From NCBI GenBank assembly GCA_010093605.1, contig MU004191.1, positions 728,816 through 792,815 on the forward strand: a stretch of 64,000 nucleotides of DNA, written 5' to 3'. Source of the DNA: Lophium mytilinum. Taxonomy: Eukaryota. The notes beneath the pieces were generated by a model. It ran no database searches. It saw only the letters and a list, made by a program, of their open reading frames with translations, and was not told where the DNA came from. Positions 1 through 64,000 of the stretch are shown piece by piece (within the stretch, counting starts at the first letter, position 1; every line of letters begins with the position of its first letter). The position numbers and the translations under genes were made by a program.

Positions 1-1667
1 GAGGCGCTCTCTAGCCTGTTACACCAGCCAACCATGGCTTCTTTCCAAAGCTCCTTTTGCACAATGCCTACAGCAACCGCAACCAATAATCGATGTTGCT
101 ATGTCGTTGCTCCCACAGCAACAACAACATAATTCCAGACCTTCGGGCGTGTTGCTGCAGACATTGTACTCGCTCCTACATGATTCCTAGGAGCAGGAAA
201 TGGGGTGGCTTTTATATGCGAATGGAGGAGAGAAATGTAAGAGGGCACGTGGGTAGCACGTGTTTATATAAGAAACACGTGCAGTGTAGGTATCCTCTGG
301 ATCGTGTTAGTTTGTGTAATCCAGTGAGTATTGGCTATGGGAATGAAAGTGCTGTTTCGACATCTTTGTTCTATCGCTCTGTTTATGCCCTTGAAATTGG
401 GTCGTTAAATTGCACCTCCTGCAGCACAAAGGTAGAAGCATGTATCTACTATACCTCGCGCGCCATCAATGTAGTCCGGCCAACCGAAACTTCGAACACT
501 TAGCACCCTTCGCGGAATCTCACCGACCGAAAATCTCTGCCTCGATCATCTCACATATCGCTGGTCCCGCCCCCTAGTGGAACCCACATAAGCGCAGTCA
601 TGCGAGAGAGCTCTTCTGCCTAAACGCGGAGTGAGAGGCGCTGTCCGCTGCACCCCGTTCAAAACCTACTGTAGAAATATACTAACCACATCCAAATGTT
701 CATGCTCGTTCAGTAACATCCACAAACCAGTGAATGCGATTGGTGCCTTTTTGGATTTGCTGAATGGTGGCAATAATGGGACTGCACTGGTCCAGCTTGC
801 GGATGTAGACGTAGACTGAAGAAGCGACGGCTACATCCTGTGGAATACTAAGATGCAAGGTTCCAAGGAAGGCGGTTCGGCATCCTCCTGATGCTCGCAA
901 TGAATCATGTCGCCGGTTTGAAAGTGCTCACTACGTCGAAGAAAGTCTATGAGATGTACAATTCTTGACAGCTTTAAATTAAAGAATTATTCTGACGCTT
1001 TCCTCCTCTGCATATGAGTACTCTGCACGGCTGGGAATTCGGATGCCAAGATCAGATCCTGGAAAGTTATCCGGTAACGCGTCAGGCCTCATGATCAGTG
1101 ACTTCCACGCCATACTGTCTATCGATGGCGATCTGACCTCTTCGCAGGTCCTCGCTAACCTCGGACATGTCTAAAGGATGCAGTGCTCGCGCGCGATGGT
1201 CTCCGCATGTCTCGTTGCCGTTGAAATTGAAAGGGACCTGAGATGTCTCGGATCGGCGAGGGCTGCTATTGTAGCTCGTTACGCTGCGCTTCATCGCGCT
1301 ATCTGTGTCGGATCTACTTCTTGATCGAAGAGCGTTCATGGACAGCTTGCTAAGGATACTGTTCAGCACGGAGTCCACCTCCATGCAACATAGGTAGACT
1401 CGGGCGGAGAAGCGATATATGCGAATGATGGGCGTTGTTATTCTCGAGTGCCGGGGTGCCAGTCCCGCATGACGGTGCTGTACGCATGAAATATAACGGA
1501 CCCCGACGTCGTTCTCGCGTTATAATCATTCAGGGCACGAGGTTTCGAAAGACGCGAAGTTGTTTGGCATTAGTGTCGATACCACGCGTTTGTGGTGTTG
1601 AGTTGAGATAGAACTGAGGAAGTGGTAAATAAGCTTAGGCTCCCTAGCTCCAAGTAGCCGGGCATTA

Positions 1668-1708
1668 GAAGGCGGCACGGGCTTGTGCACGGGACTAGCT
1701 CATGCACG
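1668..1708 (+). repeat. Left TIR of Fot1-like element
   Basis: GAAGGCGGCACGGGCTTGTGCACGGGACTAGCTCATGCACG, the reverse complement of 3755-3795 at 40/41 positions. Confidence 0.95.
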
Positions 1709-1790
1709 AGCTTAATACACAACCGAGCGCCACCACCACCAACTTTAAAAAATCACAACTCCATTAATTTTTATCCAATTCTACTAGAAA

Positions 1791-3650
1791 ATGGCTGGAA
1801 TTAAAGCGGCAATTAAGGAGGCTATTACTACTAAGGGAAAAGACCTCTAAGCTATTACTACTAGGAATAGAGTCTATTAATCTATACTCTTATAGCGGTA
1901 CCGCGGTATTACTAGATCTAAAGAGGAAGGCTATAATACTTAAAGTCTACTTAATAGTACTTAAGCTAGTACTCTTCTAGCCTATATTAGCTACCTTATA
2001 GCTAAAGAAATACCCTTTATACATTAAATCCTTTAAAGATTAGCCTCTAAAATAGATAGTATTTAGCCTAGAGAGAACTAGATATACTAGTTCTATCTTA
2101 AGTATAAAAAGCAGCTAAATATAGGCTATTTAAAGCTAATTAATTTAGTATAAAGAAAGACTAAGTTAAAGCACTACTATAGCTTATATTTTAGGCTTCT
2201 TAGTAATAAAATTAAGTAATATAGTATTAAAAAATATAATATCTATAATATAGATAAAAAGGGCTTTCTTATTAGCTGCCTTATATAGTAGTATAGAATC
2301 TTTACTAAGGATATACTAGAGCTAAAGAATATTATATAGAATAGAAATAGAGAGTAGATTATAGTACTAGTAGCTATCTACGCTAATAGAACTAAGCTTT
2401 TACCTACTCTTATCTATTAAGCTATTTCTAGTAATATTTAAAATATATAGCTATAGGATTTTAAACCTTAAGAATATAGCTATTTCTTTAAATCTTTACT
2501 AAATAGATAGACCTTATACGCCCTAGGCTACGCCTAGCTATATACTATATTCTAAAGAGAAATAAAAGCTAAAGCGCGCTAAGAAAAAGACTAGTAGCTA
2601 CTAATTCTTAATAGCTATAGCTTATATATTACTTTTTAATTTATTAACTTCTATATTAAGAACTGCATTCTTCTCTTTATATTTCTACCTTATTCTATGC
2701 ATAAATTATAACTATTAGATGTCTCTCTCTTTACTCCTCTTACTACGTAGTATAATAAGTATTTAGTTAATTTCTAGTATAAAAATAAAGGATATATAAG
2801 ATTTATAAAGAGAAACTTCTTTTAAGTATTTTAGCTAGTATAGAAGAGTGCTATAATACTAGAGAATATAGCCTTAGGCTTTAAAAATACTAGTATATAA
2901 CTATTTAAGCTAGATATTATTTTAAGGTAAATTAGAAATTAGTATAAGATAGATGCACTAGAAGAACTTTCTACTACTAATTTTAGTATAGAAATATTCT
3001 AGAAGGCTATAGTAAGGATTCTAAAGAAGGTACTAAGCTAAAATAACTGCTAATTTATATACTAGGTATATAAGATAGAGGTATAACTTAAAGTTATTAA
3101 AATATAGTGCAAGGCTATATATAGCGCTATTAAGAAGAAATAAAAGAAGAGATAGAGGTAAAAGCCTCTTTTTAAGAGTATTATATATAAAGAAGATAGA
3201 TTTACTATAATCTATAGTTCTAATAAGGTAAAATAGGTACATAAGCTTTAAAAGAAGAAAAAAGAAGAGAAGAAATAGGTTTTTAATACTAAAGAGAATG
3301 TAAAGCTTTAAAAGGCTATATATAAAAAGGAATAATAAAAGAAGGTATACTAATAGGCCTCTTAGTAGCGGTAATAGAAGGATTTCTATAAGAAGCTAGT
3401 ATATAATGCTAAGAGGGCTAAAGAGATATTAGATAAAGCGGCTAGAGCTACTAAACTAGCTAATTAGTAGCTACTTAGTAAAAGTAGAGCTTATAAGCTA
3501 TATATACTAAGAAATACAGCTTTAAAAATATAGCATATTATTATAATAGATAATAAGAAGGAAATTAATATACTAGAGGCCTTAGGCCGGCTATAGAGAA
3601 ATAGAAAGCCCCCTAAGCATCTAGAGGGTTACATAGTTATAATAGAGTAA
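1791..3650 (+). pseudogene. RIP-mutated Fot1/Pogo DDE transposase (3' end approximate)
   Basis: From ATG 1791, degenerate motifs: IYNIDKKGFLI at 2241 (=IYNMDEKGF), NRNRE*IIVLVAIYANRT (=DGNREWIT...ICADGT), LILNSYSLYI at 2601 (=LILDGHGSH), LPYSMHKL*LLDV (=LPPHSTHKLQPLDV). Many TAA/TAG stops. Confidence 0.9.
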
Positions 3651-3754
3651 AAGAGCGGGTTCTATTACCTTAACTCCGTGCTTATAGAGTTGTATAGAAA
3701 GTCTTATTATAGTAGAAAACCTCATTTTTCTATGGTGTGTGATTTTCGGTGATG

Positions 3755-3795
3755 CGTGCACGAGCTAGTCCCGTGCACAAGCCCGTGCCGCCTTC
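3755..3795 (-). repeat. Right TIR of Fot1-like element
   Basis: CGTGCACGAGCTAGTCCCGTGCACAAGCCCGTGCCGCCTTC followed by TA. Confidence 0.95.
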
Positions 3796-3946
3796 TAAAT
3801 ACTTTGACCAATATTCTCCCTGCCACACACCAAATTCCCGGCTCCAAGCATCGACTGCCCGCATCCCCAAGCATCCACTCTCCGTGCTTATTTACTCCAA
3901 CTTATCCCGTGGGTCAGGCACAAAGGCGCCGAAGGCCTTCCCGATC

Positions 3947-4630
3947 ATGGCCTCGTCTGTCGTTCCAGTACCAGGCCTGGTACCACCAACAAAACTAGAT
4001 GAATCGGACGCACCAACAGATGAGTGGGACACTACACTCTTCGCATTCCACGATCTAGACTACATCCCTTCTGGGTACGGGGGCATTCTAGCTCCGTACA
4101 TCGAAACTGGACCTGGGACTATGCGCGCTGCTGTCAAGCTTATGGGCCTCGATCTTGCGCCGAACACGAGCCCTCCATTCATACGACAAGTCATATGCGA
4201 CCTTGGCTCTGGAGACGGCGAGTTCCTCATCGGCCTACTTGGATATGTCAATGCTATTACCAATACAACAACTACTAGCTCGGTTCATGGCGTTGGCATT
4301 GACTACAATGCCGCGCTGATCGATACAGCCAACACGAACGCTATATCGGCCGGCGTGAACGCGAAATGGGTGGTGTATGACTTCAACGAGGATAAAAATG
4401 ATCTTGTTAGCCAGCTTTCTGCGGCAGGTGTCACCCATGTGTTCACCTACCTTGTCCCCAAGCAGCTTGCGCTGAAGACTGTACGAGCTATTCTCACACG
4501 ATTGTGCGAGAGTGGGGTGATGGTCTGCTGCCATAAGTTCCAGCCCAACTACCTGACAGCGACGAGACGAGACGCATTGATGGATCTGGTAGTATATGAG
4601 CACGCACCTGGTGCCGAGACAGATCGATGA
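3947..4630 (+). CDS. Class I SAM-dependent methyltransferase, 227 aa, intronless (FAM173/ATPSCKMT-like layout)
   Basis: APYIET upstream motif, motif I VICDLGSGDG, post-I GVGIDYN, then THVFTYLVP. ATG 3947 chosen because the longer ORF start lies inside the transposon end. Confidence 0.8.
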   Translation: MASSVVPVPGLVPPTKLDESDAPTDEWDTTLFAFHDLDYIPSGYGGILAPYIETGPGTMRAAVKLMGLDLAPNTSPPFIRQVICDLGSGDGEFLIGLLGYVNAITNTTTTSSVHGVGIDYNAALIDTANTNAISAGVNAKWVVYDFNEDKNDLVSQLSAAGVTHVFTYLVPKQLALKTVRAILTRLCESGVMVCCHKFQPNYLTATRRDALMDLVVYEHAPGAETDR

Positions 4631-4659
4631 TCAAAGCTACCGAATCAACTGCGTTCATC

Positions 4660-5162
4660 TTATATTGGTATTAACGCAATATTTGCGCCATGCTTGTTCT
4701 CGAAATTCGCCCTCATCTGCTCCGTCCATGGCTCCGCATCACGACTCTCTAAGCGCACAAACTCCCTCGCAATCGTCACCACCGTATATGCAACTTCTGT
4801 GAACACTAGTCGCATAACTGGGCATATATGAGGCACTCCCCCAAAAGGGGCGTACTCCCAGGTGGAGCATATCTTCTCCCAGCGTTCTGGTCGGAACTCC
4901 TCTGCATCTTCATCCCAGAAATCTTTGTCGCGAAGCATGTACCGGAAATTCCTCTCTACTATTTCTCCTTTCTGAACGTACAAAGGTGCAATGCCGCCCT
5001 TTCCCCCACCGCTAGGAAGGACGACCGACTCAGTACACTCTCGTGAGATCATGGTCGTTACGGGCGCGATTCAATGTGCTGGATTTTCGTGTCAGAACGG
5101 CTGCGGGCCTCAAGTCGAAGACGCATTGACTCACCTTCCCGATATGCATATCCGAGATACTG
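4660..5162 (-). pseudogene. Cytochrome P450 (CYP52-like) 3' remnant
   Basis: LPSGGG..PLYVQKG, FRPERW, and degenerate heme motif FGGVPHICPV. Intron 5079-5134 (GTGAGT..CTGAC..CAG). The Arg of ExxR is replaced by TGA at 5071-5073. The N-terminal two thirds are absent. Confidence 0.85.
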
Positions 5163-5362
5163 GTAACGTCGATACGAATATCTATACATTTACATGGGAC
5201 GACACCACCGCTGCGGACCTCCGGCCTAATCCGAAATCGAATCAGATGCGGAAATGCGCGAATTGGGAGGCAGTGGAGGAGTGGGTGACGGAAAGGCATG
5301 TGCCGCTGAATCCGATACTGATGAGGCTGAGTGGGGTGAGCGATAGGATTCATATGGTGTGA
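5162..5362 (+). pseudogene. DUF3328/UstYa-family oxidase 3' remnant
   Basis: NVDTNIYTFTW...RPNPKSNQMRKCANWEAVEEW matches the family C-terminus (C..DT...f.W...p......C.nwe.i.ew). The upstream HxxHC motifs and TM anchor are missing. Confidence 0.7.
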
Positions 5363-6952
5363 GGGGAGGTAGTCATTACGGTTTTGACCATTAAGAACGA
5401 CCTTAGCAGGTGCACGGCAATAGAATCACTACATGATCTCGACATGCGTTTGGGCACTCCTTAAATCTGCTTGGGGCATCCCGACAGGCTTTAGAGAATC
5501 AAGGTTTAGTGAAAAGCTCCACGTCGTGGAAATAGGGCTACAATTCAACTGACTGAGGATAAGCTAATCAGGGCACATCTTACAATGGTATTGAGGTAGC
5601 AAGGATGGAGCCTGAGCAGTAAGACTTCTGTGGAGTGTGGATCCTAAACACCATGATGCGGCGTTTGCAGATGTGTTCTAAGCTCCACGCCCTCTATACG
5701 TGCGTTCTCTGCCTACAAGTCTTTGCAACACCGCGAAGCTTCCGCCATCAGTGATGGGACCTTTGTAGTTTTGCGGTACATCGCACATTTCCACTTCGCG
5801 GTTCCCATTTTTGACTACCAACACCAAACCATCAACATCAAGGTATACATTCTCTGTGGGTTTGATGCCTCTAATTTCTACTTCTCTTTCTCGAACGGAG
5901 CCCACAAGATATTAATGTTCTAATGCCCAAGGCTGCAGGGGTATTGAGCTGATTGACGTAGGAGGGCACGTGAGACCATGAGAAAAGGTCGGGTGCTCCC
6001 CGTGTCCAAACAGGGGATGTACGGGTTGAGGAGGTAACGGAAGGGGCGTGACGAGCACATGAAGCTTACTCAGCTTTAGATTCTAATCTTCTGGGGGTAT
6101 AAAAGCTCACTGAGACATGGAAGGAGGACTTCTTCTGCATGGTGGAGAGGGAGGAGGGATGGATTAACTCACAACTCTCGATAAACTCAATGGCAAGTTG
6201 GGCGGGATGGTGAAAACAGGGCAGGAAGAAGGACGTCCATGGAAGCTGGCGGCGGTCGTGGGAGAACGTACCCACCCCACTCAACATGATGGTTTGCGGT
6301 TTCGGACCGGAAGGGCCTTATTCGCAGGCACTGATCAGCAGCGTTTCCTGAGATTGATACCTGACACTATCGTTGCTTCGTGGGCTTCAGTGTTCGGGAA
6401 TGGTGGCAAAGATTTGCGAAAGGGGGAAGTAATGCCCACCATCGCGCCACCTTGAAGGCCCCCCGACGCCAACAGAGCTCCATTGTATTCTCCGTTCTCT
6501 TCTTTCAACACACCACACCACGCATGAGAAGCTTTAAAGTCATAGCTGCTCCCACAAGACCCCCAACCAAACCACCATCACAGGCGATTAGCGACAGTCT
6601 GATACCTGGCGGTCTTCCAACTTCCCCGTGGCCAAACAAACCCTCCCAACCTTATCTACTCTTTTATACCCACCCTGTGGAGAAAGAAAAGAGATGAGTC
6701 AGCGATCCAGTCACCTGCTCTGCACGCGCCTGACCACCTACAACAGTTACGCTACCTCACCCTTCAATTCCATTCCAGGACTTTCCCATCTGGGAGTTTG
6801 TATCACGTGCCATCCACGTGCACCTTATGTAATCACCCCCTTCTCTTGCCCATAAGAACATCGCCCTCCCCCGTTCTCTTCAAAATTTCCAGGATCAAGG
6901 AAAGCAACGAAGAGGAGAGGAAAGGAGGAGATCAAAAACAGATCACCCAGAC

Positions 6953-7045
6953 CTGACACCGCTGCTGAGTGGCTGCCTTTTCTGGAGGATCAAATGGGAC
7001 TGACACCGCTGTGTAAAGTGGCTGCCGTTTCTGGAGGATCAAATG
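6953..7045. repeat. Imperfect tandem duplication, two ~45-bp copies
   Basis: CTGACACCGCTG..AGTGGCTGCC.TTTCTGGAGGATCAAATG at 6953-6996 and 7000-7045. Confidence 0.85.
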
Positions 7046-7965
7046 CAACTTCAAAAGAGTTCCCATGTCGTGGTTGGGGGTGGCGGGCTTTGCAACAAGC
7101 TAGGGAAAGAGGTGATAGAGTAAAAGTCGGCAAAAAGGTGCGCCATGGAGCATCAACTCTGGAGCAAGAAGATCCATATGTTGCTCTTGAAAACGGAACC
7201 AATTGCTGCACGATGGTGGGAGGAGGGGTCAAACCGTTCGCAGAAATGGCGAATGGTGGAAGTGGTGTGGAGTGGGGATTTGTGGAAAGTGATGATGATG
7301 TTCAACGTTTAGTGGAGGTGATGATAGGAGCATCAGGGGATGAAAGAGGTGGGGGACTGATCAGATCTGGTGGTAGGGATGAAGCGAGGTATGTGATTGT
7401 AGTGAGCAGCACTGATAAGAGAATAGTGGTTGGCTGGCCCTTTCCACTCCTCTTCCCCGACTTGATCTGGAGACCAGAGAACATGCGGCGTCGACCACGG
7501 TGAGTTTGAAAGCATCATGAACATCCTTGATGGCCAATTTGACCCAGTCGTAACAAGATTCTGTTTGAAGAAAGAAAAGGAATCTGGACGGCTTTTATAT
7601 CACTTACGAGCGTGGATGTGGTTGGGCGTCACGGGAGAGGATCGTGACCACATTTGAAGGGTCTCTTTATAATGTTTGTATCTTGACGTAATTCCTCTTC
7701 TCTACGCACATAAGGCCGTGATTGAACGCTGCTCTAGAATCTTTCTAGTAAGCGCCATATTGACAAAGGAAATCCATTCGCCTGATGTCCAAGCCTCTTG
7801 CTCCTTTGAAGCACAAACGATCCCATGACCCGAGTAACAATCACAATCAAGGAAGCTCCATGCTCTCCACCACGTCCCCTATTTCCTTGTCATCTCTCGA
7901 ACTCTTCTCATTCCCATCCTCATCTCTCAAGATCCCCTCCCCCATCTCCAAATAACCCTCCACGC

Positions 7966-9062
7966 TCACGCTGTTGCACTCTCCTCCCCATCACTTCCCG
8001 CCCCCCTATACCCCCCCTTATACTGCCCCTCCCTAAACTCACTCAACGGCACCGCCGCCTCCTCATCCTTCTCCCCCCTCTTCGTCTTAAACGTCCAATT
8101 CCCATCCGCCCAATGCCCATCAAAGCACACCCCAGGATGCCCCAGCGTCAGCGCCGAGCACGCCATCACCAGCATCGCGCCCTCAAACACCATAAACAAC
8201 GCCTCATTATTGGCCAAGCTCCCATTAAACCCGCCCCACAGCTCCGCCACTCTGAAAATCGACCGTACGATGATGAAAATGGTCGCAGCTGCAAGCGCCC
8301 ACATCATCACGCGCCACATCAGCGTCCGCCGCAGCGCGGATAGCTTCGCGCTGTCTTCGGAGACGAGGTCTGGGTGCCGCCGGATGCGGTTCCAGATGTT
8401 GGCGCACAGTGCCATGAAGACGACGAGCGAGGCGACTTGGAAGATTAGCCCCGCGATCATGATGTTGATGCCCATGTCGTGGGCGCTTTTGTCGCCGTCG
8501 TCGGCCATCGCGGTGATGGCGCCGCCGGCAGATTGGAGCACGAGCGAGAGGAAGTCGCAGCTGACGAAGAGGATGCTGTAGGTGCGGGGCTTGAGGGGGG
8601 AGACGGGGGCGCCGTAGATCACGATGACGCGGCCGAGGGTCAGGTAGATGGCGGCGGAGAGGAAGGCGGGGGCGATGGTTAGGCAGATGAGGTTTCTGGA
8701 GGGGTGTTAGTATGGGGGATTGGGAAGAGGGGGTGGGGAACGGGGCAAGGGGAGGGGACGTACTCAAGGAATGGATCGAAAGGGAACGGGTTGAAGTGTA
8801 GCTGTATCCGTCCGGCGTAGCCTATGATCTCTAGGATGAGTCCTCCAAACATGCCGGCTAGGTATCCCCATGTTCGCTTCCGGATACCAAGATATATCTG
8901 GGCGACGAGGATAATGCCGAAGATGGCGGCGTAGAGGACGTTGCCGGCGAGGTTGGGGACGTAGGTGAAGTTTGCCAGGTACATGGGACATGTGTCCAAT
9001 GTACAGAGATCGGTGTCATTGGCGAGGGTTTGGTTGGTGAAGGTGAGATTTTTGGGATACAT
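7966..9062 (-). CDS. RTA1/Rsb1-family multi-TM lipid-translocating exporter, ~342 aa, 2 exons (9062-8764, 8695-7966)
   Basis: Motifs [64 protein letters not shown]. Intron 8696-8763 (GTACGT..CTAAC..CAG) keeps the frame. Confidence 0.93.
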
Positions 9063-9471
9063 TGTTGCGGCTTTTGAGATTGTTGATATAGGGAAAAGGT
9101 AGATAGGGTGAGTGGTGCAGATGAGTGGTGATTGGTTGTTGGCCTCGAAGGATGAGTGTATAGATCTGGATCGCGAAGGGGTATATGGGTATAAGAAAAG
9201 GACTCGTAGAGATCTAGATATCTCAAGAAACTGTGGAGAGATGTAAACACCGAGAGCACTGACGAAGAACTGATGAATGATGAAGCTGTCTGAATACCCT
9301 CTGTCCTCCGCTCCACCCTTTCCATTATATACAGCTACTCGCCATTACTGCCCTGACTACTCCGACTTTAGCAGCGCACCGCACAGCCTCCTAATACCCG
9401 ACCCCCTGCAATTGCGAGCTCCGCGCTTCGCTCGCCGCGTGGTGTAGCAGGGTGTAGGCCAACTTGGCGGG

Positions 9472-9526
9472 TCGGTAGATCTTGCTCAGCCCTAGTCGGC
9501 TATGTCGGTAGAAGCTCCTCTACCGA
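9472..9526. promoter_or_regulatory. Candidate Zn2Cys6 binding sites upstream of the RTA1 gene
   Basis: TCGGTAGA at 9472 and 9505, and its reverse complement TCTACCGA at 9519. Confidence 0.35.
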
Positions 9527-10414
9527 TGATCTACAATGATTCGCCCTCAAAAGGTAACATGCGGCGACTGTCTAGCAGTTCCATGGAACACACCGACTAT
9601 TTTCGTACAGCCTCCTACGGAATAAATGTTTGAAAGATGCTGAGATGATATCCAAAGATCACGTGTACGGGTTTTGGGTACTAACCCTACGGACGGAGTA
9701 GTGCTTAGTCCGACCGCTCCTCCATCACTCAACACCAAGAACCACCACGATCCTAGTCCACTGCGGCTATTTCCAAGAAATTGGTCGTATCAAGGCTCAA
9801 GCACTGGTAATGAGACTCAGTGATTAGCTCGATCATGCTTCCTGATCCGTAGGGCCTTTGGCGTGCGTTGTGCATGCATAGAACTAGAGGACCCAGCCAC
9901 GCTGGGCTGCGAACTGCGAGTCTCGCAGCGAGTTCGCGCTGCTTGTATCGCACGTAGTTTGGAGCATAGCACCGATCTGCGCGCCATGATAACGGCTTCA
10001 AGGAGCTTAATAGTATGCGGACCAATAACGTTACAAGGTTGATAGGTAAATGTAGAATTAGATGTGTACCGTGCGTCGGTGCTTGTTGTCAGCTTGGTAG
10101 CCTGTAGGAATGGCTCCGTTTCAGGGACACGGAGTAGGCATTTACTCCTCGCAAGGCTGAGGGACTTGCCTATGGGGTAGGTCAACAAATTGTTTGAGAG
10201 GCAGTGCTGTGGAAAGGATGCTTGAGATGAAGAGTAGAACATATATTCTGAGGTCGTATACTGCCAACATGTCTCCTTCGTTCCAGGTTTATCCATCTCT
10301 TTCTCGGTGTATATTCGACCATAGTCTTGGGCCTTCTTGTGATACCAACGCAGAGGCCGATCTCCCAAAAATCCGGGGTCTCCAAATACCGACATCGAGG
10401 TCAGCAGCGCCACA

Positions 10415-11140
10415 ATGGCGACTCAAGTGCTGCAGCGACTTTCGCTGTTCAACATCTGGACCGTCATGCTTTATACTCTCCTAGTGTTGTCATCTTCTGC
10501 ATTCTCCACTCCATCTACCACGAACACAATGCCGCCAATCATTGTCCTCCGAACATCCACAACGGGCACGGTCCCTCTTAACAAAGCGCTCACCCTCCTG
10601 GGTTACGAACAACTCGCCATCTCAACATTTACCGAAAAGTCAACGCGGCAGCAATCCTACGATACTAAGGGCGAGAAATTATTCGCAGAGCTCGACTGGG
10701 CCATTGACGACGACTTTGAAACCTTGGCCTCATCCTGTCCCTCCACGAAGTTTATCCTCCCAGTTCCGGAACATCCCTCACAGTCAAGCCGAGCGAAGAA
10801 GTGGGCTCGTCAAGCGACAAGAGCCAACGTGTTGAATCTGGTGGAGGAACTGGAGAAATACCAATACGCCGTTTCGGTGCGCAATTATTTCCACGATCGG
10901 GGCGAGGAAGGGCGGTTACTCGAAGTGGTAAATGGGTGGCATGGAGATCGCAGCGGAGATTCTTGGGTGCGGTTATGCGCATTCTTAGAGATGGGATACA
11001 GCGTCGTAGAGCGCAAGAAGCTGCGGAAGTTCCCTGATGCTGCGGGTGGAGCTGCTGGCGGGTCGGATTGGAAGGTTGTCTTCCAGGGGCTGCACCGGAG
11101 CGGATGGGACTTGGCGAGTCGTAAGAGGCGGAGTCGGTGA
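10415..11140 (+). CDS. Sulfotransferase_4-like (P-loop fold) protein with N-terminal hydrophobic segment, 241 aa
   Basis: IIVLRTSTTGT..LNKAL..LGY, PSTKFIL, VRNYF...RLLEV, GDSWVRLCAFL, KFP follow the family pattern G..RTGT.SL..AL..LGY / YP.AK.IL / RLL...GWE.LC.FL..FP. Confidence 0.65.
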   Translation: MATQVLQRLSLFNIWTVMLYTLLVLSSSAFSTPSTTNTMPPIIVLRTSTTGTVPLNKALTLLGYEQLAISTFTEKSTRQQSYDTKGEKLFAELDWAIDDDFETLASSCPSTKFILPVPEHPSQSSRAKKWARQATRANVLNLVEELEKYQYAVSVRNYFHDRGEEGRLLEVVNGWHGDRSGDSWVRLCAFLEMGYSVVERKKLRKFPDAAGGAAGGSDWKVVFQGLHRSGWDLASRKRRSR

Positions 11141-11221
11141 TCGAAGCCCGAATGTACAGTACGTGTCTCTGTGTCCATACCCTCTTTTCTTTTTCATCGT
11201 GTGCCTATCAGGAAAGGCATT

Positions 11222-13463
11222 TCAATAGGTACCACCAATAGTGTCTGGCATCCAACCTCCCATCATCTCGTCAAAAGTCGCATCAGAGTAAAAGTTTGCG
11301 AATTGCAGATCATACATGCCATCCATCAGTACAGAATCTGGGACCGTTAGGCCGACGATAGTGCTGGTGTTGAAAACACCATCCGCCATTGGCTGAGCCA
11401 TCGGAGAGAACTGCGTGTTATATTGAGCGTTGGCATGTTGGAAATTGGAGTCTACACCCTCGGAGCCCCTTTGATCTGGGACTACCGCTGGTTTCGCGAA
11501 ATGCCACTCATACCATTTTTGGATCCTCTGGACACGTTTGATGTAGTGAACAAATACGTCTTGGTCACCGGCGGCATCTACGTGGCCAGTCACTAACGCT
11601 TCTAGCCTAGCAATGCACTCTCTCAAAATGCCCGACATGTCAAGAACTGTGCCTAGGTTTCTCGACTGCTGATTGACCAAGCTGCTTCCTGCAACTAGGG
11701 ACAATTTCGTGGACACAGTGAGAGCAAATCCAATCTGTATGAGCTCCGTGTTGTTAAGCAGCTTCTCGGCACCTAACGGCATCGTGATATAAAACCCTAG
11801 GAGAGATTTCGCAGAGATCAGACCCGCCGAAAGCATTTCTTGCCGCCAGGGAGACCAAGGTATGGATCGAGTCGCGTTCGGACCACAGTGCTTGTCAAGT
11901 AGACTGATTTGGTAGAGATACAACTCAACCGTATGGTAGAGCATTCCAAGCAAGTCTAAATTCGCGATTAGCTTCTCAGAATCTGAATCATCATGCGGGT
12001 TACGTACGATTCTCAGACATCGGGAAAGGGAGTCGCTCTTGGAAATTATCAAGTTCGGCTCGAAGTTTGGTAATGTGCAACTCGACAGCAGCGTCTGGGT
12101 TGATCAAGTTGAAATGTCCAGACGTCTGGTGGCTGATGTTGCCGAGGACCCGTTGAAGCCTGATGATATAGACAAGATACTTGTCGGTGGCGTACTCGGA
12201 TTTTTCTTTGAGTGAGACGCAAGTATCCTCGATGTATGGAGAGTATGGGAATGTGGTCAACTTCTCCAGCATGACGGCGACGCTATGTAGAGTCAGAACT
12301 CACGCACTTTATAGAAAAGGGCAAGCTTACGAGGAAGACAAGTAGTAGCAACCAGCCACAGCTCTCTGTACGTCGCGGCCCCACGAAGATTTGGCCCCGT
12401 CCGCCGCTCTTGGATTTGGGGAGTCTTCGGATACAAGACCGGGTGCCGATTTCCACGATGACAAGGTTTGTGGGTACCTATCTAACCTCAAGTCGACGAT
12501 GATAGAGATGGCAATTCCAAGAAGCTGTGAGTACCTCCGAGGGCGACTATGATATTGGCACCTGGTGTCGATCAGTAATGTAAGGTGGAAAGCGTGATTA
12601 GGGAAGGAAATACCATGCTAAATGAACGAGCAAGCCCTGCAATAGCTCGAAGGAGACTTCTCCGCCGATAATGATGCGAGCGCTAATATACTTGTTCACC
12701 TGGCTCTGTTAGTAGTCTATTGCTGTCCGTAACTTATAGAAGTAGTTTACCTCTTTCCCTAAAAGCCGTTGTAGGGGCATGTCATCGTACGAGCTAGCTG
12801 CTAGAAGTACCAAAAACAGGAACGGCTTTTGTAAGCGGAGCTCCTCGGCGGGCATGTGGGTCGGGATAACGACGAATGGAAAATGAGGCGTCATGAACGT
12901 CTTGAACGTATGCAGAAGAGCGTTTGCATTGTCGATCGTGATCAGTCCTGAGTCAATTACATCTTCGGTGATTTTGGCTGTAAATTGTGGGCTGCTTTCG
13001 TAATCCGTAGGTCTACCTGCTGCTGAGGGGTGCTGATGACGAAGCTCTTGCAACCCCATAGCTACAGAGGAGATGGCTGGAATGGACGCATCTGGAGACT
13101 GGGAATGTTCTCCACTCGACTGGCTCTGTGTGTTCAGAAGCTCGTTGACTTTGGCCTCTAATGCCTCAATTCGGCTGCGAAGACGATGAGCCTGGGTGCA
13201 ATTGGACAACGCAACGCGGACATACTGGTCTTTCCGGTACCCTTGGATACGTCGTTTGGCTTGTCGAAAGGTGCATTCTTTTCCGAGACGGTCGCATCTA
13301 GATTTTGCTGTTAGCGTGCAAAGCGAGTGAGGAGACACGGAGTAGGCGTTACGGACCGATCACATATCGGCAATGCGGGATTTCGATGGCATTTTATTTT
13401 CGCGTGGGCACAATTTTGACAAGTTCTCGACAACGGTAAAGGGGATCGCTCACGCCCTGCCAT
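11222..13463 (-). CDS. Zn(II)2Cys6 fungal transcription factor, multi-exon
   Basis: From ATG 13463: CQNCAHAKIKC-x8-CDR|CDRLGKEC across intron 13298-13356. Followed by RIEALEAKV coiled coil and FPFVVIP..EELRLQKPFLFL middle region. Stop at 11222. Confidence 0.92.
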
Positions 13464-14287
13464 AGTAGTGATGAGAGCCAAAGAAAAGCAGGTGGAACAT
13501 CGAAAAGATGGTGTCTCTGTACAGGGCTTTATGAATGGCAGTTAGGACAGTGCGGGATGAGCTGTAGTGTGCTGGGACGTGCCCTGGCTACTGCAGACAC
13601 CACCAGGTAGAAAACCAGGGGCCCCTTGGATGGGCAGCACTCTATGTGGCATCCTACGAGGTCTGAAACCGCGCTGCCATTTCAAACTGGACGTCACTTA
13701 GCTACGAGAGACCATATCGGCGACTGTATCGCTGACTAAATTTACATTATTCCGAGCATAGTTGTTTTGGCAATGGTCACGTGCCGTCCAGGAGGTTTCG
13801 CGCTTCGGCTGACGTTCCCCGACGCGAAGTGAGGCTGCTCCCACTTTCAACCTTCCCACTCTACAGAGGCAGCACCACAGCACCGAGGCATCACAGTGCT
13901 CGCATCCCTTGTTGGCTTCACCCTTGACTCATCGGTGGCCCGTCGATGCTTCAATGCCCTGTTGCTCTAAGCTAGCGGCCTTTTTCGAGACAGTTGATCG
14001 TGACACGGTTGGCTGAGCTTCACGACGTTACTCCTCCTTCAGACGCCTTCTCTACTCCTACACAGCCTTCCCTCCCGCTTTCGTTTTATAAGCCCATTTT
14101 CTTTTCTTTTTGTTAAGCTGCGCCAGTGGCAATAGACCAAGGGAAGCTGCTTGGGACAGGATCCCCTGTATACACCCCACGAGCTGCACGAATTCGCAGG
14201 CATCGCCGACCCGCATACACGTATGCAACCCTATCTTCGTTCGGCACCTCACCCCAATTAACAGCAATTTGCCGAATTTGCTTGAGA

Positions 14288-15578
14288 ATGGCGTTGGCTC
14301 TTGGCGGCCATATTGTCGAATATCCTCTTGGCCCTTACCCTGTCATCTACCGCAAACCACCAAAGGGTCCGACGGAATCACGCCAGCATGCTTGCTTTCG
14401 CTGCGAGTCTTGTGATCGCAGATTCGTGGACCAGCTCGCCCTGTACCAGCATCTCGCATCCTCCAGCAAGCATAGCCTCTGCGGAAATTGTATGATCGAC
14501 TTTGCCTCTGGCCAAGGACTGCGGGAGCATTGGCGCCAGGACCACTGCATGCACCTCTGCGACGGATGCGATACTGGCTTCGGCACTGCCGACGAGTTCA
14601 TCGCACACGCCAATGCCTGCCACGTGTGTCCTCAGTGCCACAGACATAACTTGAATGCAAACAATCTTGAATTTGTAAGTGACGATCCTCTCTTGTCTCA
14701 ACTCCTGCATGCGTCGCGAATGGGTGATCACTTTAAGCGAAAAGTCGCGTGTCTTTCCCCTCTCTCAATGGGGCTGCTGAGGTAATCTGCCTATCTTGAA
14801 GGGGACAATGTCGGTGCCTTGTTTAAGAAGGTCTCCGAAAACGCCCCCGAAAAGTCACCCACTCGATTAAGCATTCTTCCTATACTGGAAGAATTCGTAT
14901 ACTCAAAGTGGTGAAGAGGGCTTACAAATCCTCTGACCCTTCTCTCCGTATCTACTTTTCTCCGCCTCAGTAGATTTCGGGTCCGCGAGTGCGTATCAGA
15001 CGCCACAAAGCTGCAATCGAGGCGCCACCGACCACAGACCTGCTTTCTAGACGCCACAGAGTCACATACAAACCGTCACTAACAACGCCTCACAGCACCG
15101 CCGGACTCATCTGCCCGCCACCATCCCGTGTCTCTCGTCTGTGTGCGACCGCGTCTTCACGACCTTCTCTGGCATGATGCTGCACCTCGACTCCTCAGCC
15201 TGCCTGTCCGGCCTGTCCCCCGTCCTGCTTAACCACTCAGTCGCCACGTCTGAGGTCTGGCCACACTTCGTGCACGCCACCTGGCGTCCTTACCTGGTCG
15301 ATTACGTCGACATCAACGCCGATATCGACTACGACCTTCCCCCGTTCAAGTGTCCCGGATGCACGCAAGGCTTCGGCTTCGTGAGTGCGATGTTCCAGCA
15401 CTGGGGAAGCAGCTGTTGCGATCACGAAGAGGTGATTGGCGTGATGATGGAGTTTGTGAGTTATCTGCGTGAGAGGCATGGGAGTTGGCTGGATGTGGGA
15501 GCAGAAACGGACCACAAGACGCTGAATTGCAGTGGCGAACCGCCACTGTTCATGATGTTAGCTTACAGCCACGGTTAG
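14288..15578 (+). CDS. C2H2 zinc-finger protein, ~289 aa, 2 exons (14288-14674, 15096-15578)
   Basis: Repeated CxxC..F...L..H...H fingers, and C..CDRVFTTFSGMMLHLDSSAC / FKCPGC..F..SAMFQH..C. A phase-0 intron (GTAAGT..CTAAC..CAG) joins the two ORFs in frame. Confidence 0.85.
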
Positions 15579-16657
15579 GGAGAACTCATGGCCAGCCAAT
15601 GGTCTAGTTACTGCGGGCTATGGGCGTTAAGAAGAGTTGTCCTAGCTTAGGAGGGGAGATGGGTGTTAAGAAAGAGACATCCTAGGTTAGGTTAGGTTGG
15701 GAGATATAGTGTATCGTTTAGCTGCTGTATATCACCTTATTAGCCGACCGTGTAGCTTCAGAAGAAGCTTACCGCATCGCTAGAATGCAAGAGGAAGCAC
15801 ACTCCACGAGGGGCATACAAAACGCCGCATATTCAATAGGCGAATAAACCAAACTCGTCTTCTCCCAAATCCCCCCTTCAATTCGCATCAAGCATCAACC
15901 ACTTTCTTGCCACCACTGAGCATATATACAAACAAGCACATCCCTGTCCGCACCATCGCTATCCCGCACCTCCCGCCCCTCCTGCAGCCCTGAAGGATTC
16001 TCATCGCGGCGCTTACCCCAATGCGGCCCGCGTCGGCATCGCCTCTCCACTCCCGACCATAATCCCGAATAGGGCAAATTAGCGAAAGAAGCCAAGACGC
16101 CTTTACGAAGAACGAATCGCGCTTAGAGTTGGCATGGTGCACGGGCTAGTCATGAGTCGGTTTTCTTGGCGTGGATGAAGGATGAGTCGTTAGACTCAAA
16201 AGGAAAAGGAGAGGACGTAGAGGGTGGGTGGGGTACGAGTTTAAAGTTAGTGTAGTCGGGAATAACGTTAGGCATGTAGATTTATGGGACGTGGGTGTGA
16301 TGAATTCTTTGTTTAGTTACGTCCCAACGCACGGACTAAAAGTGATGGTTGTGGCCGGAATATGGGGAACACGTGAAAATTTTATACGTTTGTCAAACAT
16401 GTGTCTTTATAGATAGCACTAATAGCAGGATATCAAGTTCGTTAAGTGAACTACTAGCTCAGTCAGGTAGGACTTCTTGCTGCTGTGAAGGGACCCTGGT
16501 AGGCTTTTAAAGTGGTAGAGACGGTGGGAAGGTTGATGCAGCGGGTAGCGGGATACTCTTTTGATTGAATGTCAATCTGCCTACTGGGGTACTCTGCACA
16601 GCGCTGGCGAGTGAGCAGGGAGAAGTCTGTGCTTTGCTCGTCACATAATACATCAAC

Positions 16658-19600
16658 CTACACAATGCTATCCGTCTCGTAGTACCTATAGGAAGAGATT
16701 AGCAAAAGGAAAATAACGAAGGAGAACGGGGAAGAAGGTCTTTACCAATCACTAGGGTTGTATGGAAATTTCCTATCTTTCATTAGCCTTCCTTTCCCTT
16801 TCACGCACCTAAAATCAGTTAGTCACGTACCTGATAACCACATCACCCTTGTACTCTCCCAAATTCGGTTCGATCGGCTGGAAGTCTAGAGCGCAAACAG
16901 GTTCCTTCTGCCCGAACTCCTCCACTTCACCTACGACGCCGTCTTTGTAGTCGATGCGGACCATGTTGACGGTTTCGCGACTCGGATCGCCTTTTAGGTA
17001 GTTCAGAGGCGTGATCTGGATTCCACTGTGAGCGGTAGTGAAGACAGTGTTAGGGAGGTCGCCTGTGTGAGGAATATGGTGCATGCCTATGACACGATTA
17101 GAAGACTCTGAAGGCAGTATTGAGAAATTTAATGCTCACCGAGATTAAACCACACCACCAGATCCTCCTGCATAAGTGACTCCCCATCAAAGAACTTGCT
17201 GAAATCAATAGGTGGGTCGAACACATCCTGTGAGTTGAAAGGGTGCGCAGAGCGAGGCTCCGAGTCTTTCTGCTTCGTGACCATCAGATCGTAGCCCGCC
17301 CAATTCGCAGCGTTGACTAGATTACTAGAATTTTGCACCGTCAAGTGGATAGTGCCTTCAGAAGGTAGAATTCGATAACCTCGATACTCGCCGAAGGCAT
17401 TCGGCTTATCGGTGTTGACGACGGAGAATTGAGTTGCTCCGTTCGCAGCCCAGAAGAGTTTACTGTCGTTCTCTGACTCTACGAAGGAACGCTGAAGCTT
17501 CATCGTGTTGCGAGCCTTGCCGTGGGACCAGGGGTAGGTCTCGGTCGTGGCGACGGGAGTTGTCATTTGCATGGTGTTCGCTGTTCCAAGGACGTCCATG
17601 TCTACTTTGTAGTTCAAGACGTGGTCATGCATGCTGAAATATAAGTTAGCAGCTATTGATTACTTTAGAGGCATTTCTAACGAGCAACCCACCTTCCGGA
17701 GAGAGCATCGTGGATGTGGTACCCGTAGTCTCCGTTTTTGGCATAGTACGTTGATTGAATGTATCCGGAGGCTCGCACTTCGACATGGATTGAACCATCC
17801 ATGTAAAACTGGTACGAGAACATGTAATCGTAATTTCCAACGGTGCTCACGGTCCTGACAGTGAAGAAGATATTCTTAGTGGCAGAAACGTAGTTCATAG
17901 TCGAGTGGCGTTGTATAGGGTATCCAGCATCCATTTCAAAGAGACAGATACTATCAAGATGCGTGTGTGTGGTTTCTGCCGTATAAAATGAGCTGTTGAG
18001 ATATGTCGCATATGCTGGGCAGTCGATTCCCTTGACAAGTTCGAATGCGTAGGGACCGAAGCCATAGAAGCTGTCTAGATAGGAGGTACCGGATGCTACT
18101 GGATCATTTCCAGCGTAATGAGCTAGCGCTTCCTGCAAGCCGAGTTCATATATGATGCGTTCGCCTTTGTACCGTATGTTGAAAAGTCGCAAGCCCGTAT
18201 CACGTGTAAATGATAGGTAGAAATCGAAATCCATCCATTTCACGTATTGCTCCTTCACGTCTACCCTGAAGCGAGGTCCAGCTGGAGCAATCAAAGAAGG
18301 TGGATAGAGCTTGTCGGCCGGTGGAATAGTACCCTGCTGATCCGAATCGGCCCATGTATCTTCTACATTGGCTGGCAATTTTTGGAATCCCGGAGACCAA
18401 TATGCGCGTCTGAACTCCTCTGTAGTGGGATAGAAAATATCATTGTAGAGGAATCCTTCGAGCGACCACTTAGACGGGTCTCGGCCTGTGACATTTGACA
18501 TGAAGTAGAGGCCTAGAGGTAGAAGAGTCTCGGCATCAAAGTTCGTTTTCGGATAGCTCCAGAACGTGTCCCATCGAATGATCCCGTCATCCTGCCATCT
18601 ATCCCATAGTGAGCAAAGGGTAAGTTTTGGACGTCAAGCAGCTACACGTACAACGGGTCAATTCCCCACACGTCTATCGTGTCGTTATCTAAGCCCAGAC
18701 AAGTGCCGTTCCACAAGTCCAAGGTAATATCTTTGATGGAGGCGCTGACAACGTAGAGCCACTCGGAGTACAGAGTGTCGTCATCCGCATCGAGATTACG
18801 GACTCGGCCGTTATTTTGCTTGGTGTAAGGGTATGTCAACGGTTCCCATGAAGCAGATCCATTCGTTCCGTTTTGTAGGGGCAGCGGCCCAACCAGAATG
18901 TCCGCGTAATAAGGGTTCTCATCAGCGCGGTGATCTATCATCACATGCGCATACCGTGTTGGTGGTCGCTCAACAACGCCCTCGAGAAACGCCAGAACGT
19001 CGGTTTTGTTTGGTATCATGAGCTCAACTAGCATTATCGTGTTGTCCCTTGAAAGGTTATAAAAGACCATTAGGATGATTGATGCAGAATTAGCATACCA
19101 TTCCGTTGCATTCTCGGTCTGAGTCAGATTCAGTGATGTCTGGGCGAACAGCCTGGTCGAAGTCAGTATGTAATGTTGATTTACTACAATATAGCACTAG
19201 TAAAGTGCCTCATCATAGATGTCCATTAAATAGGGTCCCGCTGATTGAGGTGCCTCATAGAATTTTCAGCATTTCGAATGAGAGCAAGATTCGGATAACC
19301 GGGAGGCTATCCCGGGCAGCGTCAGCAGGGTGTACACAGATCGATGTATTAGGTACCGCTGGTTTCTATTATTACCTTGGAGCCCTATAAAGAGTGGCAA
19401 GAAGTGTAATATATCTCCTAGCAATGTGCGAACGTGACTTTCAGTTCACCGATCATCCGTGGGACCTCCTTAGGATACTTGCGTTCTGCCCTGGAGTCGA
19501 ATGCAATCAAGGAATCTCTTAAACGCTAAATAGTAAATAAAAGACATACCATGCTGTTACGGACGCAGCTTCGCCGTTGGTGAGTCCAGCCCAGACGTTT

Positions 19601-19812
19601 GGTTTGGGGGCGGCTAACGTCCCGATTTGGGTGTCAACGCAATCCGTACCACTAGGAGCTTCGCGTTTGGAATAGCCAGGAAACCCCTTCCTTTTCGCAG
19701 AGTTCCTGAGCCAAGCTGATTTGGGCTCCGGCCGTGGCCTCGACGTGACAAAGGTAACATGAAGGGTTAATAGTAGAAGCGAAAGCGCTTGAATAGCTTT
19801 GGAGAGACCCAT
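16658..19812 (-). CDS. Secreted copper (TPQ) amine oxidase, multi-exon
   Basis: Signal-peptide-like N-terminus, TPQ motif TVGNYDY, Cu ligands MHDHV and MHHIPH, IIYELGLQEALAHY. Exons join in frame (e.g. 19812-19550, 19152-19099). Ends YYETDSIV*. Confidence 0.93.
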
Positions 19813-20821
19813 CACGGGAGGTAGTACTGAGATTCAAGGTCCTGCTAAGCCTCAGGAACCGGGAGTTTGGCAAGCCTGTCGGAGGCTGACCTTTTGAACT
19901 GCATGAGAGTAGGATTTCCCCACCCTCTGTCACCGGGAGCCCGGTTCGGATGGTAATTCCTGGTTGGTATCTTGCCGGCATTTGTGCTGTGGCAGGCACC
20001 TTTGCAGGGGAGAACGCATTCTGTGCTGGGAAGCCCGGCAGTATGCGTCAGGTTCTTGTAAGCAATGAAGCACGAGTTGCACGTTCCTCTCATGACTGTA
20101 CCCAATAGGCGGGAGGAAGAATTGATGACAATAAGAAGCCAGAAGAAAGCAACGATGCCAATGGATCAGCTCTCAAGTGGCTATAGATGGAGACTCCGCT
20201 GAAACGCCATTCAAGTGCCGCGGACGCACGAGATGGGGCATGTTAGTCGGCAGCAAGGATTTCAGAGTCACTATCTTGCATCAAGTAATCCAGAAGCAGT
20301 TCGTGTCGTCCGCAGATAAGAAGTGCAGCCTTGTCACTCGGATACTCATACTTCATCGGTCCAAGCGGAGGGTCAAGGTTTGCCCGATGCCATGGCTGAG
20401 CGTGCTCGAAGGATTAGGCGCGTTGATCTTAGAGATGAGCTTAGAGATAGTAAGGGAAGAGGCGTCGAGTTTGAGAGTGGAGGCTTCGAGGTTGGGGGTC
20501 ATCGTAAACGTGAGCATTTAGCATTTCTCAGCACGCTAACTTCGAACAGAACATCAGCCCCTCTTGACCACGGCAATCCCTGGATGGAGGATGGATCCCC
20601 GCAATGCAACCTCAAAGGAACAGATGGGCAGGGAACCCGATAAGAGACCCCTCATCACAGCGCCGGCAGGTAAGTCCCGACAGCATTCATCCGATCTTGT
20701 TCTACTGCTATTTGAGCAGCGATGCCCGCTACGGCGCTACGCGTTCCAGCATCATCTTGATTGCTTAGCGTAGTACCGCAAAGGAAAGGTCTTTCTTTAG
20801 GAGCATCATATTGAAGCTAAC

Positions 20822-22605
20822 ATGGATTTCAAAGCCCACGATGGCGCGGTGGAAGAGCCGGAGTCGCAGTTGCAATCGCCTAAAGCTTTCGTTGACGTAA
20901 TCGAGGGTGAAGTCCGTGAAGCTATCGCGGCAGAACACGAGCTGGACTTCCTCGGTGCACTGAAGTTATACCCTAAAGCTATTGGATGGTCTGCCTTCTT
21001 CTCGTTGGGGGTAATAATGCTTGCATTTGATCCGCAACTACTTGGGTAGGAAAACCTTCGAGCTTAATCTACGCGTCCTTACGTCTGATATTAGAAATCT
21101 TTACGCTATGCCCGCCTTCCAGAAGGATTTCGGGTACCAATACAATGGCGAGGTAGGCGCTTCCTATCTTCAGTCGAGGATTGGGGATGCAGAGAAAGAC
21201 TGACATGGGCGATCAGTATATAATATCCGCACCATGGCAAACTGGCCTCAGTATGGGGAACCCGATCGGGCAGGTGGTCGGTGCTATTTTTGCTGGACTC
21301 CCAATGGAGCTGTATGGACGCAAGAAAACGTTCAGCGTGTGTGTTTGCGGGACTGCGGGTATCGTGTTCATTCAATTCTTTGCCCGATCTCTCCCGGTTT
21401 TGCTTGTTGGTGAGCTACTTGGAGGCCTGATACTTGGGATGTACGGTAGGTCGAACGGTTTTTGCAATATCCCACTCGTATAACTAATTATTGATAGTTG
21501 TGATTGCGCCCGCATATGCGTCAGAAGTCTGTCCGATAGCAATTCGTGGAACACTCACTTCCTACATCAACCTCTGCTTTGTTATGGGCCAGCTTTTGGC
21601 GAACGGAGTATGTGCTGGTACCTCAAAGCTGTCCAATCATTGGGTGCGTAAATCTTTAAACCCTCTCCAGCTCATCTTAATTTGATATAGGCCTATTCGA
21701 TCCCATTCGCTCTCCAATGGTTCTGGATTCTGATCATTATCCCCGGGATGGCTTTCGCACCGGAAAGTCCTTGGTGGCTGGCCAGGAAGAACAGATTAGC
21801 TGAAGCCGAGCATGCGCTCTCTCGTCTAGCTTCTCCAAAGGTAAACATCAAAGCAACACTCGCTATGATTGTCGAAACGGATCGATTCGAGCAAGAGATG
21901 GAAGCTGGTAGCACCTACTGGGACTGTTTTAGGAAGGTCAATCTTCGTCGTACGGAGATTTCTATCGGCGTATACACTATCCAAGTCTTGAGTGGCATCT
22001 ACCTTATCAACTACGGTACACTATTCTTTGTTCGCGCCGGACTCGCAACCGACAAGGCCTTCGACATGGGCATCGGATTCCTTGCTGTAGGTTTCGTCGG
22101 CACGCTGTGCTCCTGGTTTCTCCTCCAGCACTTTGGTCATCGCACGATTTATAATGTCGGCCTCACAATCCTCGCTGTATTACAGCTTCTGATCGGATTT
22201 CTTGATTTGGCTCCCCATATCGACAGACGCTCATCTATCATCTGGGCTCAGTCATCCCTGATGTTAATATGGAATTTTTTCTACGATATATCCATCGGAC
22301 CCGTCTGCTTCGTTATCTTGTGCGAGGTTAGCGCCACGAAGGTCCGCGCCAAGACTATCGCCATCTCCACTGCCGTCCAGGCCGTTCTCGGTATTGTAAT
22401 GACAGTCGCGATTCCTTATTTGATGAATCCAGACCAGGCGAATGTGAAAGGGAAGCTTGGCTTCTTTTTCGGCGGGCTCGCTTGCATATCACTCGTATGG
22501 GCGTTCTTCCGCATTCCTGAGACCAAGGGTAGGACGTACGAAGAACTTGACATTATGTTCGAAAGGGGCGTGCCTACTAGGGACTTTGGAACCTACAAGA
22601 TATGA
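20822..22605 (+). CDS. MFS sugar porter, maltose/alpha-glucoside permease-like, 5 exons
   Basis: YGRKKT, AYASEVCP, PESPWWL, LRRTEI and PETKGRTYEELD motifs. Spliced frame has no stops. Confidence 0.93.
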
Positions 22606-23457
22606 GAGTATTGAGGCTGGCGAAACCAGTGTCACAAAGACCACCATATAGCCCACTGTCTAATCATAGAGCATCCATCAACATATTGCGAAGAGTCAGA
22701 CGCCACGTCATTGGGTTCTAACCAAATATCTCACTCCAGCCGGCACCCAGGCTTTTTGGAATAAAAGGTGGCAGCCCACGAGAGTCTCTGCTTTAGATTC
22801 GAGGCCTTCTATCCTTGAGGTACACACTTTTTTTTGCTTCTGTACGCTTTCCTACGACCGCTCGAGCCCTATAGAAGGCTAGTCAAAACTGTCAAAGGAC
22901 GATTTTGGCAAGCCTGGGTGTTCTCCGCACAAACCTAAAGTGTGTCATAATACGATGCTAGAGGTTCAACGGAACCTGGCACCCCGGCCGTGCTCAGTAT
23001 ACTCCGGAAGATACACACCCTCAAAGTCTCACGTGGAGATATCCTAGCTTAAGCTGCATCGTCTTCACAAGCTTAATAAGTTCTAGAATCTCTATATGCA
23101 CACTAGGCTCCGGCAATAACCTCGAAACATGAATTTATTCGGGCCTTTACTTCCCCTGCGTTCTCCCCGTGTGCATTGAAGTCGACTCCCCACCTGGGGA
23201 ATAACCGGAGACCCCGCAAAAGTAGAAGCTAGAGCCGCTTTTCGAGTCACGTAAATTGTTATCTGGGGCGATACCTGATCTAAAGTATTGGTTAAGGGAT
23301 CCCGAACTTTCATATTGGCACACATAAAAGCTTAGCTACAACTTCTTTTATGCCGATCTTTCAGATTTCCATCAATCCTTTTTCCTTTTCTATATAGCTT
23401 AACAATGACCGAAAGGCTTAGAATCGCTCACTCTCTTACCTATAATTTAAGATCAAT

Positions 23458-25271
23458 ATGGGAGACAGAGCCTCACTCTCCAGTGCGATCAGCAAAAAAC
23501 GCGACGGGAAATACACAGAAGCGATTGCGACTACTGATACTAAACGCGTCAAAGACCCCCATGGCTTCGCTTTACGACCAGAGGACTGGCACGTACGTCG
23601 CTCACCTGCTTCGGCATAACCAAAAAGACTTCCTCATCAATCCTCATTAGTACCACTTCAACAAGAAGCTCATGTGGAAGATCGACGTCCGCTTGTTGCC
23701 GTTATAATGTCTCATGTGCGGAGCAACCACCCCAGCCCCATCGTGAATGAGAGGATATATGCTAACTTCAGGGCTAGGTTCCTCATGAACTATCTTGATC
23801 GCAGCAACCTCGCTCAAGCGCGCCTCGGCGGCTTGGAAGACGATCTCGGCATGAAAGGGGTAGAATTCAACACCGCAACCTCCATCCTATTCGTCGGCTA
23901 TCTTCTCATGCAACTCCCCTCCAACCTAGTCTTCACCCGCTTGAAGCCAAGTATCTACCTCCCAACTGGCATGCTTGTCTGGGGCACGATCTGCGGTTGC
24001 CAAGCAGCGTTGCACAATTACAAGGGCCTCGTGGTAACGAGATTCTTTCTTGGTTTTGCAGAAGCCCCATATTTCCCAGGGGCTATCTATTTGATGAGCA
24101 CATGGTATACAAGATCGGAACTAGCGAAGCGTTTTGCGGTCTTCTATTCTGGCCCGGCCATTGCCAACATGTTTATAGGGCTTATTGCCGCCGGCGTCTT
24201 GCAGAATCTTGATGGCGCTGGAGGGCTCGAGGGGTGGAGATGGCTGTAATTTTGGTTCCCCTCTCCCAAGTTATAACAACACTGACAGTGGCCCATAGGT
24301 TTATCATCGAGGCTCTCATGACTCTATCAATCTCGTTCGCTGCCTTGTAAGCACCCCTGTCCCTCTCTCGCTACTCCCTTTCCGTAACTCCCTGCACGCA
24401 ACTGACCCCCGATCCCAGCTTCATTCTTCCCAACTTCCCTTCCGCCACCCCTTGGCTCACCGAAGAAGAGCGCGCCTACGCCAGCTGGCGCATCGAAAAC
24501 GACATCGGCTCCGACGAAACCGGCTATGTCGAACCCACCATGCTCGCCGCCATCAAGCTTGCTGTCTTAGATTACCGGACTTGGCTTTTCGTTGCCATGC
24601 AGCACTGCATCCTGCTCTCACAGACCGTAACATTCTTCTTCCCCTCCGTCGTCAACACCCTCGGCTACCCACGCATCACGACCCTACTGCTCACAGCGCC
24701 AGTCTGGGTCGCCACCTTCAAATTCAATCTAGCCATTCTATGGAGCACATCGCGTACAAAGGAGCGATGTTTCCACATGATCGGCAGCATGGCCGTCACG
24801 ATCATCGGGAACATCATGCTCATCACGATCCACCTCCGCGGCCCCCGCTTCCTCGGTATAGTTTTCATGGCCATGGGTGCGCAGCCCGCATTCATGATCA
24901 TGTTGACGTGGATCTCGAATACCTTCCCTCGCCCTCTTGGGAAGCGCGCGGCGATTACTGCGATTGTCAATATGATTGGGAACCGCTCGAATATCTACGG
25001 GAGTTGTCTGTACCCGAAGAGCGCGGCGCCGCAGTATGAGTTCGGCGGTGCGACGATTGCTGGAGTGGGAGGGTTGTGTATTCTACTGGCGCTGGTGTTG
25101 AGGTAGGATTTGGAGATGGAGAACAAGAAGACTGATCGTCAGGCGGAGTTGCTAGCGCAGGAGCCGGAGGTGGAGAGGCCGGAGGCGACGGGTGAGGCGG
25201 TGCATCTTAGCTTTAAAGGGGACGAGGAGAGGAGGGAGTTGGCGAGTAGGCAATTTCGTTACATGTATTGA
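23458..25271 (+). pseudogene. ACS-family (allantoate/nicotinate permease-like) MFS transporter with two premature stops
   Basis: KIDVRLLP, NYLDRSNL, RFFLGFAEAPYFPG, WYTRSE, GLEGWRWLFIIE, C-terminal FRYMY*. In-frame TAA at 23705-23707 and TAG at 25104-25106 (LR*DLEMENKK). Confidence 0.8.
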
Positions 25272-26581
25272 GGGAATGGAATACCTAGATTGAAGATGGG
25301 CTTCATCAGAAAGCAAGAATGTATCATTCATAACAGGGATAGCGCAATTTCATCAAGTTCATAGACACTATAATGTTGTCTAATACAAGGACGGCAAGTA
25401 TTTCAGACTGTGTATTCTGCTAAGAACTGTACAGCTAGCTCACGAGAGCAGTGGCAACAGGAGTGAGTGTTCTTCAGGGACGAGTCGTGAGTTTCAGTGG
25501 ATGACCTTCCTCGAGTCGTGCTTCCCCACATTGTCTCCACGAAAGGGACCGTTCATACGCGGTGTGGCGACTACCCCGGCGCGTGTGGAGTGCTCCAGGG
25601 TAGGCATGAACGGATTTCTTCCCGATCGAAGGTTAGACAGTCAGAACTTCGGCTCTCTGGAAAATGGACTCGAGTGGGTCTCGAGTGACCCAAAGACTCG
25701 GGCAGAAATGGCTCTCTGCATAGTAAGCAGTAGGGAGAACAATTGACTACTCATGCGTCCTGTACGTACTGTAGAGCTAGTAGCACGAGAGTATTATGCT
25801 GTAAGTTCCCTCATCGAGAACTAGGGGCGTTCCGCCTTGCCCTGGCGCATCGTGCATGACGCGCCTCAGTGCACCAAAACCTGGTGATGATACTTGCTTT
25901 TTATAACTAGTGTGAACAGGCTCTGTCGCGTGTGCTGCTTGCGGGTTGTAGTTAGAAAGCTTTGCAGTTACTAACAATGCTTTGCTGTTTGTTTCAAGAT
26001 ATATTTGAAGACATGTTCACGTGTAATCACGGTATTGGTGATACCTCGTAATTTTAAGCACGATTCAAAAACGACTTCAAGAGCTTAAGGTCGTCAATCG
26101 GACAGGGTGTAACTAAAAAGTTTTGGCAGGTATTTATTAGCGTAAGAGGCACCCCGATGAAACAGCCTAAAGCTATTCTGGTGTAAAGAAACCAGATTCC
26201 TAATGAAACAAGCCCTCGCTGTTATTTGTAAATGACTTAGTCTTGGAAGTATTTTTCTCCGAAGGAATTGAATTTATATTGTATATCATTATCACGTGAT
26301 GCCTGTGGTCTTAGCGCATTCACGTCCAGACGACTCCAGCTTCCCGTAGCCATCACCCATCACGCTTCACTTTAACATCCCCAAAAGTCTGGCCCAACTC
26401 CACAATACCAATGGACGACACTCCGGTGGCGCGTTTTGTTCGGCCTCACCTGAGAGTTGTGACTGCGATGCTATACCGTAGTCCTCGGCGTTCTCTCCGC
26501 GGGTCTTTAGTTCAACACTTCCCATTTAATGCAGCATAGAGAGAGCCTATACGGTTACGGAAAAGCCCAGATACAACCACA

Positions 26582-27756
26582 ATGCTTAAACCAACAGTCC
26601 TTCATATAGGAGAAGCTATCAAGTACAACCACGAGTTCTATGAGAAGGAATTCCTATCACGATTCAATGTGGTCCAAAATGAGGAGCCAGACCGAGCTTC
26701 CTTCATTGAAGCATTAAAGTCCAAGAAGTATGCTGCGTAATTCAAAGTGTAAACCTAGGATGGCACGAAGACTAACATCATATAGATATGGAGATTTCTC
26801 AGCCATCTACCGACCGCATTTCCAGACCGGAGGAGAGGTAATTAGATGCACGCTATTATCTAGGGATAAAGCTAATTATAGTTCCTCTATTCTAGATGGG
26901 ACCATGGGATGAAGAACTCATTAAGCTCCTCCCAGCGTCCGTACGAATATTCGCAAGTGCTGGAGCTGGATTCAACTGGGCTGATGTAGATGCCTTGGCT
27001 GCTCGGAAAATCTGGTACTCCAATGGCGCCGGAGCCTCAGATGAGGCCGTCTCGGACACCGCGCTATATGGGATTCTCTCTGTCTTCCGGAACTTCACTC
27101 GATCCCAACTCGCCGCTCGCACAGCCGACCCTGAAATCTTCACTGCAACACATAAGCTGATCGCTACGATCTCGCGAAATCCCCGGGGACACATACTAGG
27201 GATAATTGGATTGGGGAACATAAGCAAGAAGCTGGCATACAAGGCGAAGACCGCCTTAGGCATGGATATACACTATTACGATGTTGTGCGGGCAAGCGAA
27301 GAGGAGGAGAAGACTCTTGGCGCGACGTTTCATGCGTCTTTGGATGACATGCTGAAGATCGCCGATTGCATATCGCTTCACTGCCCACTAAACAAGCATA
27401 CACAAGATCTCATCGACGCGAAGGCGCTAGCATTGATGAAACCAGGTTCCCGGATAGTCAACACCGCTCGAGGACCAGTAGTAAACGAAGATGCGCTGGT
27501 GGCAGCTTTGGAGAGCGGTCACATCAGCGCTGTAGCACTCGATGTCCATTATCACGAGCCTCAAGTATCGAAGAAGTTGGCTGCGATGGAGCAGTGTACT
27601 TTGACTACACATATTGCAGGCGGGGCGTTGGACACGCGGATCAATTTTGAGCTAGGGGCTATGAAAAACATCATTGCTGTTCTCGGCCCGGATGGCGAAT
27701 GTATAGGGACGCCTTTAACGCCAGTAAACGCGAAAGCCTATAATGCGGCAGCGTAA
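26582..27756 (+). CDS. D-isomer-specific 2-hydroxyacid dehydrogenase (D-mandelate dehydrogenase/glyoxylate reductase-like), 3 exons
   Basis: ASAGAGF, GIIGLGNIS dinucleotide-binding motif, SLHCPL, VNTARGPVV, LDVHYHEP, THIAG. Two 5' introns. Confidence 0.93.
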
Positions 27757-28201
27757 ATAAAACACCACTGATACTCGTTCCGGAATGTCCGAATTTCTTA
27801 GCAAATCATGGCATCATCATAAAATAATTCCTTGGTGTGCAGATTCTTAGCCGTAGCTTAGAACTATCGTCAGAAGGCCCGTTGTAGTCAATACTTCTCT
27901 AATGCTTCGTCCCGTCTCATACGCCACTGTCGAATTTCTAGTATTAAGGTAGTCCGGGGAGGCTCCGCTAGTCATGTTCCTAGTTGTCTATATCCCCACT
28001 CCCCGCGTTCACTCCCCACGCACTTCTCGCCGACCTGGGGTATCGTGCCCACGTGAGCACCCAGCATGATTCAAGTGCGTGCGCAAGGATTTGCGCTTCC
28101 GAGCTCTTGCTATCCTATTTGTTTAAAGCATTCTCTGTCGTTGTTGCACCATCAAACGTTCTTGATCTTTTACCTCTTTCACAACATTTTCATCTCGAAT
28201 T

Positions 28202-29988
28202 ATGGAAGACATCGTCACAGCAAAGGCAGATGTTGAGGCCGTTGAGAAGGTCATCAACTCGGTAGACTATCTGCCTCTTCCAGATGAGCTGCTTCATTTG
28301 AGCGAAGATGAAATCAAGAAGTTGGAAAAGAGTCTTACTCGGAAACTGGACATGACCCTGATGCCGGTAGTTGCGTTGCTTTTCCTTCTCAACATTCTCG
28401 ATCGCAACAACATTGCGAATGCGAAAATCTCTGGTCTGACGAAAACTCTGGACATCACAAACTCGCAATACAATACTTGTCTGATGATATTCTATGTTGG
28501 ATGTAAGTCACTCGCACCAGATTCGATCATATAGGTCAATACTGATGAGGATTAGATGTCATCACGCAAATACCCTCGAACATGCTCATCACGAAGATCT
28601 CCCGTCCATCCGTTTACATATGCTGCATCACATCTGCATGGGGTGTTGTATCTATGTGTCAAGCTTTCACTAAAAGTTTCGGCGGGCTCTTTGCAGCTCG
28701 GTTCATACTAGGTCTTGTCGAAGGTAATATTCTATGAGCTACTCGGTCAATGATCAGTGATTGACTTATCTAGCACCATTTCTACCGGGCGTTTTCTACC
28801 TCATGAGCTGCTGGTACAAGCGATCTGAGTTGCCGCCTAGGATAGCCATCTTGTACGGGTCTAATATGCTTGCAACTGCATTTGGCGGGTGTGTCATCTA
28901 AGCAGAATAACTAAGAGACATGAAGTGCTTATCAATACGCGTAGTCTTATTGCAGCTGGTATCATCTCACGAATGGACGGAAAAGCAGGTCGTCCCGCAT
29001 GGGTAAGTCAGATCTCGGAGCCTTTGAACGCAAGCTAATAGTGCCCAGGAGTGGCTATTCATCATTGAGGGGTCAATGACCATTGCTATTGCGCTTCTTG
29101 TCATGCCTGTCGTTCCCGATTATCCAGGTCAGCACATTCGATCATGGACGGGCATGGACAAACAACACCACATCTACGCTGAATGGCGCATCCGTAAGGA
29201 GAATGCTGGTATCAAAGACGAAGACACCGAGTCAATTTGGTGGGGCCTGGGCCAGGCGCTCAGAGATCCAAAGCTGTATATGTTTGTGGTTATGCAAATG
29301 GCGCTCATCACGGCGCAGAGCTTCAATAACTTCTTCCCTTCAATTGTCGGAACGCTCGGCTACAACAGGACAATCACGCTCCTTCTTACCGCGCCGCCTT
29401 ACATCTTCGCGTTCATCGTCTCGCTTTGCGTTTCGTTTCATGCGGCACATAAGGGTGAGCGAGGTTATCATATCGCCATTCCCATGATCTTCGGTCTTCT
29501 CGGCAATCTTTTGGTAAGATCTCCCACCTGTCCATCAAACTCGCTTCGACATGGAGACTAACCTTTCCTAGGCCATGTTCGTACCTACACTCGGCGGGCG
29601 GTATTTCTCGATGTTTCTCATGACATCTGGCACATATGCACCATACAATCTCTGCGTGTCCTGGCTATCGTCATCTCTCCCACGACCCGCATCTAAACGC
29701 GCTGCTGTCTTCGCCATCGTCAACCTGATGGCGGCTGGTGTTGCTCATTTCTATACTTCCTACGCTTTCCCAGACACACAGAAGCCGCGTTACTACGGTG
29801 GCGGAGCTATGATGAGTGCTGCGTGCCTTATCTGCGCCACGATGGCATTGGGCATCAAGTGGCATCTGAAGCGGGAGAACAAGAGGTTCGACATGGTGGA
29901 AGCTGGTGGAGAGGTTGCGAAGACTATCAAGGGAAGTAAGGCTGGTCATGGTGGTGAGGCGACTGTTTCTTTCCGCTATGTCCATTGA
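28202..29988 (+). CDS. ACS-family MFS anion transporter, multi-exon
   Basis: RKLDMTLMP, NILDRNNIANAK, RFILGLVEAPFLPG, WYKRSE, WLFIIEG, LLTAPPY, C-terminal FRYVH*. Confidence 0.93.
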
Positions 29989-30624
29989 GCCCGTTATTAC
30001 GCGGTGACATGGCAAAGATGTTGAGATGAGGCCGTCCCGGGCATGTTGAACGAGACACGTAAAGGCTGGAGTGATTTATGCCATGTACATACTAAATTTC
30101 GCCAAAAAGCCAACCCTAACCAACTTCGAATCTCAATCTCAGTGCTTCAATGTTATAGATCGCAATGCTATACCCTGTCTACAGATGCGCAGATGTAACC
30201 TCTAATCTTCATCACTCAACACCACCGCTAGGAGTGGCCCGGCTGCCTAATAGCCGGCTCGTGAAGGATTGACTCAATTCCCACAGCGTCAAACTTTATA
30301 TTTTCCCCACGTGGCTCACCGCATAAACTGCCCTTTCCCTCAATATCGCCACCTCCTCGTCAACCACGGCCTGCTCGGGCTATCAAAGTGCCGAAAAGCC
30401 GTAAATCCTGGACACATACGCTAAGAGATGCACGGCGAGAAATCCGAGCCTCACCCGGAGGACCGCATGGAGGGGTATATACCCTGTAGACCAAAGCTCG
30501 GGAGCTGCATGCTAGTTCCTAAGCTCGGTCTTTGGAAATGTTAACATCTCTTCAGTTATTTCTCTCCTTTCGTTCATAAGTCGGTTTCGTTCCTGCCAGT
30601 CATTTCGACGCATTTATAGACGCA

Positions 30625-32321
30625 ATGGGGGAAAATAGAGAACTGTCACTGGCTGATGTCAGTACCCATAATACCGAGACGGATTGCTGGATAGCTGTGA
30701 GCTCGAAGGTGTGGAATATTACGGAATTCCTTGATCTTCATCCGGGTGGTAAAGCTGGTACGTAGCTTCTTCCTTCAATTTCAAACCCATTCAATTTCTC
30801 CTCGATCGTTATAGGCTAACACTGCCTCACAGTAATACTCAAATACGCAGGCGCCGACGCAACCGCTGCCTACGAAGAAATCCACGCTCCTGGAATCCTA
30901 GAAGAGCATCTATCATCTGAAAAGTTCATCGGGGACCTGGCCCCCAGCGCTCCGAGCAACGACGTCGCGCCCCCCTCGACAGTCCAAGAAGCTACAAAAG
31001 CAGAAGAAACTCCACCGACAGCGCCTCAAACTCAAGTCACCGTCACCGTCCAGCAACCCACCGAGCTTCCGGCACTCTACTCCCTGATCGCGGCCTACGA
31101 TTTCGAAGAAGTCGCAAAACGCCACTTCACCCCGAAAGCGTGGGCGTTCTACTCCTCCGCTGCAACAGATTTAGTCACGCATCATGCGAATAAGTCTGTG
31201 CTTCGCCGTGTGATGATTCGGCCTCGTATTTTGCGAGACGTGAAAGAGGTCTCCATCAAGCGGAAGATCCTAGGCCATGACAGCGCCGCTCCGTTCTTTA
31301 TCTCGCCGGCAGCGATGGCACGGCTTGCGCATAAAGACGGCGAGCTGGCATTAGCGAGAGGTGCCGCTGCGGAGGGAATCGTGCAGTGTATATCGAGTAA
31401 TGCGTCGTATCCACTTGGTAGTATTGTGAATGCGGGTGTGGATGGGCAGACGTTCTTCTTGCAGCTTTACGTCAATTGGGATAGACCTAAGACGGCGGAG
31501 TTGTTGAAGAAGGCGGCGTCGTTGGGTGTTAAGGGGGTATTTGTGACGGTGGATGCACCAGTGCCCGGAAAGAGAGAGGCGGATGAGCGAGTGGCGGCTG
31601 AGGCAGTGGCGAGCGCGATTAGTGGTGCGGTTGCCAGTAATGACAAGAAGGGTGGCGGTATGGGGAGGCTGATGGCAGGGTACGTGGAGAAGAGTCTGAT
31701 ATGGAAGGATATTCAGTGGATCAAGGAGGTGTCTGGGTTGCCAGTCGTACTCAAGGGGGTGCAGAGCGCGGCGGACACGATGCTGGCGGTTGAGTATGGG
31801 GCTGCTGGTGTAATGTTGAGCAACCATGGTGGTCGGTCTTTAGACGGGTAAGTCTAACAATTCTGGGAGGGGATCATGGAGTTACTAACGATTTGCAAAG
31901 CGCACAACCTACCATACTGGTCCTCCTAGAGCTGCACCGAGTGTGCCCGGAAGTCTTCAACCAGATCGAAATCTACATTGATGGAGGATTTGAAAGAGGA
32001 TCTGATATCTTGAAAGCCCTCGCTCTGGGAGTGACGGCAGTCGGACTCGGACGTCCATACCTCTATTCGTTGGCATTTGGTTCTGAGGGAGTGGAGCATC
32101 TCACACAGAGTATGTCTAGCACCCAAAACGGGCTATTTGTTGTGCTAACCTTTTGTACAGTATTAAAAGACGAGTTGGAAACCTCTTTGCGCCTCTGCGG
32201 ATTAACAGACATTGATCAGCTTCACCCCGGACTACTCAACACGCAAGATATCGACCATATGGTCACGAACGAGGCTAATCGGCACCCGTGGATTAAATGG
32301 GAACCGAAAGCAAAGATATGA
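30625..32321 (+). CDS. Flavocytochrome b2-type (S)-2-hydroxy-acid dehydrogenase (cytochrome b5 + FMN domain), multi-exon
   Basis: N-terminal b5 domain (CWIAV..KVWNITEFLDLHPGG), RPRILRDV, FLQLY, TVDAPVPGKREAD, VVLKGVQ, SNHGGRSLD, IDGG. Ends -AKI*. Confidence 0.93.
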
Positions 32322-33260
32322 AGAATTTAGACAGAACGATACCATAGATGATGATGTAGAATAGTTCTTGGTCGCAAGTGGTAGATTCTATGATTGATTG
32401 GTGTTGAGAAGAGACGATGTCTTCGGAATGGGGCTAGTTTCAGCAAGGACTAACGACTCGGCCACTTGTTCCCAACATCCTTTTCTGGTCCATCCACATC
32501 AAACTGTAAAAGAGATAATCAAGAACACAAGAGAATCATACCGTTCATGGACGAAGGTTTGTCACAAACCCCTGGGCTTCTCACGTGAGATACACGTGAC
32601 ATTTCCTGGGTTGTATCAGTTCCATAGTGTTTGGGTCATTTGCAAGCACAGCTCAAGGTCTATTTTAAAGGCCTAATTAGGTCTTTTGATACTCAACACA
32701 AGCAAATGAACGGTCTTCATGCATCAAATAACCACATTCGTCTCTCACCTGGCCCCATCGACAATCCCTCCAACTCGGACCACCCACTCCACAACCACCA
32801 CCGCATCTGTGGCATGATGTCCCAACAAGCTCCACCCTCGCCTCCACAAACCCCACAACGCTTGACTCGACGCTGCCCGTGGCTTAGCACGGGGTGGCGG
32901 CCGACTTAACAAGCATCGCAGTTCTCTCCGGCAACCCCTCCTCCGCATTATCCTCTGCCCCACATGCACGAGGCGTATTTCCTTCTCTTGGACACGCGAA
33001 CGCGGACTTCGGCCGTCCAGGTACGCAACATGAGTGGAAGATGCCGCGTAGAGGGGTATGCGGTGGTATATACGCCGTGAAGACCGCGAGGTGAGGGGCG
33101 TATTTCAAGCTCACGCGACGCGACTTCACTGAAGTATATGTCCTCATTTGTTACCACTGCATCCTACCAAAGACCTATATTCTTGTCTTCTGAGTTCATT
33201 CATTCCAGTTCAAGCTTTCGTATATACCAATTCTTCACGCTTCATCCTCCAACCGCCAAA

Positions 33261-34354
33261 ATGCAAAAGTCTACCATCCCCAACAAATCGCACCCCCTTC
33301 CCCCGGGAGTCTACACCCCCGTCCTCTCCCTCTACGAACCAAATCCCACCCAAGACATCGATCATGAAGCCATGTACAAGCACGCACAGCACCTCGTACG
33401 GGGCGGCATGCACGGGCTTGTCTACCAAGGCACAAACGGCGAAGCAGCTCTCCTCTCACGAGAAGAAAAGATCGCAGTCCTCAAGAACATCCGCAAAGCA
33501 GTCGCCGACCTCGGCGTGCCCGACTACCCCATCGTCGCCGGTGTGAGTGGACAGAGCACAAACGAGAGCATCCAACTAACCAAAGACGCCGCGGAGGCGG
33601 GCGCGAGCTTTGGATTGCTACTACCACCCAGCTTCTGGGCAAAAGCCGTTACAGAAGACGTACTACGAGGCTTCTACCGTGACGTTGCTGACGAGAGCCC
33701 CATACCCATCGTGTGCTATAACGTACGTACCCCTCTCTTCCACCCCCACCCCTTTTCCACCCTTCATTTTCGTACTTACTTCCTCTCAAACAGTTCCCCG
33801 GCGTAACCTCCGGCGTCGACCTCAACTCCGACGACCTCGCCGCCCTGGCCACGCACCCGAACATCATCGGCACCAAACTAACCTGCGGCAACGTGGGCAA
33901 AGCGATCCGCCTAACCTCGCAGTTCACACCCGCGCAATTCTCCGTCTTCGGCGGCTCCTCCGACTTCCTCTACCCCACGCTTGCAGCCGGCGGCGTCGGC
34001 TGTGTGACGGGCATGGGCAACGTGTGGCCGAAGTCCACGGCCCGCGTCTACGATCTGTATGTCGCGGGCGAGCTCGAGGAGGCGCGGCGGCTGCAGGAGG
34101 TCGTGGCGAGCGCGGAGTGGGCGTGCAAGAAGAGCCTTGCGCTGACGAAGTTCGGGGCGGGGCATTTTGTGGGGAAGAAGATTGGGTTTGAGGACCCGCG
34201 GACGTGGTATCCAAGGAAGCCGTATGCGCCAGCGGGGGAGAAGTTGCAGGCGTGGACGGTGGAGGTGATGGGGGTGTTGGAGGTGGAGGAGGCGAGGATT
34301 CCGGATAGGGTGTTTAAGGGGAAGGGGACGAATGGGGTTAATGGGAGTAAGTGA
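33261..34354 (+). CDS. DHDPS/NAL-family class I aldolase (2-keto-3-deoxy sugar-acid or 4-hydroxy-2-oxoglutarate aldolase-like), ~340 aa, 2 exons
   Basis: PPGVYTP, QGTNGEA, LLLPP, VADESPIPIVCYN|FPGV, Schiff-base Lys in IIGTKLTCGN. Intron 33723-33793. Confidence 0.92.
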
Positions 34355-34475
34355 GTAGATTAAGGAGAAAGATAGCATTATTGGCGTTTGTGGGATTTAG
34401 ATAGATTCAATGAAGTAGAATTGTAGAAGGTATTTATATGAGATTCTTGGTTGTATATACAGGGTATTTGGTGAC

Positions 34476-35942
34476 TTAACACCCTCCACCTCCTCCACCC
34501 CCATCGCCTCCCCCTCCGCCCCCTCCTCCGCCGCCATCCCCTCCGATTCCACCTCCATCTCCGGCACTCATATTCTGCAGCTGCCCTCCTAGCTCTACAC
34601 CGTGGTTGAACCTATGCAACGCAGAATTCAACTCCGCATTCGCAGACTTGCCATTCTTCAAATCCTTTGCCTTAAGATACGAAATCATCCCCAGCGGTTG
34701 TGTCCCCGCTAGAGTCTCCGCATGCGCCACCTCAACCGGATTCTTCGCTTTCTCCTCTCTTAGCAAATGCCGCTCCCAGTCCCGCAAGACCTGGAGCGTC
34801 GCCGCCGCCATGCCGATATCCAGCCCTTGCATACGTATGTTCATTGACTCATCAGGAAGCGCGCCCTTGATACGCCATGTGCAGCTCGGCTTCACAGACT
34901 GTCCGGTCTGGCGACAGGGGTTGCACACATCGTGGTCGTCGAGACACGTCTTGCATTTCCAGCGGATGCCGACCATAGGTTTCGTCTTGCACCCGTCACA
35001 GGTCGCCGTTTTATGGATCTCCTGCTCATCCACGAAGCCGTCCCAGAAGACGTGGTCCGCAACGATAGCGTTATTACAGAAAAGCGCGTGGCGGACCGTA
35101 TCCCACCTCGCACCATTCAAACTACTCACGCGGGCCGACGAGCGCCATTCATAGCTCGTACCATCCAGATTTTTGAACGTGAGCGAAGCGTACTCTCCCG
35201 TCGCTTCGAACTTAGGATGAATCTGGACGCCGTAGGGGTTTGTGAGGGTTTCGCTGAGGACGGCGTCGGTCTTGCGGTTGCGGGTGAGGGTGTAGCTCCA
35301 TAGGCTCTTTGCGTTGGAGGAGGGCGAGGACATAGTCCAGCAGTACTTCTTGTCGCGGATGTGGCCGCCTTTCTGCTCCATCTTGATGTAGAAGAGGGGT
35401 GCGTGTTTGGGGGATTTCTGTTGCACGACGGTGCGGAGTGAGGACCACTCTTGTGCGCCGAGCGGGTCGGCCCAGTCGCTGTCGACGCAGGGGTGGAATG
35501 TGCCATATAGTGAGGATGTTGGGGGGGGAAGGTGCCATGTTTGCGGGATTGGAGCTGTGGTATAGGTGTTAGCAGTTACCTAAAGTTGTAGGCGTGGTAG
35601 GAGACTAACGTTGGCGATGTTCTTCAAGGTAATTGACAAGCTCTTTGGGATCTACGAGGGAGAGGTTCTGAGGTGTTGTGGGTCTTGGATGGTGTCCTGA
35701 TGCTGGTAGCTCTACTGGCTGTTGTGGCGCAAGATGACTCTGGGACTGTGGTGAATAATACTGAGGCTGCATGGGTGGTGCCTGGGCATATGGGTGCTGC
35801 ACATATGGTGTGTGGTGTTTGTTGGATAGGCATTGGCGAACCGGCTGGATATTGAGCCTGGGGATAACTTTGCGGAGGATAGCCTTGCTGTGATTGTTGA
35901 TATCCCTGGCCTGGCGTATAGCTATTTGGTCCCCATGGCTGC
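34476..35942 (-). pseudogene. ZZ-type zinc-finger protein gene with Q/P/Y-rich N-terminus and Gly-rich tail, 5' end interrupted by an LTR
   Basis: HKTATCDGC..IRWKCKTC.DHDVCNPC; intron 35555-35609; +1 frameshift near 35810. The coding frame runs directly into the LTR at 35943 with no start codon. Confidence 0.7.
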
Positions 35943-36093
35943 TGTCACGTATGAGTAGCAGGCGTACGTTGTGTACGTGATGTGCAAATTAGAATATTAA
36001 TTAATTAAGTAATAATGCTAGCTACTAGAAAGCGAAAGGGTTGTAGGAGCTCTATGGCTCCTACCTCCACGTTAGAGCGGTACGCTCCTGACA
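35943..36093 (-). repeat. 3' LTR of element E
   Basis: TGTCA/TGACA inverted termini, abutting polypurine tract. Confidence 0.8.
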
Positions 36094-37110
36094 ATTGCCC
36101 CCCTCCAAAGAGAGCGGGTGTCCTTATCCGCATGCTAGAGATTAGAAGAAAAGGTCCCTAGAAAGCGGGTGTCCTCTAATATAAACTAAAGAAAGAGGGA
36201 ATTAAAAGGAAAATAGGCATATTAGGGCTATACGCCGGGTATAATAAACTAGAGCTAAGAAAAGAGTTTAAAGAAAAATAGGCATAATAGAGCTATATAC
36301 TAAGTATAGTAAATCTTAGTTACTAGATATTTAAGTACTTCTAGGTAATTAAACTATAGCTAATTAAACTAGAAGGTAATACTATAGATAATTAAGTCTT
36401 TCTTTTATATTTAGATTTACGCGTAGTATATAGATAAGAGTTCTTAGAAATAGTTATAGAAAATTTCTTTATAAGATTATATAGTTTCTACTATTATATA
36501 CTTACTTAAATAGTTATAGATAGCTACTTAGGTTTTAGTCTTATAGCTAAAAATACTATTAGCTCTAGTAGGCTATCTTTAGATAGAATAGGCGTATTTT
36601 ATTATAAGTAAATATTCTATATACTTAATAATAACTTCTATATTTTATATTTATTCTTCTTTACTTATATAAAATTAAACTTAGTATTATTTAAATCTCT
36701 ATTATTTATATCTCTATTATAACTACTATAGGTTTTATATAATTATAGGCTATATATATTATTTAGAATATTATTAAGTATATTAGTAACTTTCTTTTAT
36801 AGATTAAAAGCTTTATATTTAAGGCTACTTATTTCTAGCCTCTTTATCTATAAGTATTTATTAGAGTATATAGCTAGTATAGACTATACTTTTCTTCTAT
36901 TTTTAAATATTTCTATAAATATTTACTATAGAATAAAATTACTATATTATTACTTAACTAGTCTCTATTATACTAGGGTTAGTAGGGGTTATACTAGGCT
37001 AAATAGAGCTAGTAGAGCTAGTATAGCTACTAGGGCTAGCTATAGAGCTTATAGAGTTAATAGAGCTAGTAAAGCTACTAGAGCTAGATATAAAGCTAGT
37101 AGAGTTAGTA

Positions 37111-37288
37111 TATTATAGTTCTATAGTTAATAGGCTCTAGTATATAGTATATAATAGATATTTATATATATATCTAGCTAGATACTAGTATTTTATATAC
37201 TAATACCTATATAGCCCTTAAGGCTATATCTACTAGCTAGTAATAGAATACCTTTTACCTCTACTTTTATTACACTTAAACTATACTA
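37111..37288 (+). repeat. 5' LTR of element D
   Basis: Colinear with 61786-61963; all differences are transitions. Confidence 0.93.
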
Positions 37289-37389
37289 TTTAGTAGCTTA
37301 GTACTATACTAGTAGAGCTTTATTAGCTTACTAGCTTACTTATTATAAGTACTAGATTTATAGTTCTCTAAGAACCTTAGAATTATTAC

Positions 37390-37589
37390 TATTATAGCTA
37401 TATAATTATATATAATATATAACTAGAGGTTATATAATAGAGGCTCTATAGAATAGATAAATATTACTCCGCTCTTTAGGTTATTATAATATCTATTCTA
37501 GAAACCTCTTTCTCTCTTATATTTATCTTTTATTAATATTAATACTATTTAATTTAATAATTCTAACATTCTAACCTTAAGCCCTAATA
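37390..37589 (+). repeat. 5' LTR of element B
   Basis: Colinear with 45838-46037. Confidence 0.95.
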
Positions 37590-40500
37590 TAAGATAAATA
37601 CTCTTCTAGCTTCTAGAAGTAATAGAAGCACCCCTAGAAATTTTCTATAATAGAGTGCGCTTTTATAATAAGCTATAGAATACCTATACCTTTCTATATA
37701 GTAACTATTAGTAGAGTTATAGACCCCTAATAAAGACTATACTAATATAGTATTCTATTAGTAGCGCCGCAGGCCCCTAATAAAGTAATCTAACTATTAT
37801 ACGCAATATTAGGTAATAGACCTTATAACTATAGTAAACGCTCTATAATAAGCCCCTATAATAGAAAAGTAGTAGTAGTACTCTAGAAAGTCTCTACTAA
37901 TTATTAATTACTTTAATAGCTCTATAACTTCTTCTTCTATTTACTATTACTATATAAAGACTAACGCCTAGAAAGCTTAGTATAGATAATAGCGCGTACA
38001 CGCGCCTAGTATTACTAATTAATTACTATTACTATATAGAGACTAACGCCCGGAAAGCTTAGTATTAATAATAGCTAGCCTACGCGTATACTTAGTATTA
38101 TAGAATAAATATTTATAGACTACCTATTTTCTATATACTATCTATTTTCTATATACTACCTATTTTATAAATAGACTATCTAATACTAAACTTATTTACT
38201 ATAGCCTCTAGATAGTCCCGCGGCTAGGTATAACTAGTACTACTAGTACTACCCTTTTAAACCTTCCACGCGTCTAAGAGCGCGTAGTAAATAACCTAAT
38301 TTTAATAGGCTCTTGCATATAAATTTAATACCTTACCCCTTTAAGTTTCCTTTCTTCTATACTAACTTTTTCCACCTTCTTATATAGCTAACTCTAATTA
38401 CTATACTTTTAACCGCGCTAAAGCTCTATAGTTTAGTAACTCCGTCTCTAGTAAATACTCTACTACTAGACGCCTATTTAGTAATACTAATAGCATGCCT
38501 ATTAACCCTCGCCGCATTAGCATTATATTATAATAAGAAGGCGCTCTAAACCTATAGCACCTTCTTATAGAAGATAATAATAATAATATAATATAGATTA
38601 ATTATAGCCTACAGCCTCCTCTTATTTAACTAATAAATCCACCCTTCTAGAGCGCTACTTAGTCTTAGTTATAGATATTAGCTACTACTTTTTAACCTCT
38701 ATCTATTAGACTAATCTCTTCTATTACGCCCGCTAAGCTCTAATATTATTAAACTAAGTTTAGTACTATAGGTAAACCCCTACTAGTTACTCTAGCTCCT
38801 CTAGTAGAGATAATACTTCTAATATCTTACGTTAGTAGTTATATACTAGGCAACTTCTATTTATCTACTATAGATAATATAACTACTAGACTTAATAATA
38901 TAGCTACCGGACTTAATAATATAGCTACCGGACTTAATAACACTACCGCCTATAATAAGGACTCCTCCTCTAACTTTAATTCCGCTGATAAATATAACTA
39001 TTAAGAGGAGGAATATTAGTTTAGTAATAATATAGATAATAAAGTTAATAAACTTAAAATAGCCTACTAAGGTATTACTATTAATACTTCTAACGCTATA
39101 GCGTACTATAATACTATTTCTAAAATATATTAGTCCCGCAACTCTAAGTATCTAAGAATACTACTAGTTTATAGTATTCCCTTCCCTAATATATTTCTAT
39201 TACGGCACTAATCTACCCGCGTTAAATTAATTACTAGACTTAACACTTCTAACTTAGCCTAGTAAGTAGCGGGTATAGAATAAAGTAATAAGTAATATAT
39301 TATAATACATATAGAAGACTATTAATAATTATATCTAGTAATTATATAGCGCGCTAGCAGCTCTATCTTTAAGATGTAGTATAGTAATAGACTATAAGAA
39401 TAATATAAGCTTTAAAACCTATAGAAGCTTATTTAAAATATTTAACTAGCACTATAATAATAGTAGAACTATATTATACTAGTAGATAAGAACTATAATA
39501 ACTCTAAGTATAGAATAAATATTACTATATAAGAATAAGACGCTACTAATACTACTATTAAGAACCTAAATAAGAAATATTTACTTACTAATAATAAACT
39601 CTCTAAGCTTTAGATGCAGGTCCGCACTCTTAACTATAAACTTAAGTTTAAGTAGATAGAGTTAGCCCGCGTATAACGCCTACGTAATAAAAAGCACGCT
39701 AACTTCTAGGCCTAAACCCTTTAGCTTAATAACCTAGAAGCTAAATACTAATAGGCCTTAATGCGGATTACCTAGCTTAAAGCTTAAGTCTAATAGAATA
39801 TATTAGCGGAATAACCTAATAATCTATATATAGATAAATACTCTAATTATAATTCTACTAATAAGGCCTTTCTACCGCTACTAGTAGAACTATACACCCT
39901 TAACCTAAATAAGTTCTAGCGTAACCGCGTTTTAGAATAATACTTTACTACTACTAGAGGTAGAGGTAGAGGTAGAGGTAGAGATAATCTAAATCTAAGC
40001 TAACTAGGCGGTTTTACTTAGCTATAGGTCTATGGACCCGTCTATCCTTAATTTAGATAATAAGGCTCTTAACCTAAGTATACCTACTTATAGGACTTTA
40101 AATTAAAAGCTTTAGTATATATAGCCTAGAAGAACTATCTAATCTACTTAGTCTAAGTAGACTAGTAGACCTATTCTATAGCTATAACCTAAATCTAACT
40201 TACTATTAGCTACTATAAGGGGCGTATATATAAGGTTATAGAAGACTATAGTCTTCTTATATCTACTAACCTATATTAATTACTTAAGAAACTTATCTAA
40301 AACCTAGACGCTATATTCTAAAAGAGTAACACTATTTATTATAACTGCCTTCTTAACTAGCTTAATAGTAAGGGCATAAAATAGTAATATAATAAAAAGA
40401 CGTTAGACTTTCTATAATATCTTAATATTATTCTTAATAGGCTAAAGTATAGCAAAATTAATAACAGCCTCGCGACTTAATACTGTTACCTTAAGAAAAT

Positions 40501-43500
40501 ACTACGCACTAATCTTGCTAAATATATTAACTTTAGTTTATTAACCTAGTACTAGATAAAAGATAATATCCTATATAAGAACTATTATTGCATTTAACGT
40601 AAAAAATAAGCCTATAAAGAGCTTCTTACTATATAGATCTTAGTATACTAATTAAATAATATATATATATAAGATAGCTATTATAATATAAACTGCGTCT
40701 AATATAAGTAGTTTATTACTAAGACTAATAACTATATTATAGTTAAGAAGACTACTATAGTTCCGTTACTAAGCGTTCTACTATATATTTATTTACGCCT
40801 TAGTAAGAAAGAACGCTGCTTTAGCTACTTTAAGAAGAACTACCGTACTAGCGACTCTAAATGCGCCATGGCTAGAAAGACTATAATAGAGGCTTAGCGC
40901 GATAAGCGCCTTACCGCCGCTAGTATTAATAGTCTAGAACTTAATGCCTTTAACTATAGTAGTAACTAAAAGTATTAGTATAAGTATAAATATAAGAATA
41001 AATAGGGATAAGATAATAAAGAAGTTTATTCTAATAGTTTAGAAAATACTTAATCTCTAATAAAAGTTATTATTAGAGATAGTTAGAAGATACGCTAGCT
41101 TAAGCTCTTATATATATCTAAGAGCTTAAGCTACCCCCTCTAAAACCCCCTAATATTAAACTTTTAGCTTACGCTATTAGACTTGCCCTATTATTAAGTA
41201 AATAGATAGACTTTAACTATAGAATTAAAACTTTAACTAGAATAGCTAAATCTATAGTCCTTATAGACTCTAGATGCAGCGGATTTATATTTATTTCTAT
41301 AAGCTTTATAAAATACTATAAACTTAATATCTATAAGGCTACTCCGTGTAATATTAAACTGCTAAATAGTTCTACCTTAGTTATTAATAAAGTAGCTAAA
41401 GTTACTATGCAGATTAAAGGACACTATAATAAATTCTAGGCCCTTATCTATAATCTTAAAGGCTATAATATTATTCTTAGTATAGGCTAGCTTATAATAT
41501 ATAATACCTATATAAAATTTAGTACCTAGATAATATAACTAGACTTAAATTACTACTATTCTTAGTGCCTAGTTAATTATAAACTAGTCTATATCTAGTC
41601 TAAAGACCCTATTACCTATACTAGTAAACGCCTATTCTAGTAGAAGCTTAACACCTAACTTACTACTTTTAAAGCGCTTAATATTAACATAGTATCTAGT
41701 AATAAGTATTTATATAACTTCTAGTAGTTACTAGAGAAAGATACTATCTATATATAGCCTAAGTATTTTAAACTAACGCTTATAGATAAGAGAGAGAAAG
41801 CCTAAGCGCGCGCTAATAGGCGCCTATATAAACTAGGTAATACTATCCTAGGTCTAGTAAATTTTACTAATAACCTAGCGGCTATTAGTCTCTACGTAAT
41901 ATTAAAGGACAATTAATAAAAATTCTTTAAGAAGATAGAGCGCAAGCTAATAACTTATAATAAACTTAAAGCGCTAGTGCCTATTAAATATTATAGCTTT
42001 CTTAATATATAGAATCTAAAGAAAGCTAATAAGCTTCTACCCTATTATAAAGTAAAGGACGGCACTAATATTAACTACTATATTAATATTAAGCTAGAAA
42101 CTAAGGCCCCGGCCTATAAAGTCTATAGGCTCTTATAAGATAAAATACTAGTAGTTAAAATATTTATTAATAAAATATATAGTAAAGGCTATATTAGAAA
42201 AAGTAATAGTTAGTATACTACTTCTATTATTATTATCTATAAACTAGAGGGAGGCCTTTATATTTATATAGACTATTAAGGCCTTAACACTATTATAATT
42301 AAAGCTTATAACGTTCCGCCGGCTATAAAAGATACTCTTGCGCTATTAAAATATGCTAGATATTACATAAAGTTTAACATTATAGCCGCTTTTAACGCTA
42401 TTAGAATATAAGAAGAAGATAAGAAATACACGGCTTTTCTTATAAGATATAGCCTATTTAAGTTTACTATCTTACCTTTTAGCCTATATAACGCTCTAGC
42501 GACCTTCTAGGCCTTTATTAATAATATTCTACTTAAATACCTTAATAACTTCTATACGGCCTATCTTAATAATATTCTTATCTTTAGTAAGACGTTAGAG
42601 GAATATATAGGCTATATTAAGAAAGTCCTTTAATAACTTTATAAAGCCGGCCTATTCCTTAATATTATAAAATGTAAGTTCTATAAATAAGAGGTTAAGT
42701 ACCTAGGCATTATTATTAGTGTTAACAGCCTTAAGATAGATCTAGCTAAGGTTAAAATAGTTATTAACTAGCTATAACTATAGAACCTCTATAATATATA
42801 AGCTTTTCTAGGCTTCTATAACTTCTACTAGCGATTTATTATTACCTATTCTAATATTACAGGGCCGCTTATAAGACTTACTAGAGTAGAGGTCTATAAG
42901 TAGTTTACCTTTCTATAGTAGAAAGGTAGCTTAAAGAACTTCTTCTTTAAGTAGATAAAATAAGCGTTTATTAATGCTTCTTAGATAGCCTACTTTAATC
43001 TAAATCTAAAGATCTAGGTAGAATATAATATATTTAATACTATTATAGCTACTATACTATTCTAAATATAAGCTAATAGCATCCTCTATTCTATTGCGTT
43101 TATATCTTACTAAATAAGCACAGCCTAACTTAATTATTAAATCTATAATAAAGAACTTCTAGCAATTATCCGCGCCTTTAAAGAATAGCGTATAGAACTT
43201 ACTAGTTATAGCTATAGTAACCCTATTAAAGTCCTTTTAGACTACTAGACATTATAGTATTTTATAGAAACTAAGTAGCTTAACTAGAGATAAGCTAGAT
43301 AGGCTAAATTCCTCTTAGAGTTTAACTTCTAGATTACTTATAGGCTAGGTAAGAATAATAGCAAGGCTAATTTACTAACTAGGCGCCCAGGCAATATACT
43401 AGATTAGGATAATAAATGCTATAAAATCTAGCAATAAACTATCCTTAAGAATTATAATCTAGAACTAGAAATGCGTTACGCTATTAAACTAGTATATATT

Positions 43501-45520
43501 ATAACTAACGGCATTATATATAATATAGTCTCTCTTATAGTAATAATATATAACCTTAGTAAAGTAAAACTTAATTAGGGGGAGTTATAAAATAACTCTA
43601 ATAAAGAACTGCTAGAGCTACTAAGTAGGCAGAGGGAGTTATAGAGTAGCCCTGCTAAAGATGCAGTAGATTAAGATATTATAGATTATATATAAGAAGC
43701 TCTTACTAATAATATTATTACTAACGCCATTAAAGATGCTATTAGAGCTAAGCTTTACTACTTACCTACTAACATTATTAAGAACTACAGCGTTAAGCTT
43801 AAACTCCATAACTATATAATTTATAATAGCCTTATCTTTATTTAAAAGGACTGTCTATATATTTCTACTAAGAAGAAACTCTAGTTAGCTATTATTAAAA
43901 GCCTATATAAATCTCCCCTAGTTAGCTATAGTAGAACTACGTCTATATATAACTAAGTTTTAATATATTACTTCTAGCTATAAATAACTAATAATATTAA
44001 CTACTATATTAAGGCTTACTAACTATATAACTATATTAAGTACGCACGTAATATAAAGTAAGGCTTTCTTAAACTACTTTCTATTTCTAAGAGGTACTAG
44101 ACTAAGCTTATAGTTAATTTTATTAGTCCCCTACCTATATACTTATAATTTAGATAAGACTACTAATATATTATAGTTATTATTAATAGACTATCTAAGA
44201 TGCGCAAGTTTATCCCTATAGTAATAATAGACGCTAAGAAAGTCGCCTAAGCATTTCTAGAATAGATCTAGCGTATAGAAGGATACCTAGAATTAATTAT
44301 CTCTAATTAGGGTTCTTAATTTATTTCTACCTTTTAGTCTCGCCTATATAAATATATTAGTATAAAACTAAAGCTATCTACTATATTTTACTCTAAAATA
44401 GATAGATAGACTAAAATTACTAATATAGGCCTAAAGTAGTTCCTCTAAGCATATATTAACTACTAATAAGATAACTAGGTTAATTACCTTACTGTAGCTA
44501 AATTTAAGGCTAACTCTATAAAGAACGCCTCTACTAGTATAGCCTCTTTTATAGCTACTAAAGGCTATATTCTAAATACTAGCACTATACTAGCTATATA
44601 ACTACCCCCTAATATAAACGCACTAATAGTTTAACTTATAGAATAAGTAGATAGGCTAGTAGATAGACTTAATAAGTTACGCGCCTTTCTCTATTAAGAA
44701 CTTAAATAGGCCTAAGCTAAATAGAAAGAATATACTAATACTAGATAATGGGCAGCTTATATATATTATCTAGGTAATATAGTTATACTTAATATACGCT
44801 TTATTAAAATAACTCGCCTAAATAAGAAACTTAACTTAAGAAACTTAGCCTCTTTAAAGTTCTAACTAGCTATAAAAACGGCAGCGTATATAAGCTTAAG
44901 CTACCTAAAGGTATAGAAAACCTGCACCCTATCTTCTATTCTTAGCTACTCTACCTAGCTAACGCGGTCCCTATAAAAGGATAGTATAACCCTATACCCC
45001 TACCTATATAGATAACGCTAACGTATTAAAAAGGTAATACTAAGAAGATTATTAACTACTATCTTAATAGAAGATAACTTAACTCTACTATAGGTAAAAG
45101 GGGTATACTTTAGTATAAAATTAAGTTTATTAGCTATAATAAACTCTAATAGGACAACTATAAATATGCTAATAGCTACCCCCGCCTTATTATAGACTTT
45201 TACTACCGTTACCTATACCCTAAGAAACTAAAACCTTATCCATTATTTAAACTACTATTAGACTAGAAACTAACTTTAGCTACTATTCTTACCGCTATAG
45301 ACCTCTATATAACTAACGCTATAGAAGCTATATAATTTAATTACTAGACCGGCGGTTAAATTAATTTATTAAGAAGGCCTAACTGCGGACGTGCGCAATA
45401 ATTAATATAATATAATAATATAGATTATTATAAGTACCTAGTAGCAGGCTAGCAGCTATAAAGGCTATATAGCTCCTAATAGCTCTATTATAGCCGGCCC
45501 TAGTTTAAATAAATAAGAAG

Positions 45521-45622
45521 ATAGTAATACTATATATAGTAATACTGCGTATAGTAATACTATATATAGTAATACTATATATAGTAACACTATATATAGT
45601 AATACTACGTATAGTAATACTA
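45521..45622. repeat. 15-bp tandem array (~7 copies) in the 3' non-coding region of B
   Basis: ATAGTAATACTATAT unit with ..TGCGT/..TACGT variants. Confidence 0.9.
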
Positions 45623-45837
45623 CTATACTAAAATAGTAAGGCTATAGTAGGCTATATAAAAATAGAAAGAATAAGTAATCCTCTATAAATTAATTTATTT
45701 CCTTTATTTACTTACAGCTAAAATATAATTAGGCACTTTCTTTAATAGATATTTAAGTAATTATAAATACCCTAGTATAGAAAGAACTCTCTCTTATAAA
45801 AGCTTTAATTAGGGGGCTTCTTTAGAGGGGGGAGACG

Positions 45838-46037
45838 TATTATAGCTATATAATTGCGCATAATATATAACTAGAGGTTACGTAATAGAGGCTCTATAGA
45901 ATAGGTAAACGTTGCTCTGCCCTTTAGGTTATTATAACGTCTATCCTAGAAACCTCTTTCTCTCTTATATTTATCTTTTATTAATATTAATACTATTTAA
46001 TTTAATAATTCCAACGTTCTAACCTTAAGCCCTAATA
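45838..46037 (+). repeat. 3' LTR of element B
   Basis: Preceded by AGAGGGGGGAGACG, followed by TSD ATTAC. Confidence 0.95.
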
Positions 46038-48083
46038 ATTACTATAGATATCTACGTTACTATAGTTATCTATAATATTAATAATATCTATTAACTCTAC
46101 TAGCCTATATTAGTAATAGCTTCTATAAGCTAGATATATATAATAGCTTCTATAAGCTAGATAGGCCTATCTATTAGTCTTAGATTTCTAGTTACTAATA
46201 TTTTAGAACGCTATAAATCTAGCTTCTTAAGCTTTAATTAATAAGCTATTTTTAATAACTTTCTAGAAATCTATTATAACTTTCTAGAAACCTTTAATAA
46301 CTTTCTAGTAAGCCTTTTATATCTTCTAGAAGTTACTATTATACGTTCTATAGGTTTTAAGTAAGTAGTTCTATAGTATAGAGAAAATTATATTATTAAT
46401 AAACTCTATCTACTTTTCTTTCTATACTTAACTTAAACTCTTCTCTTTATTAACTTCTTATTTATTAATATCTACCTTATTATATACGCTAGTAATAAGC
46501 TCTTTAACGCCTATATAGAAGAAGACTCTTATTAGTAATATTACTAAATAAGTTAATAATACTATTAACTTAAATATCTATATTTTATAAGCCGCCTTTT
46601 ATCTTTTATAGCTACTATTAGTTTTATACGGCCGCCCTTAATCTTTTATAGCCGCTATTATTTATAGGCCGTTATTAATAACTCTAATATTAGAGATACT
46701 ATTATCTATACTTTATATCTATAACTAGCTTAACTAGTAGTACTTTTTTTCTATAGTATATATACTCTAACCTACCTTAAAATATTATTTATCTTAGGCA
46801 CTAGCTATATACTTTTAAGCGTGCTAATACTAGGTAAGTATAGAGTTAGATACTTAACACCGCTCTTAGTAGTAGGTTTCTTATCTAGTTTCTAATAGCT
46901 AAATATATACTTAGTAGTAAAGCTTACCCCTTAAAGTAGTTATTATTAGCTTATACTCTCTAAGCTAATATTAGAAACTTCTTATAATAGCTTAAGTATT
47001 ATTAGGTTACTATTAGTATTAACTCCCTCTATTTAATAGATTCTAGGTATATAAACTAAATAGAGTAGATTCTATATAATAATACTTAGAATCTATTATC
47101 TAATATAGCTACTAACTTTATAGCCTAATAGTAGGCTTAGATTATACTAATTATCTAATAATCTATTAACTAGGCCGTCTAATAGGCCTTTTAGGCTCTC
47201 TAGCTTTCTTAAGAATAGGCTAGCCTATAGGGCCTACTCGGGCCGCTAGAAGCGCCTAGTACTTAAGGCCCTGCGGGTGTAGACAAAGCCAGTACTAGAG
47301 GCAGTAACTTCTATATCTAAGAAGTTAGGTTCTTCTAGCTAGACTCTAATACTAATAATATATTTTATATTAGTAATAATATATATATTAGTAATATATA
47401 TATCTTTATTAAGTATATTAAGAATATTACTAGATTATTTAGATATTCTAAAGACTTTATAAAGAATAAGCTACTCTAGTATCTATATAGTAGCGCGCTT
47501 ATATAGTTTATCTTAGCCCTTATAAATCTTAAAAAGGGCGGCCTCTACTAGCTAACCCTTAAAGAAGGCTAGTATAAAGCTTTAATCTACTAGTTTAAGA
47601 AGCCTCTTATAAAGTTACTATTAAAGCTAATATTAGTATTATATACTCTTTAGAATACTAGAATAGACTATAGCCTATCTACCTATATCTATAATATCCT
47701 CTATAATACTAGAGCCTCTAACCTAGAATAGATAGATAATAGGCTTATCTTTATCTAGAAGGGTATAGATCCGCTTCTATATAATAGCTTCTTAGCGCCT
47801 ACTAAGAATATAGCTATCTATAAATTTATCTAGATATTAGAGTTCTAATATAATAATTAGATAGACCTTACTAGTATCTACTTATAAGGCTTAGTAATAA
47901 TAGCTTCTAGAAATAGTTAGTACTCTTTTTTCTCTTCTTAATAGAATTTCTAGCCGTTTTTCCGCCTAAATTAAAACTAGAACTAGTAGTACTAATAGTA
48001 CCGCGGGTTCTTAAACTAATCCGGGGGTTAATTTAATAATATTAATTCTTAATCTAATACTTACGCCCTATAATAGTAAAGCG

Positions 48084-48285
48084 TGTTATAGACTATAAAA
48101 AGTAAGGTATAAAGTATAGTATTAAGTAAGAAATAGGGTATATTTATAAAGATAAAGTTATATAAAGATAGAGATTCTATATAGTGTAGGCTAAATATAG
48201 GCTAGAGGTATAAAACTGCGCTAGCGCATAGGCTTATATAATATAGCTAAGAGTATATAATATATATAGAGCTAGATCTATTATA
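48084..48285 (-). repeat. 3' LTR of element C
   Basis: Colinear with 55777-55978, adjacent to CTACCCCCCT (PPT on minus strand). Confidence 0.95.
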
Positions 48286-51200
48286 CTACCCCCCTAAATA
48301 AAAGAAGAAAGGCTATAGAGAAAGGAAAGGCTATATAGTAGAGCTATAGTAGACTAAGAAATAAAATACTAAGAAAATATAGTTATAAGTAATTAAATAG
48401 AAATTATATAAGAAAGGGGCGTGCTTATAGCGTTATAAAGGTAGGCGTTCCTATTAAAATAGCTTAGCTAGCTAGGTATAGTAGAGAATCTAGGTCTTAG
48501 TTAAGTTATAAATAATATTATAATATTACTATATAAAGTATATAAATAGAGTTAATAAATACACGTGTTATAAATTATAAGCGCGCGCTTATTAAGAACT
48601 TACTACTAGTTAGGGTTAGGCCTAAAGTCTAGGTAAGGGCCGTTAGCGTTAGAGTATTAGTAGTAGAACTCGCTAATAAGCTTATTTAAACTATACTTAC
48701 TAAAGTTAGTCTAGTTTTACTATATCTATAGTTCTATATAGCCTTTATACTAGGTATAGTATTATAGTTTATAGCTATAGCCGCGTTATACCTAGCGGCT
48801 ATCTATAATAAAGTTAATTAGCTATATATTAATATAATCTTACTTATTATTAGTTATTCTATAGGGGTTAATAACTTATATAGGTAGTAGAGGAGGTAGG
48901 TTTTATTCTAGTATAGGCCTAGGCTTAAATAGGTAGAGAAGGTAAGGGTAGAAGATATTATATATATAACGTTCTTTAAGTAATATTTCTATAAAATTAA
49001 GCTAGAAGGCGTAGCTTTAGTTAATAACTTTAGTAATATAGAAGGGTCCTAGGTTTTTATAATTAAGTAAATAATTAGGGCGTTATATCTTAATATTGCG
49101 TGTATTAAGCTAGACTAGATTATCTATCTTAAGATATAGTAGCGGTTAATAATATTAATTTATAAAGTAAGCTTATATAGCTATAGCCTAAGTAATAGTA
49201 TAGTAATATTCTCTAAGGATTTTATTTATCTAATTAGCGTGCTAATTAGTAAGTAGCTATTTATTACGTACTATAGCGCGGCCTATAACTAGCGTAGAAG
49301 GTTTAATATCTAATTACGGGTAGAAACTATATATAGTAAAAAAGGGCGTAAAGCCTATTAAGGCCGCTTTATAGTTATTAACTATAAATTTACTAAGAGA
49401 AAGATAATTAATCTAGTTATCTTATTAGTATAAAATAAATTAATAGAGGTAGGCTTTTATTATAGAGTTAGTATTCTTAGTTTAGCTATTAGTTTCTAGA
49501 TAGAAAGTAGTAGAAAACTTAGGCTTAACGCTAAGGTATTTATATAGGCGGCGCCATACTATAGAAATAAATTGCGCGCTATAGTTACTAATAATAATCT
49601 TAGGTAGGCCGTATAATTAGAATATTTTACGGATAAAGATATTAGTAATATCTTTAATAGTATCGCCCGTTATAGAAATATAGTAGTATTTCTTAAATAG
49701 TTAGTTAACTATAATAAGAATAAGTATATATATTTATCTATTTTATATATATAGAGGGAGATCTATAATAAAGTCTATTATAATTTCTATCTATTACTTA
49801 TCTAGTGTATTAAGGCTGTAAAGTAGTTCTTACTATTTATCTTAGAAAGCCTTTACTTAGCGGCAGCTATAATAGGCGCCTATATAGCGTTTAATATTAT
49901 TATAGAAATTAGGCTAAAAGTAGTAGCATTAAAGTAGCTTATAAAAGCCGTATTTACTAGAGTAACTAGTAATAGAAGTATTATAAGAGAGGCTAAGTAG
50001 CTTAGTATATAGCTAATTATAGGCTAGCATATATAGATAATTATAATAGTATAGTTAGTTATTCTATATTTTAAAACTATTAATATTAAGGTTACTAATA
50101 AGGTTATAGAGAGCTTTTAGAAAAGATTAGGCTCTACTCTAAATAAGGTCTATAAGCTTATAGAGTATAGAATTATATAGAGATTTAAAATAAGGTAGAT
50201 ATATATAGGCTTTATTAATAAGGTATTATAGGTTATTATTATTATAGTTAATATTATTATTATTATTACCTTAAACTAGCTATACTATAATAACCTTATT
50301 AGTAGCTATAATATTCTTATTAGCTAATAGAGCTATAAAAATCTTATTAGCGTTACTAGGTAGCACTATAAAGTTTTTATTAGCGCTTCTATTACTATTA
50401 CTATTATTATTAGCACAGTCGTAGCTATGTAGCCTAGCGGGGGCAAGTTAAAGGGAAAAGAGAAAAAGAGAATATATTTTAAGAGAGGATTATAGTAAGG
50501 TTATTAGAAGAGGCTTAAGTTTCTTAGTATAAGGAACTAGCCTATTTTAGTAAAGTGCATAGAATAGCCTAAGGGCGCCGGGCTTACTTAGCAGCTTAGT
50601 TAGCTTAGCGTTATTAAGTAAGAGTAATTTACTATTTAGTGTAACTTCTAGTCTAAGGTTATAAGATTTAAGTATAGTTTAGCGTTAAAATTAATTTTAT
50701 AAATTATTAGGCCCGTAAGGTAGGTTTTATAAATAGCGCGTAAGGCTATTAGGTTTATCTTCTAGTACGCTAGAACGGTATATAATCTTAAAGTTAAACC
50801 TAGTAAAAAATTTAGCCTAATAGGCTTAATATTAATTAAGTTTCTTAGTAGTTATAAACTACTTAAGGTTATAGTAATCTATAAGGACGTTAGTTAAGTC
50901 TTTAGAGTTAGCGCTTATAAGCTTAGGTCTCTATTCTTTAAAGGCCTTAACTATAGTAAGAAGTTCTTTATTATAGATCTTATAGTTATACTTAGCTAGT
51001 AATATCTTAAAAGAGAAAAAGGCAACTAGATATAGAAGGCTATTAGGTCTAATTTAAAATATAACGCCGGCTATTATATAATTAGAAGCGTTTATTTTAA
51101 GAAAGACCTTTTTACTATATTAGAAGTATATAAGAACGGGTGCCTTTATAAATACTCTCTTAAGTATATAGAAGGCTTTTTTATAGGCCTATATCTATAT

Positions 51201-54200
51201 AAAGTAAGGTTTCTTTTATTCTTCTTAGAGCTTTATTATATTAGTAAGGGGTTTAATAATATATAAGAAGCCGTAGATAAATTACTAGTAGAAATTAGAT
51301 AGCCTAATAAAGGCTTAGACGTTCTTAATATAGGTTAGAGTATTCTACTTAAGAATAGCGGTAACTTTCTCTAGATCTATATAAATTCCTTTAGTAGAAA
51401 TAATTAGTTCTAAGTAGGTAACCTCTTTTTAATTAAACGCGCATTTAGATAAGTTAATATATAAGCCTACTACTTTTAAGCGCTTAAGAATAGCGGCTAT
51501 ATAGGCCTTATAATCTGCTTTTAAACCTTCTATATAAATAAGAATATTATCTAGGTATACTATATAGAATTTATTAAGGAAATTATATAGTATTTAATTA
51601 ATAAAGAATTAAAATATTCCGGGTCCTCCTATAATACTAAAGGGCATAATAAGAAACTTATATTTACTATAATATATTATAAAGGCGGTCTTATATTTAT
51701 ATTCTAGAGCTATATAGACTTTATTAAAGGCGGTAATAATATCTAGTTTAGTAAACTATTTAGCTTTTTCTAGCTAGTAAAGAGTTTCTTATATAAGTAG
51801 AATTAGGTACTATATTTTAATAGTAAGTGCATTAATAGCTCTATAATTAATATAGAACTATATACCCCCGCCCGGTTTATAGATAAGAAGAATAGGGGAA
51901 GAGACTTATAATTATAAGCGTCTAATATAGCCTTTAGCTAGATTATTATTAAGCTATTTCTTAATAACTTAAAGCTTATTAGCGGATATAGAGTATAGTC
52001 TAGCCTTAGGTAGCTTACTAAGATTAACACTATTAACCTAGTTAATTTTATAGTTAATGCTAAGTCTATATAGGGAAAGCGTATTTATATTAACTTAGTT
52101 AAAGATATAAATATACTTATAAAGACTTAAAGAAAGCTTAGTAAATATTTTCTCTTTAGTATAGTATTACTTAACTTCTATAAACTTTTTAATATCGCGC
52201 ATAGCTAGTTTATAGAGATAGATAGGTATATTACTTATCTATAAGGCTATAACTTATAGGTAATTTAAATAGAGTAGAAAATCCTTACTAGTATTAGTAA
52301 GGTTAGCTGCAATATATTAAGGTAAGTTATTAAGCTAGTCTTCTTTTATAGCGGCTATATAGTATATAGTAAGATAAGCTATAACGCCTATATATTTCGC
52401 GGATTTATTATTAGTATTAGATAGGTATAGAATAAAATTATAATTATATATAAAGTTAAAGGGCGCTAGTTCTTTAGTATAGGTAATAGCGCTATTAGTA
52501 TTATTTATATAATAATAGTAATAAGTATAGAAGATTCTATTATATTTTTCTTTTATAAAGTTAATCTTGCTAGTAACCTAATTAATAGCTAGGTTATAGC
52601 GCTAGAACTAGCGCAGGCCTAAAATAATATTATAATTGCTAAGGTTAGTAATATAGGCCTATTTACAGCTCTAATAGCCTTAAATAGTAATAGGGATAAA
52701 GGCTTTATAGGTAATCTTTTTAGTAATAGTAGAGCTATTAGCTAATTTAAGTATCTATAATTTAGATAGGGGGCGGGTAGAAAAGTTTATTTAGTGCGTA
52801 TAAGTAGTATCTATAAATTTATTAGTTACTCTAGTATTACTATAAAGGTATTCTTTAATTATATCTAATAGTTATCCTTTATAGAAACGCTAGACTTTAG
52901 CTAGAACTAGAAAGCTATAGAGGGTCTTTTTATTAGTTTAACCCGCTTAAATATTATTACTAAGAGAGGCAGCTAAAATAACTAACCTTTTTATTCTTAA
53001 CTATAACTATATAGATTCCTTATTTTTATAGTATTAAACTACTTAAGTAATAATACGCCCTAGATTATAACTATAATCTAGAACTAAGTATTTTCTAAGT
53101 AGGGGTAGCTCTAGTTTTAGGTATAGAACTAGCCGTATTCTATAAATAGTCCCCTAGCGCCTCTAGATAAGATAGAAGTATTAATACCTACTTTAGTAGA
53201 AGCTAGAGTAAATATAGTAGAGGCTATATAGATAGATAGAGTATATATAGATAGGGGCGCGTATATAAATAGAGTATATATAGATAGGGCTAGAGTTATA
53301 ATATTATTTAGATATATACTAATACTATATAGGGCGAGTATAAAGCGCTTTATAGAGTACTACTAGTTAGTAGAAGTATAGCCTATAAGTTAGTAGTAAA
53401 AGTAATAGTTTTTACTTATAAGCTAACGCTTTTAATTATCTATAAGGCGGCCTAGGGTAGAATACTACTAATTAGTAGAAATATTAACGGGAAAGCTTAT
53501 AGCTTTACGTAGCGTAGACATCTAGTAATTCTAGCTAGGCGCATTTATAGTATTCTAGCCTTATTCTTAGATCTAGTTATTCTAGTAGCCTTAATTCTAA
53601 GAGATCTAGTTCTAAGTAGCTTAGAACTAACCTATTAGGGTCTAGTTAGGGGGGTTCTAATTAGAAGAGTTCCACGGGTAGTTACCGCGGTAGCTACCGC
53701 AGTAACTATTATTAGTTTAGAAGTTATTAGGCTATTAACTATATTATCCGGGCTAGTTATATAGTTAGTATAGTTAGGTATAGTTAACTATAGCTTAGTC
53801 TAGAAGCTAGTTGTAGTATATATTAATAACTTTATATTCTTTTTTATAATATTTTTCTAGAACACCCGCAGGCTTAGTAATACTAGGGCGGATCTTTACT
53901 TTAAGTATAGTAATATTCTAGTAGTATTCTTAGTTTAGAAGCTATACTATAAGTACTTAGTATTTAGCGTAGAATATATTAAGGTTATTATTACCCTATA
54001 TTAGTTAGTTAAGTTACTAGAAAGTAATAGCCTTAGGGTTATATAGGAGGTTCTTAATATTAAGGCGCTTAATAGCATTATTAAGAGTATAAAAAGGTTA
54101 ATAGCTAGTTATTTACGCTATATAGTTACTAAGAGGTGTACTAGTAAGATATATACTAAAGAAGTAGAGGCGGAAGCCTTTATTATATTAGTAGAGGTAG

Positions 54201-55776
54201 CTACTATAAGTAAACTTACTAAGAATCTAGTAATACTAGGTAATATATTTAGTTTTATTACTATTATACTTAGGGGGGTGTAGTATAGTCTTATTCTTAT
54301 TTTAATTAGCGCATATTCTATAGTTAATATTATATAGGGGTAGTAGAGCCCTATTAGGTCTAATAAAAGGTAGTATATATAATTAGGGGGCCTAAATTAA
54401 ATTATAGGTGCGGGAGTTCTTATTATTATTACTATTACTAGAATTAGAGAGAGGTCTACCGCCACCTAAGTATATATAGGTCTATTAACTATAAAGGGGC
54501 TTATTAGAGTAGTAGGGTAGTAAGAGTTAGTATTAGTAGTAGTTATAGTTGCAGCCGCGTAACTAATTACAGCTAGGTAGAATAGAAGGGCGTTATTCTA
54601 GCTTAGCGCCTCTCTTATCTATAATGTAGGCTATAAGCTTATATTAATAGATTATAGTAGTAGTAAGTTATATAGTAATCTTATTAGAGAGTAGGCTATT
54701 AGTGCAGGCTATAGAGCTAGAAATAGTAGTATTCTAAAAGCTATTAATATAGACCTTAGTAGTAGTAAGAGCTTTTTTAATATTCTTAATATAGGCCTTA
54801 AGCTTAGTAATATACTTAGCTAAAGCCTTACTATAGGCCTTAAGCTTAGTAATGCGCTTTACTACTATTATATTAATAGTATCTATTTAAATAGTAAACG
54901 CTACTATATTAGTAATATATTTATATATAATAGTATCTTTAGAGTTTCTAGCGTAAATAGTATTATCTCTATCTTAGATAGTATTATCGCGGTTATTATA
55001 GAGGTTAGAAAGGTTAGACTAGTATTTAAATTTTATATTAGTAATAGTCTTTCTAAGTTACTTAATATTATCTTTTACAGCTAGAAGGTAATTATCTTAT
55101 TACTTAATTATACTATAAGCTTACTTATTAAGCTTAGCCTAAGCCTCTATAGAGGCCTTATTACGTTCTAGGTAGTTATATAGTTAGTAGATCTTAGCTT
55201 TATATAAACGGGTTAATTTAAAGACTATTACCTTATTTTTAGTAATAAAGTCTATAAAGGCTTTAGCGTTAGGGACCTTATATATAACGGGAGCTTTATT
55301 AGCGTCTTATTTATTAATAGTAGAATAATTAATAAGTTTATTAACTTTAAGGATAGAGTTCTTAAAGGCGCCGGGCATCTTAGAGTAGTAGATATAGCCA
55401 CTAGGGTTAGACTAATTAGGGTATTTCTAAAGTTTATTATCTTTAAGGAAAGCGTTATCTTTAGTAAGGTTATCTTAGGTATTATTATAGCTACGCGCGC
55501 GCTGTAAGTTTCTAGTAATTATCTAAGATTTCTTAGTAGTAGTATTCTAGAAGTTTTAAGTTAAGGCCTAGAAGTCTAAGAGTATAAGAATAGTATACTA
55601 TAAGAGAAGATTATAGAGCTTCTATATATTAGTTATACTAAGGGGTTTAGAGTTATAGTTATTAGCTATAGTATAGATAGCCGCGCGGGGTAATTATAGG
55701 GTATTATAGTTTATAAGCAGTAGATTTATAGTTTAAGAACTAGGTAGAATAGTAGCTAGGTAGAGCAACTTTATAG

Positions 55777-55978
55777 TATTATGGACTATAAGAGGTAAGG
55801 TATAGAGTATAGTATTAAGTAAGAAATAGGGTATATTTATAAAGATAAAGTTATATAGAGGTAGAGGTTCTATATAGCATAGGCTAAATATAGGCTAGAG
55901 GTATAAAACCGCGCTAGCGCACAGGCTTATATAATATAGCTAAGAGCATATAATATATATAGAGCTAGATCTATTATA
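55777..55978 (-). repeat. 5' LTR of element C
   Basis: Colinear with 48084-48285, followed by TSD AAGCG. Confidence 0.95.
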
Positions 55979-58900
55979 AAGCGCTTCTATAATAGAAGTA
56001 AACTTTTAGCCTCTAGTAATATAGGCTCTATATTAGCTACTTATAATTATAAGTAGTAATATACCTTAGCCTTTATAAAACCTCTTTAAAGGCGGCTTTA
56101 GTAGCTAAAATCTATATACTAGTAATAACTAGTCTAGTAGACTGCGGCTATATAAGGCTAATAATACTAGAGCTAATAATACTAATATCTAAGAATAAGA
56201 GGACTTATACTAGAATAATATATACGCGGCTATTAAGACTACTATAGATAATACTATTAAAGAAACTATAGCCTAGCTAGGCTATATAGATAATAATAAG
56301 CCTATTCTAAATAACTAAGCCCTAGATAATAACTTAGTAGCTAATAAAAATAACCTAGTTAACGCCAGCTTTATTAATATAAGCTCTACTAACGCCTCTA
56401 TATAGATTACTTATGCCTCTATATTACTAGCTATCTTATAGCTATAGTATATATACTATATATATAAGGCTACCTTTCCTTCTAATAACACCCTATTTAA
56501 ATACCTTTATTAGAACTACTAGCCCTTAGTTTAAAAGCCTAAAACGCCTATAAAGCCCCTATTAAGCTTAGTCCCTCTAAACTATAGTACTAAGGTTAGA
56601 AGCTTCTATTTTATAGAATATATTCTCTTCTCTATAAGGATACTAAATATTAGCTCTAGAGTTACCTTCTATAGTTATTACTATATAACTATAAAGGCCT
56701 TACTTATAAAGAGTAGCCTTCTAGATAATATTACGCCTAACTCTAGAAATACTATAATACTAATTAGTAAGAACTTTCTCTAGAAATAGAGAGACTTCTA
56801 TAAGCTCTATAAGATATAGAAGCCCGTTATAGTCTATAGAGTAGATAGTAGATTAATACTATCTTTAGAATTCTATATTATTACTCTCTATCTTTTAGGC
56901 CGCCTAGGTAGTTAAAAGGTTATTAGCGTTCTATAATTTAAAGCGCATGTTATTAATAACCTATATACTAATCTTCTTATTAGTATTAATATCTTAAATT
57001 CTAAAGGGGCTATAATAGACCTACGCTAGCATTTACTATAACTAAGTAGTTATTAGGGTCTTAAAGTACCTATCTCTCTATACGCTAGCTCTTCTACTAT
57101 TAGAGTTTAATAAGCTATTTAAGCTACCTATATAATAGTAGTACCGGCTTACTTAGTAGCGCTTATATCTATTAATATATATAAGCGCAAGAGCTTATCT
57201 AAATATAATTTTATCTTTATACTAGATTTCTAGAGCGTACGCCTTAGATATAAAAAAGGCATCTATACTTATATTTTAAATACTAACGCTAGTTATATAT
57301 AGATTTATAACGCCTCTAGAACGCCTTTTATAGTTACTTATTATCTATAACTTAGGCTACTCTTAGACTATCTAGAAGAGAGCTTCTTTACTATTAATAA
57401 AAATAAGTATACTCTAGCAGCCTAACGCGCTCTATTATAGTAGCCTTAAGAAGGCTTTCTAGTATATAGTATCTATAATAGTAATACTAATAAAATAGAT
57501 ATCTATAATTAGATATCTATAACTCTTAGTAACTAGACTCTTCTACCTATAGCTAAACCTATCGCGGCCACCTATAAATATAAAAGTCCTTTTAGAGTTA
57601 TAGTCTATAGCACCTTACCTAATATTACCTACTAGCTAAGTAATATTATTAGGGCGTTTAAACTGCTTTTTATAGATAATAGAAAGCTTACTAATATTCT
57701 AGAAGACTAATAGCTCTAAATCCCTCTTATTAATAACCTTAATAACGCTAGCGTTAAGCTTAGCTATAGGGTCTATCTATTAGAACCCTAGAAACGTGCC
57801 CTTATTAACGCCGAGTTTAATAAACTATATAAATAGGGCTAGATATTCTAGTTAATAGCGCCTACGCGCTTTAGCTTTCTAGTCTTTATAGTTTAGAAGT
57901 CTATTCTAGTTAATAACATGCTAACTAGAAAAGGCCGCGTAGTTATTAATATATAAGGCCTTAACTATATTATAGAAAAGAACTTATACCTATTACTATA
58001 TTAAGAGAACTTAATAAGTATAGTATCTAGCTATAAATATATTACTACTATAGATATAGTCTTCTTTTTCTATTAGTAGTCTATATAGTATAGTAATTAC
58101 TCTAAATTTATAGTTATCTTCTATAGGGGCTAAGAGTATTTTAATATTACTATTATAGGCTACTATAATTCGCCTCTATATATCTAAAGATAAGTTAACC
58201 GCATTATTTAAGAATATAACCTTAAGGCTTTTTATTAAGCCTATATTAATAATCTTATTATCTATAGTAAGTTACTATCTAAGTATCTATAATATCTATA
58301 CTATATATTTTTAGCGCTTTAAAATACTAATATTATATTAAAGGGCTAAAAATTATATATTAGCTATCTATTCTTAATATTACTAGGCTAGAAGGTTAAT
58401 ACGCTTAGTATAACTATAACTACTAAGAAGCTTACCGCTATTTAAAATCTTAGCTTTCTATCTATACTTAGGGACCTAGAATACTATCTTAGCCTTATAG
58501 GCTAGCTACGCTAGTATATTAGCTACTATATACAGCTCTTAAAAGCCCTCTAATAAGAGAAAATATAGCTTCTTAAAATAGCTTTAAGGGCTAGATAGGT
58601 ATATACCTACTATATATAATCTATGCATATTAATAATTCTTCTACTAAGCTCTATAACTTCTATAAGGCCTTATAGGCCGCCTTTAGATAGAAGAAGATT
58701 CTAGTTTATTTCTAACTACGCTATTATCTATATATTAATATAGACGCCTTAAAGGTATAAGGCTTTAGTATTATAGTATATTATATACTTAGTAACTCTA
58801 TAGAGCTTAATAATATTAAGAGAAGTAAGATATAGCTAGTCTTATTTCTTAGTAAGCTTCTCTCCGCTGCTAAGTAGAACTACTAGCTAATAGAACTTAA

Positions 58901-60240
58901 GGTAGTATACTTAGTTTAGGCTATTTATTATATCTATTATCTAATTAATACGTTAGAATACCCTACTATTATTATTACTAACTACGCTACTACCCTTAGT
59001 ATTACTAAGTCGGCCTTCTTAATATCCTTATTAGTAGATAAGCTTAATTTACACCTTATACAGGCCTTATAGTATCTCTTTTAGTTCTAGCTTAATATCT
59101 ACTATAGGCCTAGAAAATACTATTTTATACTAGACGCTTTATTCTAACTTACTATCTATAGGCCCCCTATAGATATAACTATAAATACCTTAGAGAAGCT
59201 ATATATCTTTAATACTACTATAGTTAAGCTTACTAATAACTTCTATAAATACCTTATAGAAGTATATAAAACTAATAAGTACTAGGCTAGAATATACTTT
59301 TTACTAGCTGCGCTAGACACTAGCGTTAGCTCTATAACTATTTATAATAACTATACCTCTATAATTATATATAATACCTCCGTACTAGAGCCTATAGCTA
59401 TCTAGATTATAGTTCTAGACGCCTAGATTAATATACTACCCCCTAGAATTTCTTACCTTTTATACTAGGGCCTACTCTACTATAAGAACCTATTTAATAG
59501 ACGCCTCTATCTTTATATATCTAAAAGTCTAGAGGGTAATATATTCTATAAATACTATAATATCTACTTATATATTAGCTTCTATAGGTTCTATAAGTAT
59601 ATCTAGATATTCTACTATATTTAGTACCTTACTTATTATCTATAATGCTATCTAGACTACTATCTAGTATACTAGGTTATTACTATAACGCGCTATAAGC
59701 CTTATAGTACTCTTATACTAGTATAGTTACTACTAATCCCTTTCTATATAGTAATATTAGACTTTATTATTAGACTTCTAGAATATAATAGCTTTAATAC
59801 TATAGTTATAATAATATATAAGTTTAGTAAGCGCGTAATAATAGCGCCCGGGAAGGAAACCTATAATACTAAATAATAGGTATATATTATTCTTAACGCG
59901 CTTATAGATTAGGGCGTTCCTGCTACTACTATTATAGATAGAGATAGAAAGTTTATTTTAGCTTTCTAGAAGGCTATATTTAAATAGCTTAGTACTAAGA
60001 TATTAATATCTATAGTATATTATTCTTATATAGATAGCTAGTCTAAGAGAACTAACTAAACTATTAAGATAGCCCTTTATTATTTTCTATTATAGCTAAA
60101 TAATAGAAACTAGCCGCGATTTCTACTAGCTCTTTACGCCACGCTAAATAACTCTATTAATTAGTTAATAGGCTTATTACTAAATATAATTATCTATAGC
60201 TTCTAACTTAATAAAGGTCTTCTAACTCTCTAAGCTAAGA

Positions 60241-60330
60241 ACCTATTATCTATAAACCTATTATCTATAAATCTATTATTTATAAGCCTATTATCTATAA
60301 ATCTATTATCTATAAACCTATTATCTATAA
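60241..60330 (+). repeat. 15-bp tandem array (6 copies) inside the integrase region of D
   Basis: ACCTATTATCTATAA unit x6. Confidence 0.9.
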
Positions 60331-61785
60331 TTATATAGGCGTTAGAAATAGCTATAACGCTAGAAGCTTTTACCTTTATTACTACCTAAAAACTTACTTA
60401 ATATAAAGCTGCTAACGCCTTAGCTTTTATAGCTACTTAAATAAAGCTACACTTTAATAGTATACGCGCTAACTTATAGCTATAGCCTGGCAACCTTATA
60501 TATATTAGGCTATATAAAGGCTATAAGCTTCTAGAGCTTATAAACTATAAATTTACTTAATAGTATATTAGGCCTAGAATAATTAAATATACTATAGAAG
60601 AGAACACCTATAAAGTAGATATTTCTTCTACCTAAAAGATTTACCCTATAGTCTTAGTTAAATAGCTTAAGCCCGTAATAGCTTCTAACTAAGACCCCTA
60701 CTAATATAAAGCTTTAAGCTAGCCTACCGCTATTAAAGATAACTATAATAATAACACCGGCGCCTACTATAAGGTTAAGCGCCTAGTAGCCCGGCGTCTC
60801 TACTAGATAGGCCGCGCGAAGAAGCTATTTATAGAGTATTTAGTTAAGTAGAAAGAATATAGACTAGAAGATAATTAATAGTATTAGAAGGAGGATATTA
60901 ATAAGAATCTTATAAATATCTATAACCTAGCGCACCTACTAAATAGCTAGTTATTAACGGCCTTCTATAATATCTAGTTATCTATAAAACTATTATTCTA
61001 GGGCCGGTATTAGTATAAGTATATCTTAAATATTATATGCCCCTATTTATTAGTACGCCGCCGTCTATTAGAAACCTCTATCTTAGCCGAGTTTAGCAAA
61101 CCTATTATTAGCAAGCTAATTACTACGGCTTAATTACTTATCTATAAGCTAATTACTATAGCTTAATTACTTTTCTATAAACTAATTACTATAGCTTAAT
61201 CGCGGCCGGCTATAAAGCCTTTATAGCCCTCTATAGCTTTACTAGCTATTTAAGAGTTATTCTTCTTTATAACTTACTATCTTATGCAACTTCTATAGGC
61301 CTATTATTTTATATAACTTCTATAAATCTATCTTCTTCTATAGATCTATTTTCTTTTATAACTTATTTTTTATAAGTTTAGACTTCTTCTCTATTACCTC
61401 TATTATTATTATTAATACCTATAAACCTACTACTAGAACCCGTAAATACGCCTATAGAAGCCGTTATTATATACACCCCTATTATCTTACCTAGGCAGCG
61501 TCTTTTACCTACCTATTATTATATTTATAAACTATCTTCTTTTATAACTTCTATAAAAGTTATAACTTATATAAAGCCGCCGTCTTTTCTAACTTCTATA
61601 AAGCTATCTTCTTTTATAACTTCTATAAAGCCGCCATCTTTTATAACTATAAGTTTACTAGAAGCCTATAAACTTATCTTAAATATCTTATTACCTATAA
61701 CCTCTTCTTATAATATTATAATCTTAGATATAATTCTCTTAGGTACACTTATTAAGAATAATAAGATCTTTTTATTTAGGGTAGT

Positions 61786-61963
61786 TATTATAGTTCTATA
61801 GTTAATAGGCTCTAGTATATAGTATATAACGGACGTTTATATATATACCTAGCCGGACGCCGGTGTTCTATATACTAACGCCCGCGTAGCTCTTAAGGCT
61901 ACGCCTACTAGCTAGTAATAGAATACCTTTTACCTCTACTTTTATTACGCTTAAACCGTGCTA
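61786..61963 (+). repeat. 3' LTR of element D
   Basis: Colinear with 37111-37288, followed by TSD TAGTA. Confidence 0.93.
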
Positions 61964-62370
61964 TAGTAGAGCTAGTAAAGCTACTAGAGCCGGGCGTAGT
62001 TATTAGATAGTATTATTCTTAAAATTCTTAAGTAGAAAGAAGTTTAATAGTAGTAGATAGATTATATTATATCTAATATTAAACTTCTTTATTAGCGCCT
62101 ATATATATATAGCGCTCTACCTATTATTATATAGGGCGGAATTCTAAAATACTATATTTATATCTAAAGAATAGTTTAGTATTTTTAAGTATATATCTAG
62201 TATAGATAATATATTAATAATAGCTACTATAGACTAATCTTTAAACTTAGTATAATAGCTCTTTAATACTTATATTATACTAGAGTAGTATAATATTATT
62301 TCTCTAAGCTCTATAAAAAGCTTCTTTATATAATTATTTTAGCGCTTAAATAAGTTAAGTATACCTAAAG

Positions 62371-63364
62371 TATAGTTATTTATTATATATAGTAAATAGA
62401 TAGATATCTTAATAATTACTTACTTACCCTTTTAGTTATAAAGAGGTTTTAAGGTTTATAGATATTATATATATAAGGTATTAAGCTAGGCTTTAGTTAT
62501 ATACGCATTAATCTATAAAGCTTTTAACTTCTTTATAGTTTCTACTAGGCGCGTATTTTATATATTATAGTCTACTAATAGAGTATTATACTACTATTAT
62601 AGATTATATATATTAGCTTATATACTATAGTTCTTTAATATATTATATTATTACTAGAGTATTTATTTCTTAGTCTATATACACTTATATCTCTTTATAG
62701 ATCTCTAGTTTACCTTTAATATATTATCTAAAGTATTATAAAGAACTAAAATCTTCTAATAGTACTAGTTCTTAATATTAATAATATATACTTCTATAAT
62801 TATAAGATTCTTAGTTAAATATAGATTTATTATAACTATTATTTTAAATTCTTTCTATAGGGAGTTATAGTTATTTATTATACGTAGTAAATAGGTAGAT
62901 ATCTTAATAATTACTTACTCGCCCTCTTAGTTATAAAGGGGTTTTAAGGTTTATAGATATTATACGCGTAAGATATTAAGCTAGGCTTTAGTTATATACG
63001 CGTTAATCTATAAAGCTTTTAACTTCTTTATAGTTTCTACTAGGCGTGTATTTTATATATTATAGTCTACTAATAGAGTATTATACTACTATTATAGGTT
63101 ATATATATTAGCTTATATACTATAGTTCTTTAATATATTATATTATTACTAGAGTATCTATTTCTTAGTCTATACGCGCTTATACCTCTTTATAGATCTC
63201 TAGTTTACCTTTAATATATTATTTAAAGTATTATAGAGAACTAAGATTTTCTAATAGTACTAGTCCTTAATATTAATAATATATGTTTCTATAATTATAA
63301 GATTCTTAGTTAGATATAGGTTTATTATAACTATTATTCTAAATTCTTTCTATAGAGAGTTATA
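62371..63364. repeat. 495-bp direct tandem duplication within element E
   Basis: 62371-62865 repeated at 62866-63360, differing by transitions, with TATA at all three junctions. Confidence 0.93.
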
Positions 63365-64000
63365 CTTATTATATAAAGTATTCTAGTTTTCTATATAAAT
63401 ATATATTATACTATTATTTAGTATATTAAGTTCTTATATTTCTATTATATACTAAATAGGTATTATATAAATCTTATAGAATATTATTAATGCTAGTAGC
63501 TAGGGCTACAGCTTCTATATAGCCTATAATTCCGGCTATACTATATATTTAAAAGCTAGAGGCTCTAGAAATTTAAAGTCTTTTACTCTCTACACCTTTA
63601 AAATCTTAGGGGCGTCTAGTTTAGCTAATTATAGTAGTCTAGCGCTAGACTTAGCTAATTTAATAGATTATAGTAGTCTAGAGGCTATACTAGAATTCTA
63701 CTATAGAAATACGCGTATATTATTTATAAGTATAGAGGGGTCTATAATTTCTATAATTATAGGGAAAGGCATCTATAGTATAGAGTTTATATAGAGTACT
63801 AATAGTATAGAGGTTAGAAAAGAAGCTATTAATATATAAATTATATAGGATATTAATAGTATAGGGGTTCTAAGTAAGAGTAGCTTAACTTAAGTTCTTA
63901 TAAATAAGCTGCTGCGCCGCTTTTAACTACTAGATAGAATTTAGTTCTTAGCTTATAGCAGCCTATTACTATACCTACTATTAAGTATATTATTCTTAAG

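What the first reader, a model, noticed from the sequence alone, without database searches (positions are those of the whole stretch)
26582..34354. Candidate undescribed catabolic cluster: D- and L-2-hydroxyacid dehydrogenases + anion importer + pyruvate aldolase
Seen: four intact, adjacent, co-oriented genes (D-2-hydroxyacid DH, ACS-MFS, flavocytochrome b2, DHDPS-family aldolase). Known: these two dehydrogenase families act on opposite C2 configurations (the same pairing oxidises D- and L-mandelate in Rhodotorula), and DHDPS-type aldolases cleave 4-hydroxy-2-oxo acids to pyruvate plus an aldehyde. No dehydratase or keto-acid decarboxylase is present in the window. Inference: a stereo-convergent route importing both C2 epimers of a 2,4-dihydroxy (3-deoxy) acid, such as metasaccharinic acids or 2,4-dihydroxyglutarate, oxidising them to one 2-keto-3-deoxy acid and cleaving it. 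Alternative: a lower deoxy-sugar-acid pathway in which lactaldehyde-derived lactate is re-oxidised.
Basis: partly seen in the sequence, partly recalled or inferred. Interest (0 to 1): 0.72.

Follow-up and report, generated by a model that had tools for sequence, protein, structure and literature searches.

The report
Conserved fungal hydroxy-acid breakdown gene cluster
A transporter gene sits beside three enzyme genes that stay together across many filamentous fungi, which points to an undescribed route that takes up a sugar-like acid, oxidises either mirror form of it and splits the product; the exact compound is still unknown.

Summary
There are four intact, co-oriented fungal genes: an NAD-type D-2-hydroxyacid dehydrogenase, an MFS transporter, a flavocytochrome b2 and a DHDPS-family Schiff-base aldolase. 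A public contig set skips the predicted introns of three of them. The three enzymes are co-conserved: 29 of 36 species with two or more listed share a contig length, and 8 of 8 comparable locus-tag pairs lie within 10 genes, with changing neighbours, across four fungal classes. Transporter co-conservation was not tested. The aldolase forms its own clade, apart from this genome's probable GaaC. The flavocytochrome departs from the yeast lactate pocket, and a canonical lactate-type paralogue exists elsewhere. The dehydrogenase has invariant arginines where D-mandelate dehydrogenase has apolar residues. This argues against lactate and mandelate and for a polar, sugar-acid-like substrate. A possible A. 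niger orthologue (not proven) is induced by sugar acids. Best reading (0.5): both C2 epimers are oxidised to one 2-oxo acid, which is cleaved; 3-deoxy-aldonates fit best. Rivals: C2 epimerisation, or a HOGA/glyoxylate shuttle. No description was found in ten literature searches. No substrate is shown.

The parts
26582..27756 (+). g1: D-2-hydroxyacid dehydrogenase (GHRB group, nearest solved relative Rhodotorula D-mandelate dehydrogenase), 352 aa; exons 26582-26727, 26786-26837, 26896-27756. Catalytic R258/E287/H305 intact, Asp195 (NAD-type), invariant R58 and R314, no PTS1.
   Evidence: 2W2K, E 8e-81; 63 of 63 full-length homologues at these residues; both introns skipped
28202..29988 (+). g2: MFS transporter, 507 aa, 6 exons. 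ACS/Dal5-like by recalled motifs; taken to be the importer of the acid.
   Evidence: weak MFS_1 on one exon; Atlas: fungal MFS clusters; 10 hydrophobic segments by a crude scan; all five introns skipped. Co-conservation not tested.
30625..32321 (+). g3: flavocytochrome b2 (haem b5 domain plus FMN L-2-hydroxyacid dehydrogenase), 505 aa, 4 exons. No presequence; C-terminal PTS1-like AKI. Catalytic set intact; substrate pocket differs from yeast Cyb2 (Y143F, L230N, L286P, F325Y).
   Evidence: (F, N and Y in 90 of 90; P in 86 of 90)
33261..34354 (+). g4: DHDPS/NAL-family class I aldolase, 340 aa, 2 exons. Schiff-base Lys182 and Tyr153 intact. Member of an uncharacterised ascomycete clade distinct from GaaC.
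   Evidence: P0001; 70 of 70 at both residues; clade support 1.00; model pLDDT 89.7; best folds 3QFE, then human HOGA

Best explanation
A conserved Pezizomycotina catabolic cluster for a polar, sugar-acid-type 2-hydroxy acid. The MFS imports the acid (inferred). The NAD-dependent g1 oxidises the D (2R) epimer in the cytosol, and the flavocytochrome g3 oxidises the L (2S) epimer, probably in the peroxisome; family stereospecificity is established knowledge, while direction and location are inferred. Both give one 4-hydroxy-2-oxo acid, which g4 cleaves by Schiff-base retro-aldol chemistry, and this pulls the unfavourable NAD step. The most likely substrates are 3-deoxy-aldonates (giving pyruvate plus an aldehyde, e.g. 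via KDG-type keto acids; about 0.35). Next are ordinary aldonates or aldarates (giving hydroxypyruvate plus an aldehyde, with g1 perhaps also reducing hydroxypyruvate; about 0.15). Shown: genes intact, three spliced, enzymes co-conserved, catalytic residues intact. Inferred: every substrate and direction.
For: Co-location: 29 of 36 species share a longest-contig length; 8 of 8 comparable locus-tag pairs lie within 10 genes, 5 directly adjacent, with the partner changing between lineages. The aldolase has intact Lys/Tyr and is nearest to GaaC-like and HOGA-like 4-hydroxy-2-oxo-acid aldolases, but forms a separate clade. No dehydratase was found nearby to supply the keto-deoxy acid, so C2 oxidation would be the entry. 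g1 has R314 where D-mandelate DH has the Phe linked to mandelate activity (PMC6303947 section 17; alignments), and a polar R-P-H-F-Q loop (62-63 of 63). g3 has Asn for Leu230 (90 of 90), and the lactate-pocket paralogue is a different locus. Indirect: A. niger NRRL3_03899, a possible member of the g4 clade, rises 39.7-fold on rhamnose, depending on lraA/lraB but not lraC, and 67-fold on galactarate.
Against: No substrate was tested, and one search gave no paper on fungal 3-deoxy-aldonate use. Most family members of g1 act as reductases in vitro. g3 carries a PTS1 while g1 and g4 homologues do not (75 of 90 versus 0 of 63 and 0 of 70), so intermediates must cross a membrane, and the electron acceptor is unknown. 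N230/P286 also occur in two unclustered paralogues, so they mark a wider clade. Seven of 36 species showed different contig lengths. The NRRL3_03899 link is unproven; that gene has no FMN-dehydrogenase or D-2-HADH neighbour in the table read, its deletion had no rhamnose phenotype, and its induction may reflect release from glucose repression. Transporter co-conservation was not tested.
Confidence: 0.5

Rival explanations
1. C2 epimerisation cascade: g3 oxidises an L-(2S)-aldonate, g1 reduces the 2-keto acid to the D-(2R) epimer, and g4 acts on a later or side intermediate. This is the logic of the A. niger glucuronate route (L-gulonate to 2-keto-L-gulonate to L-idonate).
For: GluC of that pathway is an NADH-dependent D-2-hydroxyacid dehydrogenase (PMC4870679 passages). 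The L-gulonate-oxidising gene is still unidentified (PMC13158570 passage). L-gulonate is 2S, the geometry of the FMN family (recalled). The g1 family mostly reduces.
Against: It gives the aldolase no clear role, yet the aldolase is as tightly linked as the other two. In the A. niger table no FMN-dehydrogenase or cytochrome b5 entry among those shown lies on gluC's scaffold. Orthology of g1 to GluC could not be tested.
Confidence: 0.16
2. Aldolase-first glyoxylate shuttle, like human HOGA1/GRHPR/HAO1. An imported 4-hydroxy-2-oxo acid (e.g. 4-hydroxy-2-oxoglutarate) is cleaved to pyruvate and glyoxylate; g1 reduces glyoxylate to glycolate; peroxisomal g3 re-oxidises it for malate synthase.
For: The three enzymes belong to the same three families as the human set (recalled). 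Human HOGA is the best characterised fold match (TM 0.77, 26% identity). g1 keeps the Arg of the GHRB Arg-X-X-Met motif. g3 has a PTS1.
Against: PTS1 is common among this genome's flavocytochrome paralogues, including the lactate-pocket one, so it is not diagnostic. Asn at position 230 is smaller and more polar than the Leu of Cyb2 or the Trp of glycolate oxidases (Trp recalled), which suggests a larger substrate. g1 lacks the Gly-Ser motif tied to hydroxypyruvate activity (G308 in 63 of 63). g4 has no conserved presequence.
Confidence: 0.15
3. D/L-mandelate or other aryl 2-hydroxy acid catabolism, with g4 acting as an arylidene-pyruvate hydratase-aldolase.
For: g1's closest solved relative by far is D-mandelate dehydrogenase (E 8e-81 against 8e-37 for the next family). 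NahE-type hydratase-aldolases are in the DHDPS family (listed).
Against: The Phe-His-Glu-Phe mandelate motif is replaced by Arg-x-x-Phe. No benzoylformate decarboxylase was found in the region. NahE-type hits are weak (E 2e-8) compared with 3QFE and HOGA.
Confidence: 0.05
4. Lower deoxy-sugar pathway: g4 cleaves KDR-type acids to lactaldehyde, and g1/g3 re-oxidise D- and L-lactate.
For: The possible A. niger relative is rhamnose-induced.
Against: g3 lacks the lactate pocket and a canonical paralogue exists. GHRB enzymes usually do not accept pyruvate. The A. nidulans KDR aldolase is HpcH-family, and this genome has 3 HpcH-family loci. Deleting NRRL3_03899 did not affect rhamnose growth. No aldehyde dehydrogenase was found nearby.
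Confidence: 0.04
5. The genes are linked by ancestral synteny or serve overlapping scavenging roles for several acids, without forming one pathway.
For: No regulator lies next to the cluster. The possible A. niger aldolase sits beside an aldo-keto reductase instead, as in the Septoria fusion P0072 of the same clade.
Against: Linkage persists across four classes while direct neighbours change.
Confidence: 0.1

Closest known systems
Fungal D-galacturonate pathway aldolase GaaC/LGA1 (EC 4.1.2.54)
   Same: DHDPS-family aldolase sharing the G-x-N-G-E and K-x-T-C-G-N motifs with the genome's probable GaaC; non-phosphorylative sugar-acid cleavage.
   Different: 37.8% identity to the probable GaaC at G000:C1, which lies beside a GFO/IDH/MocA oxidoreductase as gaaC lies beside gaaA; separate clade. 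Here the keto acid would come from C2 oxidation rather than from a dehydratase.
A. niger D-glucuronate pathway (GluC/GurA; L-gulonate oxidase gene unknown)
   Same: Uses C2 oxidation and a D-2-hydroxyacid dehydrogenase on sugar acids.
   Different: No aldolase step is described; orthology of g1 to GluC is untested.
Rhodotorula graminis D-mandelate dehydrogenase (2W2K) and L-mandelate dehydrogenase (flavocytochrome b2)
   Same: The same pairing of enzyme families for opposite C2 forms (the L enzyme is recalled); g1's nearest solved structure.
   Different: The mandelate pocket motif is absent; the downstream enzyme is an aldolase, not a ThDP decarboxylase.
Human HOGA1 / GRHPR / HAO1 glyoxylate handling (recalled)
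   Same: The same three enzyme families; a peroxisomal FMN enzyme.
   Different: g4 has 26% identity to HOGA and no presequence; g3 has a haem domain and a non-glycolate pocket; g1 lacks Gly-Ser.
S. cerevisiae Cyb2 L-lactate dehydrogenase
   Same: Haem b5 plus FMN architecture; all catalytic residues checked are kept.
   Different: No presequence, PTS1-like end, Y143F/L230N/L286P/F325Y; a lactate-pocket paralogue exists elsewhere.

Membership tests
DHDPS/NAL class I aldolase superfamily | TIM-barrel fold with Schiff-base Lys and proton-shuttle Tyr | tested here: met
   Model pLDDT 89.7, TM 0.84 to 3QFE; K182 and Y153 in 70 of 70 homologues
DapA (true dihydrodipicolinate synthase) | TIGR00674 equivalog cut-off | tested here: not met
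   124 bits against cut-off 206
GaaC/LGA1 | Orthology and adjacency to gaaA | tested here: not met
   Another locus (G000:C1) has that arrangement; g4 is in a separate clade. That the C1 gene is GaaC is inferred from synteny; no GaaC reference sequence was available.
L-KDR aldolase (LRA4 / LraD) | Orthology to LRA4, or HpcH family as in Aspergillus LraD | tested here: inconclusive
   g4 is not HpcH-family, and the genome has 3 PF03328 loci; LRA4 sequence not available for comparison
HOGA1 | Cleavage of 4-hydroxy-2-oxoglutarate | not testable with these tools
   26% identity, best characterised fold match; needs an assay
HOGA1 | Mitochondrial presequence | tested here: not met
   66 of 71 proteins have the first conserved motif within 14-20 residues of the start; 4 have longer extensions, unlike each other by eye; 1 lacks the motif
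Flavocytochrome b2 family | Two haem His ligands; catalytic Y254/D282/R289/K349/H373/R376 | tested here: met
   89-90 of 90 homologues (numbering from the alignment)
Cyb2-type L-lactate dehydrogenase | Lactate pocket Y143/L230/L286/F325/I326 | tested here: not met
   F/N/P/Y/V in g3; all five are kept in paralogue L087
D-2-hydroxyacid dehydrogenases | Arg/Glu/His catalytic triad and nucleotide-binding motif | tested here: met
   63 of 63 homologues
D-mandelate dehydrogenase | Phe-His-Glu-Phe in place of Arg-X-X-Met | tested here: not met
   Arg-x-x-Phe in 63 of 63
Glyoxylate/hydroxypyruvate reductase (GRHPR type) | Gly-Ser motif after the catalytic His | tested here: not met
   Gly at the Ser position in 63 of 63; the Arg of Arg-X-X-Met is kept
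GluC/GurA 2-keto-L-gulonate reductase | Orthology and activity on 2-keto-L-gulonate | not testable with these tools
   No GluC sequence came from any tool
ACS/Dal5 anion transporters | Family placement and 12 transmembrane helices | tested here: inconclusive
   MFS-level hits only; 10 segments by a crude scan; no PDB hit for exon 2
Fungal catabolic gene cluster | Linkage conserved across distant species | tested here: met
   Three enzymes: 29 of 36 species, 8 of 8 comparable tag pairs; transporter not tested
Fungal catabolic gene cluster | Co-induction by the substrate | not testable with these tools
   One contig-level run only

The most novel reading that the evidence does not exclude
Filamentous ascomycetes have a widespread, dehydratase-free and kinase-free route for sugar acids. 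Two unrelated dehydrogenases, one cytosolic and one a peroxisomal haem-flavoenzyme, funnel both C2 epimers into one keto acid that a new aldolase clade cleaves. g3 would be the first fungal L-aldonate 2-dehydrogenase (a candidate for the missing L-gulonate step), and g4 a gene for an orphan fungal KDG/KDGal-type aldolase activity, or an aldolase that releases hydroxypyruvate.
Probability: 0.3. Interest if true: 0.75.

Novelty: new variant of a known kind. Interest (0 to 1): 0.57.

Why it matters
Fungal sugar-acid metabolism has named gaps. The gene for L-gulonate oxidation is unidentified (PMC13158570), the D-KDGal aldolase step has no gene assigned, and eight paralogous aldolase groups sit under EC 4.1.2.51 by orthology only (PMC6231085). 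This cluster ties one such aldolase clade to two specific dehydrogenase subfamilies, so three cheap enzyme assays could define a pathway shared by saprobes and plant-associated fungi (g3 relatives also occur in lichen fungi). It would also give a function to a non-lactate flavocytochrome b2 subfamily that databases label L-lactate dehydrogenase, and supply stereo-complementary biocatalysts.

Tried and rejected
Accession numbers for cluster members could not be obtained, so co-location rests on the locus tags and contig lengths printed. The aldolase search covered only proteins of 327 aa or more, and the two dehydrogenase lists show only the best 120 of 430 and of 1071 hits. Metagenome scan: 1 of 80 loci held a close aldolase relative (73%, 2.7 kb contig) with no partner gene; no g1 or g3 match in 82 loci. 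Prokaryote scan: 5 of 80 loci had a distant D-2-HADH neighbour and 0 of 80 an FMN dehydrogenase, so no bacterial counterpart was found. PTS1 as a cluster-specific clue: rejected, since at least four other paralogues end in AKL or GKL. N230/P286 as a cluster signature: rejected, since two unclustered paralogues share it. Upstream in-frame ATG at 33138 as a targeting extension: not conserved. Shared promoter 7-mers: none in all four upstream regions. Sequencing runs: no holder on record as RNA; contig depth cannot rank genes. ESM Atlas gave family names only. Earlier scan notes: nothing by sequence, words or relatives for this cluster. Literature searches returned nothing; others returned no description of this gene set, judged from listings and the passages read. 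The library holds only open-licence PMC papers and bioRxiv, so subscription papers may describe it. A. niger neighbour annotations were not found in the supplements of PMC6231085, PMC5674754 or PMC3689640, and the minus-strand rows beside NRRL3_03899 in the PMC5153877 table were not read.


Full report
OBSERVATION. The window is fungal: intron-bearing genes and an AT-rich block from 36 kb. I built gene models from the sequence. All four genes are intact and on the + strand: g1 26582-27756 (352 aa), g2 28202-29988 (507 aa), g3 30625-32321 (505 aa), g4 33261-34354 (340 aa), separated by 445, 636 and 939 bp. Pfam confirms the enzyme families; the transporter has only a weak MFS hit on one exon piece. 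The g4 model is identical to P0001, named by NCBI from Lophium mytilinum. Contigs of run X1 skip both g1 introns, all five g2 introns and the g4 intron at the predicted GT-AG sites. No g3 joint is among the 15 listed (9 were not shown), and the run's RNA status is the tool's guess.

CONSERVATION. Genomes of other fungi could not be fetched, so I used the homologue tables. Searches with g4, g1 and g3 exons listed 73, 120 of 430 and 120 of 1071 proteins. Thirty-six named species appear in at least two lists. In 29 of the 36 the proteins share the same longest-contig length; in 7 they differ. In six of those seven at least one protein stands for a multi-member cluster, so different strains are a likely cause; Clohesyomyces has two short contigs (24 and 34 kb). 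Eight species show comparable locus tags for two enzymes, and all eight pairs are within 10 genes: Talaromyces verruculosus, Diaporthe ilicicola, D. australafricana, Gaeumannomyces hyphopodioides and Fusarium zealandicum (adjacent), Seiridium unicorne (4), Pestalotiopsis fici (5) and Coleophoma crateriformis (10). Three further pairs with visible tags were dropped: Bipolaris and Neoarthrinium (different strain prefixes) and Mollisia (ids not positional). The aldolase is next to the dehydrogenase in some lineages and next to the flavocytochrome in others. Linkage across Dothideo-, Sordario-, Leotio- and Eurotiomycetes (class names recalled) with reshuffled order is what a functional cluster looks like. 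The transporter was not tested. A bacterial counterpart was not found.

THE ALDOLASE. g4 folds as a DHDPS-type barrel (pLDDT 89.7; best matches 3QFE at 40% identity, then human HOGA at 26%). Lys182 and Tyr153 are present in 70 of 70 homologues. It is below the DapA cut-off. The genome has two paralogues. One, at G000:C1, lies divergently beside a GFO/IDH/MocA oxidoreductase; gaaC and gaaA carry consecutive tags in A. niger (PMC5488244, passages), so I take that locus as GaaC (the family of GaaA is recalled). In a FastTree of 63 sequences the ten cluster aldolases, with P0314 and the Septoria aldolase-reductase fusion P0072, form a clade with support 1.00, apart from both paralogues (midpoint root, no named references). 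The Aspergillus KDR aldolase is HpcH-family (PMC9699597, passages), and this genome has three such loci.

THE FLAVOCYTOCHROME. g3 begins directly with the haem domain and ends in a PTS1-like tripeptide; 75 of 90 full-length homologues fit a relaxed PTS1 pattern, against 0 of 63 dehydrogenases and 0 of 70 aldolases. The control weakens this clue: other paralogues in the genome, including the lactate-type one, also end in AKL. With yeast Cyb2 numbering read from the alignment, the haem ligands and catalytic residues are kept, but the pocket has F143, N230 and Y325 in 90 of 90 and P286 in 86 of 90. A paralogue at G000:C3 keeps Y143/L230/L286/F325/I326 and is the likely L-lactate dehydrogenase; two other paralogues share N230/P286 but not F143. 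So g3 is not the lactate enzyme, and its pocket suits a larger, polar side chain (inference).

THE D-DEHYDROGENASE. g1's nearest structure is Rhodotorula D-mandelate dehydrogenase. The triad and the Asp that marks NAD preference are invariant. PMC6303947 (passages and section 17) links mandelate activity to Phe-His-Glu-Phe replacing Arg-X-X-Met, hydroxypyruvate activity to a Gly-Ser motif, and hydrophilic loop residues to large hydrophilic substrates. g1 has Arg-x-x-Phe, no Gly-Ser, and a near-invariant Arg/His/Gln loop. This argues against mandelate and against a typical hydroxypyruvate reductase, and for a polar or anionic side chain. The same paper notes that most members act as reductases, which counts against assuming oxidation.

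AN EXPRESSION LEAD, NOT PROOF. PMC6231085 (passages; supplement 3, all 89 PF00701 rows) lists A. versicolor protein 140083 in the NRRL3_03899 group, close in number to the g3 homologue ASPVEDRAFT_140035. In A. niger NRRL3_03899 lies beside an aldo-keto reductase (PMC5153877 supplement 1, part 92), which echoes fusion P0072. I put the chance that it belongs to the g4 clade at about 0.6. It rises 39.7-fold on rhamnose, drops 5-6-fold without lraA or lraB but not without lraC (PMC5674754 supplement 4), rises 67-fold on galactarate at 5 h and also rises in the two other series of that table, and its deletion leaves rhamnose growth normal. That pattern fits response to aldonic acids themselves. Against it: no FMN-dehydrogenase or D-2-HADH entry is adjacent in the rows seen (nearest 40 kb away), and derepression after transfer could explain part of it.

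MECHANISM. Most likely (0.5): uptake of a sugar-acid-type 2-hydroxy acid, oxidation of the 2R form by g1 and the 2S form by g3, and retro-aldol cleavage by g4. 3-Deoxy-aldonates fit a pyruvate aldolase best (0.35); ordinary aldonates giving hydroxypyruvate are the next option (0.15). Rivals: epimerisation as in the A. niger glucuronate route, where GluC is a D-2-hydroxyacid dehydrogenase (PMC4870679, passages) and the L-gulonate oxidase gene is unknown (PMC13158570, passages), 0.16; a HOGA/GRHPR/HAO1-like glyoxylate shuttle, 0.15; no single pathway, 0.10; mandelate, 0.05; lactate, 0.04. All substrates and directions are inferred.

NOVELTY. Ten searches of the open-access library showed no description of this gene set; subscription papers are not covered. 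PMC9670274, PMC11219438 and PMC3689640 were read as passages only and add background, nothing specific. Each protein belongs to a known family, and clustered non-phosphorylative sugar-acid pathways are a known kind. The combination, a dehydratase-free entry through two opposite-handed dehydrogenases into a distinct aldolase clade, appears undescribed. Verdict: a real, widely conserved cluster; new variant of a known kind; interest 0.57.

Noticed in passing
window 23561-25271 (+): Broken paralogue of g2 (44% identity over the N-terminal part). The frame is interrupted near 23705 and by a premature TAG at 25104; low contig depth in X1. Possibly a decayed second transporter of the cluster.
   Followed up: partly
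window about 20670-22605 (+): Spliced Sugar_tr-family transporter 4 kb upstream of g1; link to the cluster unknown.
   Followed up: no
window 36000-64000 and L175:1-8000: About 36 kb AT-rich block; the window part has strong RIP indices (TpA/ApT about 1.8; (CpA+TpG)/(ApC+GpT) 0.09-0.16). It begins 1.6 kb downstream of g4.
   Followed up: partly
L176-L177 (G000:C11 about 806-819 kb): Beyond the AT-rich block lies another acid-sugar-like group. By eye from ORF translations: sugar transporter, two aldo-keto reductases, regulator, NAD-dependent epimerase-like gene, kinase-like gene.
   Followed up: partly
P0072 (Septoria linicola): g4-clade aldolase joined to an aldo-keto reductase (fusion or merged model), suggesting reduction of the aldehyde product in some lineages.
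   Followed up: partly
A. niger chr_401:167025-174008 (PMC5153877 supplement 1): A different DHDPS-family gene (181152, NRRL3_04286) also lies within 5 kb of an FMN alpha-hydroxy acid dehydrogenase (180245), which may be an independent aldolase/oxidase pairing.
   Followed up: no
window 32619-33260: A contig covers 640 nt upstream of the g4 start, containing nine ATGs including an in-frame one at 33138; the extension is not conserved.
   Followed up: partly
window 34476-35610 (-): ZZ-type zinc-finger protein convergent with g4.
   Followed up: no
window 3749-19550: Upstream genes: methyltransferase-like, P450 and UstYa fragments, RTA1, a probable regulator, a C2H2 protein and a copper amine oxidase; no evident link to the cluster.
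   Followed up: no
L081-L090 (own genome): The genome holds at least nine FMN alpha-hydroxy acid dehydrogenase loci and three DHDPS-family genes; several flavocytochromes end in PTS1-like tripeptides, including the lactate-pocket one.
   Followed up: partly
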